In this document: in pieces, positions 1-43,639 of the stretch
Layout: each line of letters opens with the position of its first letter
Numbering within the stretch: position 1 is the first letter of the stretch
Assembly: GCA_050253205.1 (NCBI GenBank)
Contig: JBFWJM010000001.1
Coordinates: 1 to 43,639 of the forward strand
Origin: Desulfovibrionaceae bacterium
GTDB taxonomy: Bacteria > Desulfobacterota > Desulfovibrionia > Desulfovibrionales > Desulfovibrionaceae
Direction: 5' to 3'
DNA length: 43,639 bases
Notes under the pieces: model-generated
What the model saw: only the letters and a program-made list of their open reading frames with translations
Databases searched by the model: none
What the model was told of the DNA's origin: nothing
Made by a program: the position numbers and the translations under genes

Positions 1-94
1 AATACACTGCGCGTCCTGGATTTATTCACTGCCTTGCAGCTCACACTTATTGAACGGCCTGCGGAAAATGAGTTTTTCAACAGTCCGCCAACTA

Positions 95-1375
95 TTATAA
101 CTTGAACAACTCATCGGGCAAAGTCCGATTTTGTTCAAACATATCAACTAATTTCGAACGACTGACGGTCTTCTGCCCGCCGCCCTCGGCCATGTCCTTC
201 ACCGTGACCGTGCCCTCGGCCACCTCGGCCCCGCCAAGGATGAGGCAGAACCTGGCCCCGGATTTGTCCGCCGCGCGCATGCGGCTCTTCATGGACCCGG
301 CCGCGAAGTCGGCCACACCGCTCTTGCCCGCAGCGCGCAGCTCCTGCGCCAGGAGCAGGGCCGGGCCAGTTGCCGCCGCGTCCACCACGGCCACGTAGAA
401 GTCCGGCCGCGCGGGCTCGGGGTCGGGCAGCAGCAGGGCGATGCGCTCCATGCCGATGGCGAACCCGGAGGCGCAGACATCGCCCCCGCCCAGATTCTTC
501 ACCAGCCCGTCGTACCTCCCGCCGCCGGCCACAGACGACTGGGAGCCGATGTCCCCGGAAACCACCTCGAAGGTGGTGCGCTGGTAGTAGTCCAGCCCGC
601 GCACCAGCCGGGGGTTCACCACGTAGGCCACCCCTGACGCGTCGAGAATGGCCTTCACCGCCGCGAAGTGCTCGGCGCAGCCCTGGCAGAGCGAGTCCGT
701 CACCGTGGGGGCATTGCGCACCAGCTCCTTGCAGGAGGGCACCTTGCAGTCGAGCACGCGCAGGGGATTGGTGTCCTTGCGGCGGCGGCAGTCCTCGCAG
801 AGCAGGTCCGTGTCAAAGGTATTGTAGAAATCGATGAGCGACTGGCGGTACGCCGGACGGCACTCGGGACAGCCCAGGGAGTTGAGCTCCACGGAGAGCT
901 TGGCCAGCCCCAGGGACTCCAGGAAGCTGGCGAGCATGAGGATGAGCTCTGCGTCGGCCTCGGGCTCGGGCGCGCCGAAGGTCTCCACGTCCAGCTGGTG
1001 GAACTGGCGCATGCGGCCCTTCTGCGGGCGCTCGTAGCGGAACATGGGCCCGAAGGTGAAATACTTGGAGACCTTGCCGGGCTGGTGGACCTTGCCTTCG
1101 ATGAACGCGCGGCACATGCCCGCCGTGGCCTCGGGGCGCATGGTCAGGGAGCGGCCCTTGCGGTCCGGGAAGGTGTACATCTCCTTGCCCACCACGTCCG
1201 TGTCCTCGCCGATGGATTTGGCGAAAAGCTCGGTCTTTTCCAGGATGGGCAGCCGCAGCTCCTCGAACCCGTAGCGGGAGAAGGTCTCGCGCGCGGCGTT
1301 TTCCATGCGCGTGAACTTCTCGGCGTCGGCCCCGAACATGTCGGCGAAGCCCTTGATTTTCTGAATCTTGCCCAT
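95..1375 (-). CDS. hisS: Histidine--tRNA ligase (class II aaRS)
   Basis: 426-aa ORF; N-terminus MGKIQKIKGFADMF..., MRPEATAGMCRAF and GGGRYDGL motifs typical of HisRS; GAGGA RBS upstream of the ATG at 1375. Confidence 0.95.
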   Translation of the reverse strand: MGKIQKIKGFADMFGADAEKFTRMENAARETFSRYGFEELRLPILEKTELFAKSIGEDTDVVGKEMYTFPDRKGRSLTMRPEATAGMCRAFIEGKVHQPGKVSKYFTFGPMFRYERPQKGRMRQFHQLDVETFGAPEPEADAELILMLASFLESLGLAKLSVELNSLGCPECRPAYRQSLIDFYNTFDTDLLCEDCRRRKDTNPLRVLDCKVPSCKELVRNAPTVTDSLCQGCAEHFAAVKAILDASGVAYVVNPRLVRGLDYYQRTTFEVVSGDIGSQSSVAGGGRYDGLVKNLGGGDVCASGFAIGMERIALLLPDPEPARPDFYVAVVDAAATGPALLLAQELRAAGKSGVADFAAGSMKSRMRAADKSGARFCLILGGAEVAEGTVTVKDMAEGGGQKTVSRSKLVDMFEQNRTLPDELFKL

Positions 1376-1523
1376 GGTCTGTCCTCGGTGTCCGCGCGCG
1401 CTTCGCGCGGCGGCCGTTGCGCTGGTGTTGGAACCGAACTTCGTTAGACCATCAGTGGGAGATTGTCAAAACGGTGATATGCACGGGGCCGGATTCCGGC
1501 CGCGCATATCGGCCGCCTGTCCT

Positions 1524-1627
1524 GGCAGCATCACGGCAGCATCACGGCAGCATCACGGCGACATCTTCCTGTTGGCATCGCGGCGGCATCTCGGGCGTCG
1601 TCCTGGCGGCATCCCGGCGGCATCTCG
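1524..1627. repeat. Degenerate 11-12 bp tandem array, unit GGCRGCATC(NN)
   Basis: ggcagcatcac x3 perfect (1524-1556), then ggcgacatctt, ggcggcatctcg (1582), ggcggcatccc (1605), ggcggcatctcg (1616); non-coding hisS/ferredoxin spacer. Confidence 0.8.
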
Positions 1628-1881
1628 ATCGCGCCCCAGTCGCACTTTGGGCGCGCCCCCATCACATCCGGATCGCACCCGGGTCGCTACCGATCAACCC
1701 CCTCCCCCCCGCAGCGGGCGCTCAGGCCCACCTTGCCCTTGCGGAAAGCACCCTCCGAGGCCGCTTTCGCAGCATCACCATTTTCTTTTTTTGTGAGTTG
1801 TATTTTCATTTGAAACAAGCAGTTTAGCGATCGGTGATGCTCTCTGCCACCGCAAAGAGAGCAATACAGCCCATGTTTTGA

Positions 1882-1904
1882 TTGACATTCAACAGTAATG
1901 TCAA
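1882..1904. promoter_or_regulatory. Perfect 8-bp-arm palindrome TTGACATT-N7-AATGTCAA, about 57 bp upstream of the ferredoxin start
   Basis: Read directly; lies in an AT-rich patch and overlaps a TTGACA -35-like hexamer. Confidence 0.4.
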
Positions 1905-1960
1905 ATACGCTTTCTTATTAAGCAATCACAGTCTTATTGACGGGTTATAAGGAGTTCAAG

Positions 1961-2134
1961 ATGCATAAAATCGATCCCGAGGAATGTCAGTTCTGTGGTG
2001 CCTGTCAAAGTGTCTGCCCTTCGGACGCCATTGTGCACCCGACCGGGAAAAATTATTACGAAATCACCGAAGACTGTATGGATTGCGGCTCGTGCGAAGC
2101 GGAATGTGGCTTCGGCGCGATCAGCGGCGAGTAG
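1961..2134 (+). CDS. Small 2x[4Fe-4S] ferredoxin (57 aa)
   Basis: CQFCGACQSVCP and CMDCGSCEAEC cluster motifs; AAGGAG RBS 6 nt before the ATG at 1961 (the track ORF starts earlier, at a TTG at 1937). Confidence 0.85.
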   Translation: MHKIDPEECQFCGACQSVCPSDAIVHPTGKNYYEITEDCMDCGSCEAECGFGAISGE

Positions 2135-2384
2135 CCAGCAAGGGAAAGTGCTGGCCGGGCTGTTTGCGGACGGCCGGGCCAGATTGCGGGCGGCATCTGA
2201 TTGAGGGCGGCATCTGGGCGATCCAGGTGCCGTTTTCCATTCACGGAAGGAAAAGCACGGGAGAAACCTGGGCGAGGGGGCCCCTGCGGACATTAAAATC
2301 GGCAGGGAGCAACCGACAAGGCGGGCCATGGCTGATGTGCCGGGCGGCCCGGGGGGCGGGTGCCGGGCGAGACGGCGGCTTCGG

Positions 2385-2512
2385 CGCAACAATAAATTGG
2401 ATGGGCTCTTGCGTTCCGTTTATTCCCGTCCGGAACAGCATTGCTCCCAGACATGCGGCAGCAGATTTTCGGGAGAGTGTTCCTTGCCGAGAAGCATCAC
2501 CACCGGGTCTAC
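2385..2512. repeat. 128-bp direct repeat, copy A
   Basis: Near-identical (2 mismatches noted by eye) to 3138-3265; starts cgcaacaataaattggatg..., ends ...caccaccgggtctac. Confidence 0.9.
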
Positions 2513-3016
2513 ATCTCCTGGGGTCCTTCTGTACGCTCCGTCAGTATAGGTTACGAGTGAATTCCATGCGACCAGATCATGAAAGCCATTTGTATTTGTC
2601 GGCAGCACTCGCGGCGAATACTCGGTGATCAACAAATAATATATCTCCTTCCATTCCCCACTCTCATCTGGCGTGAACAGACCAATCCACGCTCCCTCAA
2701 TGCCGCTGAAGGGCTGGATACCCGAAGTGACGAACAACTCCTCAAGTCCATCATCGTTAAGATCGATTGTTGCCACATAAACGGTAGCCAGCGGATCCCG
2801 GCCATTCTCGACAACCAACTCCAGATCTTTCTTGAGAAGACCCCATACGGTCTCCTTGTAACAGCTCTTCCCTAATCGCTCCCACTCCAGGGCCTCGGGC
2901 TTCCAATCGGCATATGCAAACGGCACACTGCACAACAAGAGCATCACAACAATTGATCCACGAAGACAGAACATTGTCCGAACCATGAGATATTTGTTCT
3001 TGACGTCAGTCGTCAT
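2420..3016 (-). CDS. Hypothetical exported protein (signal peptide; DxNxDG-type patch)
   Basis: ORF 2420-3034; hydrophobic N-terminal segment ...GSIVVMLLLCSVPFAYA/DW; DLNDDGLEELFV resembles FG-GAP/Ca-binding loops; the last ~30 aa are encoded inside repeat copy A; start is uncertain (3016 preferred, GAGGTG upstream). Confidence 0.5.
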   Translation of the reverse strand: MTTDVKNKYLMVRTMFCLRGSIVVMLLLCSVPFAYADWKPEALEWERLGKSCYKETVWGLLKKDLELVVENGRDPLATVYVATIDLNDDGLEELFVTSGIQPFSGIEGAWIGLFTPDESGEWKEIYYLLITEYSPRVLPTNTNGFHDLVAWNSLVTYTDGAYRRTPGDVDPVVMLLGKEHSPENLLPHVWEQCCSGRE

Positions 3017-3137
3017 TTCCCACCTCGTTGGCAAACACGATGTTGAATCCGCTCATTTTTTTGATGTATTCTGACAAACTCTCGAATGGTCTTTTCCTGC
3101 ACTTCGCATGAATCGTCACATGGGTGCATCTCTAGAA

Positions 3138-3265
3138 CGCAACAATAAATTGGATGAGCTCTTGCGTTCCGTTTATTCCCGTCCGGAACAGCATTGCTCC
3201 CAGACATGCGGCAGCAGATTTTCGGGAGAGTGTTCCTTGCCGAGATGCATCACCACCGGGTCTAC
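3138..3265. repeat. 128-bp direct repeat, copy B
   Basis: See copy A; lies 90 bp downstream of the stop of the 3355-4479 gene. Confidence 0.9.
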
Positions 3266-3354
3266 GTTTCCAGTGATTCATCTTACTTCTTGTAAGTAGA
3301 GCTGCCGATGAAATCCATTTATCTTGGTCGGCATCACTCTCTGCGAATGCTATA

Positions 3355-4479
3355 TTATGGGTCGTAACGGGAAACTGTGTCCTTGATGACATTCGCAAAG
3401 CGGTAAATATCGTCCAGCGATGTAATGGGCTCCCTGGATTCGTTCTTATCAGCATCAAAAAGCCCAAGATACTTTTGAGCAGTGTTAAAATGGAATCGAC
3501 AGATTGGTTTTCGGTTGTTGTCATCCAAAAGAACACCACAATAGCTCTGCCTGTCTCGGATGGCCACGCGGGAGACATCTATGACTTCACGGAGGATCGA
3601 CTTGATCACCAGAAAGGCCTCTGTTTCATCTTCCGTGGTCACTATCTTGATGATCTCATCTCCATTTTCCTGCTCTTCTGTTTCCGCAGCCTGAGGCTCA
3701 TTATGTTTCCTGTCGGATTCCGCTCTGTTCAGGGCGCTTTTCAGGCGTTCGTCAACTCTATCGTCGATCAAATCCTTGGCGGCATGAACAACCCTGGATC
3801 GAAACTCCTTAAGAATGTTGGCCCGCAGAGGCCCATTGTGTACTTGTGAGGCAAACACTCGGACGAAATCGTCGCCGGGGGTATCAAGCTGTTCCGCGAG
3901 AAGTCGCTTAATCTGCCGCATGTACTTCAGGTTTTGTGCAGCATTCAAGGTGTTATCTTCATCAAATTGGCCCTGAGCTAGTTTTTCCAACTCTGGTATA
4001 AGGCTTTCGTCTACACTTCCGAAGTCGAACACCATGAACGGTTTTGGGTCCATAATGTTCGGTCTGTCTAAATCTGAATAGAATTCGTAAACAATTCCAT
4101 CTGTTAACACTCCAACACGAGCAGTTGGCGTATTTTGGAAATATCGATGCAGCTGATTAGCCTTTCCAGAATCGAGACATGCACCACATGTTTTGCATTC
4201 AAACAGCATGATAGGGTTGCCATCTTTCATGACAGCATAATCGACCTTTTCTTTCTTTTTTGTGCCGATGTCAGACGTAAATTCAGGTACAACCACGCGT
4301 GGGTCGAATGGATCATAACCGAGAAGCTGTAAAAAGGGTTGAATAAAAGCGTTCTTCGTCGCCTCCTCGGTGGTGATGTGCTCTCGAAGTTCCCGGATTC
4401 TGGAGGAAAGGTCCGCTACTTTGCTGGCAAACACAGGCTCGCTCCCGTTTCGAGTTGAAATCAACAAATTGAAACCCAA
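3355..4479 (-). CDS. Type I restriction enzyme HsdR N-terminal-domain (PD-(D/E)xK nuclease-like) protein, stand-alone
   Basis: 374 aa; EEATKNAFIQPFLQLLGY...VVPEF...KVDYAVMKDGNPIMLFECK matches the HSDR_N-type D...E-x-K nuclease core; no HsdM or HsdS nearby. Confidence 0.7.
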   Translation of the reverse strand: MGFNLLISTRNGSEPVFASKVADLSSRIRELREHITTEEATKNAFIQPFLQLLGYDPFDPRVVVPEFTSDIGTKKKEKVDYAVMKDGNPIMLFECKTCGACLDSGKANQLHRYFQNTPTARVGVLTDGIVYEFYSDLDRPNIMDPKPFMVFDFGSVDESLIPELEKLAQGQFDEDNTLNAAQNLKYMRQIKRLLAEQLDTPGDDFVRVFASQVHNGPLRANILKEFRSRVVHAAKDLIDDRVDERLKSALNRAESDRKHNEPQAAETEEQENGDEIIKIVTTEDETEAFLVIKSILREVIDVSRVAIRDRQSYCGVLLDDNNRKPICRFHFNTAQKYLGLFDADKNESREPITSLDDIYRFANVIKDTVSRYDP

Positions 4480-4598
4480 ATAGGGTATTTTCTACTCTCC
4501 ATACGAGGCGAATAAAGTCAAGGCTTCCGCTCAGTTTTCAGGAAAGAGTTTCAATGGTGTGTTCTGACCGAACCACCATGGCGGGAGTGCTCTCCCCA

Positions 4599-4704
4599 GA
4601 GGAATTGTTCCGGCGCGGGCCCACCACACCGAAAGACAAGGCGCAAGAAAAGGGCAGGCCGGGTGCGCGAATGGCGCGTATTCAAAATACGCGAGGGTCT
4701 GCCC
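4599..4704. repeat. Terminator-like module, copy X (gaggaattgttccggcgcg ... gggcag ... gcgtattcaaaatacgc ... ctgccc)
   Basis: Shares three blocks with 4840-4927; on the minus strand the hairpin is followed by TTTTCTT. Confidence 0.7.
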
Positions 4705-4876
4705 AGGAGCGATTGCGACCATCGCCCGAGGCGGGAAGCACAAACGGCTGCACGCCGCGAGAGCAAGACGCAAGGGCGGGCCCTGGCCGGGCGGGCATCA
4801 AGGGATCATTCCGAAAAAATCATCCGCCACAACGACCGCGAGGAATTGTTCCGGCGCGAGGCTGGCAAGGCGTAAG

Positions 4877-4927
4877 AAAAGGGCAGGATCGCTGCGTATT
4901 CAAAATACGCGAGGGTCTGCCCTTTTT
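4877..4927 (-). terminator. Rho-independent (bidirectional-looking) terminator downstream of nrdJ, copy Y of the module
   Basis: aaaaGGGCAG...(internal palindrome gcgtattcaaaatacgc)...CTGCCCttttt; T-runs on both strands. Confidence 0.7.
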
Positions 4928-4964
4928 GAAGCAACGAAGCCAGCCCCGATGCCGGGGCAATGCC

Positions 4965-7217
4965 TCAGCAGCGGGTCCAGCCGCACTTATGGCACTTCTG
5001 ACACCCCTCCTCGATGACCAGTTCCTCCCCGCAGTCCGGGCAGGTGGGGCGCACCAGGCTGCCCGTGCCGTCGGAGACGTGCTCGCCCTTCATGTAGCGG
5101 CTCTCAAAGACCCAGGCGATGGCGTCGGGGATGGACTTGCAGAGGAACTTCTTCTGGAACTTGGGGTGCTCCCCGCCGATGCCCTTGAGCTGGGCCACGA
5201 TCTCGCGGACCTCGACCCCCGAGCGCAGCGCCAGGGAGACGAGCCTGCCGATGGCCTCGGCCTTGGCCATGATGCTCGCCCCGGACTTGCCGATGGTGGC
5301 GAAGACCTCGAAGGGTCGTCCGTCCACCTCGTTGATGGTCAGGTAGAGCTCGCCCAGGCCGGTGCCGACCTTCTGGGTGAAGCCGTAGACCACGTCGGGC
5401 CGATCGCGCACCACGGAGCCGTCCTTGCCCTTGGCGTCTTTTTTCTTGTCGCCGTCTCCGGTGCAGAGCACCTGGCTCTGCTTGCAGCCGTCGCGATATA
5501 CGGTGACGCCCTTGCAGCCGGTCTCGTAGGCCTTCCAGTAGATTTCCCAGATGTCCTCGATGGTGGCCTCGTTTGGCAGGTTCACGGTCTTGGAGACGGC
5601 GTTGTCCGTGCCCTTCTGGAAGGCGGCCTGCATCTTCAGGTGCCAGAGGGGCGCGATGTCCATGGCCGTGACGAAGACGCGCTTGAGGTCATCGGAGACC
5701 ACGTCCATCTTCTGCACGGAGCCGACCTTGGCCACCTCCTCCATGAGCTTGGCGGAGTGCGCGCCCTCGTCCTTGAGCGCCTGCTCGAAGAAGGGGTTGG
5801 TCTCCACCAGCTTGTCGTTGTCCATGACGTTTCGCACGAAGGAGAGGGCGAACAGGGGCTCCACGCCCGAGGAGCAGCCCGCGATGATGGAGAGGGTGCC
5901 CGTGGGCGCGATGGTGGTGGTGGTGGCGTTGCGGTAGGGGCCGAGGTTGCGCTGGCCGTAGACGGACTCGGCATACGCCGGGAACGCGCCGCGCTCGGCC
6001 GCCAGGGTCTTGGAGGCGCTTCTGGCCTCGGCCTGGACGAACTCCATGAGCTTCTGGCCGAGGATCACGGCCTCCTGGGAGTCGTAGCCCACGCCGAGCT
6101 GGTAGAGCAGGTCGGCCCAACCCATGACCCCCAGGCCGATCTTGCGATTGGTGCGGACCATCTCCTCGATCTCGGGCAGGGGGTAGCGCGAGGCGTCGAT
6201 GACGTTATCAAGGAAGCGCACGGAGAGGTGGATGGCACCTTTGAGGCCCTCCCAGTCCACGCCGTCGCAGACGCGGGCCTTGTCCTGCACCTTGCCGAGG
6301 CAGAAGCGGCCGAGGTTGATGGACCCGAGGTTGCAGGCCTCATAGGGCAGCAGGGGCTGCTCGCCGCAGGGGTTGGTGGATTCGATCTCGCCCAGGTGCG
6401 GGGTGGGGTTGTCGCGGTTGATGCGGTCGAGGAAGACGATGCCCGGATCGCCGGACTCCCACGCCTTCTGCACGAGGATGGAATACACCTTGCGGGCGGG
6501 CAGGCGCTCAATGACCTTGCCGTTGTGCGGGGCCACGAGGTCGTACTCCTCGTCCTTTTCCACGGCGCGCATGAACCGCTCGGTGAGGCCCACGGAAAGG
6601 TTGAAGTTGTTCAGCTCGCCCTCGCGCTCCTTGGCCTTGATGAAGCGCATGATGTCCGGATGGTCCACGCGCAGGATGGCCATGTTGGCCCCGCGGCGGG
6701 TGCCGCCCTGCTTCACCTGCTCGGTGGCGGTATTGAATATCTTGAGAAACGAGATGGGCCCGGAGGCGATGCCGCCGGTGGAGCCCACGCGGCTGTCCTG
6801 CGGCCTGAGGCGCGAGAAGGAGAAGCCCGTGCCCCCGCCGGACTTGTGGATCATGGCCGCGTTCTTCACGGCGTCGAAGATCTCCTCCATGGAGTCGCCC
6901 ACAGGCAGCACGAAGCAGGCGGCCAGCTGGCCCATGTCCGTTCCCGCGTTCATGAGCGTGGGCGAGTTGGGCAAAAAGGTCCAGGAGGTCATGAGGTCGT
7001 AGAACTGCCGGGCGAGCTTGGCCGGGGTGAAGGGCGACTTCTCGTACTTGGCCTCCTCGGCGGCGATGTTGGCGGCCACGCGCCAGAACATCTCGCGCGG
7101 GGCCTCGAAGGGCACGCCCTGCTCATCCTTGCGCAGATAGCGTCGGGTGAGCACGGTCTTGGCGTTGTCGTTGAGCTTCGGTTCCGGGAGGTTGGCGGGG
7201 AGTTTTGGAGCGGACAT
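4965..7217 (-). CDS. nrdJ: Class II (adenosylcobalamin-dependent) ribonucleoside-diphosphate/triphosphate reductase
   Basis: 750 aa from MSAPKLPANLPEPKLNDNAKTVLTRRYL...; NPCGEQPL active-site motif; C-terminal Cys-rich tail CPDCG...CQKCHKCGW; start trimmed from the track ORF (7355) to the ATG at 7217. Confidence 0.92.
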   Translation of the reverse strand: MSAPKLPANLPEPKLNDNAKTVLTRRYLRKDEQGVPFEAPREMFWRVAANIAAEEAKYEKSPFTPAKLARQFYDLMTSWTFLPNSPTLMNAGTDMGQLAACFVLPVGDSMEEIFDAVKNAAMIHKSGGGTGFSFSRLRPQDSRVGSTGGIASGPISFLKIFNTATEQVKQGGTRRGANMAILRVDHPDIMRFIKAKEREGELNNFNLSVGLTERFMRAVEKDEEYDLVAPHNGKVIERLPARKVYSILVQKAWESGDPGIVFLDRINRDNPTPHLGEIESTNPCGEQPLLPYEACNLGSINLGRFCLGKVQDKARVCDGVDWEGLKGAIHLSVRFLDNVIDASRYPLPEIEEMVRTNRKIGLGVMGWADLLYQLGVGYDSQEAVILGQKLMEFVQAEARSASKTLAAERGAFPAYAESVYGQRNLGPYRNATTTTIAPTGTLSIIAGCSSGVEPLFALSFVRNVMDNDKLVETNPFFEQALKDEGAHSAKLMEEVAKVGSVQKMDVVSDDLKRVFVTAMDIAPLWHLKMQAAFQKGTDNAVSKTVNLPNEATIEDIWEIYWKAYETGCKGVTVYRDGCKQSQVLCTGDGDKKKDAKGKDGSVVRDRPDVVYGFTQKVGTGLGELYLTINEVDGRPFEVFATIGKSGASIMAKAEAIGRLVSLALRSGVEVREIVAQLKGIGGEHPKFQKKFLCKSIPDAIAWVFESRYMKGEHVSDGTGSLVRPTCPDCGEELVIEEGCQKCHKCGWTRC

Positions 7218-7618
7218 GAAAACCCTTATCTCTTTGGAATTTGTAATGAATAAAAATGGATAGCCCGGCAACAGGAGGCATCGGGGCCATACGGGATGTA
7301 ACCCGGATGACCGTAAAAGACCAGGGTGGGGGAGGGTGTTTTTCGGCCCTGGCAACAGCGGCCGACCAAATCGAGAAAAACTCTAGAGACTTGCGGAGGT
7401 ATTTTTTCTCTCCCCCAGTTCCCCCCCAGGGCTGCGGAAAGGAGCGATCCGCCGGGAACGGTTTTCCCACCGCATTCCGGAGAGGGGCATGCGCAGGAAC
7501 GCGGAGGAGAAAACCCCGCCCGATAAAGCCGGCCGGAGCCTCCGGAGGGGGGCCGCGCCCGGTTCATCGACAACGACGGGTACATGGCGTATCATTGGCG
7601 TTTGGAGGCAGCGAAAGC

Positions 7619-8596
7619 ATGCGAGTGATCGTCATCGGCGGCACGGGCTTCATCGGGAGGCATCTGGTGCGCCGCATCATGGATACCGGGCTGGACGTGG
7701 TCATCCTCTCGCGCAGACCGTCCAAGGTGGCGGAGATTTTCAAGCGCCACGTCATCGGCCTGGAGTGGGACGGATGCACGGCCAAGGGCTGGGGCCACAT
7801 GGTCTCGGCGGATACACGCATCGTGAACCTCGCGGGAGAGTCCATCGCCGAGGGCCGCTGGACCGCGCGCAAACGCAAACGCATCCTGGAGAGCCGCGTG
7901 AACGCGGGCCTCGCCGTGCTGGACGCCGTGCGCCACGCGGAGGAAAAACCCGCCCTGCTCATCCAGGGCTCGGCCGTGGGCTACTACGGCGCCCGGGGAG
8001 CGGAGCGGTTGGACGAAGCCGCACCACGCGGCTCGGGGAGCTTCCTCTCCGCAGTGACCAGGGACTGGGAGGCCTCCAGCGCGGAGGTCGAGGGCCTGGG
8101 CGTGCCGCGCGCGGTGGTGCGCACGGGCATGGTGCTCGGCCCGGGCGGCGCGCTGGCAAAGATGCTGCCCGCCTTCCGCCTCGGCCTGGGCGGGCGGCTC
8201 GGCAAGGGCGACCAGGGCGTGAGCTGGATCCACCTGGACGACGCCGTGGGCGCGCTGCTCTTCCTGATGCAGAAGCGGCTCCCCGGAATCTTCAACCTCA
8301 CGGCACCGAACCCGGTTCCCAACCGGGAGTTCGCCAGGGAGCTGGGCCGCGCCCTGCGCCGCCCGGCCGTGCTGCCCGCGCCGGGGTTCGCCCTCAAGCT
8401 GGCCCTGGGGCAGATGGCCGAGGAGGTCCTGCTCTCGGGCCAGTTCGCCGTGCCGACGGGCCTGCTGGAGGCGGGCTACCGCTTCGCCCATCCCGACCTC
8501 GGCCCGGCCCTGAAGAACGCGCTGGACGCCCTGCGCCCGGAGGCCCGGCCCGGCCCGGACGGCGGCCCCAAGGCCAAGAACAACGCCGCGGCCTGA
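7619..8596 (+). CDS. SDR-family epimerase, YfcH-like (TIGR01777/DUF1731 type)
   Basis: MRVIVIGGTGFIGRHL Rossmann start; GGAGG RBS; the 121 codons upstream in the track ORF look non-coding. Confidence 0.85.
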   Translation: MRVIVIGGTGFIGRHLVRRIMDTGLDVVILSRRPSKVAEIFKRHVIGLEWDGCTAKGWGHMVSADTRIVNLAGESIAEGRWTARKRKRILESRVNAGLAVLDAVRHAEEKPALLIQGSAVGYYGARGAERLDEAAPRGSGSFLSAVTRDWEASSAEVEGLGVPRAVVRTGMVLGPGGALAKMLPAFRLGLGGRLGKGDQGVSWIHLDDAVGALLFLMQKRLPGIFNLTAPNPVPNREFARELGRALRRPAVLPAPGFALKLALGQMAEEVLLSGQFAVPTGLLEAGYRFAHPDLGPALKNALDALRPEARPGPDGGPKAKNNAAA

Positions 8597-8630
8597 CCCT
8601 CGGCCCCCCATTCAGCACACGGAGAGCGCC

Positions 8631-10082
<1,452 letters not shown>

Positions 10083-10104
10083 CGCCCGGCTCCCACGTCG
10101 GCTC

Positions 10105-11436
10105 TCACTTGCGACGCAGCGCGTAGAATACATGGCCGTACTGGTCCGCGCGGCGTTGGAGCAGGTCCATCTCCTGCACCGTGGCCGCCACCAGGGCGCT
10201 GGCCTGGGGGTCGCCCGGATGCTCCGAGGCGAGCCTGCCGAGCCCCCGCTCACGCAAAGGCGCATGGATCGCCTCCCAATCCGAAAGCGGCTGCACAAAG
10301 CTGCCGAGCAGCTCATACCCGGCGCGCAGGGCCGCTTCCGCATGCTCCTCCACCAGCAGCATGCCGGGATACCCCTCGGCCCAGAAGTCGCGCGCCTCGG
10401 GCGCGGCCTCGGCCGCAGGCACCAGCCAGGAGAGGTCGGAGAGCACCACGAGCCCGGCTCCGGAGAGCAGCCCCGCCCAGGAGCGCAGCGCGTTCTCATA
10501 GCCCATGATGAACACGCACGACTCGGCCCAGACGAGATCAAAGGTTCCGGGCCCGAAGGGCAGGGCGGCCATGTCCGCACGGCGGACCTCCACATTGCCC
10601 GCACCCGCCTTGATCAACTTGGCCGAGAGCGTATCCAGGAAAGGCTGGTGCACGTCCGTGGCCGTGACCCGGGCACCGGGCAGGGCGGCCAGGTCAAGGG
10701 TGGTGCCGCCCGTGCCGCAGCCTATTTCCAGAATGCGCGGGTTCTCCGGCAGCGGAGGAAGCAGGGCCAGGGCCCGCGCCGTGCTCTCCGGCGAGCCGGG
10801 GCCCTGGCGCGGGGTATCGGCGAACAACTCAAACAGCAGCTCCAATTGTCGCTCGCTCATGTCGCGTATCCTCATGGCCTCCTGCGGAGCGCGGCTCCAG
10901 CGGCGGATGGCCCGGATGTCCTCCTCGGGCATGCGGAGCAAGCCGAGGAAGCGTTGATGTTCCTCCGGGGAGCGCGCCTCGAACGCCGCGTGCCAGCGGG
11001 CCACTTCCTCGTCCGTGAGGCCCGAGGCGCGCAGCATCCCGGTCCAGGCCCGCCTGTCCAGGGGGGCATCGCCGGGAAGCCCGGCCCAGCCCAGCAGCCG
11101 AAGCACCACTTCCCGTTGCTCCTCCAGCACGCGCAGCTCCCCCACGAGCGCGTGCAGGCGGTTTTCCAGGGCCCGGTTCACGGCGGTGTCGGGCGCGTCC
11201 AGCGCCCGGGCTATCTCCCGGAGCGGAAGCCCGGCCCGGCGGAAGGTCATGATCCGCTCCAGGCGGGCCTCGTCCTCTTCGGAGTAGCGCCGATATTCAC
11301 CGGGCGCGTGGTCCGAAGGCCGCAGCAGGCCGATGGAGTCGTAGTAGAGCAGCGTGGAACGGGAAAGCTCGAACCGCCGGGCCAGCCGGCCCACCGTCCA
11401 CGACCCGGGCCGGGCCGACTCCTTGCGCGCGCTCAT
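10105..11436 (-). CDS. MerR-family HTH fused to a class I SAM-dependent methyltransferase domain
   Basis: N-terminus WTVGRLARRFELSRSTLLYYDSIGLL...YRRYSEEDEARL (MerR); C-terminal ILEIGCGTGGTTLDLA (SAM motif I). Confidence 0.85.
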   Translation of the reverse strand: MSARKESARPGSWTVGRLARRFELSRSTLLYYDSIGLLRPSDHAPGEYRRYSEEDEARLERIMTFRRAGLPLREIARALDAPDTAVNRALENRLHALVGELRVLEEQREVVLRLLGWAGLPGDAPLDRRAWTGMLRASGLTDEEVARWHAAFEARSPEEHQRFLGLLRMPEEDIRAIRRWSRAPQEAMRIRDMSERQLELLFELFADTPRQGPGSPESTARALALLPPLPENPRILEIGCGTGGTTLDLAALPGARVTATDVHQPFLDTLSAKLIKAGAGNVEVRRADMAALPFGPGTFDLVWAESCVFIMGYENALRSWAGLLSGAGLVVLSDLSWLVPAAEAAPEARDFWAEGYPGMLLVEEHAEAALRAGYELLGSFVQPLSDWEAIHAPLRERGLGRLASEHPGDPQASALVAATVQEMDLLQRRADQYGHVFYALRRK

Positions 11437-11748
11437 GCGCTGCCCCCTCTGCCCGGCTTGGCTGCTGCGGGCCTGTGCTCCTGTCTATTCCAATGCTGCA
11501 TACGCTCCACACCTACGGCATATTCGGCCGATTGTCCGACCTCCGTGAAAGCCAGGGGAGGGCGCGGCCGCCACAAAGCGAACATGCGGGGTGAAGCCAT
11601 GGACAGGTCAAGCGCATTCCGCCACATTTTTGGTTTTCAAAATTGTCAAAAAACCCGGTTTTCCGCATTCATCGTTTACTCCCAAGGGGAATTCCACTAC
11701 AAGGGAGCCGAAAACGAGACGACCGACCATCGGCAAAGGAGCCCTGAC

Positions 11749-12921
11749 GTGAAGATCTCACAACGCCTGTCCCGGCTGAAGCCATCCGCCACCCTGGCCA
11801 TCAACGCCAAGGCCCTCGAACTCAAGGCCCAGGGCCGCGAAGTGACCAGCCTGGCCGTCGGCGAGCCCGATTTCGCCACCCCCCTGCACATCCGCGACGC
11901 CGCCAAAAAGGCCCTGGACCAGGGCCACACCCGCTACACCCCGGTGCCTGGCGTCCCGGCCCTGCGCGAGGCCATCGCCGGATATTTCAAACGGTTCTAC
12001 AACGTGGACGCGGCCATGGAGAACACCATCGCGTCCATGGGCGGCAAACAGGCGCTCTACAACCTCTTCATGGCCCTGCTCGACCCCGGCGACGAGGTGC
12101 TCATCCCCGCGCCGTACTGGGTGAGCTACCCGCCCATGGTGGAACTGGCCCAGGGCGTGCCCGTGGCCGTGCCCACCCAGCCGGAAAACAACTTCCTCGC
12201 CTCGGTGGACGACCTGGAAAAACATTCCACGGACAAGACGCGCATGCTCATCCTGAACACGCCGTCCAACCCCACGGGCTGCCACTACCCCCAGGCCCGG
12301 CTGCTGGAGCTGGCCGAGTGGGCGCTCTCGCGCGGCATCTTCATCGTCTCCGACGAGGTGTACGACCGCCTGGTGTACGAGCCCGCCGCCCCGTCCACAC
12401 TCTCCAAGTTCTGGGAAAAGCACCAGGAGAACGTGGCCGTGGTCAACGCGCTCTCCAAGAGCTTCTGCATGACGGGCTTCCGCATGGGCTACACCCTGGC
12501 CCACCCGGACCTGGTGAAGGCCCTGACCAAGATCCAGGGTCAGTCCACCTCCAACGTCAACTCCATCGCCCAACAGGCGGCCATCGCGGCCTTCAACGGC
12601 TCCTGGGACCTGGTGGAGCAGATGAACTCCGCCTTCCAGACCCGGCGCGACCTGGCGCTCTCCATCTTCAAGAGCTGGGGCGTGAACTGCCCGAGGCCCG
12701 ACGGCGCGTTCTACGTGTTCCCGGTGCTCAGCCAGTTCTATACGGACGACGCCCCGGGCTCCACGGCCATGTGCACCAAGATATTGGAAAAGGCGGGCGT
12801 GGCCCTGGTGCCCGGCGAGGCCTTCGGCGACGACCGCTGCATCCGCTTCTCCTACGCGGTGAAGGAAGACGTGCTCGAAACTGCCCTCGGCAAGGTGGGC
12901 AAGGTGCTGCTCGGGCGTTAG
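11749..12921 (+). CDS. aspC: Aspartate/aromatic aminotransferase (class I PLP enzyme)
   Basis: GTG start at 11749 with an AAAGGAG RBS; LAVGEPDF, NPSNPTG, SKSFCMTGFRMGY (PLP lysine) motifs; the track ORF N-terminal 539 codons are shadow. Confidence 0.88.
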   Translation: MKISQRLSRLKPSATLAINAKALELKAQGREVTSLAVGEPDFATPLHIRDAAKKALDQGHTRYTPVPGVPALREAIAGYFKRFYNVDAAMENTIASMGGKQALYNLFMALLDPGDEVLIPAPYWVSYPPMVELAQGVPVAVPTQPENNFLASVDDLEKHSTDKTRMLILNTPSNPTGCHYPQARLLELAEWALSRGIFIVSDEVYDRLVYEPAAPSTLSKFWEKHQENVAVVNALSKSFCMTGFRMGYTLAHPDLVKALTKIQGQSTSNVNSIAQQAAIAAFNGSWDLVEQMNSAFQTRRDLALSIFKSWGVNCPRPDGAFYVFPVLSQFYTDDAPGSTAMCTKILEKAGVALVPGEAFGDDRCIRFSYAVKEDVLETALGKVGKVLLGR

Positions 12922-13010
12922 CCGCGCGGGCAATGTGAATTCGGGGGCCCTGGACTCCAAAGGGCCCGGCCCTTTGGCCGCCGGAGGCATGCAAACGCCC
13001 ACCCCACGGC

Positions 13011-13057
13011 AAAAAGAAACGCGGAGGTGGCATGCACCCCCGCGTTTCCGCGTTTTC
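13011..13057. terminator. Bidirectional hairpin terminator between convergent aspC and the COG1900 gene
   Basis: aaaaaGAAACGCGG-a-GGTG-gcatg-CACC-c-CCGCGTTTC-cgcgtttt; A/T runs on both sides. Confidence 0.65.
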
Positions 13058-13071
13058 CGTCTGTCCGAAGC

Positions 13072-14235
13072 CTAGAAGCAGTCGATCTCGGCCACGGGCT
13101 CGGTGAGCAGGAAGGAGCCTTCGTCTATCCAGCGCTTGAGCTCGTTGGCGATCTCCAGGCTGCGGGAGTAGCTGGTGAGCGGTACGGTGGTGGTGGCCTT
13201 GCCGTCTATCTCGATGGACCCGCTCATGAGCTCCTCGTAGGTGACCTCGGCCAGGGTCCGGCCCACCCCATTGGGGTAGTCGTAGCCGTAGTCCTTCACG
13301 GGCATCTGGATGTCCGCGTTGGAGACGCCCGTGAACCAGGCGATCTCCTCATTGAGGATGGGAATGGGGATGCCCACGCCCACGGCCAGGGAGCAGCCGT
13401 AGCCCACGATGGACATGCCGCGCAGGTAGCGGGCGTTCATCTTCTTGAGGTCGCCCTTGAGCATGAGCGTGCCGGACGGGGTGGTGGGCACGCCGCGCTC
13501 GTTGCGCGGGGGTTTGGGGTTGTGCTGCGTGCCGGAGCCGATGCAGTAGCCCACGCCGCCGCCCAGGAAGATGCGCGTGCCCAGGCCGATGGTCTTGAAC
13601 TGCGGGTCGTTGAACAGGGGCGAGAGCTGGCCTGCGGTGGCGAAGTTGGCGTTGTTGCCCTTGGGCTTGAGCGGGCCCATGTAGGTGTAGATGGTGCGGC
13701 TGGTGAGGTTCACGGCCACGTTGTAGTTCTGGTAGCAGTTGCGCGGGTTGAGCAGCCAGGCCTGGGGCAGGTCCGCCAGGGTGACGTCCTTTTCCAGTTC
13801 CTTCCTGGGGTAGCAGTCCGTGCCGTAGGCCTCGGCGCGCAGGTGCACGGCCTTGCCGCGCACCAGGTCCTCGATGACATGGCCGCCGCCGTAGGCGAAG
13901 CGCCCGGGGTAGACCTTGTTCAGCGGGTCGTCCTCGGCGGGCTCGGTTGCGCCGATGTAGGCATCCACGGCGGCGATGCCCGCATAGCAGGGCACGTTGT
14001 TGAGCCAGACCTTGGAGGTTTTCATCACCGGAGGCTGCTGCCCCTGGTTGAAGAGCACGCCCGAGGAGCACATGGTGGAGAAGGTGCCGGTGGTGACCAC
14101 GTCCACTTCCCTGGCGGCCTCGGCCTTGCCCCGGCTGCGGACGATCTCCACCATCTCCTCGGCATTGACCACCACGGCCTTGCCTTTCCTGATGCGCTCG
14201 TTGATTTCCTGGATGGTCTTTTTCACCTCGGCCAC
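13072..14235 (-). CDS. COG1900/DUF39 homocysteine-biosynthesis protein (MA1821 family)
   Basis: 387 aa, GTG start with an AGGGAGGG RBS; VVTTGTF...CYAGIAAVDAYIG...FLGGGVGY pattern characteristic of the family. Confidence 0.8.
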   Translation of the reverse strand: MAEVKKTIQEINERIRKGKAVVVNAEEMVEIVRSRGKAEAAREVDVVTTGTFSTMCSSGVLFNQGQQPPVMKTSKVWLNNVPCYAGIAAVDAYIGATEPAEDDPLNKVYPGRFAYGGGHVIEDLVRGKAVHLRAEAYGTDCYPRKELEKDVTLADLPQAWLLNPRNCYQNYNVAVNLTSRTIYTYMGPLKPKGNNANFATAGQLSPLFNDPQFKTIGLGTRIFLGGGVGYCIGSGTQHNPKPPRNERGVPTTPSGTLMLKGDLKKMNARYLRGMSIVGYGCSLAVGVGIPIPILNEEIAWFTGVSNADIQMPVKDYGYDYPNGVGRTLAEVTYEELMSGSIEIDGKATTTVPLTSYSRSLEIANELKRWIDEGSFLLTEPVAEIDCF

Positions 14236-14512
14236 GGGGCCCTCCCTGTGTCGCTCGCCGACCCGAAAACCAATCCTCGAAAAGGCCGGGAGGCGTTGTC
14301 ATTTGTGCAAGCGGCGATCCTCTCTCAATTTTTTCACAAAGGCAATTTTTTTTCTCCCCAGGGGGGTTTCCAGCGGGGGAAAACTTGGCTTCGGGGCTGA
14401 AATCTGGTACAAAAAACAACCCTGGGCGCGAGCGGGGCTGGCCACAGGGCTCTCTTATTTTTTAGTATATATATTCAATGGTTACAAATACAAGAAATCG
14501 ACGACCCACATC

Positions 14513-15817
14513 GTGAAACAAGCCCTGCGCGAACACCTCCTGCAAACCTGCTCCGACAAGGAACTGGCCAGCTGGTTTGATCCGCTTTCGCTGACCGCCC
14601 CGGACGACTCCGGGCTGGTGAGCGTGTCGTTTCCGCATCCGTTCTTCGCCACCTGGTTCGAGGCGAACATGCAGGCCCGTTTCGAGGCGGAGATGCTCCA
14701 GTTTCTGGGCACGGCGGTGGAAATCCGCTACACCAACGGCGCGGGCCGCGCACGCGGGAAGGGTGAATCCCCGGCCGTGACGGCCAAGCTCGAATTCCCC
14801 TACGACAGCCAGTTCATCTTCGAGACGTTTCTGATCAACAAAAAGAACTACTTTCCCATGGCCTCGGCCAGGGAGGTGACCAAGCAGGCGGGCAGCCTGT
14901 TCAATCCGTTCGTCATCTGCGGGAAGAACGGCTCGGGCAAGACGCACCTGCTGCGCTCCATCGCCAACGAACTGAGCAAGAAGGTGGAACACAAGTCCAT
15001 CCTGCTGCTCTCCATGGACGAGCTGAACAACCTTTTCCGGGTGAGCTTCGCCGGAGACCGCTTCCGCGCGAGGGATTTCATCTGCTCCCACAACCACCTC
15101 TTCATCGACGACTTCCAACAGATCCAGAAGTACGACCAGATGCAGCAGGAGATGGTCATCCTGTTCAACCACTTCTACGACAACAAGAAGCAGATGGTCT
15201 TCGCCTGCCTGGACAAGCTCTCCAGCTACGATTTTCTCGACCCGACGCTGCTCTCGCGCCTGGAGTGGGGGCTCATCGTCAACCTCAAGCAGCCCGACCT
15301 GGAAATCCGCATCGAATACATCCAGGACCGGGCAAGGGTGAAGAAGCTGCCGCTGACCAAGGAGCAGGTCCTGACCCTGGCCCAGCGGTTCAAGGACTTC
15401 CGCTACCTGCAAGGCATCCTCATCAAGCTGGCGGCCTTCCGCGAGCTGGTGAAGAAGGAGCTGACCAAGAAGGACTTCGAGCGCATCCTCACCAACACCG
15501 AGGAAAACACCACCGAGACGCTCAACGCGGACCACGTGATCCAGGCGGTTTCCGAACATTTCGGCATGGCCGTGAAGGAGATCAAGGGCTCCAAGCGCCA
15601 CGCCCAGATCGCCCAGGCGAGGCAGGTGGCCATGTGGCTGTGCAAGAACCTCCTGCCCGTGTCGTACCCGGCGCTGGGCCGGGCCTTTGGCGGCAAGGAC
15701 CACTCCACGGTGCTCTACTCCGTCAAAAAGATCGAACAATTGAAAGATGATGACGAGGATATGAACCGATTGTTGAAAGAGTTGAAGAAGAAATGTCTCT
15801 TGCTTGGTCGCAGCTGA
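14513..15817 (+). CDS. dnaA: Chromosomal replication initiator DnaA
   Basis: GKNGSGKTHLL Walker A, IDDFQ Walker B, C-terminal DNA-binding helix ...GGKDHSTVLYSVKKIE; only an in-frame GTG (14513) is available as start, so the start is uncertain. Confidence 0.9.
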   Translation: MKQALREHLLQTCSDKELASWFDPLSLTAPDDSGLVSVSFPHPFFATWFEANMQARFEAEMLQFLGTAVEIRYTNGAGRARGKGESPAVTAKLEFPYDSQFIFETFLINKKNYFPMASAREVTKQAGSLFNPFVICGKNGSGKTHLLRSIANELSKKVEHKSILLLSMDELNNLFRVSFAGDRFRARDFICSHNHLFIDDFQQIQKYDQMQQEMVILFNHFYDNKKQMVFACLDKLSSYDFLDPTLLSRLEWGLIVNLKQPDLEIRIEYIQDRARVKKLPLTKEQVLTLAQRFKDFRYLQGILIKLAAFRELVKKELTKKDFERILTNTEENTTETLNADHVIQAVSEHFGMAVKEIKGSKRHAQIAQARQVAMWLCKNLLPVSYPALGRAFGGKDHSTVLYSVKKIEQLKDDDEDMNRLLKELKKKCLLLGRS

Positions 15818-15951
15818 CAAAAGCGCCTGTTGCGCACTTCGGCGCACCGGAAACCGACACGGGATGTTTCCAACTATAAAAATGAAAACAAGGCGTTGGC
15901 CGCGCTAGGAACAACAAGCGGCGGCTAACTACTACCACAAGGAGTATTTCT

Positions 15952-17112
15952 ATGTTCTTGAGGGTAAACCGGGACGAAATCATCGAAGGCTTGCAGAAGT
16001 CCGCGAACATCATCCCCGCCAAGACCGGAGCCGCCTTCCTGCGGACCATCTGGCTCAAATGCGAGGACGGGCGGCTGAACATCATGTCCACGGACTCCAA
16101 CCTGGAGTTCTGCGGTTCCTATGCCTGCCGCATCGAGGAGGCCGGGCTGGCCGGGGTCCAGGGGCGCGCCTTCTACGAGCTGGTGCGCAAGCTGCCCTCC
16201 GCGGAGCTGACCATCAAGACCGACCCGGACAAGCAGAACATCCTCGTGGAGCAGGGCTCCAGGAAGTACAAACTCCCCGTGAACGACGAGGAGTGGTTCC
16301 AGAAGTTCTCGGCCTTCCCGGAAAACGGCACCGTGTTCTGGTCTGGCGACTTCCTGCACGAGGTCATCGAGAAGATATCCTACTGCATATCCGACGAGGA
16401 CTCCATGGAGGCCATCGCCTGCATCAACATGGTGCCCTCCAAGGACGACGAGGGGAGCATCGAGGTCTGCGGGCTCAACGGCCACCAGTTCGCCATGATG
16501 CGCTTCGTCAACGACGACATCCACGAACTGCTGCCCGAGGAGGGCGTGCTCATCCAGAAGAAATACCTGGCGGAGCTCAAGAAATGGCTCACCGCCGACG
16601 AGATCGAGATGAACATCTCCGAGAAGCGGCTCTTCTTCCGCACCGGGGACAAGACGGAGACCTTCTCCCTGCCGCTCTCGTACTACCAGTACCCGAACTA
16701 CAACAACTTCCTGGCCCGGCTCTCGGATGACGACGTCTCCCGGCTGAGCGTGGTCCGCTCGGAGCTCATCGAGGCCCTGGAGCGCATCTCCATCTTCAAC
16801 ACCGACTCCAACCGCTGCACGCACTTCCTGTTCAAGAACGGCGAGGTGGTGCTCTACTCCCAGGGCCAGGAGACGGGCACGGCCACGGAGGCCATCGAGG
16901 CCGAGTATTCCGGCGGGCTGGAGCGCATCGCGTTTCCCACCAAGAACCTCATCGACATCCTCGGGCACTTCAGCTCCAAGCGGGTGGAGTTCGTGCTCAC
17001 CGGGGCCGAGGCCCCCAGCGGCATCACCGGGCCGGACGACGCCGAGTACCAGACCATCCTCATGCCCATGATGATCCAGGAAGAGACCTACTACACCGAA
17101 GAGGACATGTAA
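15952..17112 (+). CDS. dnaN: DNA polymerase III beta sliding clamp
   Basis: 386 aa, AAGGAG RBS; position after dnaA; typical N-terminus MFLRVNRDEIIEGLQK... Confidence 0.95.
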   Translation: MFLRVNRDEIIEGLQKSANIIPAKTGAAFLRTIWLKCEDGRLNIMSTDSNLEFCGSYACRIEEAGLAGVQGRAFYELVRKLPSAELTIKTDPDKQNILVEQGSRKYKLPVNDEEWFQKFSAFPENGTVFWSGDFLHEVIEKISYCISDEDSMEAIACINMVPSKDDEGSIEVCGLNGHQFAMMRFVNDDIHELLPEEGVLIQKKYLAELKKWLTADEIEMNISEKRLFFRTGDKTETFSLPLSYYQYPNYNNFLARLSDDDVSRLSVVRSELIEALERISIFNTDSNRCTHFLFKNGEVVLYSQGQETGTATEAIEAEYSGGLERIAFPTKNLIDILGHFSSKRVEFVLTGAEAPSGITGPDDAEYQTILMPMMIQEETYYTEEDM

Positions 17113-19509
<2,397 letters not shown>

Positions 19510-20520
19510 GCATGAGCTATTTTCTGTTCGTCGATGAGAGCGGTTTTGACCGCAAGCTGGCCCCTTACGAGGTGCTGGCCGGGGTATGCATCGAAGATCG
19601 TGAGATATGGAACCTTATCCAAAGGGTATGGGAAGCGGAAGAGCGGTTTTTCGGGATGAGGATCACCCTCGGAAAGCTCGAACTCAAGGGAAAGAAGCTG
19701 CTGAAGAGGAAAACATACCGCCTGGCATCACAAGCGGGCCTGTTTTCCTTCGAGCAGCGCAGGGAGCTGGCCGGGCAGTGTCTGATGGACGGGGCGTGCC
19801 CCTCACGTGATCAGCTGACAGCGCTGGCGCAGGCGAAAATTGCCTTTGTGGGCCATGTGTTGGAGCTTTGCGCGTCGCATCGAGTCCGTGCCTTTGCCAG
19901 CATAGTGGACAAGACGGCCGAACGGCAGGAGGGCGACTTTCTGCGCAAGGATTACGCGTATTTGTTCGAGCGGTTTTGTTACTTTCTCAATGAGCCGGAG
20001 CGTGACGGGTCGGGGATTGTCGTCTTTGATGAGCTGGACAAGGCGCAAAGCCGTATTCTCGTCAACCAGATGGCGGAATACTTCCGCAATACGGCCAGGG
20101 GCAGGATGCGCTCGTCGAGGATCGTCCCCGAGCCTTTTTTCGTTCAGCGATCTGACCACGGCGATCCAGCTAGCGGATCTGGTGGCCTACATCATCAACT
20201 GGAGCGTCCGGTTTGGAACCATGGATGAGCCAATCCGCGCGGAGCTCTGCCCGCTAGCTGATCAGGTGCTGGAGCTTCGTCACCGAACCCATCAGCAGAT
20301 CAACGGGAACGATCATTTTGTGGTTTGAAGCTTTACTCAGATTCATGACCTGAGGCCCATGGAGCAGCAATGAAAAAAGGCAATGCCAGCTTGCGCCAAC
20401 AAAGCCTCCATGAAAAAAATAGACATTTTATGTCTATCGGTCAATCCAAAATGATTACAAACGCAATTTCTCACCATGCATATAAATAATAAATTTCCAG
20501 TCAGTTATATTTGGAGGAAT
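19510..20520. other. Low-GC insert between gyrB and gyrA
   Basis: Composition drop by eye; interrupts the otherwise contiguous dnaA-dnaN-gyrB-gyrA block. Confidence 0.6.
19512..20328 (+). pseudogene. DUF3800-family gene, split by a 1-nt frameshift in a T6 run (20135-20140)
   Basis: N-terminal MSYFLFVDESGF (DUF3800 signature) in frame 1 (to 20228); the family C-terminal signature ...FSDLTTAIQLADLVAYIINW continues in the +1 frame (to 20328); removing one T gives ...PEPFSFSDLTTAIQLADLVAY. Confidence 0.65.
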
Positions 20521-20522
20521 GA

Positions 20523-22958
<2,436 letters not shown>

Positions 22959-23744
22959 ATGCGGTTCATGCGCCTGCTCGCCCTGGCCCTGCTGGTGGTC
23001 CTCCCGGCCGCCTGCGGCCAGGGCGGCGGCGAGGACGATCTCGACGCCATCCGCGAGGCGTACGTGCAGGGCTTCTACCTGGAGGCCCGCACAGGCTACG
23101 AGCGCTACCTCCAGCTGCATCCCCAGGGCGGCCACCGCAAGGAGGCCTGGCAGCGGCTGCTGGAGATATCGCTGAACGTCACGGGCGATACCAAGCGCTC
23201 CATCTCGCTCCTGGAGGCCATGATCCTGGAGTTCGGCCAGGACCGCGAGGCCGCCTGGGAGCTCATGAACCGCCTGGGCGCGCTGTATGAGCAGATCGGC
23301 GACTATCCGCAATCCCTCGCGGCGAGGGAGAAGAGCCTGGAATTCGCCGGGGACGACCCCGGGCGCATCGTCGAGACGCGCCTGGCCATGGCCCGGACCC
23401 AGCGGACCCTGCGCGAGTACGACCTGGCCGCGAGGCTCTTCGCCCGCTGCGCCGAGCAGGCGCCCGATGCGGCCCTGCGGGCCCTGTGCCGCTACGAGGA
23501 GGCCCAGACCTATACCTTCATGCAGAGCTGGGGCCAGGCCAAGGAGGTGCTGGAGGCCATGATGGCGGACGAGCCCGGCGATACGGACGTGCACGCCCAG
23601 GCCGTGTTCCTTCTGGCGGACGTGTACGAGCAGGAGATGAACTTCGCCAAGGCGCGCGAGCTGTTCAAATCCATCCGCGAGACCTACCCCAACCCCATGG
23701 TGGTGAAGATTCGCCTGAAGAACCTCGGCAGGACCAAGCCGTAG
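22959..23744 (+). CDS. TPR-repeat protein, probable lipoprotein
   Basis: ATG abuts the gyrA stop; signal/lipobox-like LLALALLVVLPAAC; helical repeat composition. Confidence 0.75.
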   Translation: MRFMRLLALALLVVLPAACGQGGGEDDLDAIREAYVQGFYLEARTGYERYLQLHPQGGHRKEAWQRLLEISLNVTGDTKRSISLLEAMILEFGQDREAAWELMNRLGALYEQIGDYPQSLAAREKSLEFAGDDPGRIVETRLAMARTQRTLREYDLAARLFARCAEQAPDAALRALCRYEEAQTYTFMQSWGQAKEVLEAMMADEPGDTDVHAQAVFLLADVYEQEMNFAKARELFKSIRETYPNPMVVKIRLKNLGRTKP

Positions 23745-23755
23745 GGAGGAGACCT

Positions 23756-24784
23756 GTGAGCGACCTTCTCCCTGTTCCTGATTCGCGGATAGACATCTTC
23801 AATGGACCGGATGGCGGGGTCCGGGTGGAGGTGCGCTTTCTGGACGACACGGTCTGGCTCAGCCAGAAGCTCATGGCCCAGCTCTACGGGGTCACGGTTC
23901 AGAACATCAGTCATCATCTTATAAATGTATTTCAAGAAGGGGAGCTGCCTGAAGAGGCAGTTATCAAATCTTTTTTGATAACTGCCGAGGACGGAAAACA
24001 GTACCTGACCAGGCACTACAACCTGGATGCGATCATCGCCGTGGGCTACCGGGTTCGCTCCACCGTGGGCACGCAGTTTCGACGCTGGGCCACGCAGCGG
24101 CTGCGCGAGTACATGGTCAAGGGATTCGCCATGGATGACGAGCGGCTCAAGGATCCCGGCGGTTGGGACTACTTTGACGAGCTGCTCGAACGCATTCGTT
24201 CCATCCGGGCTTCGGAAAAGCGGTTTTATCAGAAAATCAAAGATCTTTTCGTGCAGACCAGCGTTGATTACGACAAAAAATCCTCCGCAGCGCAGGATTT
24301 TTTCAAGACCATCAAAAATAAGATGCTTTTCGCCACCACGGGCAGGACCGCGGCCGAAATCATCCGCGATCGCGCCGATGCGGCCCTTCCGAACATGGGG
24401 TTGACGAGCTTCAAGGGGTCGGTGGTGCGCAAGGGCGACGTCCTGACCTCCAAAAACTACCTTACGGCCGAGGAAATCACCGCGCTGGACCGTCTCGTGG
24501 TCATGTTTCTGGATTATGCCGAAGACCGATCCGCCCGGCGCGAACGCATCACCATGGCGGAGTGGGGCGAACTCACGGACAGGTTCCTGCGATTCAACGA
24601 GCGCGAGCTGCTCTCGGGGGCGGGCAAGGATTCGCACACCACGGCGGAACGGCACGCGCACGGAGAGTACAGCCGCTTTGACGCCGCCCGGCGCAGGCGC
24701 GAGCGGGAAGCGGCAGAACTGGAAGCGGAGAAGGACTTCGAGGAAATGGCCAAGGAGGCCCTGGAGATCAATCGCCGAAAGTGA
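23756..24784 (+). CDS. RhuM-family (virulence-protein RhuM-like) protein
   Basis: GTG start with a GGGAGGAG RBS; ...WLSQKLMAQLYGVTVQNISHHL...NLDAIIAVGYRVRSTVGTQFRRWATQRLREY is the conserved RhuM core. Confidence 0.82.
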   Translation: MSDLLPVPDSRIDIFNGPDGGVRVEVRFLDDTVWLSQKLMAQLYGVTVQNISHHLINVFQEGELPEEAVIKSFLITAEDGKQYLTRHYNLDAIIAVGYRVRSTVGTQFRRWATQRLREYMVKGFAMDDERLKDPGGWDYFDELLERIRSIRASEKRFYQKIKDLFVQTSVDYDKKSSAAQDFFKTIKNKMLFATTGRTAAEIIRDRADAALPNMGLTSFKGSVVRKGDVLTSKNYLTAEEITALDRLVVMFLDYAEDRSARRERITMAEWGELTDRFLRFNERELLSGAGKDSHTTAERHAHGEYSRFDAARRRREREAAELEAEKDFEEMAKEALEINRRK

Positions 24785-24812
24785 GTGCCACCATTGGCAT
24801 GCGCTCCTTCAA

Positions 24813-24855
24813 AACGCCAACCGCCGCTCCCATGACGAGAGCGGCGGTTGGCGTT
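24813..24855. terminator. 17-bp perfect-stem hairpin between convergent RhuM and dapF
   Basis: AACGCCAACCGCCGCTC-(9 nt)-GAGCGGCGGTTGGCGTT flanked by aaaa / ttt. Confidence 0.7.
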
Positions 24856-24880
24856 TGGGCGCGAGAAAAGATGTCGGGCC

Positions 24881-24915
24881 AGTGTATATCGTGACAGTGT
24901 ATATCGTGACAGTAT
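24881..24915. repeat. 15-bp tandem repeat (agtgtatatcgtgac) x2.3
   Basis: Read directly; immediately 3' of the dapF stop. Confidence 0.85.
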
Positions 24916-24923
24916 TTTTCGGG

Positions 24924-25793
24924 CTAGTGCTTCTCGCCAACAAGGCCCACGGCTTCGAGGCTCACCTCGCCAGCGAAAACCAACGTGGCCCCGCCCTGGA
25001 GGAAGAGCGAACCTTCTTCCACGCTCACGGTGAGGGTCTCGCCGCCCGTGGTGGTGATGCGCGACCACGACCCGGTGAGGCCCAACTCGTGGGCCACCAG
25101 CTGCGCGGCGGAGACGCCCGTGCCGCAGGCGTAGGTCTCGGCCTCCACGCCCCGCTCGTAGGTCCGGCAGAGCATGGTCTCGGCGTCCATGGCCTGGACG
25201 AAGTTGATGTTGCTCCCGGCGGGCTTGAAGGCCTCGTGGTGGCGCAGGTAGGAGCCCACGGCGGGCACGTTCACGGCCTGCACGTCGGCCACGAAGACCA
25301 CCACGTGCGGCACGCCCGTGTCCACGAAGTGCACGGTGTACGGCGTGCCCTGGAAGTCGAGCTCCATGTTCAGCCTGAGGTTCTGGTACGGCGTGAGCTG
25401 CACCTTGACCTCGCCCGCGTCCGGCCCTTCGGTGAGCACCTTGGCCCGGATGTCGCCCACGTCCGTGCCGAAGATGTGCTCGGCAGGGGCGATGCCCAGC
25501 AGGTTCGCCAGCTTGGCCACGCAGCGCGAGGCGTTGCCGCACATCTCCGCGCGGGAGCCGTCGTTGTTGAAGAAGCGCCAGGAGTAGGCCTGATCCGTTC
25601 CCGGCTGGGGCTGTTCGATGAAGAAGATGCCGTCCGCGCTGATGCCGAAGGCCCGTGCGCAGAGCTTCAGGGCCCAGTCGGGCATGTCCGCCTCGGGCAG
25701 GCCGAGGGCGCGGTTGTCGATGGCCACGAAGTCGTTTCCGCAGCCTTGGAGCTTGTAGAACGGGACCGCTGTTCCTAGACCGGGGATGGGCAT
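24924..25793 (-). CDS. dapF: Diaminopimelate epimerase
   Basis: 289 aa from MPIPGLGTAVPFYKLQGCGNDFV...; second active-site Cys in YACGTG; AAGGAG RBS. Confidence 0.93.
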   Translation of the reverse strand: MPIPGLGTAVPFYKLQGCGNDFVAIDNRALGLPEADMPDWALKLCARAFGISADGIFFIEQPQPGTDQAYSWRFFNNDGSRAEMCGNASRCVAKLANLLGIAPAEHIFGTDVGDIRAKVLTEGPDAGEVKVQLTPYQNLRLNMELDFQGTPYTVHFVDTGVPHVVVFVADVQAVNVPAVGSYLRHHEAFKPAGSNINFVQAMDAETMLCRTYERGVEAETYACGTGVSAAQLVAHELGLTGSWSRITTTGGETLTVSVEEGSLFLQGGATLVFAGEVSLEAVGLVGEKH

Positions 25794-25920
25794 GGTGTTC
25801 TCCTTCCTAGTGACCCCTGGGCTGTTCTCCCAGAGTTGCACAAATACGTCAAGCCCGGTGCGGATTTCCGGGCGGGCTCGACTGGGCCACAGTTCGGATC
25901 ACAGCGCAGTCGGGGCACGG

Positions 25921-28900
25921 CTACCAAGCCACGGGCATGCGGACCTTCTGCCCGGCCTTGTTCACATAGTACACGCACCCCTCGTTCACCCCGTGGAGGT
26001 AGAGGTCGCGTGTCACGGCCACGTCCTGGCGGCAGTATTCGGTGATCAGGTCCAGGCGGCCCTGCTTCCACCATTCGAGCGCCTGGAGCCCGTCCGCGCT
26101 CTTGGCCGCACCCAGGGTGGCCTGGGCCAGGGTGTCGAGCTTGATGCGAAAGCCCATGCGCTCGTGGATGTGCGCCAGCAGGTCCAGGGTGGGCAAGGAC
26201 TGGAACCGGAAGCTGGAGAGCCCGGAGAGCACGAGGTAGTCGAATCGGATGACGTTGAACCCGATGACCAGGTCGCACTCGGCCAGGTGCTCGGCCAGGT
26301 CGTCGATACGGTCCTCCTCGTAGTCGCTGAAGGCCTCGGAGGCCGAATCCCAGACGCAGGCGACGGACACGCCCATGCGGTCCGCTCGGTTCCAGCCGCC
26401 CACCTCCTGGGCGCTGCGGCGGGTTTCAATGTCCAGCACGGCGTAGCGGCGGGGCAGGGGCATGTCGGGCTCCTTGCGGACGGCGGCCCGGGCGGCGGCG
26501 GGCGCATCGGTTTGGGGTTTGGGTGGCTGTGCAGCTTGCGGGGAGGCCGCTTCAGGACCTGTGTCGGGCGTCGCGGACGTTGCGGACGTCGCGGGCGTCG
26601 CGGACGTTGCGGACGTCGTGGATGTCGCGGAAGTTGATGGCGTGGCGGTCGTTTCCGGCTCGGGCACGTCCGCAGGGTCCAGGGTTCCTGCGGCCAGGGC
26701 CTCGGCCAGGAACAGGGCCGCGCGCTTGTCGATGGGCCGGTTGCCCGAGCCGCACTTGGGCGAGTGCACACAGGAGGGGCAGCCCAGCTCGCACTCGCAG
26801 TCGCGCACGGTCCTGGCCGTGGTCAGGAGCAGGTCGTCCGCCCGGGCAAAGGCCTGGCGCGCGAGCCCCGCGCCCCCGGGCAGGCCGTCGTAGATGAACA
26901 CCGCCGGAGCGCCCACCTGCGGATGGTGCGGCGTGGAGATGCCGCCCAGGTCGTTTCTGTCCGTGAGCACGAGCAGGGGAAGGATGCCGATGGCCGCGTG
27001 CTCCAGCGCGTGGATGCCGCCCATGAAGTGCAGGTACTCGTCCTCGGCCCTGCGGCGCAGTGCGTCCGGCACCACGAACCAGAGACCCTCGGTCTCGAAG
27101 ACCAGCGGCGGCAGGTCGAGGCCCTGGATGCCCATGAGCGTGCCGCCGCGCACGGCGCGCTTCTCGTAGCCCGTGACCTCCTCGGTGACGCGCAGCCTGC
27201 CCAGGAAGAAGGCCGCGCCCAGGGCCTCCCGACGAGCAATTATTTCCAGAATTTCCGTTGACTTGCTCGTGCGAGCGCGGGTGTAATACTTGACCCTGGC
27301 CTGCCGGGCGCGCACGGTTCCGGTCTCCATGTCCAGCTCGCTGACCACGTAGGTCCGGCCCCGATGGAGGTACACGGCCCCGGGGTGCGTCTCCTTGCAG
27401 GCGCGGTGGTGGTCGATGCTGCCGATGCGCTCGCCCGTGTCCTGGTCCTCGATGTGCATGGCCCGGCCCGAGCCGCGCAGGTCCACGTCGCGCTGGGGGC
27501 GCTTGCGCTGGGTGACGATCTCCGTGACCTCGGGCTTCGCCCCGGCGCCCTTGTCCTTTCTGGTGCACCGCTGGGCCACCACCTCGAAGAGCTCGCCCCG
27601 GGCCACCAGCTCCTGGGCCTGCTCAGCCATGCCGGGCTCGGCCAGGTAGGGCTCGCCGGGGCGAAGCGTCATCTCCGCCGCCGCGCACACGAGGTGGCGC
27701 GAGAGGATCACGGGGTTCAGCGGATTGAGCACGGCGGATTCCGGCGGCCGGGCGAAGAAGTCCTCGGGGTGGCGCATGAAGTACTGGTCCAGGGCGTCCT
27801 CCCCGGCGATGAGCGCCACGGCGGAGTCGCGTCTGGCGCGGCCCACGCGCCCGCCCCGCTGCCAGGTGGCCATGACGGAACCGGGGTAGCCCACCAGGAT
27901 GCAGAGGTCGAGCCCGCCGATGTCGATGCCGAGCTCCAGGGCCGAGGTGGAGATGACCGCCAGCAGCTCGCCCGAGCTCATGCGCGCCTCGATGTCGCGC
28001 CGTTCTTCCGGCAAAAAGCCCGCCCGGTACGCGGAGATGCGGTCCTTGAACTGGCCGCCGCGCTCCCCGGCCCAGAGGGCGATGAGCTCCGTGAGCCGCC
28101 GGGATTGGGTGTAGACGATGGTCCGGAGGTCGCGCGCCAGGGCGGACTGGAGCAGCAGGATGGCGGCCTGGGCCGGGCTGTCGTGCGGATTGAGGAAGAC
28201 CATGTGCTGCTCGCTGCGGCCCGCGCCGGACTCCGAAACCTCGACCACGGGCAGGCCGGTGAGCCGCTGGCAGAGCTCCGCCGGGTTGCCCACCGTGGCC
28301 GAGCAGAAGATGAACACGGGGCTTGCGCCCCAGGCCCGGCAGATGCGCAGCAGCCTGCGGAACACCTGGGCCATGTGCGAGCCCATGACGCCCCGGTAGG
28401 TGTGCACCTCGTCCACCACCACGTGGGTCAGGTTGGCGAAGAGCTCGGCCCAGGAGTTGTGGTGCGGCAGGAGCGCCAGGTGCAGCATCTCCGGGTTGGT
28501 GATGAGCGCGCCGGGCGGGTTGTCGCGTATCTTGCGGCGGAAGTGGGGCGTGGTGTCGCCGTCGTAGATGGCCGCGCGGGGGCGCTGGGCCTCGTCCAGG
28601 TGCGGCGGCAGCTCAAGGCCTCCGGCCAGCTCGGTGAAGGCGCGCAACTGGTCCTGGGCCAGGGCCTTGAGCGGGAAGAGGTAGAGCGCTCGGGAGGAGG
28701 GCTCGGCCAGGAGCTGCTCCAGCACGGGCAGGTTGTAGGTAAGGGTCTTGCCCGAGGCCGTGGGCGTGGCCACCACCACGTTGCGCCCGCTTCTGGCCAG
28801 GTCGATGGCCCGGCACTGGTGGGAGTAAAGTTTTTCGATGCCCATGCGGGCCAGCAGCTCGCCCAGCGCCCTGGGCAGGGGCCGCACGGGCTCCTCCAGG

Positions 28901-29007
28901 CTCGCGGGGGAGCCGGGCAGGGTCCGGTGGTGCACCACCTGCCGCCCGAGCCGCTCGGAAGCGAGCAGGGCCTCGACGTATTCGTGGATGGGGTCGGTCT
29001 TGGGCAT
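25921..29007 (-). CDS. MrfA/YprA-like DEAD/DEAH-box SF2 helicase with DUF1998 Cys4 module, fused to a C-terminal MrfB/YprB-like DEDDy (RNase H-fold) exonuclease
   Basis: 1028 aa single ORF; TPTASGKT (I), DEVH (II), SAT (III); CECELGCPSCVHSPKCGSGNRPIDK; low-complexity TTATPSTSATSTTSATSATPATSATSATP linker; then VLDIET, GFNVIRFDY, YCRQDVAVTRDLY exonuclease motifs. Confidence 0.9.
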   Translation of the reverse strand: MPKTDPIHEYVEALLASERLGRQVVHHRTLPGSPASLEEPVRPLPRALGELLARMGIEKLYSHQCRAIDLARSGRNVVVATPTASGKTLTYNLPVLEQLLAEPSSRALYLFPLKALAQDQLRAFTELAGGLELPPHLDEAQRPRAAIYDGDTTPHFRRKIRDNPPGALITNPEMLHLALLPHHNSWAELFANLTHVVVDEVHTYRGVMGSHMAQVFRRLLRICRAWGASPVFIFCSATVGNPAELCQRLTGLPVVEVSESGAGRSEQHMVFLNPHDSPAQAAILLLQSALARDLRTIVYTQSRRLTELIALWAGERGGQFKDRISAYRAGFLPEERRDIEARMSSGELLAVISTSALELGIDIGGLDLCILVGYPGSVMATWQRGGRVGRARRDSAVALIAGEDALDQYFMRHPEDFFARPPESAVLNPLNPVILSRHLVCAAAEMTLRPGEPYLAEPGMAEQAQELVARGELFEVVAQRCTRKDKGAGAKPEVTEIVTQRKRPQRDVDLRGSGRAMHIEDQDTGERIGSIDHHRACKETHPGAVYLHRGRTYVVSELDMETGTVRARQARVKYYTRARTSKSTEILEIIARREALGAAFFLGRLRVTEEVTGYEKRAVRGGTLMGIQGLDLPPLVFETEGLWFVVPDALRRRAEDEYLHFMGGIHALEHAAIGILPLLVLTDRNDLGGISTPHHPQVGAPAVFIYDGLPGGAGLARQAFARADDLLLTTARTVRDCECELGCPSCVHSPKCGSGNRPIDKRAALFLAEALAAGTLDPADVPEPETTATPSTSATSTTSATSATPATSATSATPDTGPEAASPQAAQPPKPQTDAPAAARAAVRKEPDMPLPRRYAVLDIETRRSAQEVGGWNRADRMGVSVACVWDSASEAFSDYEEDRIDDLAEHLAECDLVIGFNVIRFDYLVLSGLSSFRFQSLPTLDLLAHIHERMGFRIKLDTLAQATLGAAKSADGLQALEWWKQGRLDLITEYCRQDVAVTRDLYLHGVNEGCVYYVNKAGQKVRMPVAW
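26565..26655. repeat. 9-bp tandem repeat (CGTYGCGGA on the plus strand) x7-9 inside the helicase gene, encoding the T/S/A/P linker
   Basis: cgtcgcgga cgttgcgga cgtcgcggg cgtcgcgga cgttgcgga cgtcgtgga tgtcgcgga ... Confidence 0.85.
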
Positions 29008-29010
29008 GGG

Positions 29011-29586
29011 TTACTGCTGGGCCAAGAGAGACCGAGCCGCCCGACGCACTCCGGAAATGAAGACGTTGAAACTGTGGGAGGTGTTCCTTTCCAGAGAGAG
29101 GCGGGTCCCCAGGTCTTTGGCTCCCCTGCGCTTGGAGTATTCGGGCACCAGCCGGGCGAGTTCCCGCGAGGGGGACCCGAGGCGGTCGGGGTTCTTGAAC
29201 AGTTTATTCCGTTGTTTTCCGGCCAGTCCCTTGGCTCCCGTAGCTGATTCCACGGCCGCAAGATCACCGAGAAACCAGGACTCCAGCTCGCGGCAGGCGA
29301 TGCGCACCAGCAGCGGCTCCCTCCCGGCCTCGCGGCAGAGCCGCAGGAGGTTTTCCTTCACGCAGGCGCAGTCGCCGCTGTCCTGGTCCCGGACAATGAT
29401 GAACGCGTCTTCCGGGTAGAGCCAGCCTTTCAATTTGAGGGGAATGGACTTTTCCAGGTCCTGTTTTCCCTTGTGGGCGATCAGCACATAGTCCGCAGGG
29501 GTGGTTCCCGGCAACAGGCGCGGCAGGAGCCCGAGCAGGCAGTCCTTCATGGAATCCTCTTCCAGAAGGAAGACGAGCCGCGGCAT
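29011..29586 (-). CDS. DUF4276-like protein with Toprim-like acidic signature (candidate nuclease partner of the upstream ATPase)
   Basis: 191 aa; MPRLVFLLEEDS..., IIVRDQDSGD, RELESWFLGD; ATG overlaps the ATPase TGA (ATGA at 29583-29586). Confidence 0.75.
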   Translation of the reverse strand: MPRLVFLLEEDSMKDCLLGLLPRLLPGTTPADYVLIAHKGKQDLEKSIPLKLKGWLYPEDAFIIVRDQDSGDCACVKENLLRLCREAGREPLLVRIACRELESWFLGDLAAVESATGAKGLAGKQRNKLFKNPDRLGSPSRELARLVPEYSKRRGAKDLGTRLSLERNTSHSFNVFISGVRRAARSLLAQQ

Positions 29587-30767
29587 CAGAACCCGCCCCC
29601 GAGAAGCCCCTGCTGCCAGAGCCACCCGGGCTTGTCTCCGGCGGCGACAAGGCTGCGGATGTTCTCGTCGTCGGCTGCGCGGGAGATTCGCGTTATGCCG
29701 TCTTTCTTCTCCAGGCAGTAGATGTTCTCGATGTCCACGTCGTTCAGAAAATCCGGCGAGTGGGTGGTGACGAAGACCTGCCCGCCTCGCCTGGCGTAGC
29801 TCTCGAACTCCTCGGCCAGCTCTCCCAGGAGCTTGGGGTAGAGCTGGTTTTCCGGTTCCTCCACGCAGAGCAGGGGGTGCGGCGCGGGGTCGTGCAGCAG
29901 CAGCAGGTAGGCGAACATCTTGATGGTGCCGTCGGAGACCCACTGGTCGATGAACGGGTCCTTGAAGGCGGAATCGTTGAACTTGAGCATGAGCCGGCCG
30001 TCGCCCGTTGGCGCGGCCTCGATGTTGTGCACGCCGGGCACCCGCTCCCGCATCTTCTGAAGCACCAGGGCGAAGGTTTCCGGGTGGTGTTCGCGCATGA
30101 AGTCGGCGACCTGGTGCAGGTTGTCTCCCTTGCGGGAAAGATGCTCGGCATACCCGGCGGGCTTGCTGCCGCGCGCCTGGTCGATGTGAAAATCGGAGAC
30201 GTGCCAGTTCTCCAGCATGGTTCGGAACGCGCTCGCGGCCTTGAACTTCTGGAACTGGCCAAGGCCCTTGACGGCGAGGATGTCCGGGGAGCCGAGGTGC
30301 TGCGGTTCCCTGTCGAGCTCCTCGTCCTCCTTGCTGAAGTCTTCCTCGTTGGTTACGGCGTACCCGGAGCCGTCCGAGAAATCGAGAAAGTGAAAAGGAG
30401 CCCCGTTGCGCCCTCGTTTGTAGCGCAGTATCTCCCTTCGGACGGTTACCTTGCCGTCGAGAAGGCCTATCTGGAGAACATACGTCACCAGGCGGTTCGC
30501 CCCGGCGATTTCAAGCCGGAATTTGAGCTCCAGCTCCATGTCCTCGTCCTCGTGGCCGCGCGAGACGACCTCCCGGAACCCGCCGCGCCGGGACAGGGCC
30601 GAGCGGACGTTCTCAGCCAGTGCATCCTTGAGGAATCCGAACACGTCGAACAGGGTCGTCTTGCCGCTGCCGTTGGCACCGAGCAGCACGCAGTATGATG
30701 GGATATCCGACAGCGTCGTATCTTGGAAGACCTTGAAATTCTTGAGCCGGATGGCCTCGATGCGCAT
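29586..30767 (-). CDS. ABC/OLD-type AAA ATPase (AAA_21/AAA_15-like)
   Basis: 393 aa; MRIEAIRLKNFKVF..., Walker A LLGANGSGKTT, Walker B/D-loop LLCVEEPENQLYP, H-loop VFVTTHSPDF. Confidence 0.88.
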   Translation of the reverse strand: MRIEAIRLKNFKVFQDTTLSDIPSYCVLLGANGSGKTTLFDVFGFLKDALAENVRSALSRRGGFREVVSRGHEDEDMELELKFRLEIAGANRLVTYVLQIGLLDGKVTVRREILRYKRGRNGAPFHFLDFSDGSGYAVTNEEDFSKEDEELDREPQHLGSPDILAVKGLGQFQKFKAASAFRTMLENWHVSDFHIDQARGSKPAGYAEHLSRKGDNLHQVADFMREHHPETFALVLQKMRERVPGVHNIEAAPTGDGRLMLKFNDSAFKDPFIDQWVSDGTIKMFAYLLLLHDPAPHPLLCVEEPENQLYPKLLGELAEEFESYARRGGQVFVTTHSPDFLNDVDIENIYCLEKKDGITRISRAADDENIRSLVAAGDKPGWLWQQGLLGGGF

Positions 30768-30809
30768 GTTTCCCCCTTGGGAGGTTCCCGCCGATGAAGC
30801 GCCGCCCGG

Positions 30810-32192
<1,383 letters not shown>

Positions 32193-32220
32193 GAAAGCTC
32201 CCTTTGGGTTGCCCGTGTTC

Positions 32221-33651
32221 TTACTTGGCCGGGAAGATCATGTCCACCCGCGCGCCGCCCTCCACCCCGCAGGAGAGGGTCCACTGCCCGCCGTGGCCCT
32301 CAATGATGGAACCCACGATGGCCAGGCCCAGGCCCGTGCCCGTGTCCTTGGTGGTGAAGAAGGGGTCCTTCAGGCGCTCCATGTGCTCCGGGGGGAAGCC
32401 CGGGCCGTCGTCCATGAACACCACGTGCGCGGAGCCGTTCTCCCTGGCCGCGCTGATGGTGATGACCCCGCCGTCCTTCATGGCCTGGATGGAGTTGGTG
32501 ACCACGTTGTAGAAGGCGCGGTAGAGCAGGTCCTTGTCGCCCATGACCGCGAGGCCCTCGGGGATGTCCACCTCCAGGGCCACGCCGTGCTTCTCGCACT
32601 CCCCGGCAAGGAACACGGCCACCTGCTCCATGACCCGGGAGAGGTCCACCTCCAGCTGCTTGGGGGCCTTGGGCCGGGCGTAGTCGAGGAAGTCCGTGAC
32701 CACCCGCGAGAGGCGCTTGGATTCCTGGTAGATGGCCTCCAGCAGGGGGGCGTCCTTGCTGCCCTCCTTGGCGGCCTTCTTTTTCAGGTGCTCGGCCGTG
32801 GAGCGGATGATGCCCAGGGGGTTGCGTATCTCGTGGGCCACGCCGGAGACCATCCGGCCCATGCCTGCGAGCTTCTCCTGCTGCATGAGCTCGCGCTCCA
32901 GGCGCTCGCGCTCGGCGATGCGGTCGTGGTTCAGCCTGTCCGCCCGGCCGAGGATGGTCAGGATGACCACGAAGAGGATGATGGAGGTGACGAGGCTGGT
33001 GCCCAGCACCACGCGCTCCAGGTTTACGAGCTTGAGGTATTCGTCGGTGATGTCCTGGGTGAACTCCAGCACGCCCATGAGCCGCCCCTTGAAGCCCGTG
33101 GTGGAGAGGGTCTCCTCGCTGCGCATGGGGAAGTAGGTCTTGAGCAGGGTGGTCTCCGGGGCGAGGGAAGAGCTGAACAACGCGCGGACCTTGGAGATGT
33201 TGCTGATGATCTTGAAGCTGTAGACCTGTTCGTTGATGGCCATGTCCACGAACTCGTCCGCCAGGCCCATCTTGCCCACCAGGTCCTTGTCCGTGGAATA
33301 GACCACCATGCCGTTCAGGGCGTACATGCGCACCTCCTTCACGCTGAGCGTGTGGATGGTGGACTGCACGACCTGGTCGAGCCTTCCGGCCTGCTCGGGG
33401 TTGGAGAGCTGGATCTGCCCGTAGCCCACGAGGGTGGGCAGGGTGAAGCGGGTGTAGATCTGGTGGTTGAGGTTCTCGGCCAGCAGCAGGCCGAACTCCC
33501 GCTGCTTCTCCATGAGCGCGTTGTCCACGTAGTTGGAGATGAACAGCGAGAGCCCGAGGTTGAACCCGAGGATGAGCACCAGGAAGCTCCAGGAGAGCAC
33601 CTTCACGAATTGCAGCGGGCGGACGGCCTCGGCGCCGGTTTTTTCGACCAA
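32221..33651 (-). CDS. Sensor histidine kinase (membrane, HisKA + HATPase_c)
   Basis: 476 aa; H-box SGVAHEIRNPL, N/G boxes; two hydrophobic segments; apparent TTG start with AGGAG inside the pgi 3' end, 3 nt after the pgi stop. Confidence 0.88.
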   Translation of the reverse strand: MVEKTGAEAVRPLQFVKVLSWSFLVLILGFNLGLSLFISNYVDNALMEKQREFGLLLAENLNHQIYTRFTLPTLVGYGQIQLSNPEQAGRLDQVVQSTIHTLSVKEVRMYALNGMVVYSTDKDLVGKMGLADEFVDMAINEQVYSFKIISNISKVRALFSSSLAPETTLLKTYFPMRSEETLSTTGFKGRLMGVLEFTQDITDEYLKLVNLERVVLGTSLVTSIILFVVILTILGRADRLNHDRIAERERLERELMQQEKLAGMGRMVSGVAHEIRNPLGIIRSTAEHLKKKAAKEGSKDAPLLEAIYQESKRLSRVVTDFLDYARPKAPKQLEVDLSRVMEQVAVFLAGECEKHGVALEVDIPEGLAVMGDKDLLYRAFYNVVTNSIQAMKDGGVITISAARENGSAHVVFMDDGPGFPPEHMERLKDPFFTTKDTGTGLGLAIVGSIIEGHGGQWTLSCGVEGGARVDMIFPAK

Positions 33652-33654
33652 AGC

Positions 33655-34998
33655 CTAGAACTCCTGTTCGATGTGTCGTGCGCCGAGGAAGGCGTCGAGG
33701 TCGGCCTTTTCTTCCTCCAGGCCCTCGGACCCGAGGCGGGCCTTGGCCAGCCGCTTGCCCAGCTCCACGGCGGGCTGGTCCAGGGGGTTGATGTCCATGA
33801 GCCAGCCGGTGAGGATGGTGGCCGCGCCCAAAAGCGCGATGAGCGCCCCGGCCTCGCGCTCCGTGGCGGCCCCAAGGCGCATCTCTACCAGGGGAACCCC
33901 GCACTTGCAAAGGGCCATCTGCGTGCCCAGCCCTTCGGCGCGGATGAGCTCGCCAAAGGGCTTGCCGCGCACGTAGGCGAAGGCGTCGGGCAGGTTTTCG
34001 GGAAAGCGCGGACCCTGGGGCAGGGCCGGGCAGGTGAGGAAGAGGCAGGCCTTGTTGCGCGGGCCGTCCAGGAACATCTGGTTCACGGAGTGCTGGTCCG
34101 TGACGCCCACGGCCGGGATGGGCTGGCTGCCCTTGCCCTCCTTGCCCAGGCTCTCGGCCCAGAGCTGGGCGAACCAGTCGCCGAAGCTGTTCATGGCGGG
34201 CACGTAGGAGAAGAAGATGAGCTCGCTGAAGGCGGAGTCGAGCAGTGCGCGCGCCCAGACGGCCAGCTCGAAGGCCGGGTGCGCGGCCAGGGTCTCGGCG
34301 TCGAGCCCCGGGCCCGCCAGGGGCGCGGCCAGCTCCGCCGCCCCGCCCACCAGCGCGCCAACGTCCATGCCCAGGAACACGGCGGGCACCAGGCCCACGG
34401 CCGAGAGCACGGAATAGCGCCCGCCGAGGCTGTCGGGCACGGGCAGGGTCATGGCCCCGAAGCGCTCGGCCTCCTCGCGCAAGAAGCCCTTTGTCTTGTC
34501 CGTCACGAGCAGGACGTGCCCGCCCCAGGTCTCGCCCAGGCGCTCCATGAGCCAGCGCTTGACCAGGAAGTACTGGCCCACGGTCTCGATGGTGTCGCCC
34601 GATTTGGACACCGTGACCACCACGGTGCGCTCCGGGTCGAGCCGTCGGAGGTGAGCCTCCAGGGTGGCGGGGTCCACGTTGTCGAGCACCCAGAGCCAGG
34701 GGCCCTGGTGCCCGGGGAGGTCCTGCCCGGGGGCGAAGGCCTTTTGCAGGGCCCGCGCGCCCAGCGCCGACCCGCCGATGCCCAGCAGGAGCATGTGGTC
34801 GAAGCGGGCGAGCCGGGGGGCCAGGGCCTCCAGCTCGGGCAACAGCTCGTCCATGTAGGGCATGGTGAGGAAGGGCAGCCTTCCGGCGGCCGTTTCCCCG
34901 GCGAGGCGCTCGGCCAGCTCCCCGGCGCGGGCGCGGTAGGGTGCGGCGGTGAGTTTCTCGAAGGTCGCGTTGGTCCAGTCCAGGATTCCGGCGGGCAT
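33655..34998 (-). CDS. pgi: Glucose-6-phosphate isomerase (short bacterial type)
   Basis: 447 aa; LLLGIGGSALG, VSKSGDTIET, GGRYSVLS motifs. Confidence 0.9.
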   Translation of the reverse strand: MPAGILDWTNATFEKLTAAPYRARAGELAERLAGETAAGRLPFLTMPYMDELLPELEALAPRLARFDHMLLLGIGGSALGARALQKAFAPGQDLPGHQGPWLWVLDNVDPATLEAHLRRLDPERTVVVTVSKSGDTIETVGQYFLVKRWLMERLGETWGGHVLLVTDKTKGFLREEAERFGAMTLPVPDSLGGRYSVLSAVGLVPAVFLGMDVGALVGGAAELAAPLAGPGLDAETLAAHPAFELAVWARALLDSAFSELIFFSYVPAMNSFGDWFAQLWAESLGKEGKGSQPIPAVGVTDQHSVNQMFLDGPRNKACLFLTCPALPQGPRFPENLPDAFAYVRGKPFGELIRAEGLGTQMALCKCGVPLVEMRLGAATEREAGALIALLGAATILTGWLMDINPLDQPAVELGKRLAKARLGSEGLEEEKADLDAFLGARHIEQEF

Positions 34999-35066
34999 GA
35001 TGCTCTCCTCGGTTTCGCGGTATGGCCCGGGGCCTCGTCGCGGTTCTTCCTCTTATGCAACAAAAC

Positions 35067-35111
35067 GCGCCGTTTTCCAACCTCGGGATGCGCCTGGCGC
35101 GAAAACGGCGC
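35067..35111. promoter_or_regulatory. 11-bp-arm inverted repeat GCGCCGTTTTC-N23-GAAAACGGCGC in the pgi / 35482 divergent spacer
   Basis: Read directly. Confidence 0.5.
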
Positions 35112-35120
35112 ATGGGACGA

Positions 35121-35149
35121 TTGACGCTAGATATTCTCTAGACTACACT
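35121..35149 (+). promoter_or_regulatory. Sigma-70-like promoter TTGACG-N17-TACACT
   Basis: Hexamers and 17-nt spacing read directly; about 330 nt upstream of the next plus-strand CDS. Confidence 0.4.
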
Positions 35150-35481
35150 GGGCGCACGATGGTGAGAAAACCGCCGGGGGCCCGGTTTCCGGCGGTGACG
35201 ATGGGTGACGAAACCCGGAAAACCCGGAGGTGATTGGATGACGCGCCTCGCGCCCCCCCGGTTCCTGCGTTCCCGGCTCGATGCGGGCCTCCCCGTTCTT
35301 CTCGCGCCTTGCGCGCTGCGCCTGCCGCGCCGCGCCCCGCTGCGCCGCGCCTCGGGCATCCTGAACTCCCGCCTGCGCTCCAGGAACCGCAGCCTCGGCG
35401 GCCAATTCGGCTCGCATTCGGGCGCACGGCCCCTGCCGACCTCTCGCGGGGCCCGCCTCCAGGCCTCTCTCCAGGGTTTCC

Positions 35482-36639
35482 ATGCACAGGGCCGCCATGC
35501 ACGCTGAACAGGCCCTGACCCACCAGGACCTCGCCTCGGGCACGGGCGTCTCCGTCACTACCATCAAGAGCTACCGCCGCAAGTTTCCGGGGTTCATCCC
35601 CGTGGCCGGGTTCGGCAAGCCCATACGCTTCCGGCCCGAGGCGCTTGCCGCCTGCCGGTTTATCCGCGAGCGGTTCGAGCTGGGCTCGGGCGTGCGCGAG
35701 GTGCGTGGCGCTCTGGAGGAGGCCGGGTTCGCCCAGGACAGGAAAAGCATCCCTCCGCCGGACCCGGGCGCGGGTCTGGCCGATGGGCGCATGGAGGAGT
35801 TTCTGCGCTCGGCCGGGGAGATGATGCGCTCCGTGGCGCTTCTGGCCGAGGCCCAGCGCAACACGGACGAGCGCCTCGCCCGCCTGGAGGAGGGGCTGGC
35901 GCGCCTGGCCACCATGGAGGCCGAGAACAAGGCGCTGCTGGCGCGGCTGGGCCCGCTTGCCGGGAGCTTTGCCGATGCGGGGGATGTTTCCCCGCGTGAA
36001 GACGCCGAGGCCGCCTCGGCACCCGCCCCGGAAGAGCCCGCCGCCCCCCGCCTGCGCGCCAAGAAGATCGTCAACGTGCGCGCGGCCGACGGCCGCGTGG
36101 ACTCCTACGCCCTGGAGGACGAGGACGGGGCGCGGCGATCCATGTCCGAGCCGCCGTCCTCCCCGCCACCCGCAGCTGCGTCCGAGCCGCCGTCCTCCTC
36201 GCCGTCCCCCGCTTCGGGCGGGGAGCCGACCGAACCCGCAGTGGCCGAACCGGCCGTGTCCAGATCGGCCGTGTCCAGATCGGCCGACCCGCCCCCGCCC
36301 GACCTGCTCGACCGCCCGGCCGCCATCCGCAGCGAGGAGGGCGAATACCTCGGCCTGCCCGGCAAGCTGACCCTGCGCGAGCTGGCCGCCTTCCTGCTCG
36401 ACAGGGGCCTCGCCCAGGGCAACATGGATGCCGCCTGGACCCGCGACGGCAACGGCTGGCGCTACCACCTCCACTACGCGGACGGCCGCGCCAGGGCGCT
36501 GACGTTCATGTCCCAGACCACGCCTACGGGCGTGAAGCTCGCGCTGCTCACCCGCCTGGTGCTGGACGGCATCGAGGCCTCCCCGGAAAAACGCCTGGAC
36601 TACTTCCGCCGGATCAAGGACCTCAAGCAGCGCTCCTGA
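35482..36639 (+). CDS. Hypothetical protein: N-terminal HTH (MerR/excisionase-like), coiled coil, Pro/Ser-rich repeat linker, conserved-looking C-terminal domain
   Basis: Very high GC3 in this frame (the 558-aa minus-strand ORF 35143-36819 is judged a shadow); LTHQDLASGTGVSVTTIKSYRRKF; DNA repeats tccgagccgccgtcctcc x2 and gccgtgtccagatcg x2; start could be 35497. Confidence 0.6.
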   Translation: MHRAAMHAEQALTHQDLASGTGVSVTTIKSYRRKFPGFIPVAGFGKPIRFRPEALAACRFIRERFELGSGVREVRGALEEAGFAQDRKSIPPPDPGAGLADGRMEEFLRSAGEMMRSVALLAEAQRNTDERLARLEEGLARLATMEAENKALLARLGPLAGSFADAGDVSPREDAEAASAPAPEEPAAPRLRAKKIVNVRAADGRVDSYALEDEDGARRSMSEPPSSPPPAAASEPPSSSPSPASGGEPTEPAVAEPAVSRSAVSRSADPPPPDLLDRPAAIRSEEGEYLGLPGKLTLRELAAFLLDRGLAQGNMDAAWTRDGNGWRYHLHYADGRARALTFMSQTTPTGVKLALLTRLVLDGIEASPEKRLDYFRRIKDLKQRS

Positions 36640-36987
36640 AGCGGAACATCCCCCGCTCCTCCCGGCGGGTGAGAAGCAGGCGCGACCGGACACACGGCCC
36701 ATCCCCCGGTTTTCCGGCTGTGGTCCCGTCCTTGAAGGGCCCCGCGCGGGATCGAGCTGGGCCGTTTTGGCCCACAAGCCCGCCCGCAGCGGGCAACGCC
36801 CCCGCGCAAATCCCGGCAAGGGGCCTTGGGCGGGCCTTCCCGGGGCCTGGGGCCAGAGGCCGGATTCGGGATTTCATGGGTCGGAATCTGGACAAAACGC
36901 CCCCTTCTATCCTCTTATATGGGGGCGAAAGCCGCTCATGCGGCACGAAAATTGTCGGTATCCGCAAGAAGAGGCTTCCGTGGCATG

Positions 36988-37005
36988 AATTTGTGTTGAC
37001 AAATT
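36988..37005. promoter_or_regulatory. Palindrome AATTTGT-gttg-ACAAATT overlapping a TTGACA hexamer, upstream of glnA
   Basis: Read directly; first of four AAWTTGTR motifs (36988, 37002, 37055, 37097). Confidence 0.35.
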
Positions 37006-37181
37006 TGTGGTGCTCTCCGCCCGCGCCAGTGCTCGATTTTTGTTTTGCTTCACAAAATTGTGTGCATTTCGGGCGAAAAAAGCCGATTTAATCACGAATT
37101 TGTAAGAAAAACCTGTGATTTTCGGGCGTTTGGCGTAGTACCCCCGGCGCAACGAGCTGATATGTTGCGCTTTCACGCTTC

Positions 37182-37197
37182 TGGCACCGTTATTGAT
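37182..37197 (+). promoter_or_regulatory. Possible sigma-54 (-24/-12) promoter of glnA: cTGGCAC-cgtta-TTGA
   Basis: TGGCAC-N5-TTG spacing is correct, but the -12 element reads GA instead of the consensus GC; about 60 nt before the glnA ATG. Confidence 0.3.
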
Positions 37198-37257
37198 TGT
37201 TGTGGCCCGCTGACTCTTCCAAAACAAACGGATACTAACCAAACTGTGGAGGATTGT

Positions 37258-38601
37258 ATGGAGATTCCCGTTTTCAATTGCAAAAATGCCGACGACGTGC
37301 TGAAAGCGATCAAAGACTACAACGTCAGCTTTATTCAGTACTGGTTCGTCGACATCCTGGGCGTGCTCAAGAGCTTCCAGATCACCCCCAACGAGGTCGA
37401 GGCTTCCTTCGAGGAAGGCATGGGCTTCGACGGCTCGTCCATCCTGGGCTTCTGCCGCATCGACGAGTCCGACATGGTCGCCATGCCCGACCCCACCACC
37501 TTCCAGATCTGCTCCTGGCGCCCCACCGAGAAGCCCGTCGCGCGTATGTTCTGCGACGTGGTCAACCCGGACGGCACCCACTTCGAGGCCGACTCCCGCT
37601 ACGTGCTGAAGAAGGTCCTCGCCAAGGCCGCCGAGAAGGGCTACACCGCCTACCTCGGACCCGAGCTGGAATTCTTCACCTTCGCTGACGACCAGGACAC
37701 CGAGATTCTCGACCGCGGCGGCTACTTCGACGCTCCTCCGCTGGACCTGGGCAACAACATCCGCCGCGAGATCATCTTCGCCCTCGAAGCCATGGGCATG
37801 CAGGTCGAGTACTCGCACCACGAGGTCGCCCCCTCCCAGCACGAGATCGACCTGCGCTACGCCGAGGCCCTGCGCATGGCCGACATCGCCATGACCTACC
37901 GTGTGGTCGTGAAAGAGACCGCCCGCAAGCACGGCTGCTACGCCACCTTCATGCCGAAACCCATCTTCGGTGAGAACGGCTCCGGCATGCACGTGCACCA
38001 GTCCCTGTTCAAGAACGGCAAGAACATGTTCTACGATGCCAACGACAAGTACCACCTGTCCGCCGAGGGCAAGGCGTACATCGCCGGTATCCTGAAGCAC
38101 GCCCCCGAGTTCGTCTGCGTCACCAACCAGTGGGTGAACTCCTACAAGCGCCTGGTGCCCGGCTACGAGGCTCCGGTGTACATCGCCTGGGCGCGCCGCA
38201 ACCGCTCCGCCCTGGTCCGCGTGCCCATGTACAAGCCCGGCAAGGAGCTGGCCACCCGCATGGAGCTGCGCTGCCCCGACCCGGCCGCCAACCCCTACCT
38301 CGCCTTCGCCGTGCAGCTGGCCGCCGGCCTCAAGGGCATCGAGGAGGGCTACGTGCTCGGCGCTCCGGTCGAGGACGACATCTTCCACATGAACGACCGC
38401 CAGCTCAAGCGCAACAAGATCAAGGCGCTGCCCGGCTCCCTGTACGAGGCCGCCTCGAACCTCAAGAAGTCCAAGTTCATGAAGGACGTGCTGGGCGACC
38501 ATCTGCACACCGCCCTGGTCGAGAACAAGATGGCCGAGTGGGACGAGTACCGCACCCAGGTCACCGAGTTCGAGCTCGACAAGTACCTGCCCATCCTGTA
38601 G
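37258..38601 (+). CDS. glnA: Glutamine synthetase, type I
   Basis: 447 aa from MEIPVFNCKN...; FDGSSI, PKPIFGENGSGMHVHQSL, NSYKRLVPGYEAP, VRVP motifs; GGAGGA RBS. Confidence 0.96.
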   Translation: MEIPVFNCKNADDVLKAIKDYNVSFIQYWFVDILGVLKSFQITPNEVEASFEEGMGFDGSSILGFCRIDESDMVAMPDPTTFQICSWRPTEKPVARMFCDVVNPDGTHFEADSRYVLKKVLAKAAEKGYTAYLGPELEFFTFADDQDTEILDRGGYFDAPPLDLGNNIRREIIFALEAMGMQVEYSHHEVAPSQHEIDLRYAEALRMADIAMTYRVVVKETARKHGCYATFMPKPIFGENGSGMHVHQSLFKNGKNMFYDANDKYHLSAEGKAYIAGILKHAPEFVCVTNQWVNSYKRLVPGYEAPVYIAWARRNRSALVRVPMYKPGKELATRMELRCPDPAANPYLAFAVQLAAGLKGIEEGYVLGAPVEDDIFHMNDRQLKRNKIKALPGSLYEAASNLKKSKFMKDVLGDHLHTALVENKMAEWDEYRTQVTEFELDKYLPIL

Positions 38602-38633
38602 GTCGCGTTCTGGCTATTGCCACTCTCGCTGCG

Positions 38634-38668
38634 GGGGAGCCTCTTCGGAGGCTCCCCTCTTTTCGTTT
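38634..38668 (+). terminator. Rho-independent terminator of glnA
   Basis: GGGGAGCCTC-ttcg-GAGGCTCCCC followed by tcttttcgttt. Confidence 0.85.
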
Positions 38669-38875
38669 CCGCGCGAGAGCTGTTTGCTCCGGAGACCGCC
38701 CAGGTCCCGCCGAGGGCCCGCGCCTATGCTGAATCGCAGTAATCCGTTTATCGGAAGGGTGTTGGGGGAACTGGCGGGTCGTTGCTGGCCGTATTTGTGG
38801 ATCGGAGTGGGAAGGTGCCCCGCACTGTTCGGTTGGGACGCCGGGTCGAGGGCGTTGTGCCTGGGCCGCGGCTAG

Positions 38876-38934
38876 ATTTGCGTGCATGAGGAGCGCGCGG
38901 AAGCATTCGCAAGGCAGAAATCATGCACGCAAAT
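38876..38934. repeat. Perfect 14-bp inverted repeat ATTTGCGTGCATGA-N31-TCATGCACGCAAAT
   Basis: Read directly; just 3' of the HxlR-family gene stop; no flanking T-run. Confidence 0.8.
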
Positions 38935-38990
38935 GCATGCGTGCTCCGCCCGGAGGTCGGTCCTGATGGCCGCCCGCCCAGGGCCCCGGG

Positions 38991-39422
38991 CTATTGGCGG
39001 GCTTCGCCCCGGCAGAGGAACACGGGCGGCTCAAGCGGTTCAAAACCCTCGTCCGTGAACCGCCCCTCCCCGCCCAGGAAGCGCTCGTGCTCGATGCCCC
39101 ATTCGCGGATATTGAGTAGCACGGGCAGCAGGCCGCAGCCGTGCTCCGTGAGCGAATATTCCACCCGGGGCGGCACCTCGCGGTAGACCTCCCGGTGCAC
39201 CAGGCCATCCGCCTCCAGCTCGCGCAACTGCCGCGTGAGCATCCGCTCGCTGACCTCGGGGATGAAGCGCTTGAGCTCGCCGAAGCGCAGGCACGGCTCC
39301 TGCGCCAGGTGGAAGAGGATGATCTGCTTCCACTTGCCGCCGATGACCTGTAGCGCCAGCTCGAAATAGCAGCGGTATTCCCGTCCGTTCAGGTGCTTGG
39401 TCCGGCAGAGCTTGATGGGCAT
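38991..39422 (-). CDS. HxlR-family winged-helix transcriptional regulator
   Basis: 143 aa from MPIKL...; ALQVIGGKWKQIILFHL...FGELKRFIPEVSERMLTRQLRELEADGLVHR...PPRVEYSLTEHG is the canonical HxlR core; GGAGGAGG RBS. Confidence 0.88.
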   Translation of the reverse strand: MPIKLCRTKHLNGREYRCYFELALQVIGGKWKQIILFHLAQEPCLRFGELKRFIPEVSERMLTRQLRELEADGLVHREVYREVPPRVEYSLTEHGCGLLPVLLNIREWGIEHERFLGGEGRFTDEGFEPLEPPVFLCRGEARQ

Positions 39423-39539
39423 GGCCTCCTCCCTATACAAAATGTTAGTACCTGATCTTTTTGTCGGTACTTGTTCGGGTGCATGAATCGTGGTTTAGTG
39501 CGCCATCGAACGTACGTCAACCATTCCCCTGGAGGAACC

Positions 39540-40142
39540 ATGTACGCATTGGCATTGAGCGGCAGCCCGAGAAAGGGCGGCAACACGGACCTTCTGCTTT
39601 CCACGGTGCTGGAGCGGCTTTCGGCCAAAGGTTTCGAGACCGAGCTGGTGCGCGTGGGCGGCAAGCCCATCCGCGGCTGCATGGCCTGCCGCAAATGTTT
39701 CGAGAACAAGGACGGCAAGTGCTCCGTGACCACGGATGGCTTCAACGACATCGTGGAGAAGATGTTCCGCGCCGACGCCATCATCATCGGCTCGCCCACG
39801 TACTTCTCGGACGTGAGCGCGGAGACCAAGGCCGTGCTCGACCGTGCGGGCATGGTGTCCATCGCCAACGGCTTCGCCCTGCAGGGCAAGGTGGGCGCGG
39901 CGGTGGTGGCCGTGCGGCGCGGCGGGGCCACCCACGTCTTCGACTCCATCAACCACATGTACCTGATGTCGCAGATGATCGTGCCCGGCTCCACCTACTG
40001 GAACATGGGCTACGGCCTGAACGAGGGCGAGGTGGCCAACGACGCCGAGGGCATGCGCAACATGCGCCACCTGGGCGATGCCATTGCCTGGCTGACCACG
40101 GCCGTGGCTCCGCACCGGGGGGCCTACCCGCAGCCCGATTGA
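39540..40142 (+). CDS. Iron-sulfur flavoprotein / NADPH-dependent FMN reductase family
   Basis: 200 aa; MYALALSGSPRKGGNT, compact Cys motif CMACRKCFENKDGKC (CX2CX2CX7C), IIGSPTYF; divergent from the HxlR gene. Confidence 0.83.
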   Translation: MYALALSGSPRKGGNTDLLLSTVLERLSAKGFETELVRVGGKPIRGCMACRKCFENKDGKCSVTTDGFNDIVEKMFRADAIIIGSPTYFSDVSAETKAVLDRAGMVSIANGFALQGKVGAAVVAVRRGGATHVFDSINHMYLMSQMIVPGSTYWNMGYGLNEGEVANDAEGMRNMRHLGDAIAWLTTAVAPHRGAYPQPD

Positions 40143-40253
40143 TCGGACGGCCCGAACACTGCAAGACACGCGAACCGGCCCGCCGGGCGCCCTGCGTCAT
40201 GCGGGTGGCCTTGCGAGCCGTTCGCCGTGCGTACGGCGGATGAAGGCGGGGGT

Positions 40254-41450
40254 TTATGCGTCCCTGGCGTCGAAGTCCCAGGCCTTGCGGCGCAGCAGTC
40301 TCCAGGAACGGTGGCCGTGCACCAGCTCGCCCAGGGGGCGCGCGGCCAGGCGCATGAACAGCCCGAAAGGGGCGTACCCGGCCAGGCGCACGGTCTTCAG
40401 GAAGAGGTTGCGCAAGCTATCCGCCCCGTGCAGCTCGGGCAGCAGGTGGCGGGCCAGGAGCGCGGGGTAGGTCCGGCCGGGGTCGTCTTTTCGGCTCATG
40501 GCCTGGTCCACGGCGCTGGCCGCGAAGGCCCCGCTGGAGAGCGCGTAGAAGATGCCCTCGCCGAGCAGGGGCTCCACCATTCCGGCGGCGTCGCCCGCCA
40601 GGAGCAGCCGTTCGCAACACGGCTCGGCAATCCAGTTGCCGTAGGGCAGGGGATGCGCGCGCAGGTGGATGCGCCCGGGGTCAAACCCGAGCAACCCCGT
40701 GAACTCGGCGAAGTGTTCCAGCAGGGGCCTGTCCCCGGCCTCCAGGCCGCACATGCCCACGCAGAGTCGATCCTTCCCCGGGAAAACCCAGGCGTACCCG
40801 GCCAGGACGTGGCCCACATGGAGCTGCGGCTCGGCCAGGGAGCGCAGGGGCGCGGGCGCTTCGTCTCGCGGGAGGTGGAACTCCACGGCCCGGGCCAGGC
40901 CCGCTCGCCAGGCCCGGCGGCCGCGCTCGGCGTCTTGGCCGCTCTTTGCCGCCAGGGCGCGCCGCAGCCTGCTGTTGGCCCCGTCCGCGCCGATGACGTA
41001 TCCGGCCGAAATCTCATGCCCATCCGTGGTTGCCACCAGCCCCTCGCCAGGGCTACACTGCGCCACCCCGACCCCGGGGAACACCGAGGCCCCGGCGCGC
41101 TCGGCCAGGAGCAGCAGGTGGTGGTCCAGGCGCGCGCGGTCCACCAGCAGGAAGGGGTGCGGCACGCGCCCGCGCGCCATGACGCGCCCCCGGTGGATAA
41201 GGGCGTAGGTATCGGCGGACCAGTCCACCAGCCCCTCGCGGGCCAGGGCGGCCTCGTCCAGGCCGAACACGGCCTCCAGGCGGCGCACGGTCTTCCAGGT
41301 GAGCAGGCCGCCGCAGAGCTTCTTCCGGGGGAAGAGGGCGCGGTCGAGCACTGCGACCTTGCGCCCGCGCCCGGCGAGCACGCAGGCCGCCGCGCTCCCC
41401 GCGGGCCCCGCCCCGCAGACCGCCGCGTCGAATGTTCCGAACATGGGCAT
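40254..41450 (-). CDS. FAD-dependent oxidoreductase, geranylgeranyl-reductase family
   Basis: FDAAVCGAGPAGSAAA dinucleotide fold, RKKLCGGLL, GYAWVFPGK, LLAGDAAGMVEP motifs; start 41450 (or 41444). Confidence 0.85.
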   Translation of the reverse strand: MPMFGTFDAAVCGAGPAGSAAACVLAGRGRKVAVLDRALFPRKKLCGGLLTWKTVRRLEAVFGLDEAALAREGLVDWSADTYALIHRGRVMARGRVPHPFLLVDRARLDHHLLLLAERAGASVFPGVGVAQCSPGEGLVATTDGHEISAGYVIGADGANSRLRRALAAKSGQDAERGRRAWRAGLARAVEFHLPRDEAPAPLRSLAEPQLHVGHVLAGYAWVFPGKDRLCVGMCGLEAGDRPLLEHFAEFTGLLGFDPGRIHLRAHPLPYGNWIAEPCCERLLLAGDAAGMVEPLLGEGIFYALSSGAFAASAVDQAMSRKDDPGRTYPALLARHLLPELHGADSLRNLFLKTVRLAGYAPFGLFMRLAARPLGELVHGHRSWRLLRRKAWDFDARDA

Positions 41451-41491
41451 GCCTGTAGCGCGGCCCGCAACGTGAATCAAGTGGGTGGCAC

Positions 41492-42166
41492 ATGCAGCAG
41501 TACAAGGCCCTGGTTTTCGACTTTGACGGAACGCTCGCGCACCTGACCATCGACTTCGATTCCATGAAGCGCAAGCTGGCCGCCCTGGCCGAGGGGTTCC
41601 TGGGCGAGCGGCCCGAGGCCCCGGCCAAGCCCGCGCTGGAATGGCTCGACGACCTGGCGGCGGAGATCGCCGAATACGAGGGCCGCGACCTGGGGCTGGA
41701 GTTCCATTGCCGGGGCAGGCTGGTGGTGCAGGCCACGGAGCTGGACGCGGCCGCCAGGGGCGGGCTTTTTCCGTTCACCCGGGACCTGCTGGGCGAGCTG
41801 CGCTCCCGTGGCGTGGCCACGGGCATCATCACCCGCAATTCCACGGCCGCAGTGCGGGTGGTCTTTCCGGACGTGCGCGAGCAGTGCGACGTGTTCCTCC
41901 CGCGCGAGGACGTCCCGGCCGTGAAGCCCCACCCGGAGCACCTGCTGGAGGCCCTGCGCCGCATGGGCGCGGAGCCCGGCCGGGCGCTCATGGTGGGCGA
42001 CCACGCCCTGGACCTGGAGACGGGCCGCCGGGCTGGGGTGCGCACGGCCGGGGTGGCCGGGGGCAACATGACCCTGGAGGAGCTGGAGCGCGCCGGGGCG
42101 GACCACCTGGCACAGGACGCCGCCGGGCTCGTGGCCGGGCTGCGCGCGGCGGGCCTCCTGGCGTAG
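41492..42166 (+). CDS. HAD-superfamily hydrolase (phosphoglycolate-phosphatase-like)
   Basis: ALVFDFDGTLA (motif I), ITRNS (II), MVGDHALDLETG (IV). Confidence 0.88.
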   Translation: MQQYKALVFDFDGTLAHLTIDFDSMKRKLAALAEGFLGERPEAPAKPALEWLDDLAAEIAEYEGRDLGLEFHCRGRLVVQATELDAAARGGLFPFTRDLLGELRSRGVATGIITRNSTAAVRVVFPDVREQCDVFLPREDVPAVKPHPEHLLEALRRMGAEPGRALMVGDHALDLETGRRAGVRTAGVAGGNMTLEELERAGADHLAQDAAGLVAGLRAAGLLA

Positions 42167-42283
42167 CCGCCCCTCATCGGAAGGATATTTCATTTCGATT
42201 TGAAACACTTCATGTTTTCCAGCATCTTCAGCAATGAACCAGGCAAACGCAAGCTCGGCACGGACGGGCATGGGAGTCGTCGG

Positions 42284-42457
42284 ATGAATGAGGAACGCAA
42301 GGACGCCGCCGAAGCGGCGGAGCCCACGGCACCAGCGGAGCCCACGGCACAGGAAGAGAAGCGCGACGAGCAGCTGAGCGACGAGGAGCTGGACCGGGTG
42401 GCCGGAGGCGCGGGCGAGCCGCAGCCCCAGGGCGACAGGTACATCAGCGGGTTCTGA
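42284..42457 (+). CDS. Double-glycine-leader precursor peptide 1 (57 aa): MNEERKD...EQLSDEELDRVAGG|AGEPQPQGDRYISGF
   Basis: GGGAG RBS 7 nt upstream of the ATG at 42284; high GC3; LSDEELDxVAGG as in Nif11/NHLP/class II bacteriocin leaders; paralog 110 bp downstream. Confidence 0.7.
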   Translation: MNEERKDAAEAAEPTAPAEPTAQEEKRDEQLSDEELDRVAGGAGEPQPQGDRYISGF

Positions 42458-42567
42458 TTCCGGCTGATGGATTATCGAGACGTCTGGCAGCGGCCTGTTG
42501 CTGCGAATGGTCTGGGCGATGATACTCTGGCGATTTCTGGGCGATACTCGGGCGATATGGAGTTTTC

Positions 42568-42720
42568 ATGAGCCAAGAACGCAAGGATACGGTGGATCTG
42601 GAGCAGGCGAAGAATGAGCAGCCCCGCAATGAGCGGCTGAGCGACGAGGAGCTGGACCAGGTGGCTGGCGGGGCGGGCGAGGGCAACCCCAACCATGACG
42701 ACGGCGTGATGCTCTTTTAG
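42568..42720 (+). CDS. Double-glycine-leader precursor peptide 2 (50 aa): MSQERKD...ERLSDEELDQVAGG|AGEGNPNHDDGVMLF
   Basis: Hand-translated; too short for the ORF track; GGAG RBS 5 nt upstream; shares M-x-x-ERKD and LSDEELDxVAGGAGE with peptide 1. Confidence 0.65.
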   Translation: MSQERKDTVDLEQAKNEQPRNERLSDEELDQVAGGAGEGNPNHDDGVMLF

Positions 42721-42724
42721 GCCG

Positions 42725-43435
42725 CTAGGACGAGGGCTCCGGGGTGATGACGATGGGCGTGAGGGGCCGCTCGCCGAAGAAGTCCACCCGCGCGGCGCAA
42801 AACGCCCCGCACCACGGCGGCAGGAGCTGGCTGTTGATGATCTTGGCGGGCTGGTTCTCGCGCCAGGTGGACACCGGGCCGGGCAGCACCGAGCGCGCCT
42901 GCTGCGGCGTGCGGCCCACGTTCACGGTGATCATCCGGCGCATCTGCGGCCAGGAATACCACCTGCCGCGCCCAAGGGTCTTGTGCGGCTCGTTGCCGTG
43001 GGAGAGGAAGTAGAACGACCAGCGGTTGAGAAAGCCCACCACCAGCCCCTGGTCGGCCACGCGCGCGGCCTCGCGCAGCATGGCCCCGGGGTCCTGGCAG
43101 AATTCCAGCACCGTCCAGAGCACCACGTAGTCGAACTCCCCGGCCTGATAGGGCAGGCATTCGCCGTTGCCCACGGAAATCTCCGCGCGGTTGCCAAAGC
43201 GGGTTCGCGCGGCCTTGACCATGCCCGGGGAGAGGTCAACGCCCGTCACGTCGAACCCGCGCTGCCAGAGCGATTCCAAAAACAGCCCCGTGCCGCAGCC
43301 CACCTCCAGCAGGCGCGTGGAGCGCCGGGGCCAGCCCGCCGTCATGACGTCGAGCAGCCTGCGCTCGCTATGGAAGGCGGCCAGGCCCGTGGGCGTGGCG
43401 AACCACTTCTCGTATTTTTCCGCGTCCCAGGTCAT
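42725..43435 (-). CDS. Class I SAM-dependent methyltransferase (Methyltransf_11-like)
   Basis: 236 aa from MTWDAEKYEKWF...; LLEVGCGTGLF motif I; stop codon only 4 nt from the peptide 2 stop (convergent). Confidence 0.85.
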   Translation of the reverse strand: MTWDAEKYEKWFATPTGLAAFHSERRLLDVMTAGWPRRSTRLLEVGCGTGLFLESLWQRGFDVTGVDLSPGMVKAARTRFGNRAEISVGNGECLPYQAGEFDYVVLWTVLEFCQDPGAMLREAARVADQGLVVGFLNRWSFYFLSHGNEPHKTLGRGRWYSWPQMRRMITVNVGRTPQQARSVLPGPVSTWRENQPAKIINSQLLPPWCGAFCAARVDFFGERPLTPIVITPEPSS

Positions 43436-43639
43436 GGGCGCAATGTAGCGCAAAGCCCGGCCCCGCGCCAGAAAAACACGCTCGCGGCCCGGCGCGCCTT
43501 CGGCAAGGTTGTGCTTTATCTTCTCGGGTTGGTCCTGTACTACCGGGGTTGGTGGGTGCGATACGCACGGGCATGGCAGGCCCGGCCCGCGCACGAGGGG
43601 GCGCGGGCCAGCGGCTATAGAGCAACGGTTGGAGATTAT

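Follow-up and report, generated by a model that had tools for sequence, protein, structure and literature searches.

Three genes lying on the minus strand between positions 25921 and 30767 of the window (the whole 43,639-nt stretch of Desulfovibrionaceae DNA that was analysed) encode an ATPase, a DUF4276 protein and a helicase-exonuclease. The question they raise is whether they form one undescribed defence or repair system, as the initial annotation proposed, or known elements that have come to lie side by side. The latter is very probably the case: the locus would hold two separate units, both already described, with a mobile HEC-01 pair (the ATPase and DUF4276 genes) inserted upstream of a housekeeping repair helicase-exonuclease. 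The features concerned are as follows.

30810-32192, minus strand: upstream flank, sigma-54-dependent response regulator (RR; NCBIfam), which with the helicase brackets the insertion site
29586-30767, minus strand: gene 1, ABC-type ATPase (AAA_21/AAA_15), 393 aa, HEC-01 ATPase component
29584-29588, minus strand: TGATG junction of the ATPase and DUF4276 genes, one base being common to the TGA stop and the ATG
29011-29586, minus strand: gene 2, DUF4276 protein, predicted OLD-like Toprim nuclease, 191 aa, HEC-01 nuclease component
29005-29013, minus strand: TAA-CCC-ATG junction of the DUF4276 and helicase genes (TAA 29013-29011, CCC, ATG 29007-29005)
25921-29007, minus strand: gene 3, MrfA/YprA SF2 helicase with 3'-5' exonuclease, 1028 aa
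27772-28878, minus strand: gene 3 helicase core, DEAD and Helicase_C (Pfam), aa about 44-412
26767-27006, minus strand: gene 3 MZB (MrfA Zn-binding, formerly DUF1998) Cys4 module, aa 668-747 (Pfam, 1.1e-21)
26565-26636, minus strand: tandem 9/27-nt repeat encoding a Thr/Ser/Ala-rich linker from MZB to exonuclease
25924-26481, minus strand: gene 3 C-terminal DEDDy 3'-5' exonuclease, aa 843-1028 (RNase_H_2, 3.6e-6)
24924-25841, minus strand: downstream flank, dapF (diaminopimelate epimerase), housekeeping (TIGR00652, 4.6e-68)

On the upstream side the trio is neighboured by pgi, HK and RR, and dapF follows the helicase. Read directly from the letters, the ATPase TGA occupies 29588-29586 and the DUF4276 ATG 29586-29584, an overlap of 1 nt (TGATG) in place of the 4-nt ATGA originally placed at 29583-29586; this stop and start abut likewise in the related loci L087, L088 and L089. 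The 3-nt gap described between gene 2 and the helicase is confirmed by the letters, and every motif that had been quoted is present (GANGSGKT, LLCVEEPE, TTHSP, VFLLEEDS, VRDQDSGD, ELESWFLGD), as is the quoted Cys cluster CECELGCPSCVHSPKC. The native leader and Shine-Dalgarno sequence of the helicase are absent in the window, where only the 3' end of gene 2 is found; in L006, GGAG precedes the same conserved helicase start (MP..PIHEY). A search of the minus strand from pgi to dapF gave no promoter-like sites, and terminator-like sites on that strand were no more frequent than expected by chance.

The profile searches recovered all of the Pfam domains that had been named beforehand, DUF1998 now being called MZB. 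Gene 1 matches AAA_21 (6e-32) and also AAA_15, which bears out its description as an ABC/OLD-type ATPase. Its best PADLOC match is the HEC-01 model PDLC04144 (E = 4.1e-192, residues 1-391 of 395), and the next-best matches are all HEC-01 ATPase models. For gene 2, DUF4276 is the sole Pfam match (1.6e-9, exceeding the curated cutoff), and the PADLOC matches, led by PDLC04143 (E = 1.9e-67, residues 1-188 of 190), are HEC-01 models in 13 of 13 cases. The idea of an undescribed system thus fails for these two genes, since PADLOC already names the ATPase-DUF4276 pair HEC-01 and matches it end to end.

The Toprim-like layout read from the letters of gene 2 is upheld by both residues and fold. Among 40 homologues E9, E10, D67, D69, E100, E102 and D108 are invariant, giving the E9/E10, D67xD69 and E100/E102 pattern, and an AF2 model (pLDDT 92.6), compared with the PDB, found a single significant match, 6NK8_A (E = 3.9e-4), the C-terminal Toprim region of the B. 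pseudomallei OLD protein. On the strength of this acidic site and fold match gene 2 appears to be a Toprim-type metal-dependent nuclease, and DUF4276 has been classified as Toprim (PMC12065111). HEC-01 (Hma-embedded candidate 01) was described by Payne et al. as an ABC ATPase with a TOPRIM protein (bioRxiv 10.1101/2024.01.29.577857). The window pair shares with it the two adjacent co-oriented genes, the Toprim fold, the metal-binding residues and the end-to-end matches to dedicated HMMs, but lies outside any Hma or R-M system, in a core-gene spacer near oriC. The anti-phage activity of HEC-01 is only weakly established, and published results differ: the first test, in E. coli, showed no protection (bioRxiv 10.1101/2024.01.29.577857), while in E. 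coli B another representative protected from one or more of T4, T5 and T7 (bioRxiv 10.1101/2024.09.26.614923). Homologues of gene 1 with 60-68% identity are spread over many phyla, and comparison with the 97%-identical contig L001 shows 22 nucleotide differences in this gene, all synonymous, with no amino acid changes, a pattern of strong purifying selection.

Other named systems resemble the locus in part. PARIS, the trigger and target of which are Ocr and tRNA-Lys, also consists of an AAA_15/21 ABC ATPase and, as a distinct protein, a small Toprim effector. The AriA model PDLC02980 is matched by gene 1 at 3.8e-33, about 160 orders of magnitude more weakly than HEC-01 is, and gene 2 carries DUF4276 rather than the DUF4435 of AriB, with no AriB model among its PADLOC matches. 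In MADS, MAD3 and MAD4 are also an ATPase and a DUF4276 protein, and gene 1 matches both the NCBIfam MAD3 and the PADLOC mad3 models, but on the MAD3 model NF047739 it reaches 123.3 bits where the cutoff is 420; neither a methyltransferase nor any other MADS gene was found beside the pair, among pgi, HK, RR, helicase and dapF. In Gabija too, a helicase lies in a single co-oriented string with an ATPase and a Toprim nuclease. In GajA, however, ATPase and Toprim are fused, whereas here they are split and the GajA model is matched only partially (2.2e-16); GajB is an SF1 UvrD-like helicase, whereas gene 3 is of the SF2 YprA type (DEAD/Helicase_C/MZB) and is not a conserved partner, being absent from 80 of 80 loci of the pair in other taxa.

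Gene 3 itself carries the Pfam domains DEAD, Helicase_C, WHD_HRQ1, MZB and RNase_H_2, and its residues 38-749 align with residues 31-732 of 6ZNP (E = 4.4e-143), the B. subtilis YprA/MrfA. The resemblance to MrfA is full-length, taking in the DEXH core, the winged helix and the OB-CON-MZB Cys4 region. Across the orthologue alignment the helicase motifs ATPTASGKT and DEVH, cysteines C737, C739, C743, C746 and C752, and exonuclease residues D859, E861, D923, Y991 and D995 are all invariant. The exonuclease domain, modelled with AF2 (pLDDT 92.5), has as its best Foldseek matches the exonuclease domains of family-B polymerases (E about 3e-6, TM 0.60-0.66); sequence searches of PDB chains, by single sequence and by profile, gave no match for it among chains where the published MrfB core should be present. 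Domains, residues and fold alike thus sustain the initial description of gene 3, in which a MrfA-like helicase carries a Cys4 module and an exonuclease of the DEDDy type.

As in MrfAB (YprAB), the helicase is accompanied by a 3'-5' DEDD exonuclease with the polymerase-B-like fold reported for MrfB; here, however, the exonuclease is fused through the repeat-rich linker, is DEDDy (Tyr) where MrfB is DEDDh (His), and lacks the TPR domain of MrfB. The alignment with L001 breaks at the linker repeat, and the L001 product has 1015 aa against 1028 aa in the window. MrfAB is a mitomycin-repair helicase and exonuclease (Burby & Simmons, bioRxiv 10.1101/426304; PMC7797055), and YprA helicases fused to MrfB/YprB homologues fall within the DNA-repair branch of the YprA family (bioRxiv 10.1101/2025.09.15.676423), so that this type of fusion is already described. 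PADLOC matches of gene 3 (BrxH, DruE, DpdJ, DrmA) cover the helicase core or the MZB segment only, and none of the partners expected of the defence-branch YprA systems DISARM, Druantia, Dpd and ARMADA (DrmB/DrmC/methylase, Dru, Dpd, PLD or Vsr) accompanies it; the context conserved across its orthologues is HK-RR-helicase(-dapF). Full-length orthologues (58-77% identity) track Desulfovibrionaceae taxonomy across genera. These sequence comparisons place gene 3 in the repair-type MrfA group and show it to be a core, vertically inherited Desulfovibrionaceae gene, autonomous from the pair.

Linkage was surveyed from both sides. From the side of the pair, the survey took in 80 GTDB species whose ATPases, all close HEC-01 relatives, share 60-66% identity with gene 1. 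DUF4276 lies directly downstream of the ATPase in 79 of these species, and neither an MZB helicase nor the gene 3 exonuclease was found within 10 kb of the pair in any (0/80). The gene downstream of the pair is HsdR in 7 of 76 loci and the gene upstream HsdS in 7 and DUF1156 in 3 of 75, the other immediate neighbours being unrelated housekeeping genes; about 10-13% of the loci lie inside operons of the type I R-M or DUF1156 (Hma-type) kind. The pair is nearly absent from viral contigs, with 4 hits. Among 59 metagenome loci of helicase orthologues with at least 2 kb of upstream sequence, none has the pair upstream. The pair is therefore, by its gene neighbourhoods, an autonomous, self-contained unit, and the expected three-gene linkage across genomes did not materialize, the pair adjoining unrelated genes elsewhere. 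The "tightly coupled three-gene cassette" stands as a description of gene layout and falls as a claim of one conserved cassette; as for location in defence islands, the majority of the 76 loci lie among housekeeping genes.

The neighbourhood is not unique to this genome. The arrangement RR-pair-helicase is confined to about five Paucidesulfovibrio-related lineages, a narrow set of sulfate reducers, with presence/absence polymorphism, and RR adjoins the helicase without the pair in L004, L006, L100, L102, L126 and L128. In P. longus (L004) and the MAG contig L006 the order is pgi-HK-RR-helicase-dapF, with RR-helicase spacers of 78 and 22 nt, and dapF follows the helicase in L170 as well, which reproduces the P. 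longus synteny exactly with the pair added. L088 has the pair and L004 does not, their RR being 96% and their helicases 91% identical; the same contrast is seen between L089, with the pair, and L006. The spacing of gene 2 and helicase runs from 3 nt in the window and 24 nt in L089 to 92-94 nt in L088 and L170, which retain the native leader, and L087 has an opposite-strand gene separating helicase and pair; coupling of gene 2 to the helicase is thus not conserved among the pair-bearing lineages. Other lineages carry different inserts in the RR-helicase spacer: an AAA_14+DUF4143 gene (PDC-S01), a HicB-like or an ATP-grasp gene, an unknown ORF, or a block of 4.9 kb. This spacer is a variable insertion hot spot. 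In the window the two genes of the pair have GC3 values of 0.85 and 0.78, while those flanking them have 0.92-0.96; in L087, L088 and L089 the GC3 of the pair is likewise below that of its neighbours, a compositional difference that marks the pair as foreign in origin.

The ATPases of the window, L087 and L089 are 80-84% identical and that of L088 stands at 70-72%, and their relationships among the trio lineages mirror those of the host genes, from which it follows that the pair has kept its place while proteins diverged by about 25-30%. That is long for a mobile defence module and counts against a reading as two units.

Two other explanations have to be weighed against this evidence. The trio could be one functional system in this Desulfovibrionaceae clade, an ATPase-controlled Toprim cutting or nicking target DNA and the helicase-exonuclease following, either to degrade this DNA onward from the nick, by a Gabija- or Cas3-like logic, or to repair collateral self-damage. 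Such a system would fit the shared strand, the translational coupling of genes 2 and 3 in the window, the order kept in at least five lineages with pair divergence equal to that of host genes, and the purifying selection on gene 1, and YprA-family helicases do serve the defence systems DISARM, Druantia and Dpd (bioRxiv 10.1101/2025.09.15.676423). It is nevertheless very unlikely: the linkage counts are zero from both sides (0/80 HEC-01 loci of other taxa, 0/59 helicase loci), sister lineages drop the pair cleanly and retain the helicase, the gap between gene 2 and helicase ranges from 3 to 94 nt, the unit is interrupted in L087, unrelated cargo occupies the same spacer elsewhere, and gene 3 is a repair-type MrfA with PADLOC matches confined to the generic helicase core.

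Alternatively, the pair might be mobile but selfish, addiction-type or otherwise non-defensive, perhaps a toxin-like nuclease kept in check by the ATPase and hard to lose, with the helicase a mere neighbour. That HEC-01 failed to protect E. coli when first tested (bioRxiv 10.1101/2024.01.29.577857) points that way, as do the housekeeping surroundings of most of the 76 loci rather than obvious defence islands, the near absence from viral contigs and the HicB-type toxin-antitoxin gene in the same spacer of another lineage. This too is unlikely, given that another HEC-01 protected E. coli B from one or more of T4, T5 and T7 (bioRxiv 10.1101/2024.09.26.614923), the share of loci inside R-M or Hma-type operons, and the nearest characterised relatives (PARIS AriA, MAD3/MAD4, AbiL and Menshen NsnB), which are all defence components; clean loss in sister lineages also argues against strong addiction.

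If two independent units are indeed present, the first would be a horizontally mobile module made up of the ATPase and, translationally coupled to it, the OLD-like Toprim nuclease. If PARIS, OLD and Gabija are a guide, the ATPase is most likely sensor and regulator in one and keeps the nuclease inactive until an infection cue, upon which the nuclease would cleave nucleic acid. The second joins an SF2 helicase of 3'-5' polarity, bearing an MZB canopy, through a flexible linker to the DEDDy 3'-5' exonuclease, and its likeliest task is to unwind and excise damaged DNA. The pair would have entered the short RR-helicase spacer in an ancestor of the Paucidesulfovibrio-related clade and later been lost by some descendants, and pair and helicase, co-oriented and probably co-transcribed, would be so only because of where the insertion landed. 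In the window lineage the gene 2-helicase spacer would then have collapsed to 3 nt, so that translation of the helicase now probably depends on ribosomes terminating at gene 2; with no ribosome-binding site of its own and joined to gene 2, its expression would be linked to that of the pair.

This linked expression, the retention of RR-pair-helicase in at least five lineages and the purifying selection on gene 1 run counter to a strict separation of the units, and there may be a lineage-specific functional link between pair and helicase. Outright interdependence in the Paucidesulfovibrio-related clade, a "defence plus dedicated repair or processing" arrangement acting through nick processing or the buffering of self-damage, is given only a faint chance.

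The trio, then, is not a new three-gene system, HEC-01 and the repair fusion both being already known, and comparative genomics removes a false lead: what looked like Gabija- or PARIS-style logic is a known pair beside a known repair fusion. Because this HEC-01 clade is highly conserved (60-68% identity across phyla), paired in 79 of 80 species and under purifying selection, it would be a reasonable target for work on HEC-01 function. For the Desulfovibrionaceae, the spacer between the sigma-54 RR and the MrfAB-type helicase emerges as a recurrent insertion site for small defence, toxin-antitoxin and accessory cargo.

Three adjacent genes on the minus strand, encoding an ATPase (gene 1), a DUF4276 protein (gene 2) and a helicase-exonuclease (gene 3), were proposed in the initial annotation to form a previously undescribed defence or repair cassette at 25921-30767.

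29586..30767, minus strand: gene 1, ATPase, ORF of 393 aa
29011..29586, minus strand: gene 2, DUF4276 protein, ORF of 191 aa
25921..29007, minus strand: gene 3, helicase-exonuclease, ORF of 1028 aa

The domains assigned there to the three products are correct by Pfam profile searches, and all of the motifs quoted are found in the window sequence. Reading of the junctions places the helicase ATG (29007-29005) 3 nt beyond the gene 2 stop codon TAA (29013-29011), the gap originally described. The ATPase stop and the gene 2 start do overlap as claimed, though the overlap is the single base common to TGA (29588-29586) and ATG (29586-29584) in TGATG, not a 4-nt ATGA. No promoter-like site was detected on the minus strand between 24.8 and 35.2 kb, including between the three genes, and terminator-like sites on that strand are no more frequent there than expected by chance; this pattern leaves a single transcript neither proved nor disproved.

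Gene 1 matches Pfam AAA_21 (6e-32) and AAA_15, and gene 2 matches DUF4276 (1.6e-9). Using the PADLOC HMM library, a HEC-01 model spans gene 1 from end to end (E = 4e-192) and the partner HEC-01 model matches gene 2 with E = 1.9e-67, while the models for AriA, mad3, AbiLi, NsnB and GajA give much weaker matches; genes 1 and 2 thus already have a name. HEC-01 has been published as a candidate for a defence system; it pairs an ABC ATPase with a TOPRIM protein and was found embedded within Hma systems. The E. coli assay of the original study showed no protection (bioRxiv 10.1101/2024.01.29.577857), and a different representative shielded E. coli B from one or more of T4, T5 and T7 (bioRxiv 10.1101/2024.09.26.614923). 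For this sub-type PADLOC assigns the labels the opposite way round from its remaining HEC-01 models: the model matched by the ATPase (PDLC04144) is named "HEC-01B" and that matched by the DUF4276 protein (PDLC04143) "HEC-01A", which could mislead automated annotation. Membership tests ruled out PARIS, Gabija and MADS as a home for the pair: gene 2 is not an AriB, and gene 1 scores 123 bits, below the MAD3 equivalog cutoff of 420 bits.

The suggestion that gene 2 encodes a Toprim protein held up well. Sequence searches of genes 1 and 2 against PDB chains gave no match, so fold comparison was used instead; the AlphaFold model of gene 2 is confident (pLDDT 92.6), and its sole significant PDB fold match (E = 3.9e-4, probability 1.0) is 6NK8, the C-terminal part of B. 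pseudomallei OLD, which includes the Toprim domain. Residues E9/E10, D67-x-D69, E100/E102 and D108 are invariant in an alignment of 40 homologues. This Toprim nature is already in the literature: by published classification DUF4276 is a Toprim domain, and it is the MAD4 component of MADS (PMC12065111). Gene 1 is under purifying selection, all 22 of its nucleotide differences from the counterpart on L001, a 97%-identical contig, being synonymous.

Gene 3 contains DEAD, Helicase_C, WHD_HRQ1, MZB (formerly DUF1998) and RNase_H_2 domains, and the entire chain of 6ZNP, the B. subtilis YprA/MrfA helicase, matches its residues 38-749 (E = 4e-143). In the C-terminal 186 residues, D859, E861, D923, Y991 and D995 are invariant. 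The model of this exonuclease domain is confident (pLDDT 92.5), and in fold it comes closest to the proofreading exonucleases of DNA polymerases of family B (E ~3e-6, TM 0.60-0.66), likewise reported as structural neighbours of MrfB (Manthei et al., PMC11194089). It differs from MrfB in its fifth catalytic residue, which is Tyr and not His, in lacking a TPR domain, and in having no detectable match to PDB chains, either by sequence or with a profile. A look-up of the exact gene 3 sequence found no record. The MZB module is joined to the exonuclease by a Thr/Ser/Ala-rich linker, encoded by a tandem 9/27-nt repeat at 26565-26636, at which the alignment with L001 is interrupted; the product is 1028 aa long in the window and 1015 aa in L001. 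An ungapped dN/dS calculation for residues 1-780 was void owing to an indel and was discarded.

The linkage between the pair and the helicase was examined from both sides. Relatives of gene 1 at 60-68% identity occur in Cyanobacteria, Burkholderiales, Xanthomonas, Endozoicomonas, Bacteroidales, Verrucomicrobia, Planctomycetes, Campylobacterota and others, a spread of the horizontal-transfer type. Of 80 GTDB species loci (L007-L086) surveyed with 10 kb on either side, 79 have a DUF4276 gene immediately 3' of the ATPase, so the two are strictly paired, while the MZB region and exonuclease domain of gene 3 were found in none of the 80; a weak, generic helicase-core match was seen once, 7 kb off on the opposite strand. 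The context of the pair is heterogeneous: HsdR lies downstream in 7 of 76 loci, HsdS upstream in 7/75 and DUF1156 in 3/75, with a type I R-M operon split by the pair between its hsdS and hsdR genes in ~9% of loci, and the remaining neighbours are tRNA synthetases, APS kinase, gyrA, HSP90, PFK and similar genes. No integrase or repeats accounting for its mobility were seen in these loci, and a scan of viral contigs found the ATPase in just 4 loci, indicating that the module is not typically phage-borne. For a mobile module this clade shows unusual conservation, with ATPase identities of 60-66% over a range that extends from Cyanobacteria to Planctomycetes. The helicase is not a partner of the pair, which forms a self-contained module.

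Full-length orthologues of the gene 3 fusion (58-77% identity) are found in Paucidesulfovibrio, Pseudodesulfovibrio, Salidesulfovibrio, Humidesulfovibrio, Maridesulfovibrio and others, a distribution that tracks taxonomy. In P. longus (L004) and in a MAG contig (L006) the gene order is pgi, histidine kinase, sigma-54-dependent response regulator, helicase, dapF, with regulator-helicase spacers of 78 and 22 nt, respectively, and neither locus has an ATPase or DUF4276 gene. A metagenome scan yielded 80 further helicase orthologue loci, 59 of them with at least 2 kb upstream, and the pair is present at none of those 59.

The nearest relatives of the pair occupy this same regulator/helicase site in a few related lineages (loci L087, L088, L089 and L170/L171), which rules out a single recent insertion peculiar to this genome. 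There the ATPase relationships, by pairwise identities, parallel those of the host genes, arguing for an old insertion that has been vertically inherited. Even so, close relatives differ in whether they carry the pair: it is present in L088 but missing from L004, whose regulators are 96% and helicases 91% identical, and likewise present in L089 but missing from L006. GC3 of the pair is below that of the flanks in every trio-bearing lineage (0.85 and 0.78 in the window, against 0.92-0.96). The gene 2-helicase spacer is 92-94 nt in the Paucidesulfovibrio-like L088 and L170/L171, which keep the native helicase leader common with P. longus, and 24 nt in L089. In L087 (3330-4800) a short stretch that resembles a leftover of the helicase 5' end (ATGCCCAAACCCGGCCCCACCCATTAA) comes right after the DUF4276 stop, and the helicase itself lies beyond a gene on the opposite strand, an arrangement that looks like a secondary insertion into the junction between gene 2 and the helicase; the opposite-strand gene is annotated as Acyl_transf_3 in the contig record, and the re-called ORF has no Pfam match.

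Across the Desulfovibrionaceae the regulator/helicase spacer (29008-30809 in the window) is variable, being empty or holding HEC-01 in some lineages. Elsewhere (L092, L094, L097, L098, L101) it carries an AAA_14+DUF4143 gene (PADLOC PDC-S01), a HicB-like gene, an ATP-grasp gene, an unknown 336-aa ORF or a 4.9-kb multi-gene block. With such differing cargo, the spacer behaves as a variable hot spot for insertions, flanked on each side by a conserved core gene. The block as a whole is located near dnaN-gyrB-gyrA. No direct or inverted repeats flank the pair at the insert boundaries (~29008 and 30770-30810), giving no sign of a transposon or target-site duplication, and the window yielded no hit in searches for Rfam families or tRNA genes, so that it has no tRNA-type integration site.

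Several other features of the window were recorded. A RhuM-family gene at 23756-24784 (plus strand), between the TPR lipoprotein/gyrA block and dapF, matches the PADLOC single-gene candidate PDC-S05 (E = 1.7e-139), a representative of which reportedly gave ~1000-fold protection (bioRxiv 10.1101/2024.09.26.614923); it is not present in the syntenic region of P. longus. The RhuM/dapF intergenic region contains 2.3 copies of a perfect 15-nt tandem repeat (CAGTGTATATCGTGA; 24880-24913), overlapping a plus-strand promoter-like site at 24891-24918. A DUF3800 gene between gyrB and gyrA (19512-20370, plus strand), with no match to PADLOC models, aligns with the L001 copy, which is intact and 287 aa long, partly in one frame (19512-20177) and partly in another (20134-20370), indicating a frameshift and thus a pseudogene or a sequencing error. 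G+C is markedly low at 3001-5000 (0.48-0.52), which may be foreign DNA, and at 14001-16000 (0.57-0.59), against a window background of ~0.65-0.72; the latter stretch lies just upstream of dnaN (15952-17112), the expected place of dnaA and oriC.

The proposal of an undescribed three-gene system is not supported: each unit falls into a family already described, the two lie side by side for positional reasons and in a single clade only, and the neighbour counts from either side show them to be independent across genomes. At the junction in the window, the Shine-Dalgarno sequence native to the helicase (GGAG in L006) would have been replaced by the insertion, so that helicase translation is probably coupled to gene 2. 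Such coupling is a link at the level of expression which by itself has no implication of shared function; nothing in the comparative data requires a lineage-specific functional link, and we consider one very improbable. HEC-01 most likely works like the other ABC-ATPase/Toprim systems PARIS, OLD and Gabija, with the ATPase sensing and gating and the Toprim nuclease acting as effector, while gene 3 is most likely an excision helicase-exonuclease of the MrfAB type.

What the first reader, a model, noticed from the sequence alone, without database searches (positions are those of the whole stretch)
42284..42720. Two tandem paralogous double-glycine-leader peptides with Cys-free 15-aa cores (one invisible to the ORF track)
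Peptide 1 is 57 aa (MNEERKD...EQLSDEELDRVAGG-AGEPQPQGDRYISGF). Peptide 2 is 50 aa, hand-translated from 42568 (MSQERKD...ERLSDEELDQVAGG-AGEGNPNHDDGVMLF). Both have their own GGAG-type RBS and GC-rich third codon positions.

The sequence LSDEELDxVAGG is the classic C-terminal end of Nif11/NHLP and class II bacteriocin/lanthipeptide leaders, which are cleaved by C39-peptidase ABC exporters.

Both cores are exactly 15 aa. They share A-G-E at positions 1-3, P6, D9 and a C-terminal F. They contain no Cys and almost no Ser/Thr, so they are not lanthipeptide- or sactipeptide-like.

No maturase or exporter (PCAT, radical SAM, YcaO, LanM, ATP-grasp) lies in the window, which ends about 900 bp further on. 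Three options remain: a new RiPP class, unmodified exported peptides, or CSP/BlpC-style peptide signals, which would be unusual in a Gram-negative anaerobe.
Basis: partly seen in the sequence, partly recalled or inferred. Interest (0 to 1): 0.8.

Follow-up and report, generated by a model that had tools for sequence, protein, structure and literature searches.

The report
Orphan pair of double-glycine-leader peptides
Two small neighbouring genes in an uncultured sulfate-reducer-type bacterium (Desulfovibrionaceae) encode peptides with a textbook "cut here and export" leader followed by a 15-residue payload, but no processing or export genes lie nearby, so this is a real, lineage-specific example of a well-known kind of secreted peptide, not a demonstrably new system.

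Summary
Two tandem paralogous ORFs, pep1 (42284-42457, 57 aa) and pep2 (42568-42720, 50 aa), each have a GGAG ribosome-binding site, gene-like codon usage and a canonical double-glycine leader (LSDEELDxVAGG) followed by a Cys-free 15-aa core. The same pair, with an in-frame 15-nt indel and nearly unchanged cores, occurs in a 94%-identical relative.

No other protein shares the cores. This was checked with a profile search of 1.84 billion representatives, a GTDB genome scan and a metagenome DNA scan.

The window is the dnaA-gyrA origin region of a Desulfovibrionaceae chromosome. It holds no C39-ABC exporter, radical SAM, YcaO, LanM or ATP-grasp maturase, and neither do about 10 kb of right flank in the relative.

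The flanking enzymes are not peptide-specific. The FAD reductase/HAD and methyltransferase/M16 peptidase pairs are conserved in outgroup genomes that lack the peptides. There, five unrelated genes sit where the peptides are here.

Best reading: these are genuine orphan double-glycine precursors, cut and exported by an unlinked peptidase-containing ABC transporter. Their modification state and role are unknown. Such peptides are well known in Gram-negative bacteria (class II microcins, RaxX). Verdict: a new member of a known kind, of modest interest.

The parts
42272..42276 (+). Shine-Dalgarno-like GGGAG, 7 nt upstream of the pep1 ATG
   Evidence: Read directly from the sequence. Invariant in the relative.
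42284..42409 (+). pep1 leader, 42 aa: MNEERKDAAEAAEPTAPAEPTAQEEKRDEQLSDEELDRVAGG
   Evidence: The double-glycine consensus is met. Sub-threshold hits to the ends of leader models.
42410..42457 (+). pep1 core AGEPQPQGDRYISGF (15 aa) plus stop codon
   Evidence: The relative differs only by R10K and one synonymous change.
42442..42469 (+). RNA hairpin straddling the pep1 stop codon (CAUCAGC.GG / CC.GCUGAUG). Possibly a transcript-stabilising or attenuating stem between the two genes.
   Evidence: Folding energy -15.6 kcal/mol, z = -3.5 against shuffles. Kept in the relative through two changes to G.U pairs, z = -2.8. Its function is inferred, not shown.
42511..42557 (+). Imperfect tandem repeat (TCTGGGCGAT..GATACTC[T/G]GGCGAT, twice) just upstream of the pep2 ribosome-binding site
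   Evidence: families D5, D7. The relative lacks 15 nt here and has diverged, so this is probably slippage and not a conserved operator.
42559..42562 (+). Shine-Dalgarno-like GGAG, 5 nt upstream of the pep2 ATG
   Evidence: Conserved in the relative.
42568..42672 (+). pep2 leader, 35 aa: MSQERKDTVDLEQAKNEQPRNERLSDEELDQVAGG
   Evidence: The relative carries an in-frame 15-nt (5-aa) insertion in the N-terminal part.
42673..42720 (+). pep2 core AGEGNPNHDDGVMLF (15 aa) plus stop codon. The stop lies 4 nt from the stop of the convergent methyltransferase gene.
   Evidence: The relative differs by H8T only.

Best explanation
pep1 and pep2 are genuine, recently duplicated protein-coding genes for double-glycine-leader precursor peptides.

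Proposed mechanism:
1. Each precursor is made in the cytoplasm.
2. [quoted passage not shown]
3. The leader is cut after Gly-Gly.
4. A 15-residue, anionic, Cys-free peptide is released outside the cell: AGEPQPQGDRYISGF (one acidic residue in excess of basic) and AGEGNPNHDDGVMLF (three acidic residues, none basic).

The peptides are most likely unmodified or only lightly modified, and act extracellularly as a signal or in competition.

Shown: the ORFs, their coding character, the leader motif, their conservation in one relative, and the absence of linked machinery. Inferred: cleavage, export, the identity of the exporter, and the role of the peptides.

The genes are a lineage-specific acquisition at a synteny break between two conserved housekeeping gene pairs.
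For: Coding status:
- Codon log-odds fall in the range of real genes and are the best among the small ORFs.
- Both genes have a ribosome-binding site at correct spacing.
- Both ORFs are intact in the 94%-identical relative, which has an in-frame 15-nt indel in the variable part of the pep2 leader, an invariant LSDEELDxVAGGAGE stretch, and a single conservative change in each core.
- The same two proteins were called independently in JGI and Logan assemblies.

Leader:
- It fits the double-glycine consensus exactly, and that consensus occurs only at these two places in six frames of the window.
- All weak model hits are to leader ends: Nif11, NHLP, XyeA, CTB bacteriocin, bacteriocin_sig, type-A lantibiotic.
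- The closest solved chain is the tail of a Nif11 leader...EELSDSELEAVAGG.
- The same leader type (M..EEKK..LSDEELDKVAGG) lies directly beside a Peptidase_C39 + ABC_membrane + ABC_tran transporter in locus L010.

Precedent for unlinked or non-cognate processing in a Gram-negative:
- RaxX has a 39-residue double-glycine leader and a Cys-free mature peptide, and is cut by the PCAT RaxB. A non-cognate PCAT can partly replace RaxB (PMC6637879; bioRxiv 10.1101/442517).
- PCATs are reported as widely distributed in Gram-negative bacteria (PMC12219008).

Neighbours are not dedicated partners:
- The FAD reductase/HAD and methyltransferase/M16C peptidase pairs are conserved in Desulfovibrionaceae that lack the peptides.
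Against: - No PCAT, membrane-fusion protein or immunity gene lies within 42 kb upstream or about 10 kb downstream in the relative. The rest of the genome could not be examined.
- There is no expression or mass-spectrometry evidence.
- Comparative evidence rests on a single close relative with about 6% DNA divergence. By my count on the alignment, roughly 14 nonsynonymous and 11 synonymous codon changes separate the two peptide pairs. That is too few to prove purifying selection.
- The leaders (35-42 aa) are longer than simple export leaders (15-24 aa), which leaves room for recognition by a modifying enzyme.
- Anionic 15-mers do not resemble known class II bacteriocins or microcins.
- No histidine kinase or response regulator is linked, as would be expected for a classical peptide pheromone.
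Confidence: 0.5

Rival explanations
1. The two peptides are RiPP precursors. Their cores are post-translationally modified by enzymes encoded elsewhere in the genome before or during double-glycine cleavage. This would resemble the scattered precursors of the prochlorosin, Nif11 and NHLP systems. The positions shared by the cores (A1, E3, P6, D9, F15) would be recognition or modification sites. One example is an N-terminus-to-Asp9 macrolactam of the lasso kind. Another is chemistry at Asp or at the C-terminal Phe.
For: - The leaders are 35-42 aa, longer than needed for export alone.
- The cores of both paralogs and both lineages keep AGE-x-[QN]-P-[QN]-x-D-x5-F.
- The weak model hits are all to RiPP leader families.
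- An Ala or Gly at core position 1 with Asp at position 9 is the ring-forming geometry of 9-membered lasso peptides. This comes from my own knowledge and was not tested.
Against: - No radical SAM, YcaO, LanM, ATP-grasp, lasso B/C or sulfotransferase gene lies in the window or the relative's flanks.
- The N-terminal leader is low-complexity, variable and carries an indel between close relatives, which is not what a conserved enzyme-recognition element looks like.
- Lasso leaders carry a penultimate Thr and, in many, a YxxP motif (my own knowledge). Position -2 here is Gly and the leaders contain no Tyr.
- The only aromatic residue inside the pep2 core, His8, is Thr in the ortholog, so a three-residue cyclophane site is not conserved.
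- Core similarity can simply reflect a recent duplication.
Confidence: 0.22
2. The genes are stranded remnants. They would be precursor genes acquired by horizontal transfer, or left behind when a larger cluster was lost at this rearranged site. They are still intact but no longer processed or exported, and are drifting towards loss.
For: - The locus is a synteny break. In outgroup genomes five unrelated genes (an 809-aa protein, a DUF362 ferredoxin-type protein, and pabA/B/C-like genes) lie between HAD and the methyltransferase, where the peptides are here.
- The peptide family is absent from all other genomes and metagenomes searched.
- No partner genes are nearby.
- Divergence of the peptide region (about 7-10% of nucleotides, my count on the alignment) is similar to that of the flanking non-coding DNA, while the HAD protein is 98% identical.
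Against: - Both ORFs, both ribosome-binding sites and the complete leader motif are intact in two lineages.
- The only indel inside an ORF is in frame.
- The cores are the least changed parts.
- Codon usage is host-like, which argues against a very recent foreign origin.
Confidence: 0.18
3. The ORFs are not genes. On this view the region is non-coding DNA, or an RNA element, that happens to be open in this frame.
For: - High-GC genomes produce many spurious ORFs.
- No sigma-70-like promoter or intrinsic terminator was found by the simple scans.
- Comparative depth is shallow.
Against: - A 12-residue canonical leader motif occurs twice in tandem and nowhere else in the six-frame translation.
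- Codon log-odds are gene-like in this frame only.
- The ribosome-binding sites are correctly spaced.
- The indel is in frame.
- There is no Rfam match, and the intergenic RNA folds no better than shuffles apart from one hairpin.
Confidence: 0.08

Closest known systems
Double-glycine (GG) leader peptides processed by peptidase-containing ABC transporters (PCAT/AMS; class II bacteriocin and class II lanthipeptide leaders)
   Same: The leader end LSDEELDxVAGG matches the consensus L-12, E-8, L-7, hydrophobic -4, G-2, G-1. The genes are small tandem paralogs with a shared leader and diverged cores. The same leader type lies next to a C39-ABC transporter in L010.
   Different: No transporter is linked here. 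The leaders are 35-42 aa, against 15-24 aa for simple export leaders. The cores are 15 aa, anionic and Cys-free, and are unrelated to any described bacteriocin.
RaxX of Xanthomonas oryzae (sulfated Tyr peptide; raxX-raxSTAB)
   Same: A Gram-negative producer. The precursor is about 60 aa with a 39-residue double-glycine leader whose N-terminal part is polymorphic. The mature peptide is short, Cys-free and rich in Pro, Gly, Asn and Asp. The leader is removed by a PCAT, and a non-cognate PCAT can partly substitute (PMC6637879; 10.1101/442517). pep2 even shares N-P-x-H-D with RaxX21, HVGGGDYPPPGANPKHDPPPR (PMC4646787).
   Different: RaxX sits beside its sulfotransferase and exporter, and nothing comparable is linked here. 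The essential Asp-Tyr sulfation site is absent from pep2, and pep1 has D-R-Y without the NPxHD stretch. The His is Thr in the ortholog. The motif match is therefore probably chance.
Class II microcins of Gram-negative bacteria
   Same: A double-glycine signal, with export by a PCAT, a membrane-fusion protein and TolC in a diderm cell. These peptides are now reported as widespread beyond the Enterobacteriaceae (PMC12219008).
   Different: Microcin signals are about 15-19 aa and their cores are tens of residues long, with the PCAT, membrane-fusion and immunity genes adjacent. Here the cores are 15 aa and no such genes are nearby.
Nif11-type and NHLP-type RiPP leaders (TIGR03798, TIGR03793)
   Same: The same C-terminal leader end. 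Precursors of these families can lie far from their maturase and transporter (my own knowledge).
   Different: Only the last 15-24 model positions align, at 14-19 bits against cut-offs of 32.3 and 50.9. The N-terminal Nif11 or nitrile-hydratase-like domain is absent.
Gram-positive double-glycine peptide pheromones (ComC/CSP, BlpC)
   Same: A double-glycine leader followed by an unmodified mature peptide of 15-25 aa, exported by a PCAT (my own knowledge).
   Different: Those genes sit next to their histidine kinase, response regulator and exporter. Here the nearest kinase and sigma-54 regulator pair (30810-33651) is 8.6 kb away. A kinase next to pgi is also present in an outgroup genome without the peptides.

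Membership tests
Double-glycine leader peptide (PCAT substrate) | Leader ending in the consensus L-x3-E-L-x2-[IVL]-x-G-G immediately before the core | tested here: met
   LSDEELDRVAGG and LSDEELDQVAGG. These are the only two matches in the six-frame translation of the window. Invariant in the relative apart from the x position.
Double-glycine leader peptide (PCAT substrate) | Score above the curated cut-off of a leader model (for example TIGR01847 bacteriocin_sig) | tested here: not met
   pep2 scores 13.3 bits against a cut-off of 15.7. All other leader models are also below threshold. The short models and the short motif make this weak evidence in either direction.
Double-glycine leader peptide (PCAT substrate) | A C39-peptidase ABC transporter encoded nearby or elsewhere in the genome | tested here: inconclusive
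   None is present in the 43.6-kb window or in about 10 kb of right flank in the relative. The rest of the genome is not available.
Double-glycine leader peptide (PCAT substrate) | Cleavage after Gly-Gly and export of the core | not testable with these tools
   Needs mass spectrometry or an in vitro C39 assay.
Nif11 / NHLP leader RiPP precursors | Full-length match to TIGR03798 or TIGR03793 above the cut-off | tested here: not met
   18.9 and 14.9 bits against 32.3 for TIGR03798; 14.5 and 13.9 bits against 50.9 for TIGR03793. Only the last model positions align.
Lanthipeptides / sactipeptides / ranthipeptides | Cys (with Ser/Thr for lanthipeptides) in the core | tested here: not met
   No Cys in any of the four cores. 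There is one Ser in pep1, and one Thr in the pep2 ortholog.
Class II microcins | A 15-19 aa double-glycine signal, a core of tens of residues, and adjacent PCAT, membrane-fusion and immunity genes | tested here: not met
   The leaders are 35-42 aa and the cores 15 aa. No such neighbours are present.
Lasso peptides | Gly/Ala/Ser/Cys at core position 1 and Asp/Glu at position 7-9 | tested here: met
   A1 and D9 are invariant in all four cores, assuming cleavage after GG.
Lasso peptides | Penultimate Thr in the leader, and adjacent B (RRE/protease) and C (Asn-synthetase-like cyclase) genes | tested here: not met
   Position -2 is Gly. No such genes are in the window or the relative's flanks.
XyeA-type triceptides (radical SAM cyclophane RiPPs) | Match to TIGR04495 above the cut-off, conserved aromatic-x-x sites, and an adjacent radical SAM enzyme | tested here: not met
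   20.4 bits against 33, on the leader only. His8 of pep2 is Thr in the ortholog. There is no radical SAM gene nearby.
RaxX/PSY-type sulfated peptides | An Asp-Tyr sulfation site and a linked tyrosylprotein sulfotransferase | tested here: not met
   pep2 has no Tyr. pep1 has D-R-Y. No sulfotransferase is in the flanks.

The most novel reading that the evidence does not exclude
The two peptides would found a new, very narrowly distributed family of Cys-free peptide natural products or signals in Desulfovibrionaceae. The conserved core frame AGE-x-[QN]-P-[QN]-x-D-x5-F would be modified by unlinked, so far unrecognised enzymes, or recognised by a receptor. One candidate modification is an Ala1-to-Asp9 head-to-side-chain macrolactam made on a double-glycine leader in place of a lasso-type leader. 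If so, this would be double-glycine-leader peptide signalling or RiPP chemistry of a kind not described in sulfate reducers.
Probability: 0.1. Interest if true: 0.6.

Novelty: new member of a known kind. Interest (0 to 1): 0.3.

Why it matters
If the peptides are made and exported, they would be a rare documented case of double-glycine-leader secreted peptides in the Desulfovibrionaceae. My two full-text searches combining Desulfovibrio with double-glycine or RiPP-precursor terms found nothing relevant. The predicted 15-mers are small enough to synthesise and test directly for signalling or antagonism in anaerobic communities such as landfills. The locus also shows how such precursor genes can sit alone, far from their exporter, and so escape cluster-based genome mining. 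As it stands, it adds one more lineage-specific core to a very large and well-understood leader class.

Tried and rejected
1. Wider family. All of these searches returned only leader-level matches with unrelated cores:
- A word-indexed search of 5.8 billion proteins.
- A full HMMER profile search of 1.84 billion representatives.
- A GTDB species-representative scan.
- A metagenome DNA scan for EEL[DE]xVAGGAGE.
The metagenome scan found a single hit and did not recover the known JGI relatives. That collection evidently does not hold those samples, so this negative is weaker than it looks.

2. Neighbouring enzymes as tailoring enzymes. The methyltransferase, M16C peptidase, geranylgeranyl-reductase-family flavoprotein, HAD hydrolase and FMN reductase were considered and rejected. 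The two pairs that flank the peptides occur in the same arrangement in Desulfovibrionaceae genomes without the peptides, and the FMN reductase is also present in one such outgroup (L017).

3. The peptide region as a degraded remnant of the five genes found at this site in outgroups. tblastn gives nothing better than E = 0.02 over 38 residues.

4. RNA element. There is no Rfam hit. The upstream and intergenic regions fold no better than shuffles.

5. Promoter and terminator scans. Nothing useful, and the consensus may not suit this organism.

6. PSY/RaxX mimicry through the shared N-P-x-H-D. Rejected as probably chance: pep2 has no sulfatable Tyr and the His is not conserved.

7. Lasso-peptide, graspetide, cyclophane and lanthipeptide readings. 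Each fails a defining feature (see the membership table).

8. Finding the rest of the genome. The window appears to be a complete contig. Exact-protein look-ups gave only short contigs, or the 48-kb contig of the relative, which ends about 9 kb after pep2.

Full report
**What is there**

The plus strand of window 42284-42720 carries two small ORFs in tandem.
- pep1, 42284-42457, 57 aa: MNEERKDAAEAAEPTAPAEPTAQEEKRDEQLSDEELDRVAGG|AGEPQPQGDRYISGF.
- pep2, 42568-42720, 50 aa: MSQERKDTVDLEQAKNEQPRNERLSDEELDQVAGG|AGEGNPNHDDGVMLF.

Each has a Shine-Dalgarno-like site. GGGAG lies 7 nt before the pep1 ATG and GGAG lies 5 nt before the pep2 ATG. The two proteins are 54% identical. They share an invariant LSDEELDxVAGGAGE stretch and core positions A1, G2, E3, P6, D9 and F15.

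**Is it more than chance?**

- The double-glycine regex L-x3-E-L-x2-[IVLM]-x-G-[GAS] matches only these two places in all six frames of the 43.6-kb window.
- I trained a codon-usage log-odds model on 20 Pfam-supported genes of the window. It gives 0.63 bits/codon for pep1 and 0.75 for pep2. The training genes score 0.59-1.27. Every other frame of the two ORFs scores 0.04 or less.
- Among the 147 ORFs of 40-90 aa in the window, pep2 ranks first and the ORF containing pep1 ranks second.
- The 28-codon TTG extension that the ORF lister attaches to pep1 (42200-42283) scores -0.22. Its changes between the window and its relative alter the encoded residues at several positions. The ATG at 42284 is therefore the start.

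**Conservation**

A word-indexed search of 5.8 billion proteins found only one other pair, P0002 and P0004. That pair lies on contigs from four JGI metagenomes and two Logan assemblies, all with the same gene order. A landfill metagenome run (SRR27751818; bioRxiv 10.1101/2024.05.30.596742) carries peptides identical to the window's.

The relative is about 94% identical at the DNA level across the locus.
- In pep1 I count six synonymous and six nonsynonymous codon changes. The core changes only R10K plus one silent site.
- In pep2 I count about eight nonsynonymous and five synonymous changes, plus a 15-nt in-frame insertion in the variable N-terminal leader. The core changes only H8T.
- The leader motif and the AGE start are invariant.

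This fits coding sequences with a fast-evolving N-terminal leader and more constrained motif and core. The divergence is too small for a formal dN/dS test, and the flanking non-coding DNA is about as conserved.

**No wider family**

- A full HMMER profile search of 1.84 billion cluster representatives gave the window's own two peptides at 6e-28 and 1e-25. The next hits, at E between 7e-6 and 9e-4, match the leader only. Several are proteins with repeated xDEELxKVAGGAG units. None shares the core.
- A scan of 185,579 GTDB species representatives found nine loci. Most are in Firmicutes MAGs, with one each from a cyanobacterial and a Coriobacteriia MAG. All are leader-level matches with unrelated sequence after the motif.
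- A DNA-pattern scan of the metagenome collection for EEL[DE]xVAGGAGE found one locus, L021, with an unrelated core.

The core family is therefore confined to this lineage as far as the data reach.

**Context**

The window is the replication-origin region of a Desulfovibrionaceae chromosome. In order it encodes:
- hisS, ribonucleotide reductase, an epimerase, a sigma-54 response regulator, an aminotransferase and HcyBio;
- dnaA, dnaN, gyrB and gyrA;
- a TPR protein, dapF, a DEAD/MZB helicase and an AAA_21 ATPase;
- a sigma-54 regulator with its histidine kinase, pgi and glnA;
- an HxlR regulator, an FMN reductase, a geranylgeranyl-reductase-family flavoprotein (minus strand) and a HAD hydrolase;
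- pep1 and pep2, followed by a convergent class I methyltransferase.

The nearest named relatives of the HAD protein are Paucidesulfovibrio and other Desulfovibrionaceae, at 65% identity or less. None of the ORFs scanned carries a C39 peptidase, ABC exporter, HlyD, radical SAM, YcaO, LanM or ATP-grasp maturase domain.

The relative's contigs extend about 10 kb past the window's right edge. That stretch holds the methyltransferase, an M16C (PreP-like) peptidase, a GAF-GGDEF protein, an ADP-forming acyl-CoA synthetase/GNAT fusion and an RHS/YD protein. No exporter or maturase is there either.

**Are the neighbours partners?**

No.
- The methyltransferase has orthologs at 47-81% identity throughout the Desulfovibrionaceae.
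- In outgroup MAGs the methyltransferase is again paired divergently with the M16C peptidase.
- The FAD reductase/HAD divergent pair is likewise conserved.
- In those genomes, a block of five unrelated genes lies between HAD and the methyltransferase: an 809-aa protein, a DUF362/ferredoxin protein, and pabA, pabB and pabC-like genes. One outgroup has the pab genes only.
- In the window's lineage that block is gone and the two peptide genes occupy its place.
- The peptide region is not a remnant of the block (tblastn).

The peptides are therefore a lineage-specific arrival at a synteny break, flanked by housekeeping genes.

**Family tests**

Pfam and NCBIfam give only sub-threshold matches, all to the last 13-31 residues of leader models:
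- Nif11: 18.9 bits against a cut-off of 32.3.
- NHLP: 14.5 against 50.9.
- XyeA: 20.4 against 33.
- CTB bacteriocin: 16.7 against 32.
- bacteriocin_sig: 13.3 against 15.7.
- Type-A lantibiotic: 16.7 against 21.7.

The closest solved chain is the tail of a Nif11 leader. So the peptides carry the generic double-glycine leader end but are not Nif11 or NHLP members.

The same leader type (MSEEKKSAPLSDEELDKVAGG) lies directly downstream of a Peptidase_C39-ABC transporter in an Oscillospiraceae MAG, L010. That supports the functional reading of the motif. Other loci with this leader (L008, L016, L021) show no such transporter among the ORFs I scanned in the fetched DNA, so isolated precursor genes may not be rare.

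**Mechanism**

The best-supported account is that both precursors are recognised through the LSDEELDxVAGG helix by the C39 peptidase domain of an unlinked PCAT. They are cut after Gly-Gly and exported as 15-residue anionic peptides. Cleavage, export and role are inferred, not shown.

Literature precedent comes from Gram-negative bacteria.
- Class II microcins and PCATs are widespread (PMC12219008).
- RaxX of Xanthomonas has a 39-residue double-glycine leader with a polymorphic N-terminal part and a short Cys-free mature peptide.
- RaxX is processed by the PCAT RaxB, and a non-cognate PCAT can partly replace RaxB (PMC6637879; bioRxiv 10.1101/442517).
- The Dirix et al. 2004 in silico screen for such peptides in Gram-negative genomes is cited in PMC6637879.

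**Rivals**

- RiPP with unlinked enzymes. The long leaders and the shared core frame AGE-x-[QN]-P-[QN]-x-D-x5-F leave this open. Ala1 with Asp9 is the geometry of nine-membered lasso rings. However, the leader lacks the lasso hallmarks and no B or C genes are near. The cyclophane, lanthipeptide, graspetide and sulfopeptide readings each fail a defining feature.
- Stranded remnant. The synteny break, the absence of partners and the narrow distribution fit this. The intact ORFs, ribosome-binding sites and motif in two lineages argue against decay so far.
- Non-coding. This is unlikely given the codon statistics, the motif and the in-frame indel.

**Other features**

- A stable hairpin (42442-42469; -15.6 kcal/mol; z = -3.5) straddles the pep1 stop codon. 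It is kept in the relative through two changes to G.U pairs. It may stabilise or attenuate the transcript between the two genes.
- An imperfect tandem repeat (42511-42557) precedes the pep2 ribosome-binding site and varies between the lineages.
- The pep2 stop codon is 4 nt from the stop of the convergent methyltransferase, and no terminator was predicted.

**Verdict**

Nothing indicates a new class of system. This is a new, lineage-specific member of a very large known kind. Interest is modest, at 0.3.

The most novel reading that the evidence does not exclude is a new Cys-free modified peptide or signal family in sulfate reducers. I put its probability at about 0.1.

Noticed in passing
window 13997-22958: dnaA, dnaN, gyrB and gyrA lie in a row, so the window spans the chromosomal replication-origin region. 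About 1 kb between gyrB (ends 19509) and gyrA (starts 20523) has no assigned gene and was not examined.
   Followed up: no
window 42167-42724 compared with L017 6709-12708 and L022 2477-7476: This is a synteny break. In outgroup Desulfovibrionaceae MAGs, five genes lie between the HAD hydrolase and the methyltransferase: an 809-aa protein with no Pfam hit, a DUF362/ferredoxin protein, and pabA, pabB and pabC-like genes. In the window's lineage only the two peptide genes are there, and none of the five genes occurs anywhere in the window.
   Followed up: yes
window 42442-42469: A stable hairpin overlaps the pep1 stop codon (z = -3.5). It is preserved in the relative by two changes that give G.U pairs.
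   Followed up: partly
window 42511-42557: An imperfect tandem repeat rich in GGCGAT lies directly upstream of the pep2 ribosome-binding site. The relative lacks 15 nt of it.
   Followed up: partly
window 25921-30767 (minus strand): A 1028-aa DEAD/Helicase_C/MZB (MrfA-like) protein with an RNase_H_2 C-terminal domain lies close to a 393-aa AAA_21/AAA_15 (AbiEii-type) ATPase. This could be a small defence or repair island. It was not checked against the defence-system library.
   Followed up: no
window 3355-4479 (minus strand): A 374-aa ORF has only an HSDR_N (type I restriction R-subunit N-terminal) domain. The neighbouring ORF at 1984-2628 has no Pfam match.
   Followed up: no
window 10132-12921: A 929-aa ORF matches aminotransferase class I/II only in residues 570-921. 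The long N-terminal part is probably an over-extended ORF in this high-GC DNA, or a separate unrecognised gene.
   Followed up: no
L021 4548-5390 (minus strand): A metagenome contig carries three tandem small ORFs with similar leaders and unrelated cores. Two have the leader MTDKKKHDDRDRQKISDEELEDVAGG, and one of those cores also starts with AGE. The third (MTEEKKLSDDELKDVAEG) lacks the Gly-Gly.
   Followed up: partly
P0005-P0011 and P0014: Several proteins of 95-155 aa contain two to four repeats of a leader-like unit (xDEELxKVAGGAG) separated by short Pro-rich segments. They may be multi-core double-glycine precursors.
   Followed up: no
window 42685-42699 (pep2 core residues 5-9): The pep2 core stretch N-P-N-H-D resembles the N-P-K-H-D of RaxX and the plant PSY peptides. 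The His is Thr in the ortholog and pep2 has no Tyr, so I judge this a chance match.
   Followed up: partly
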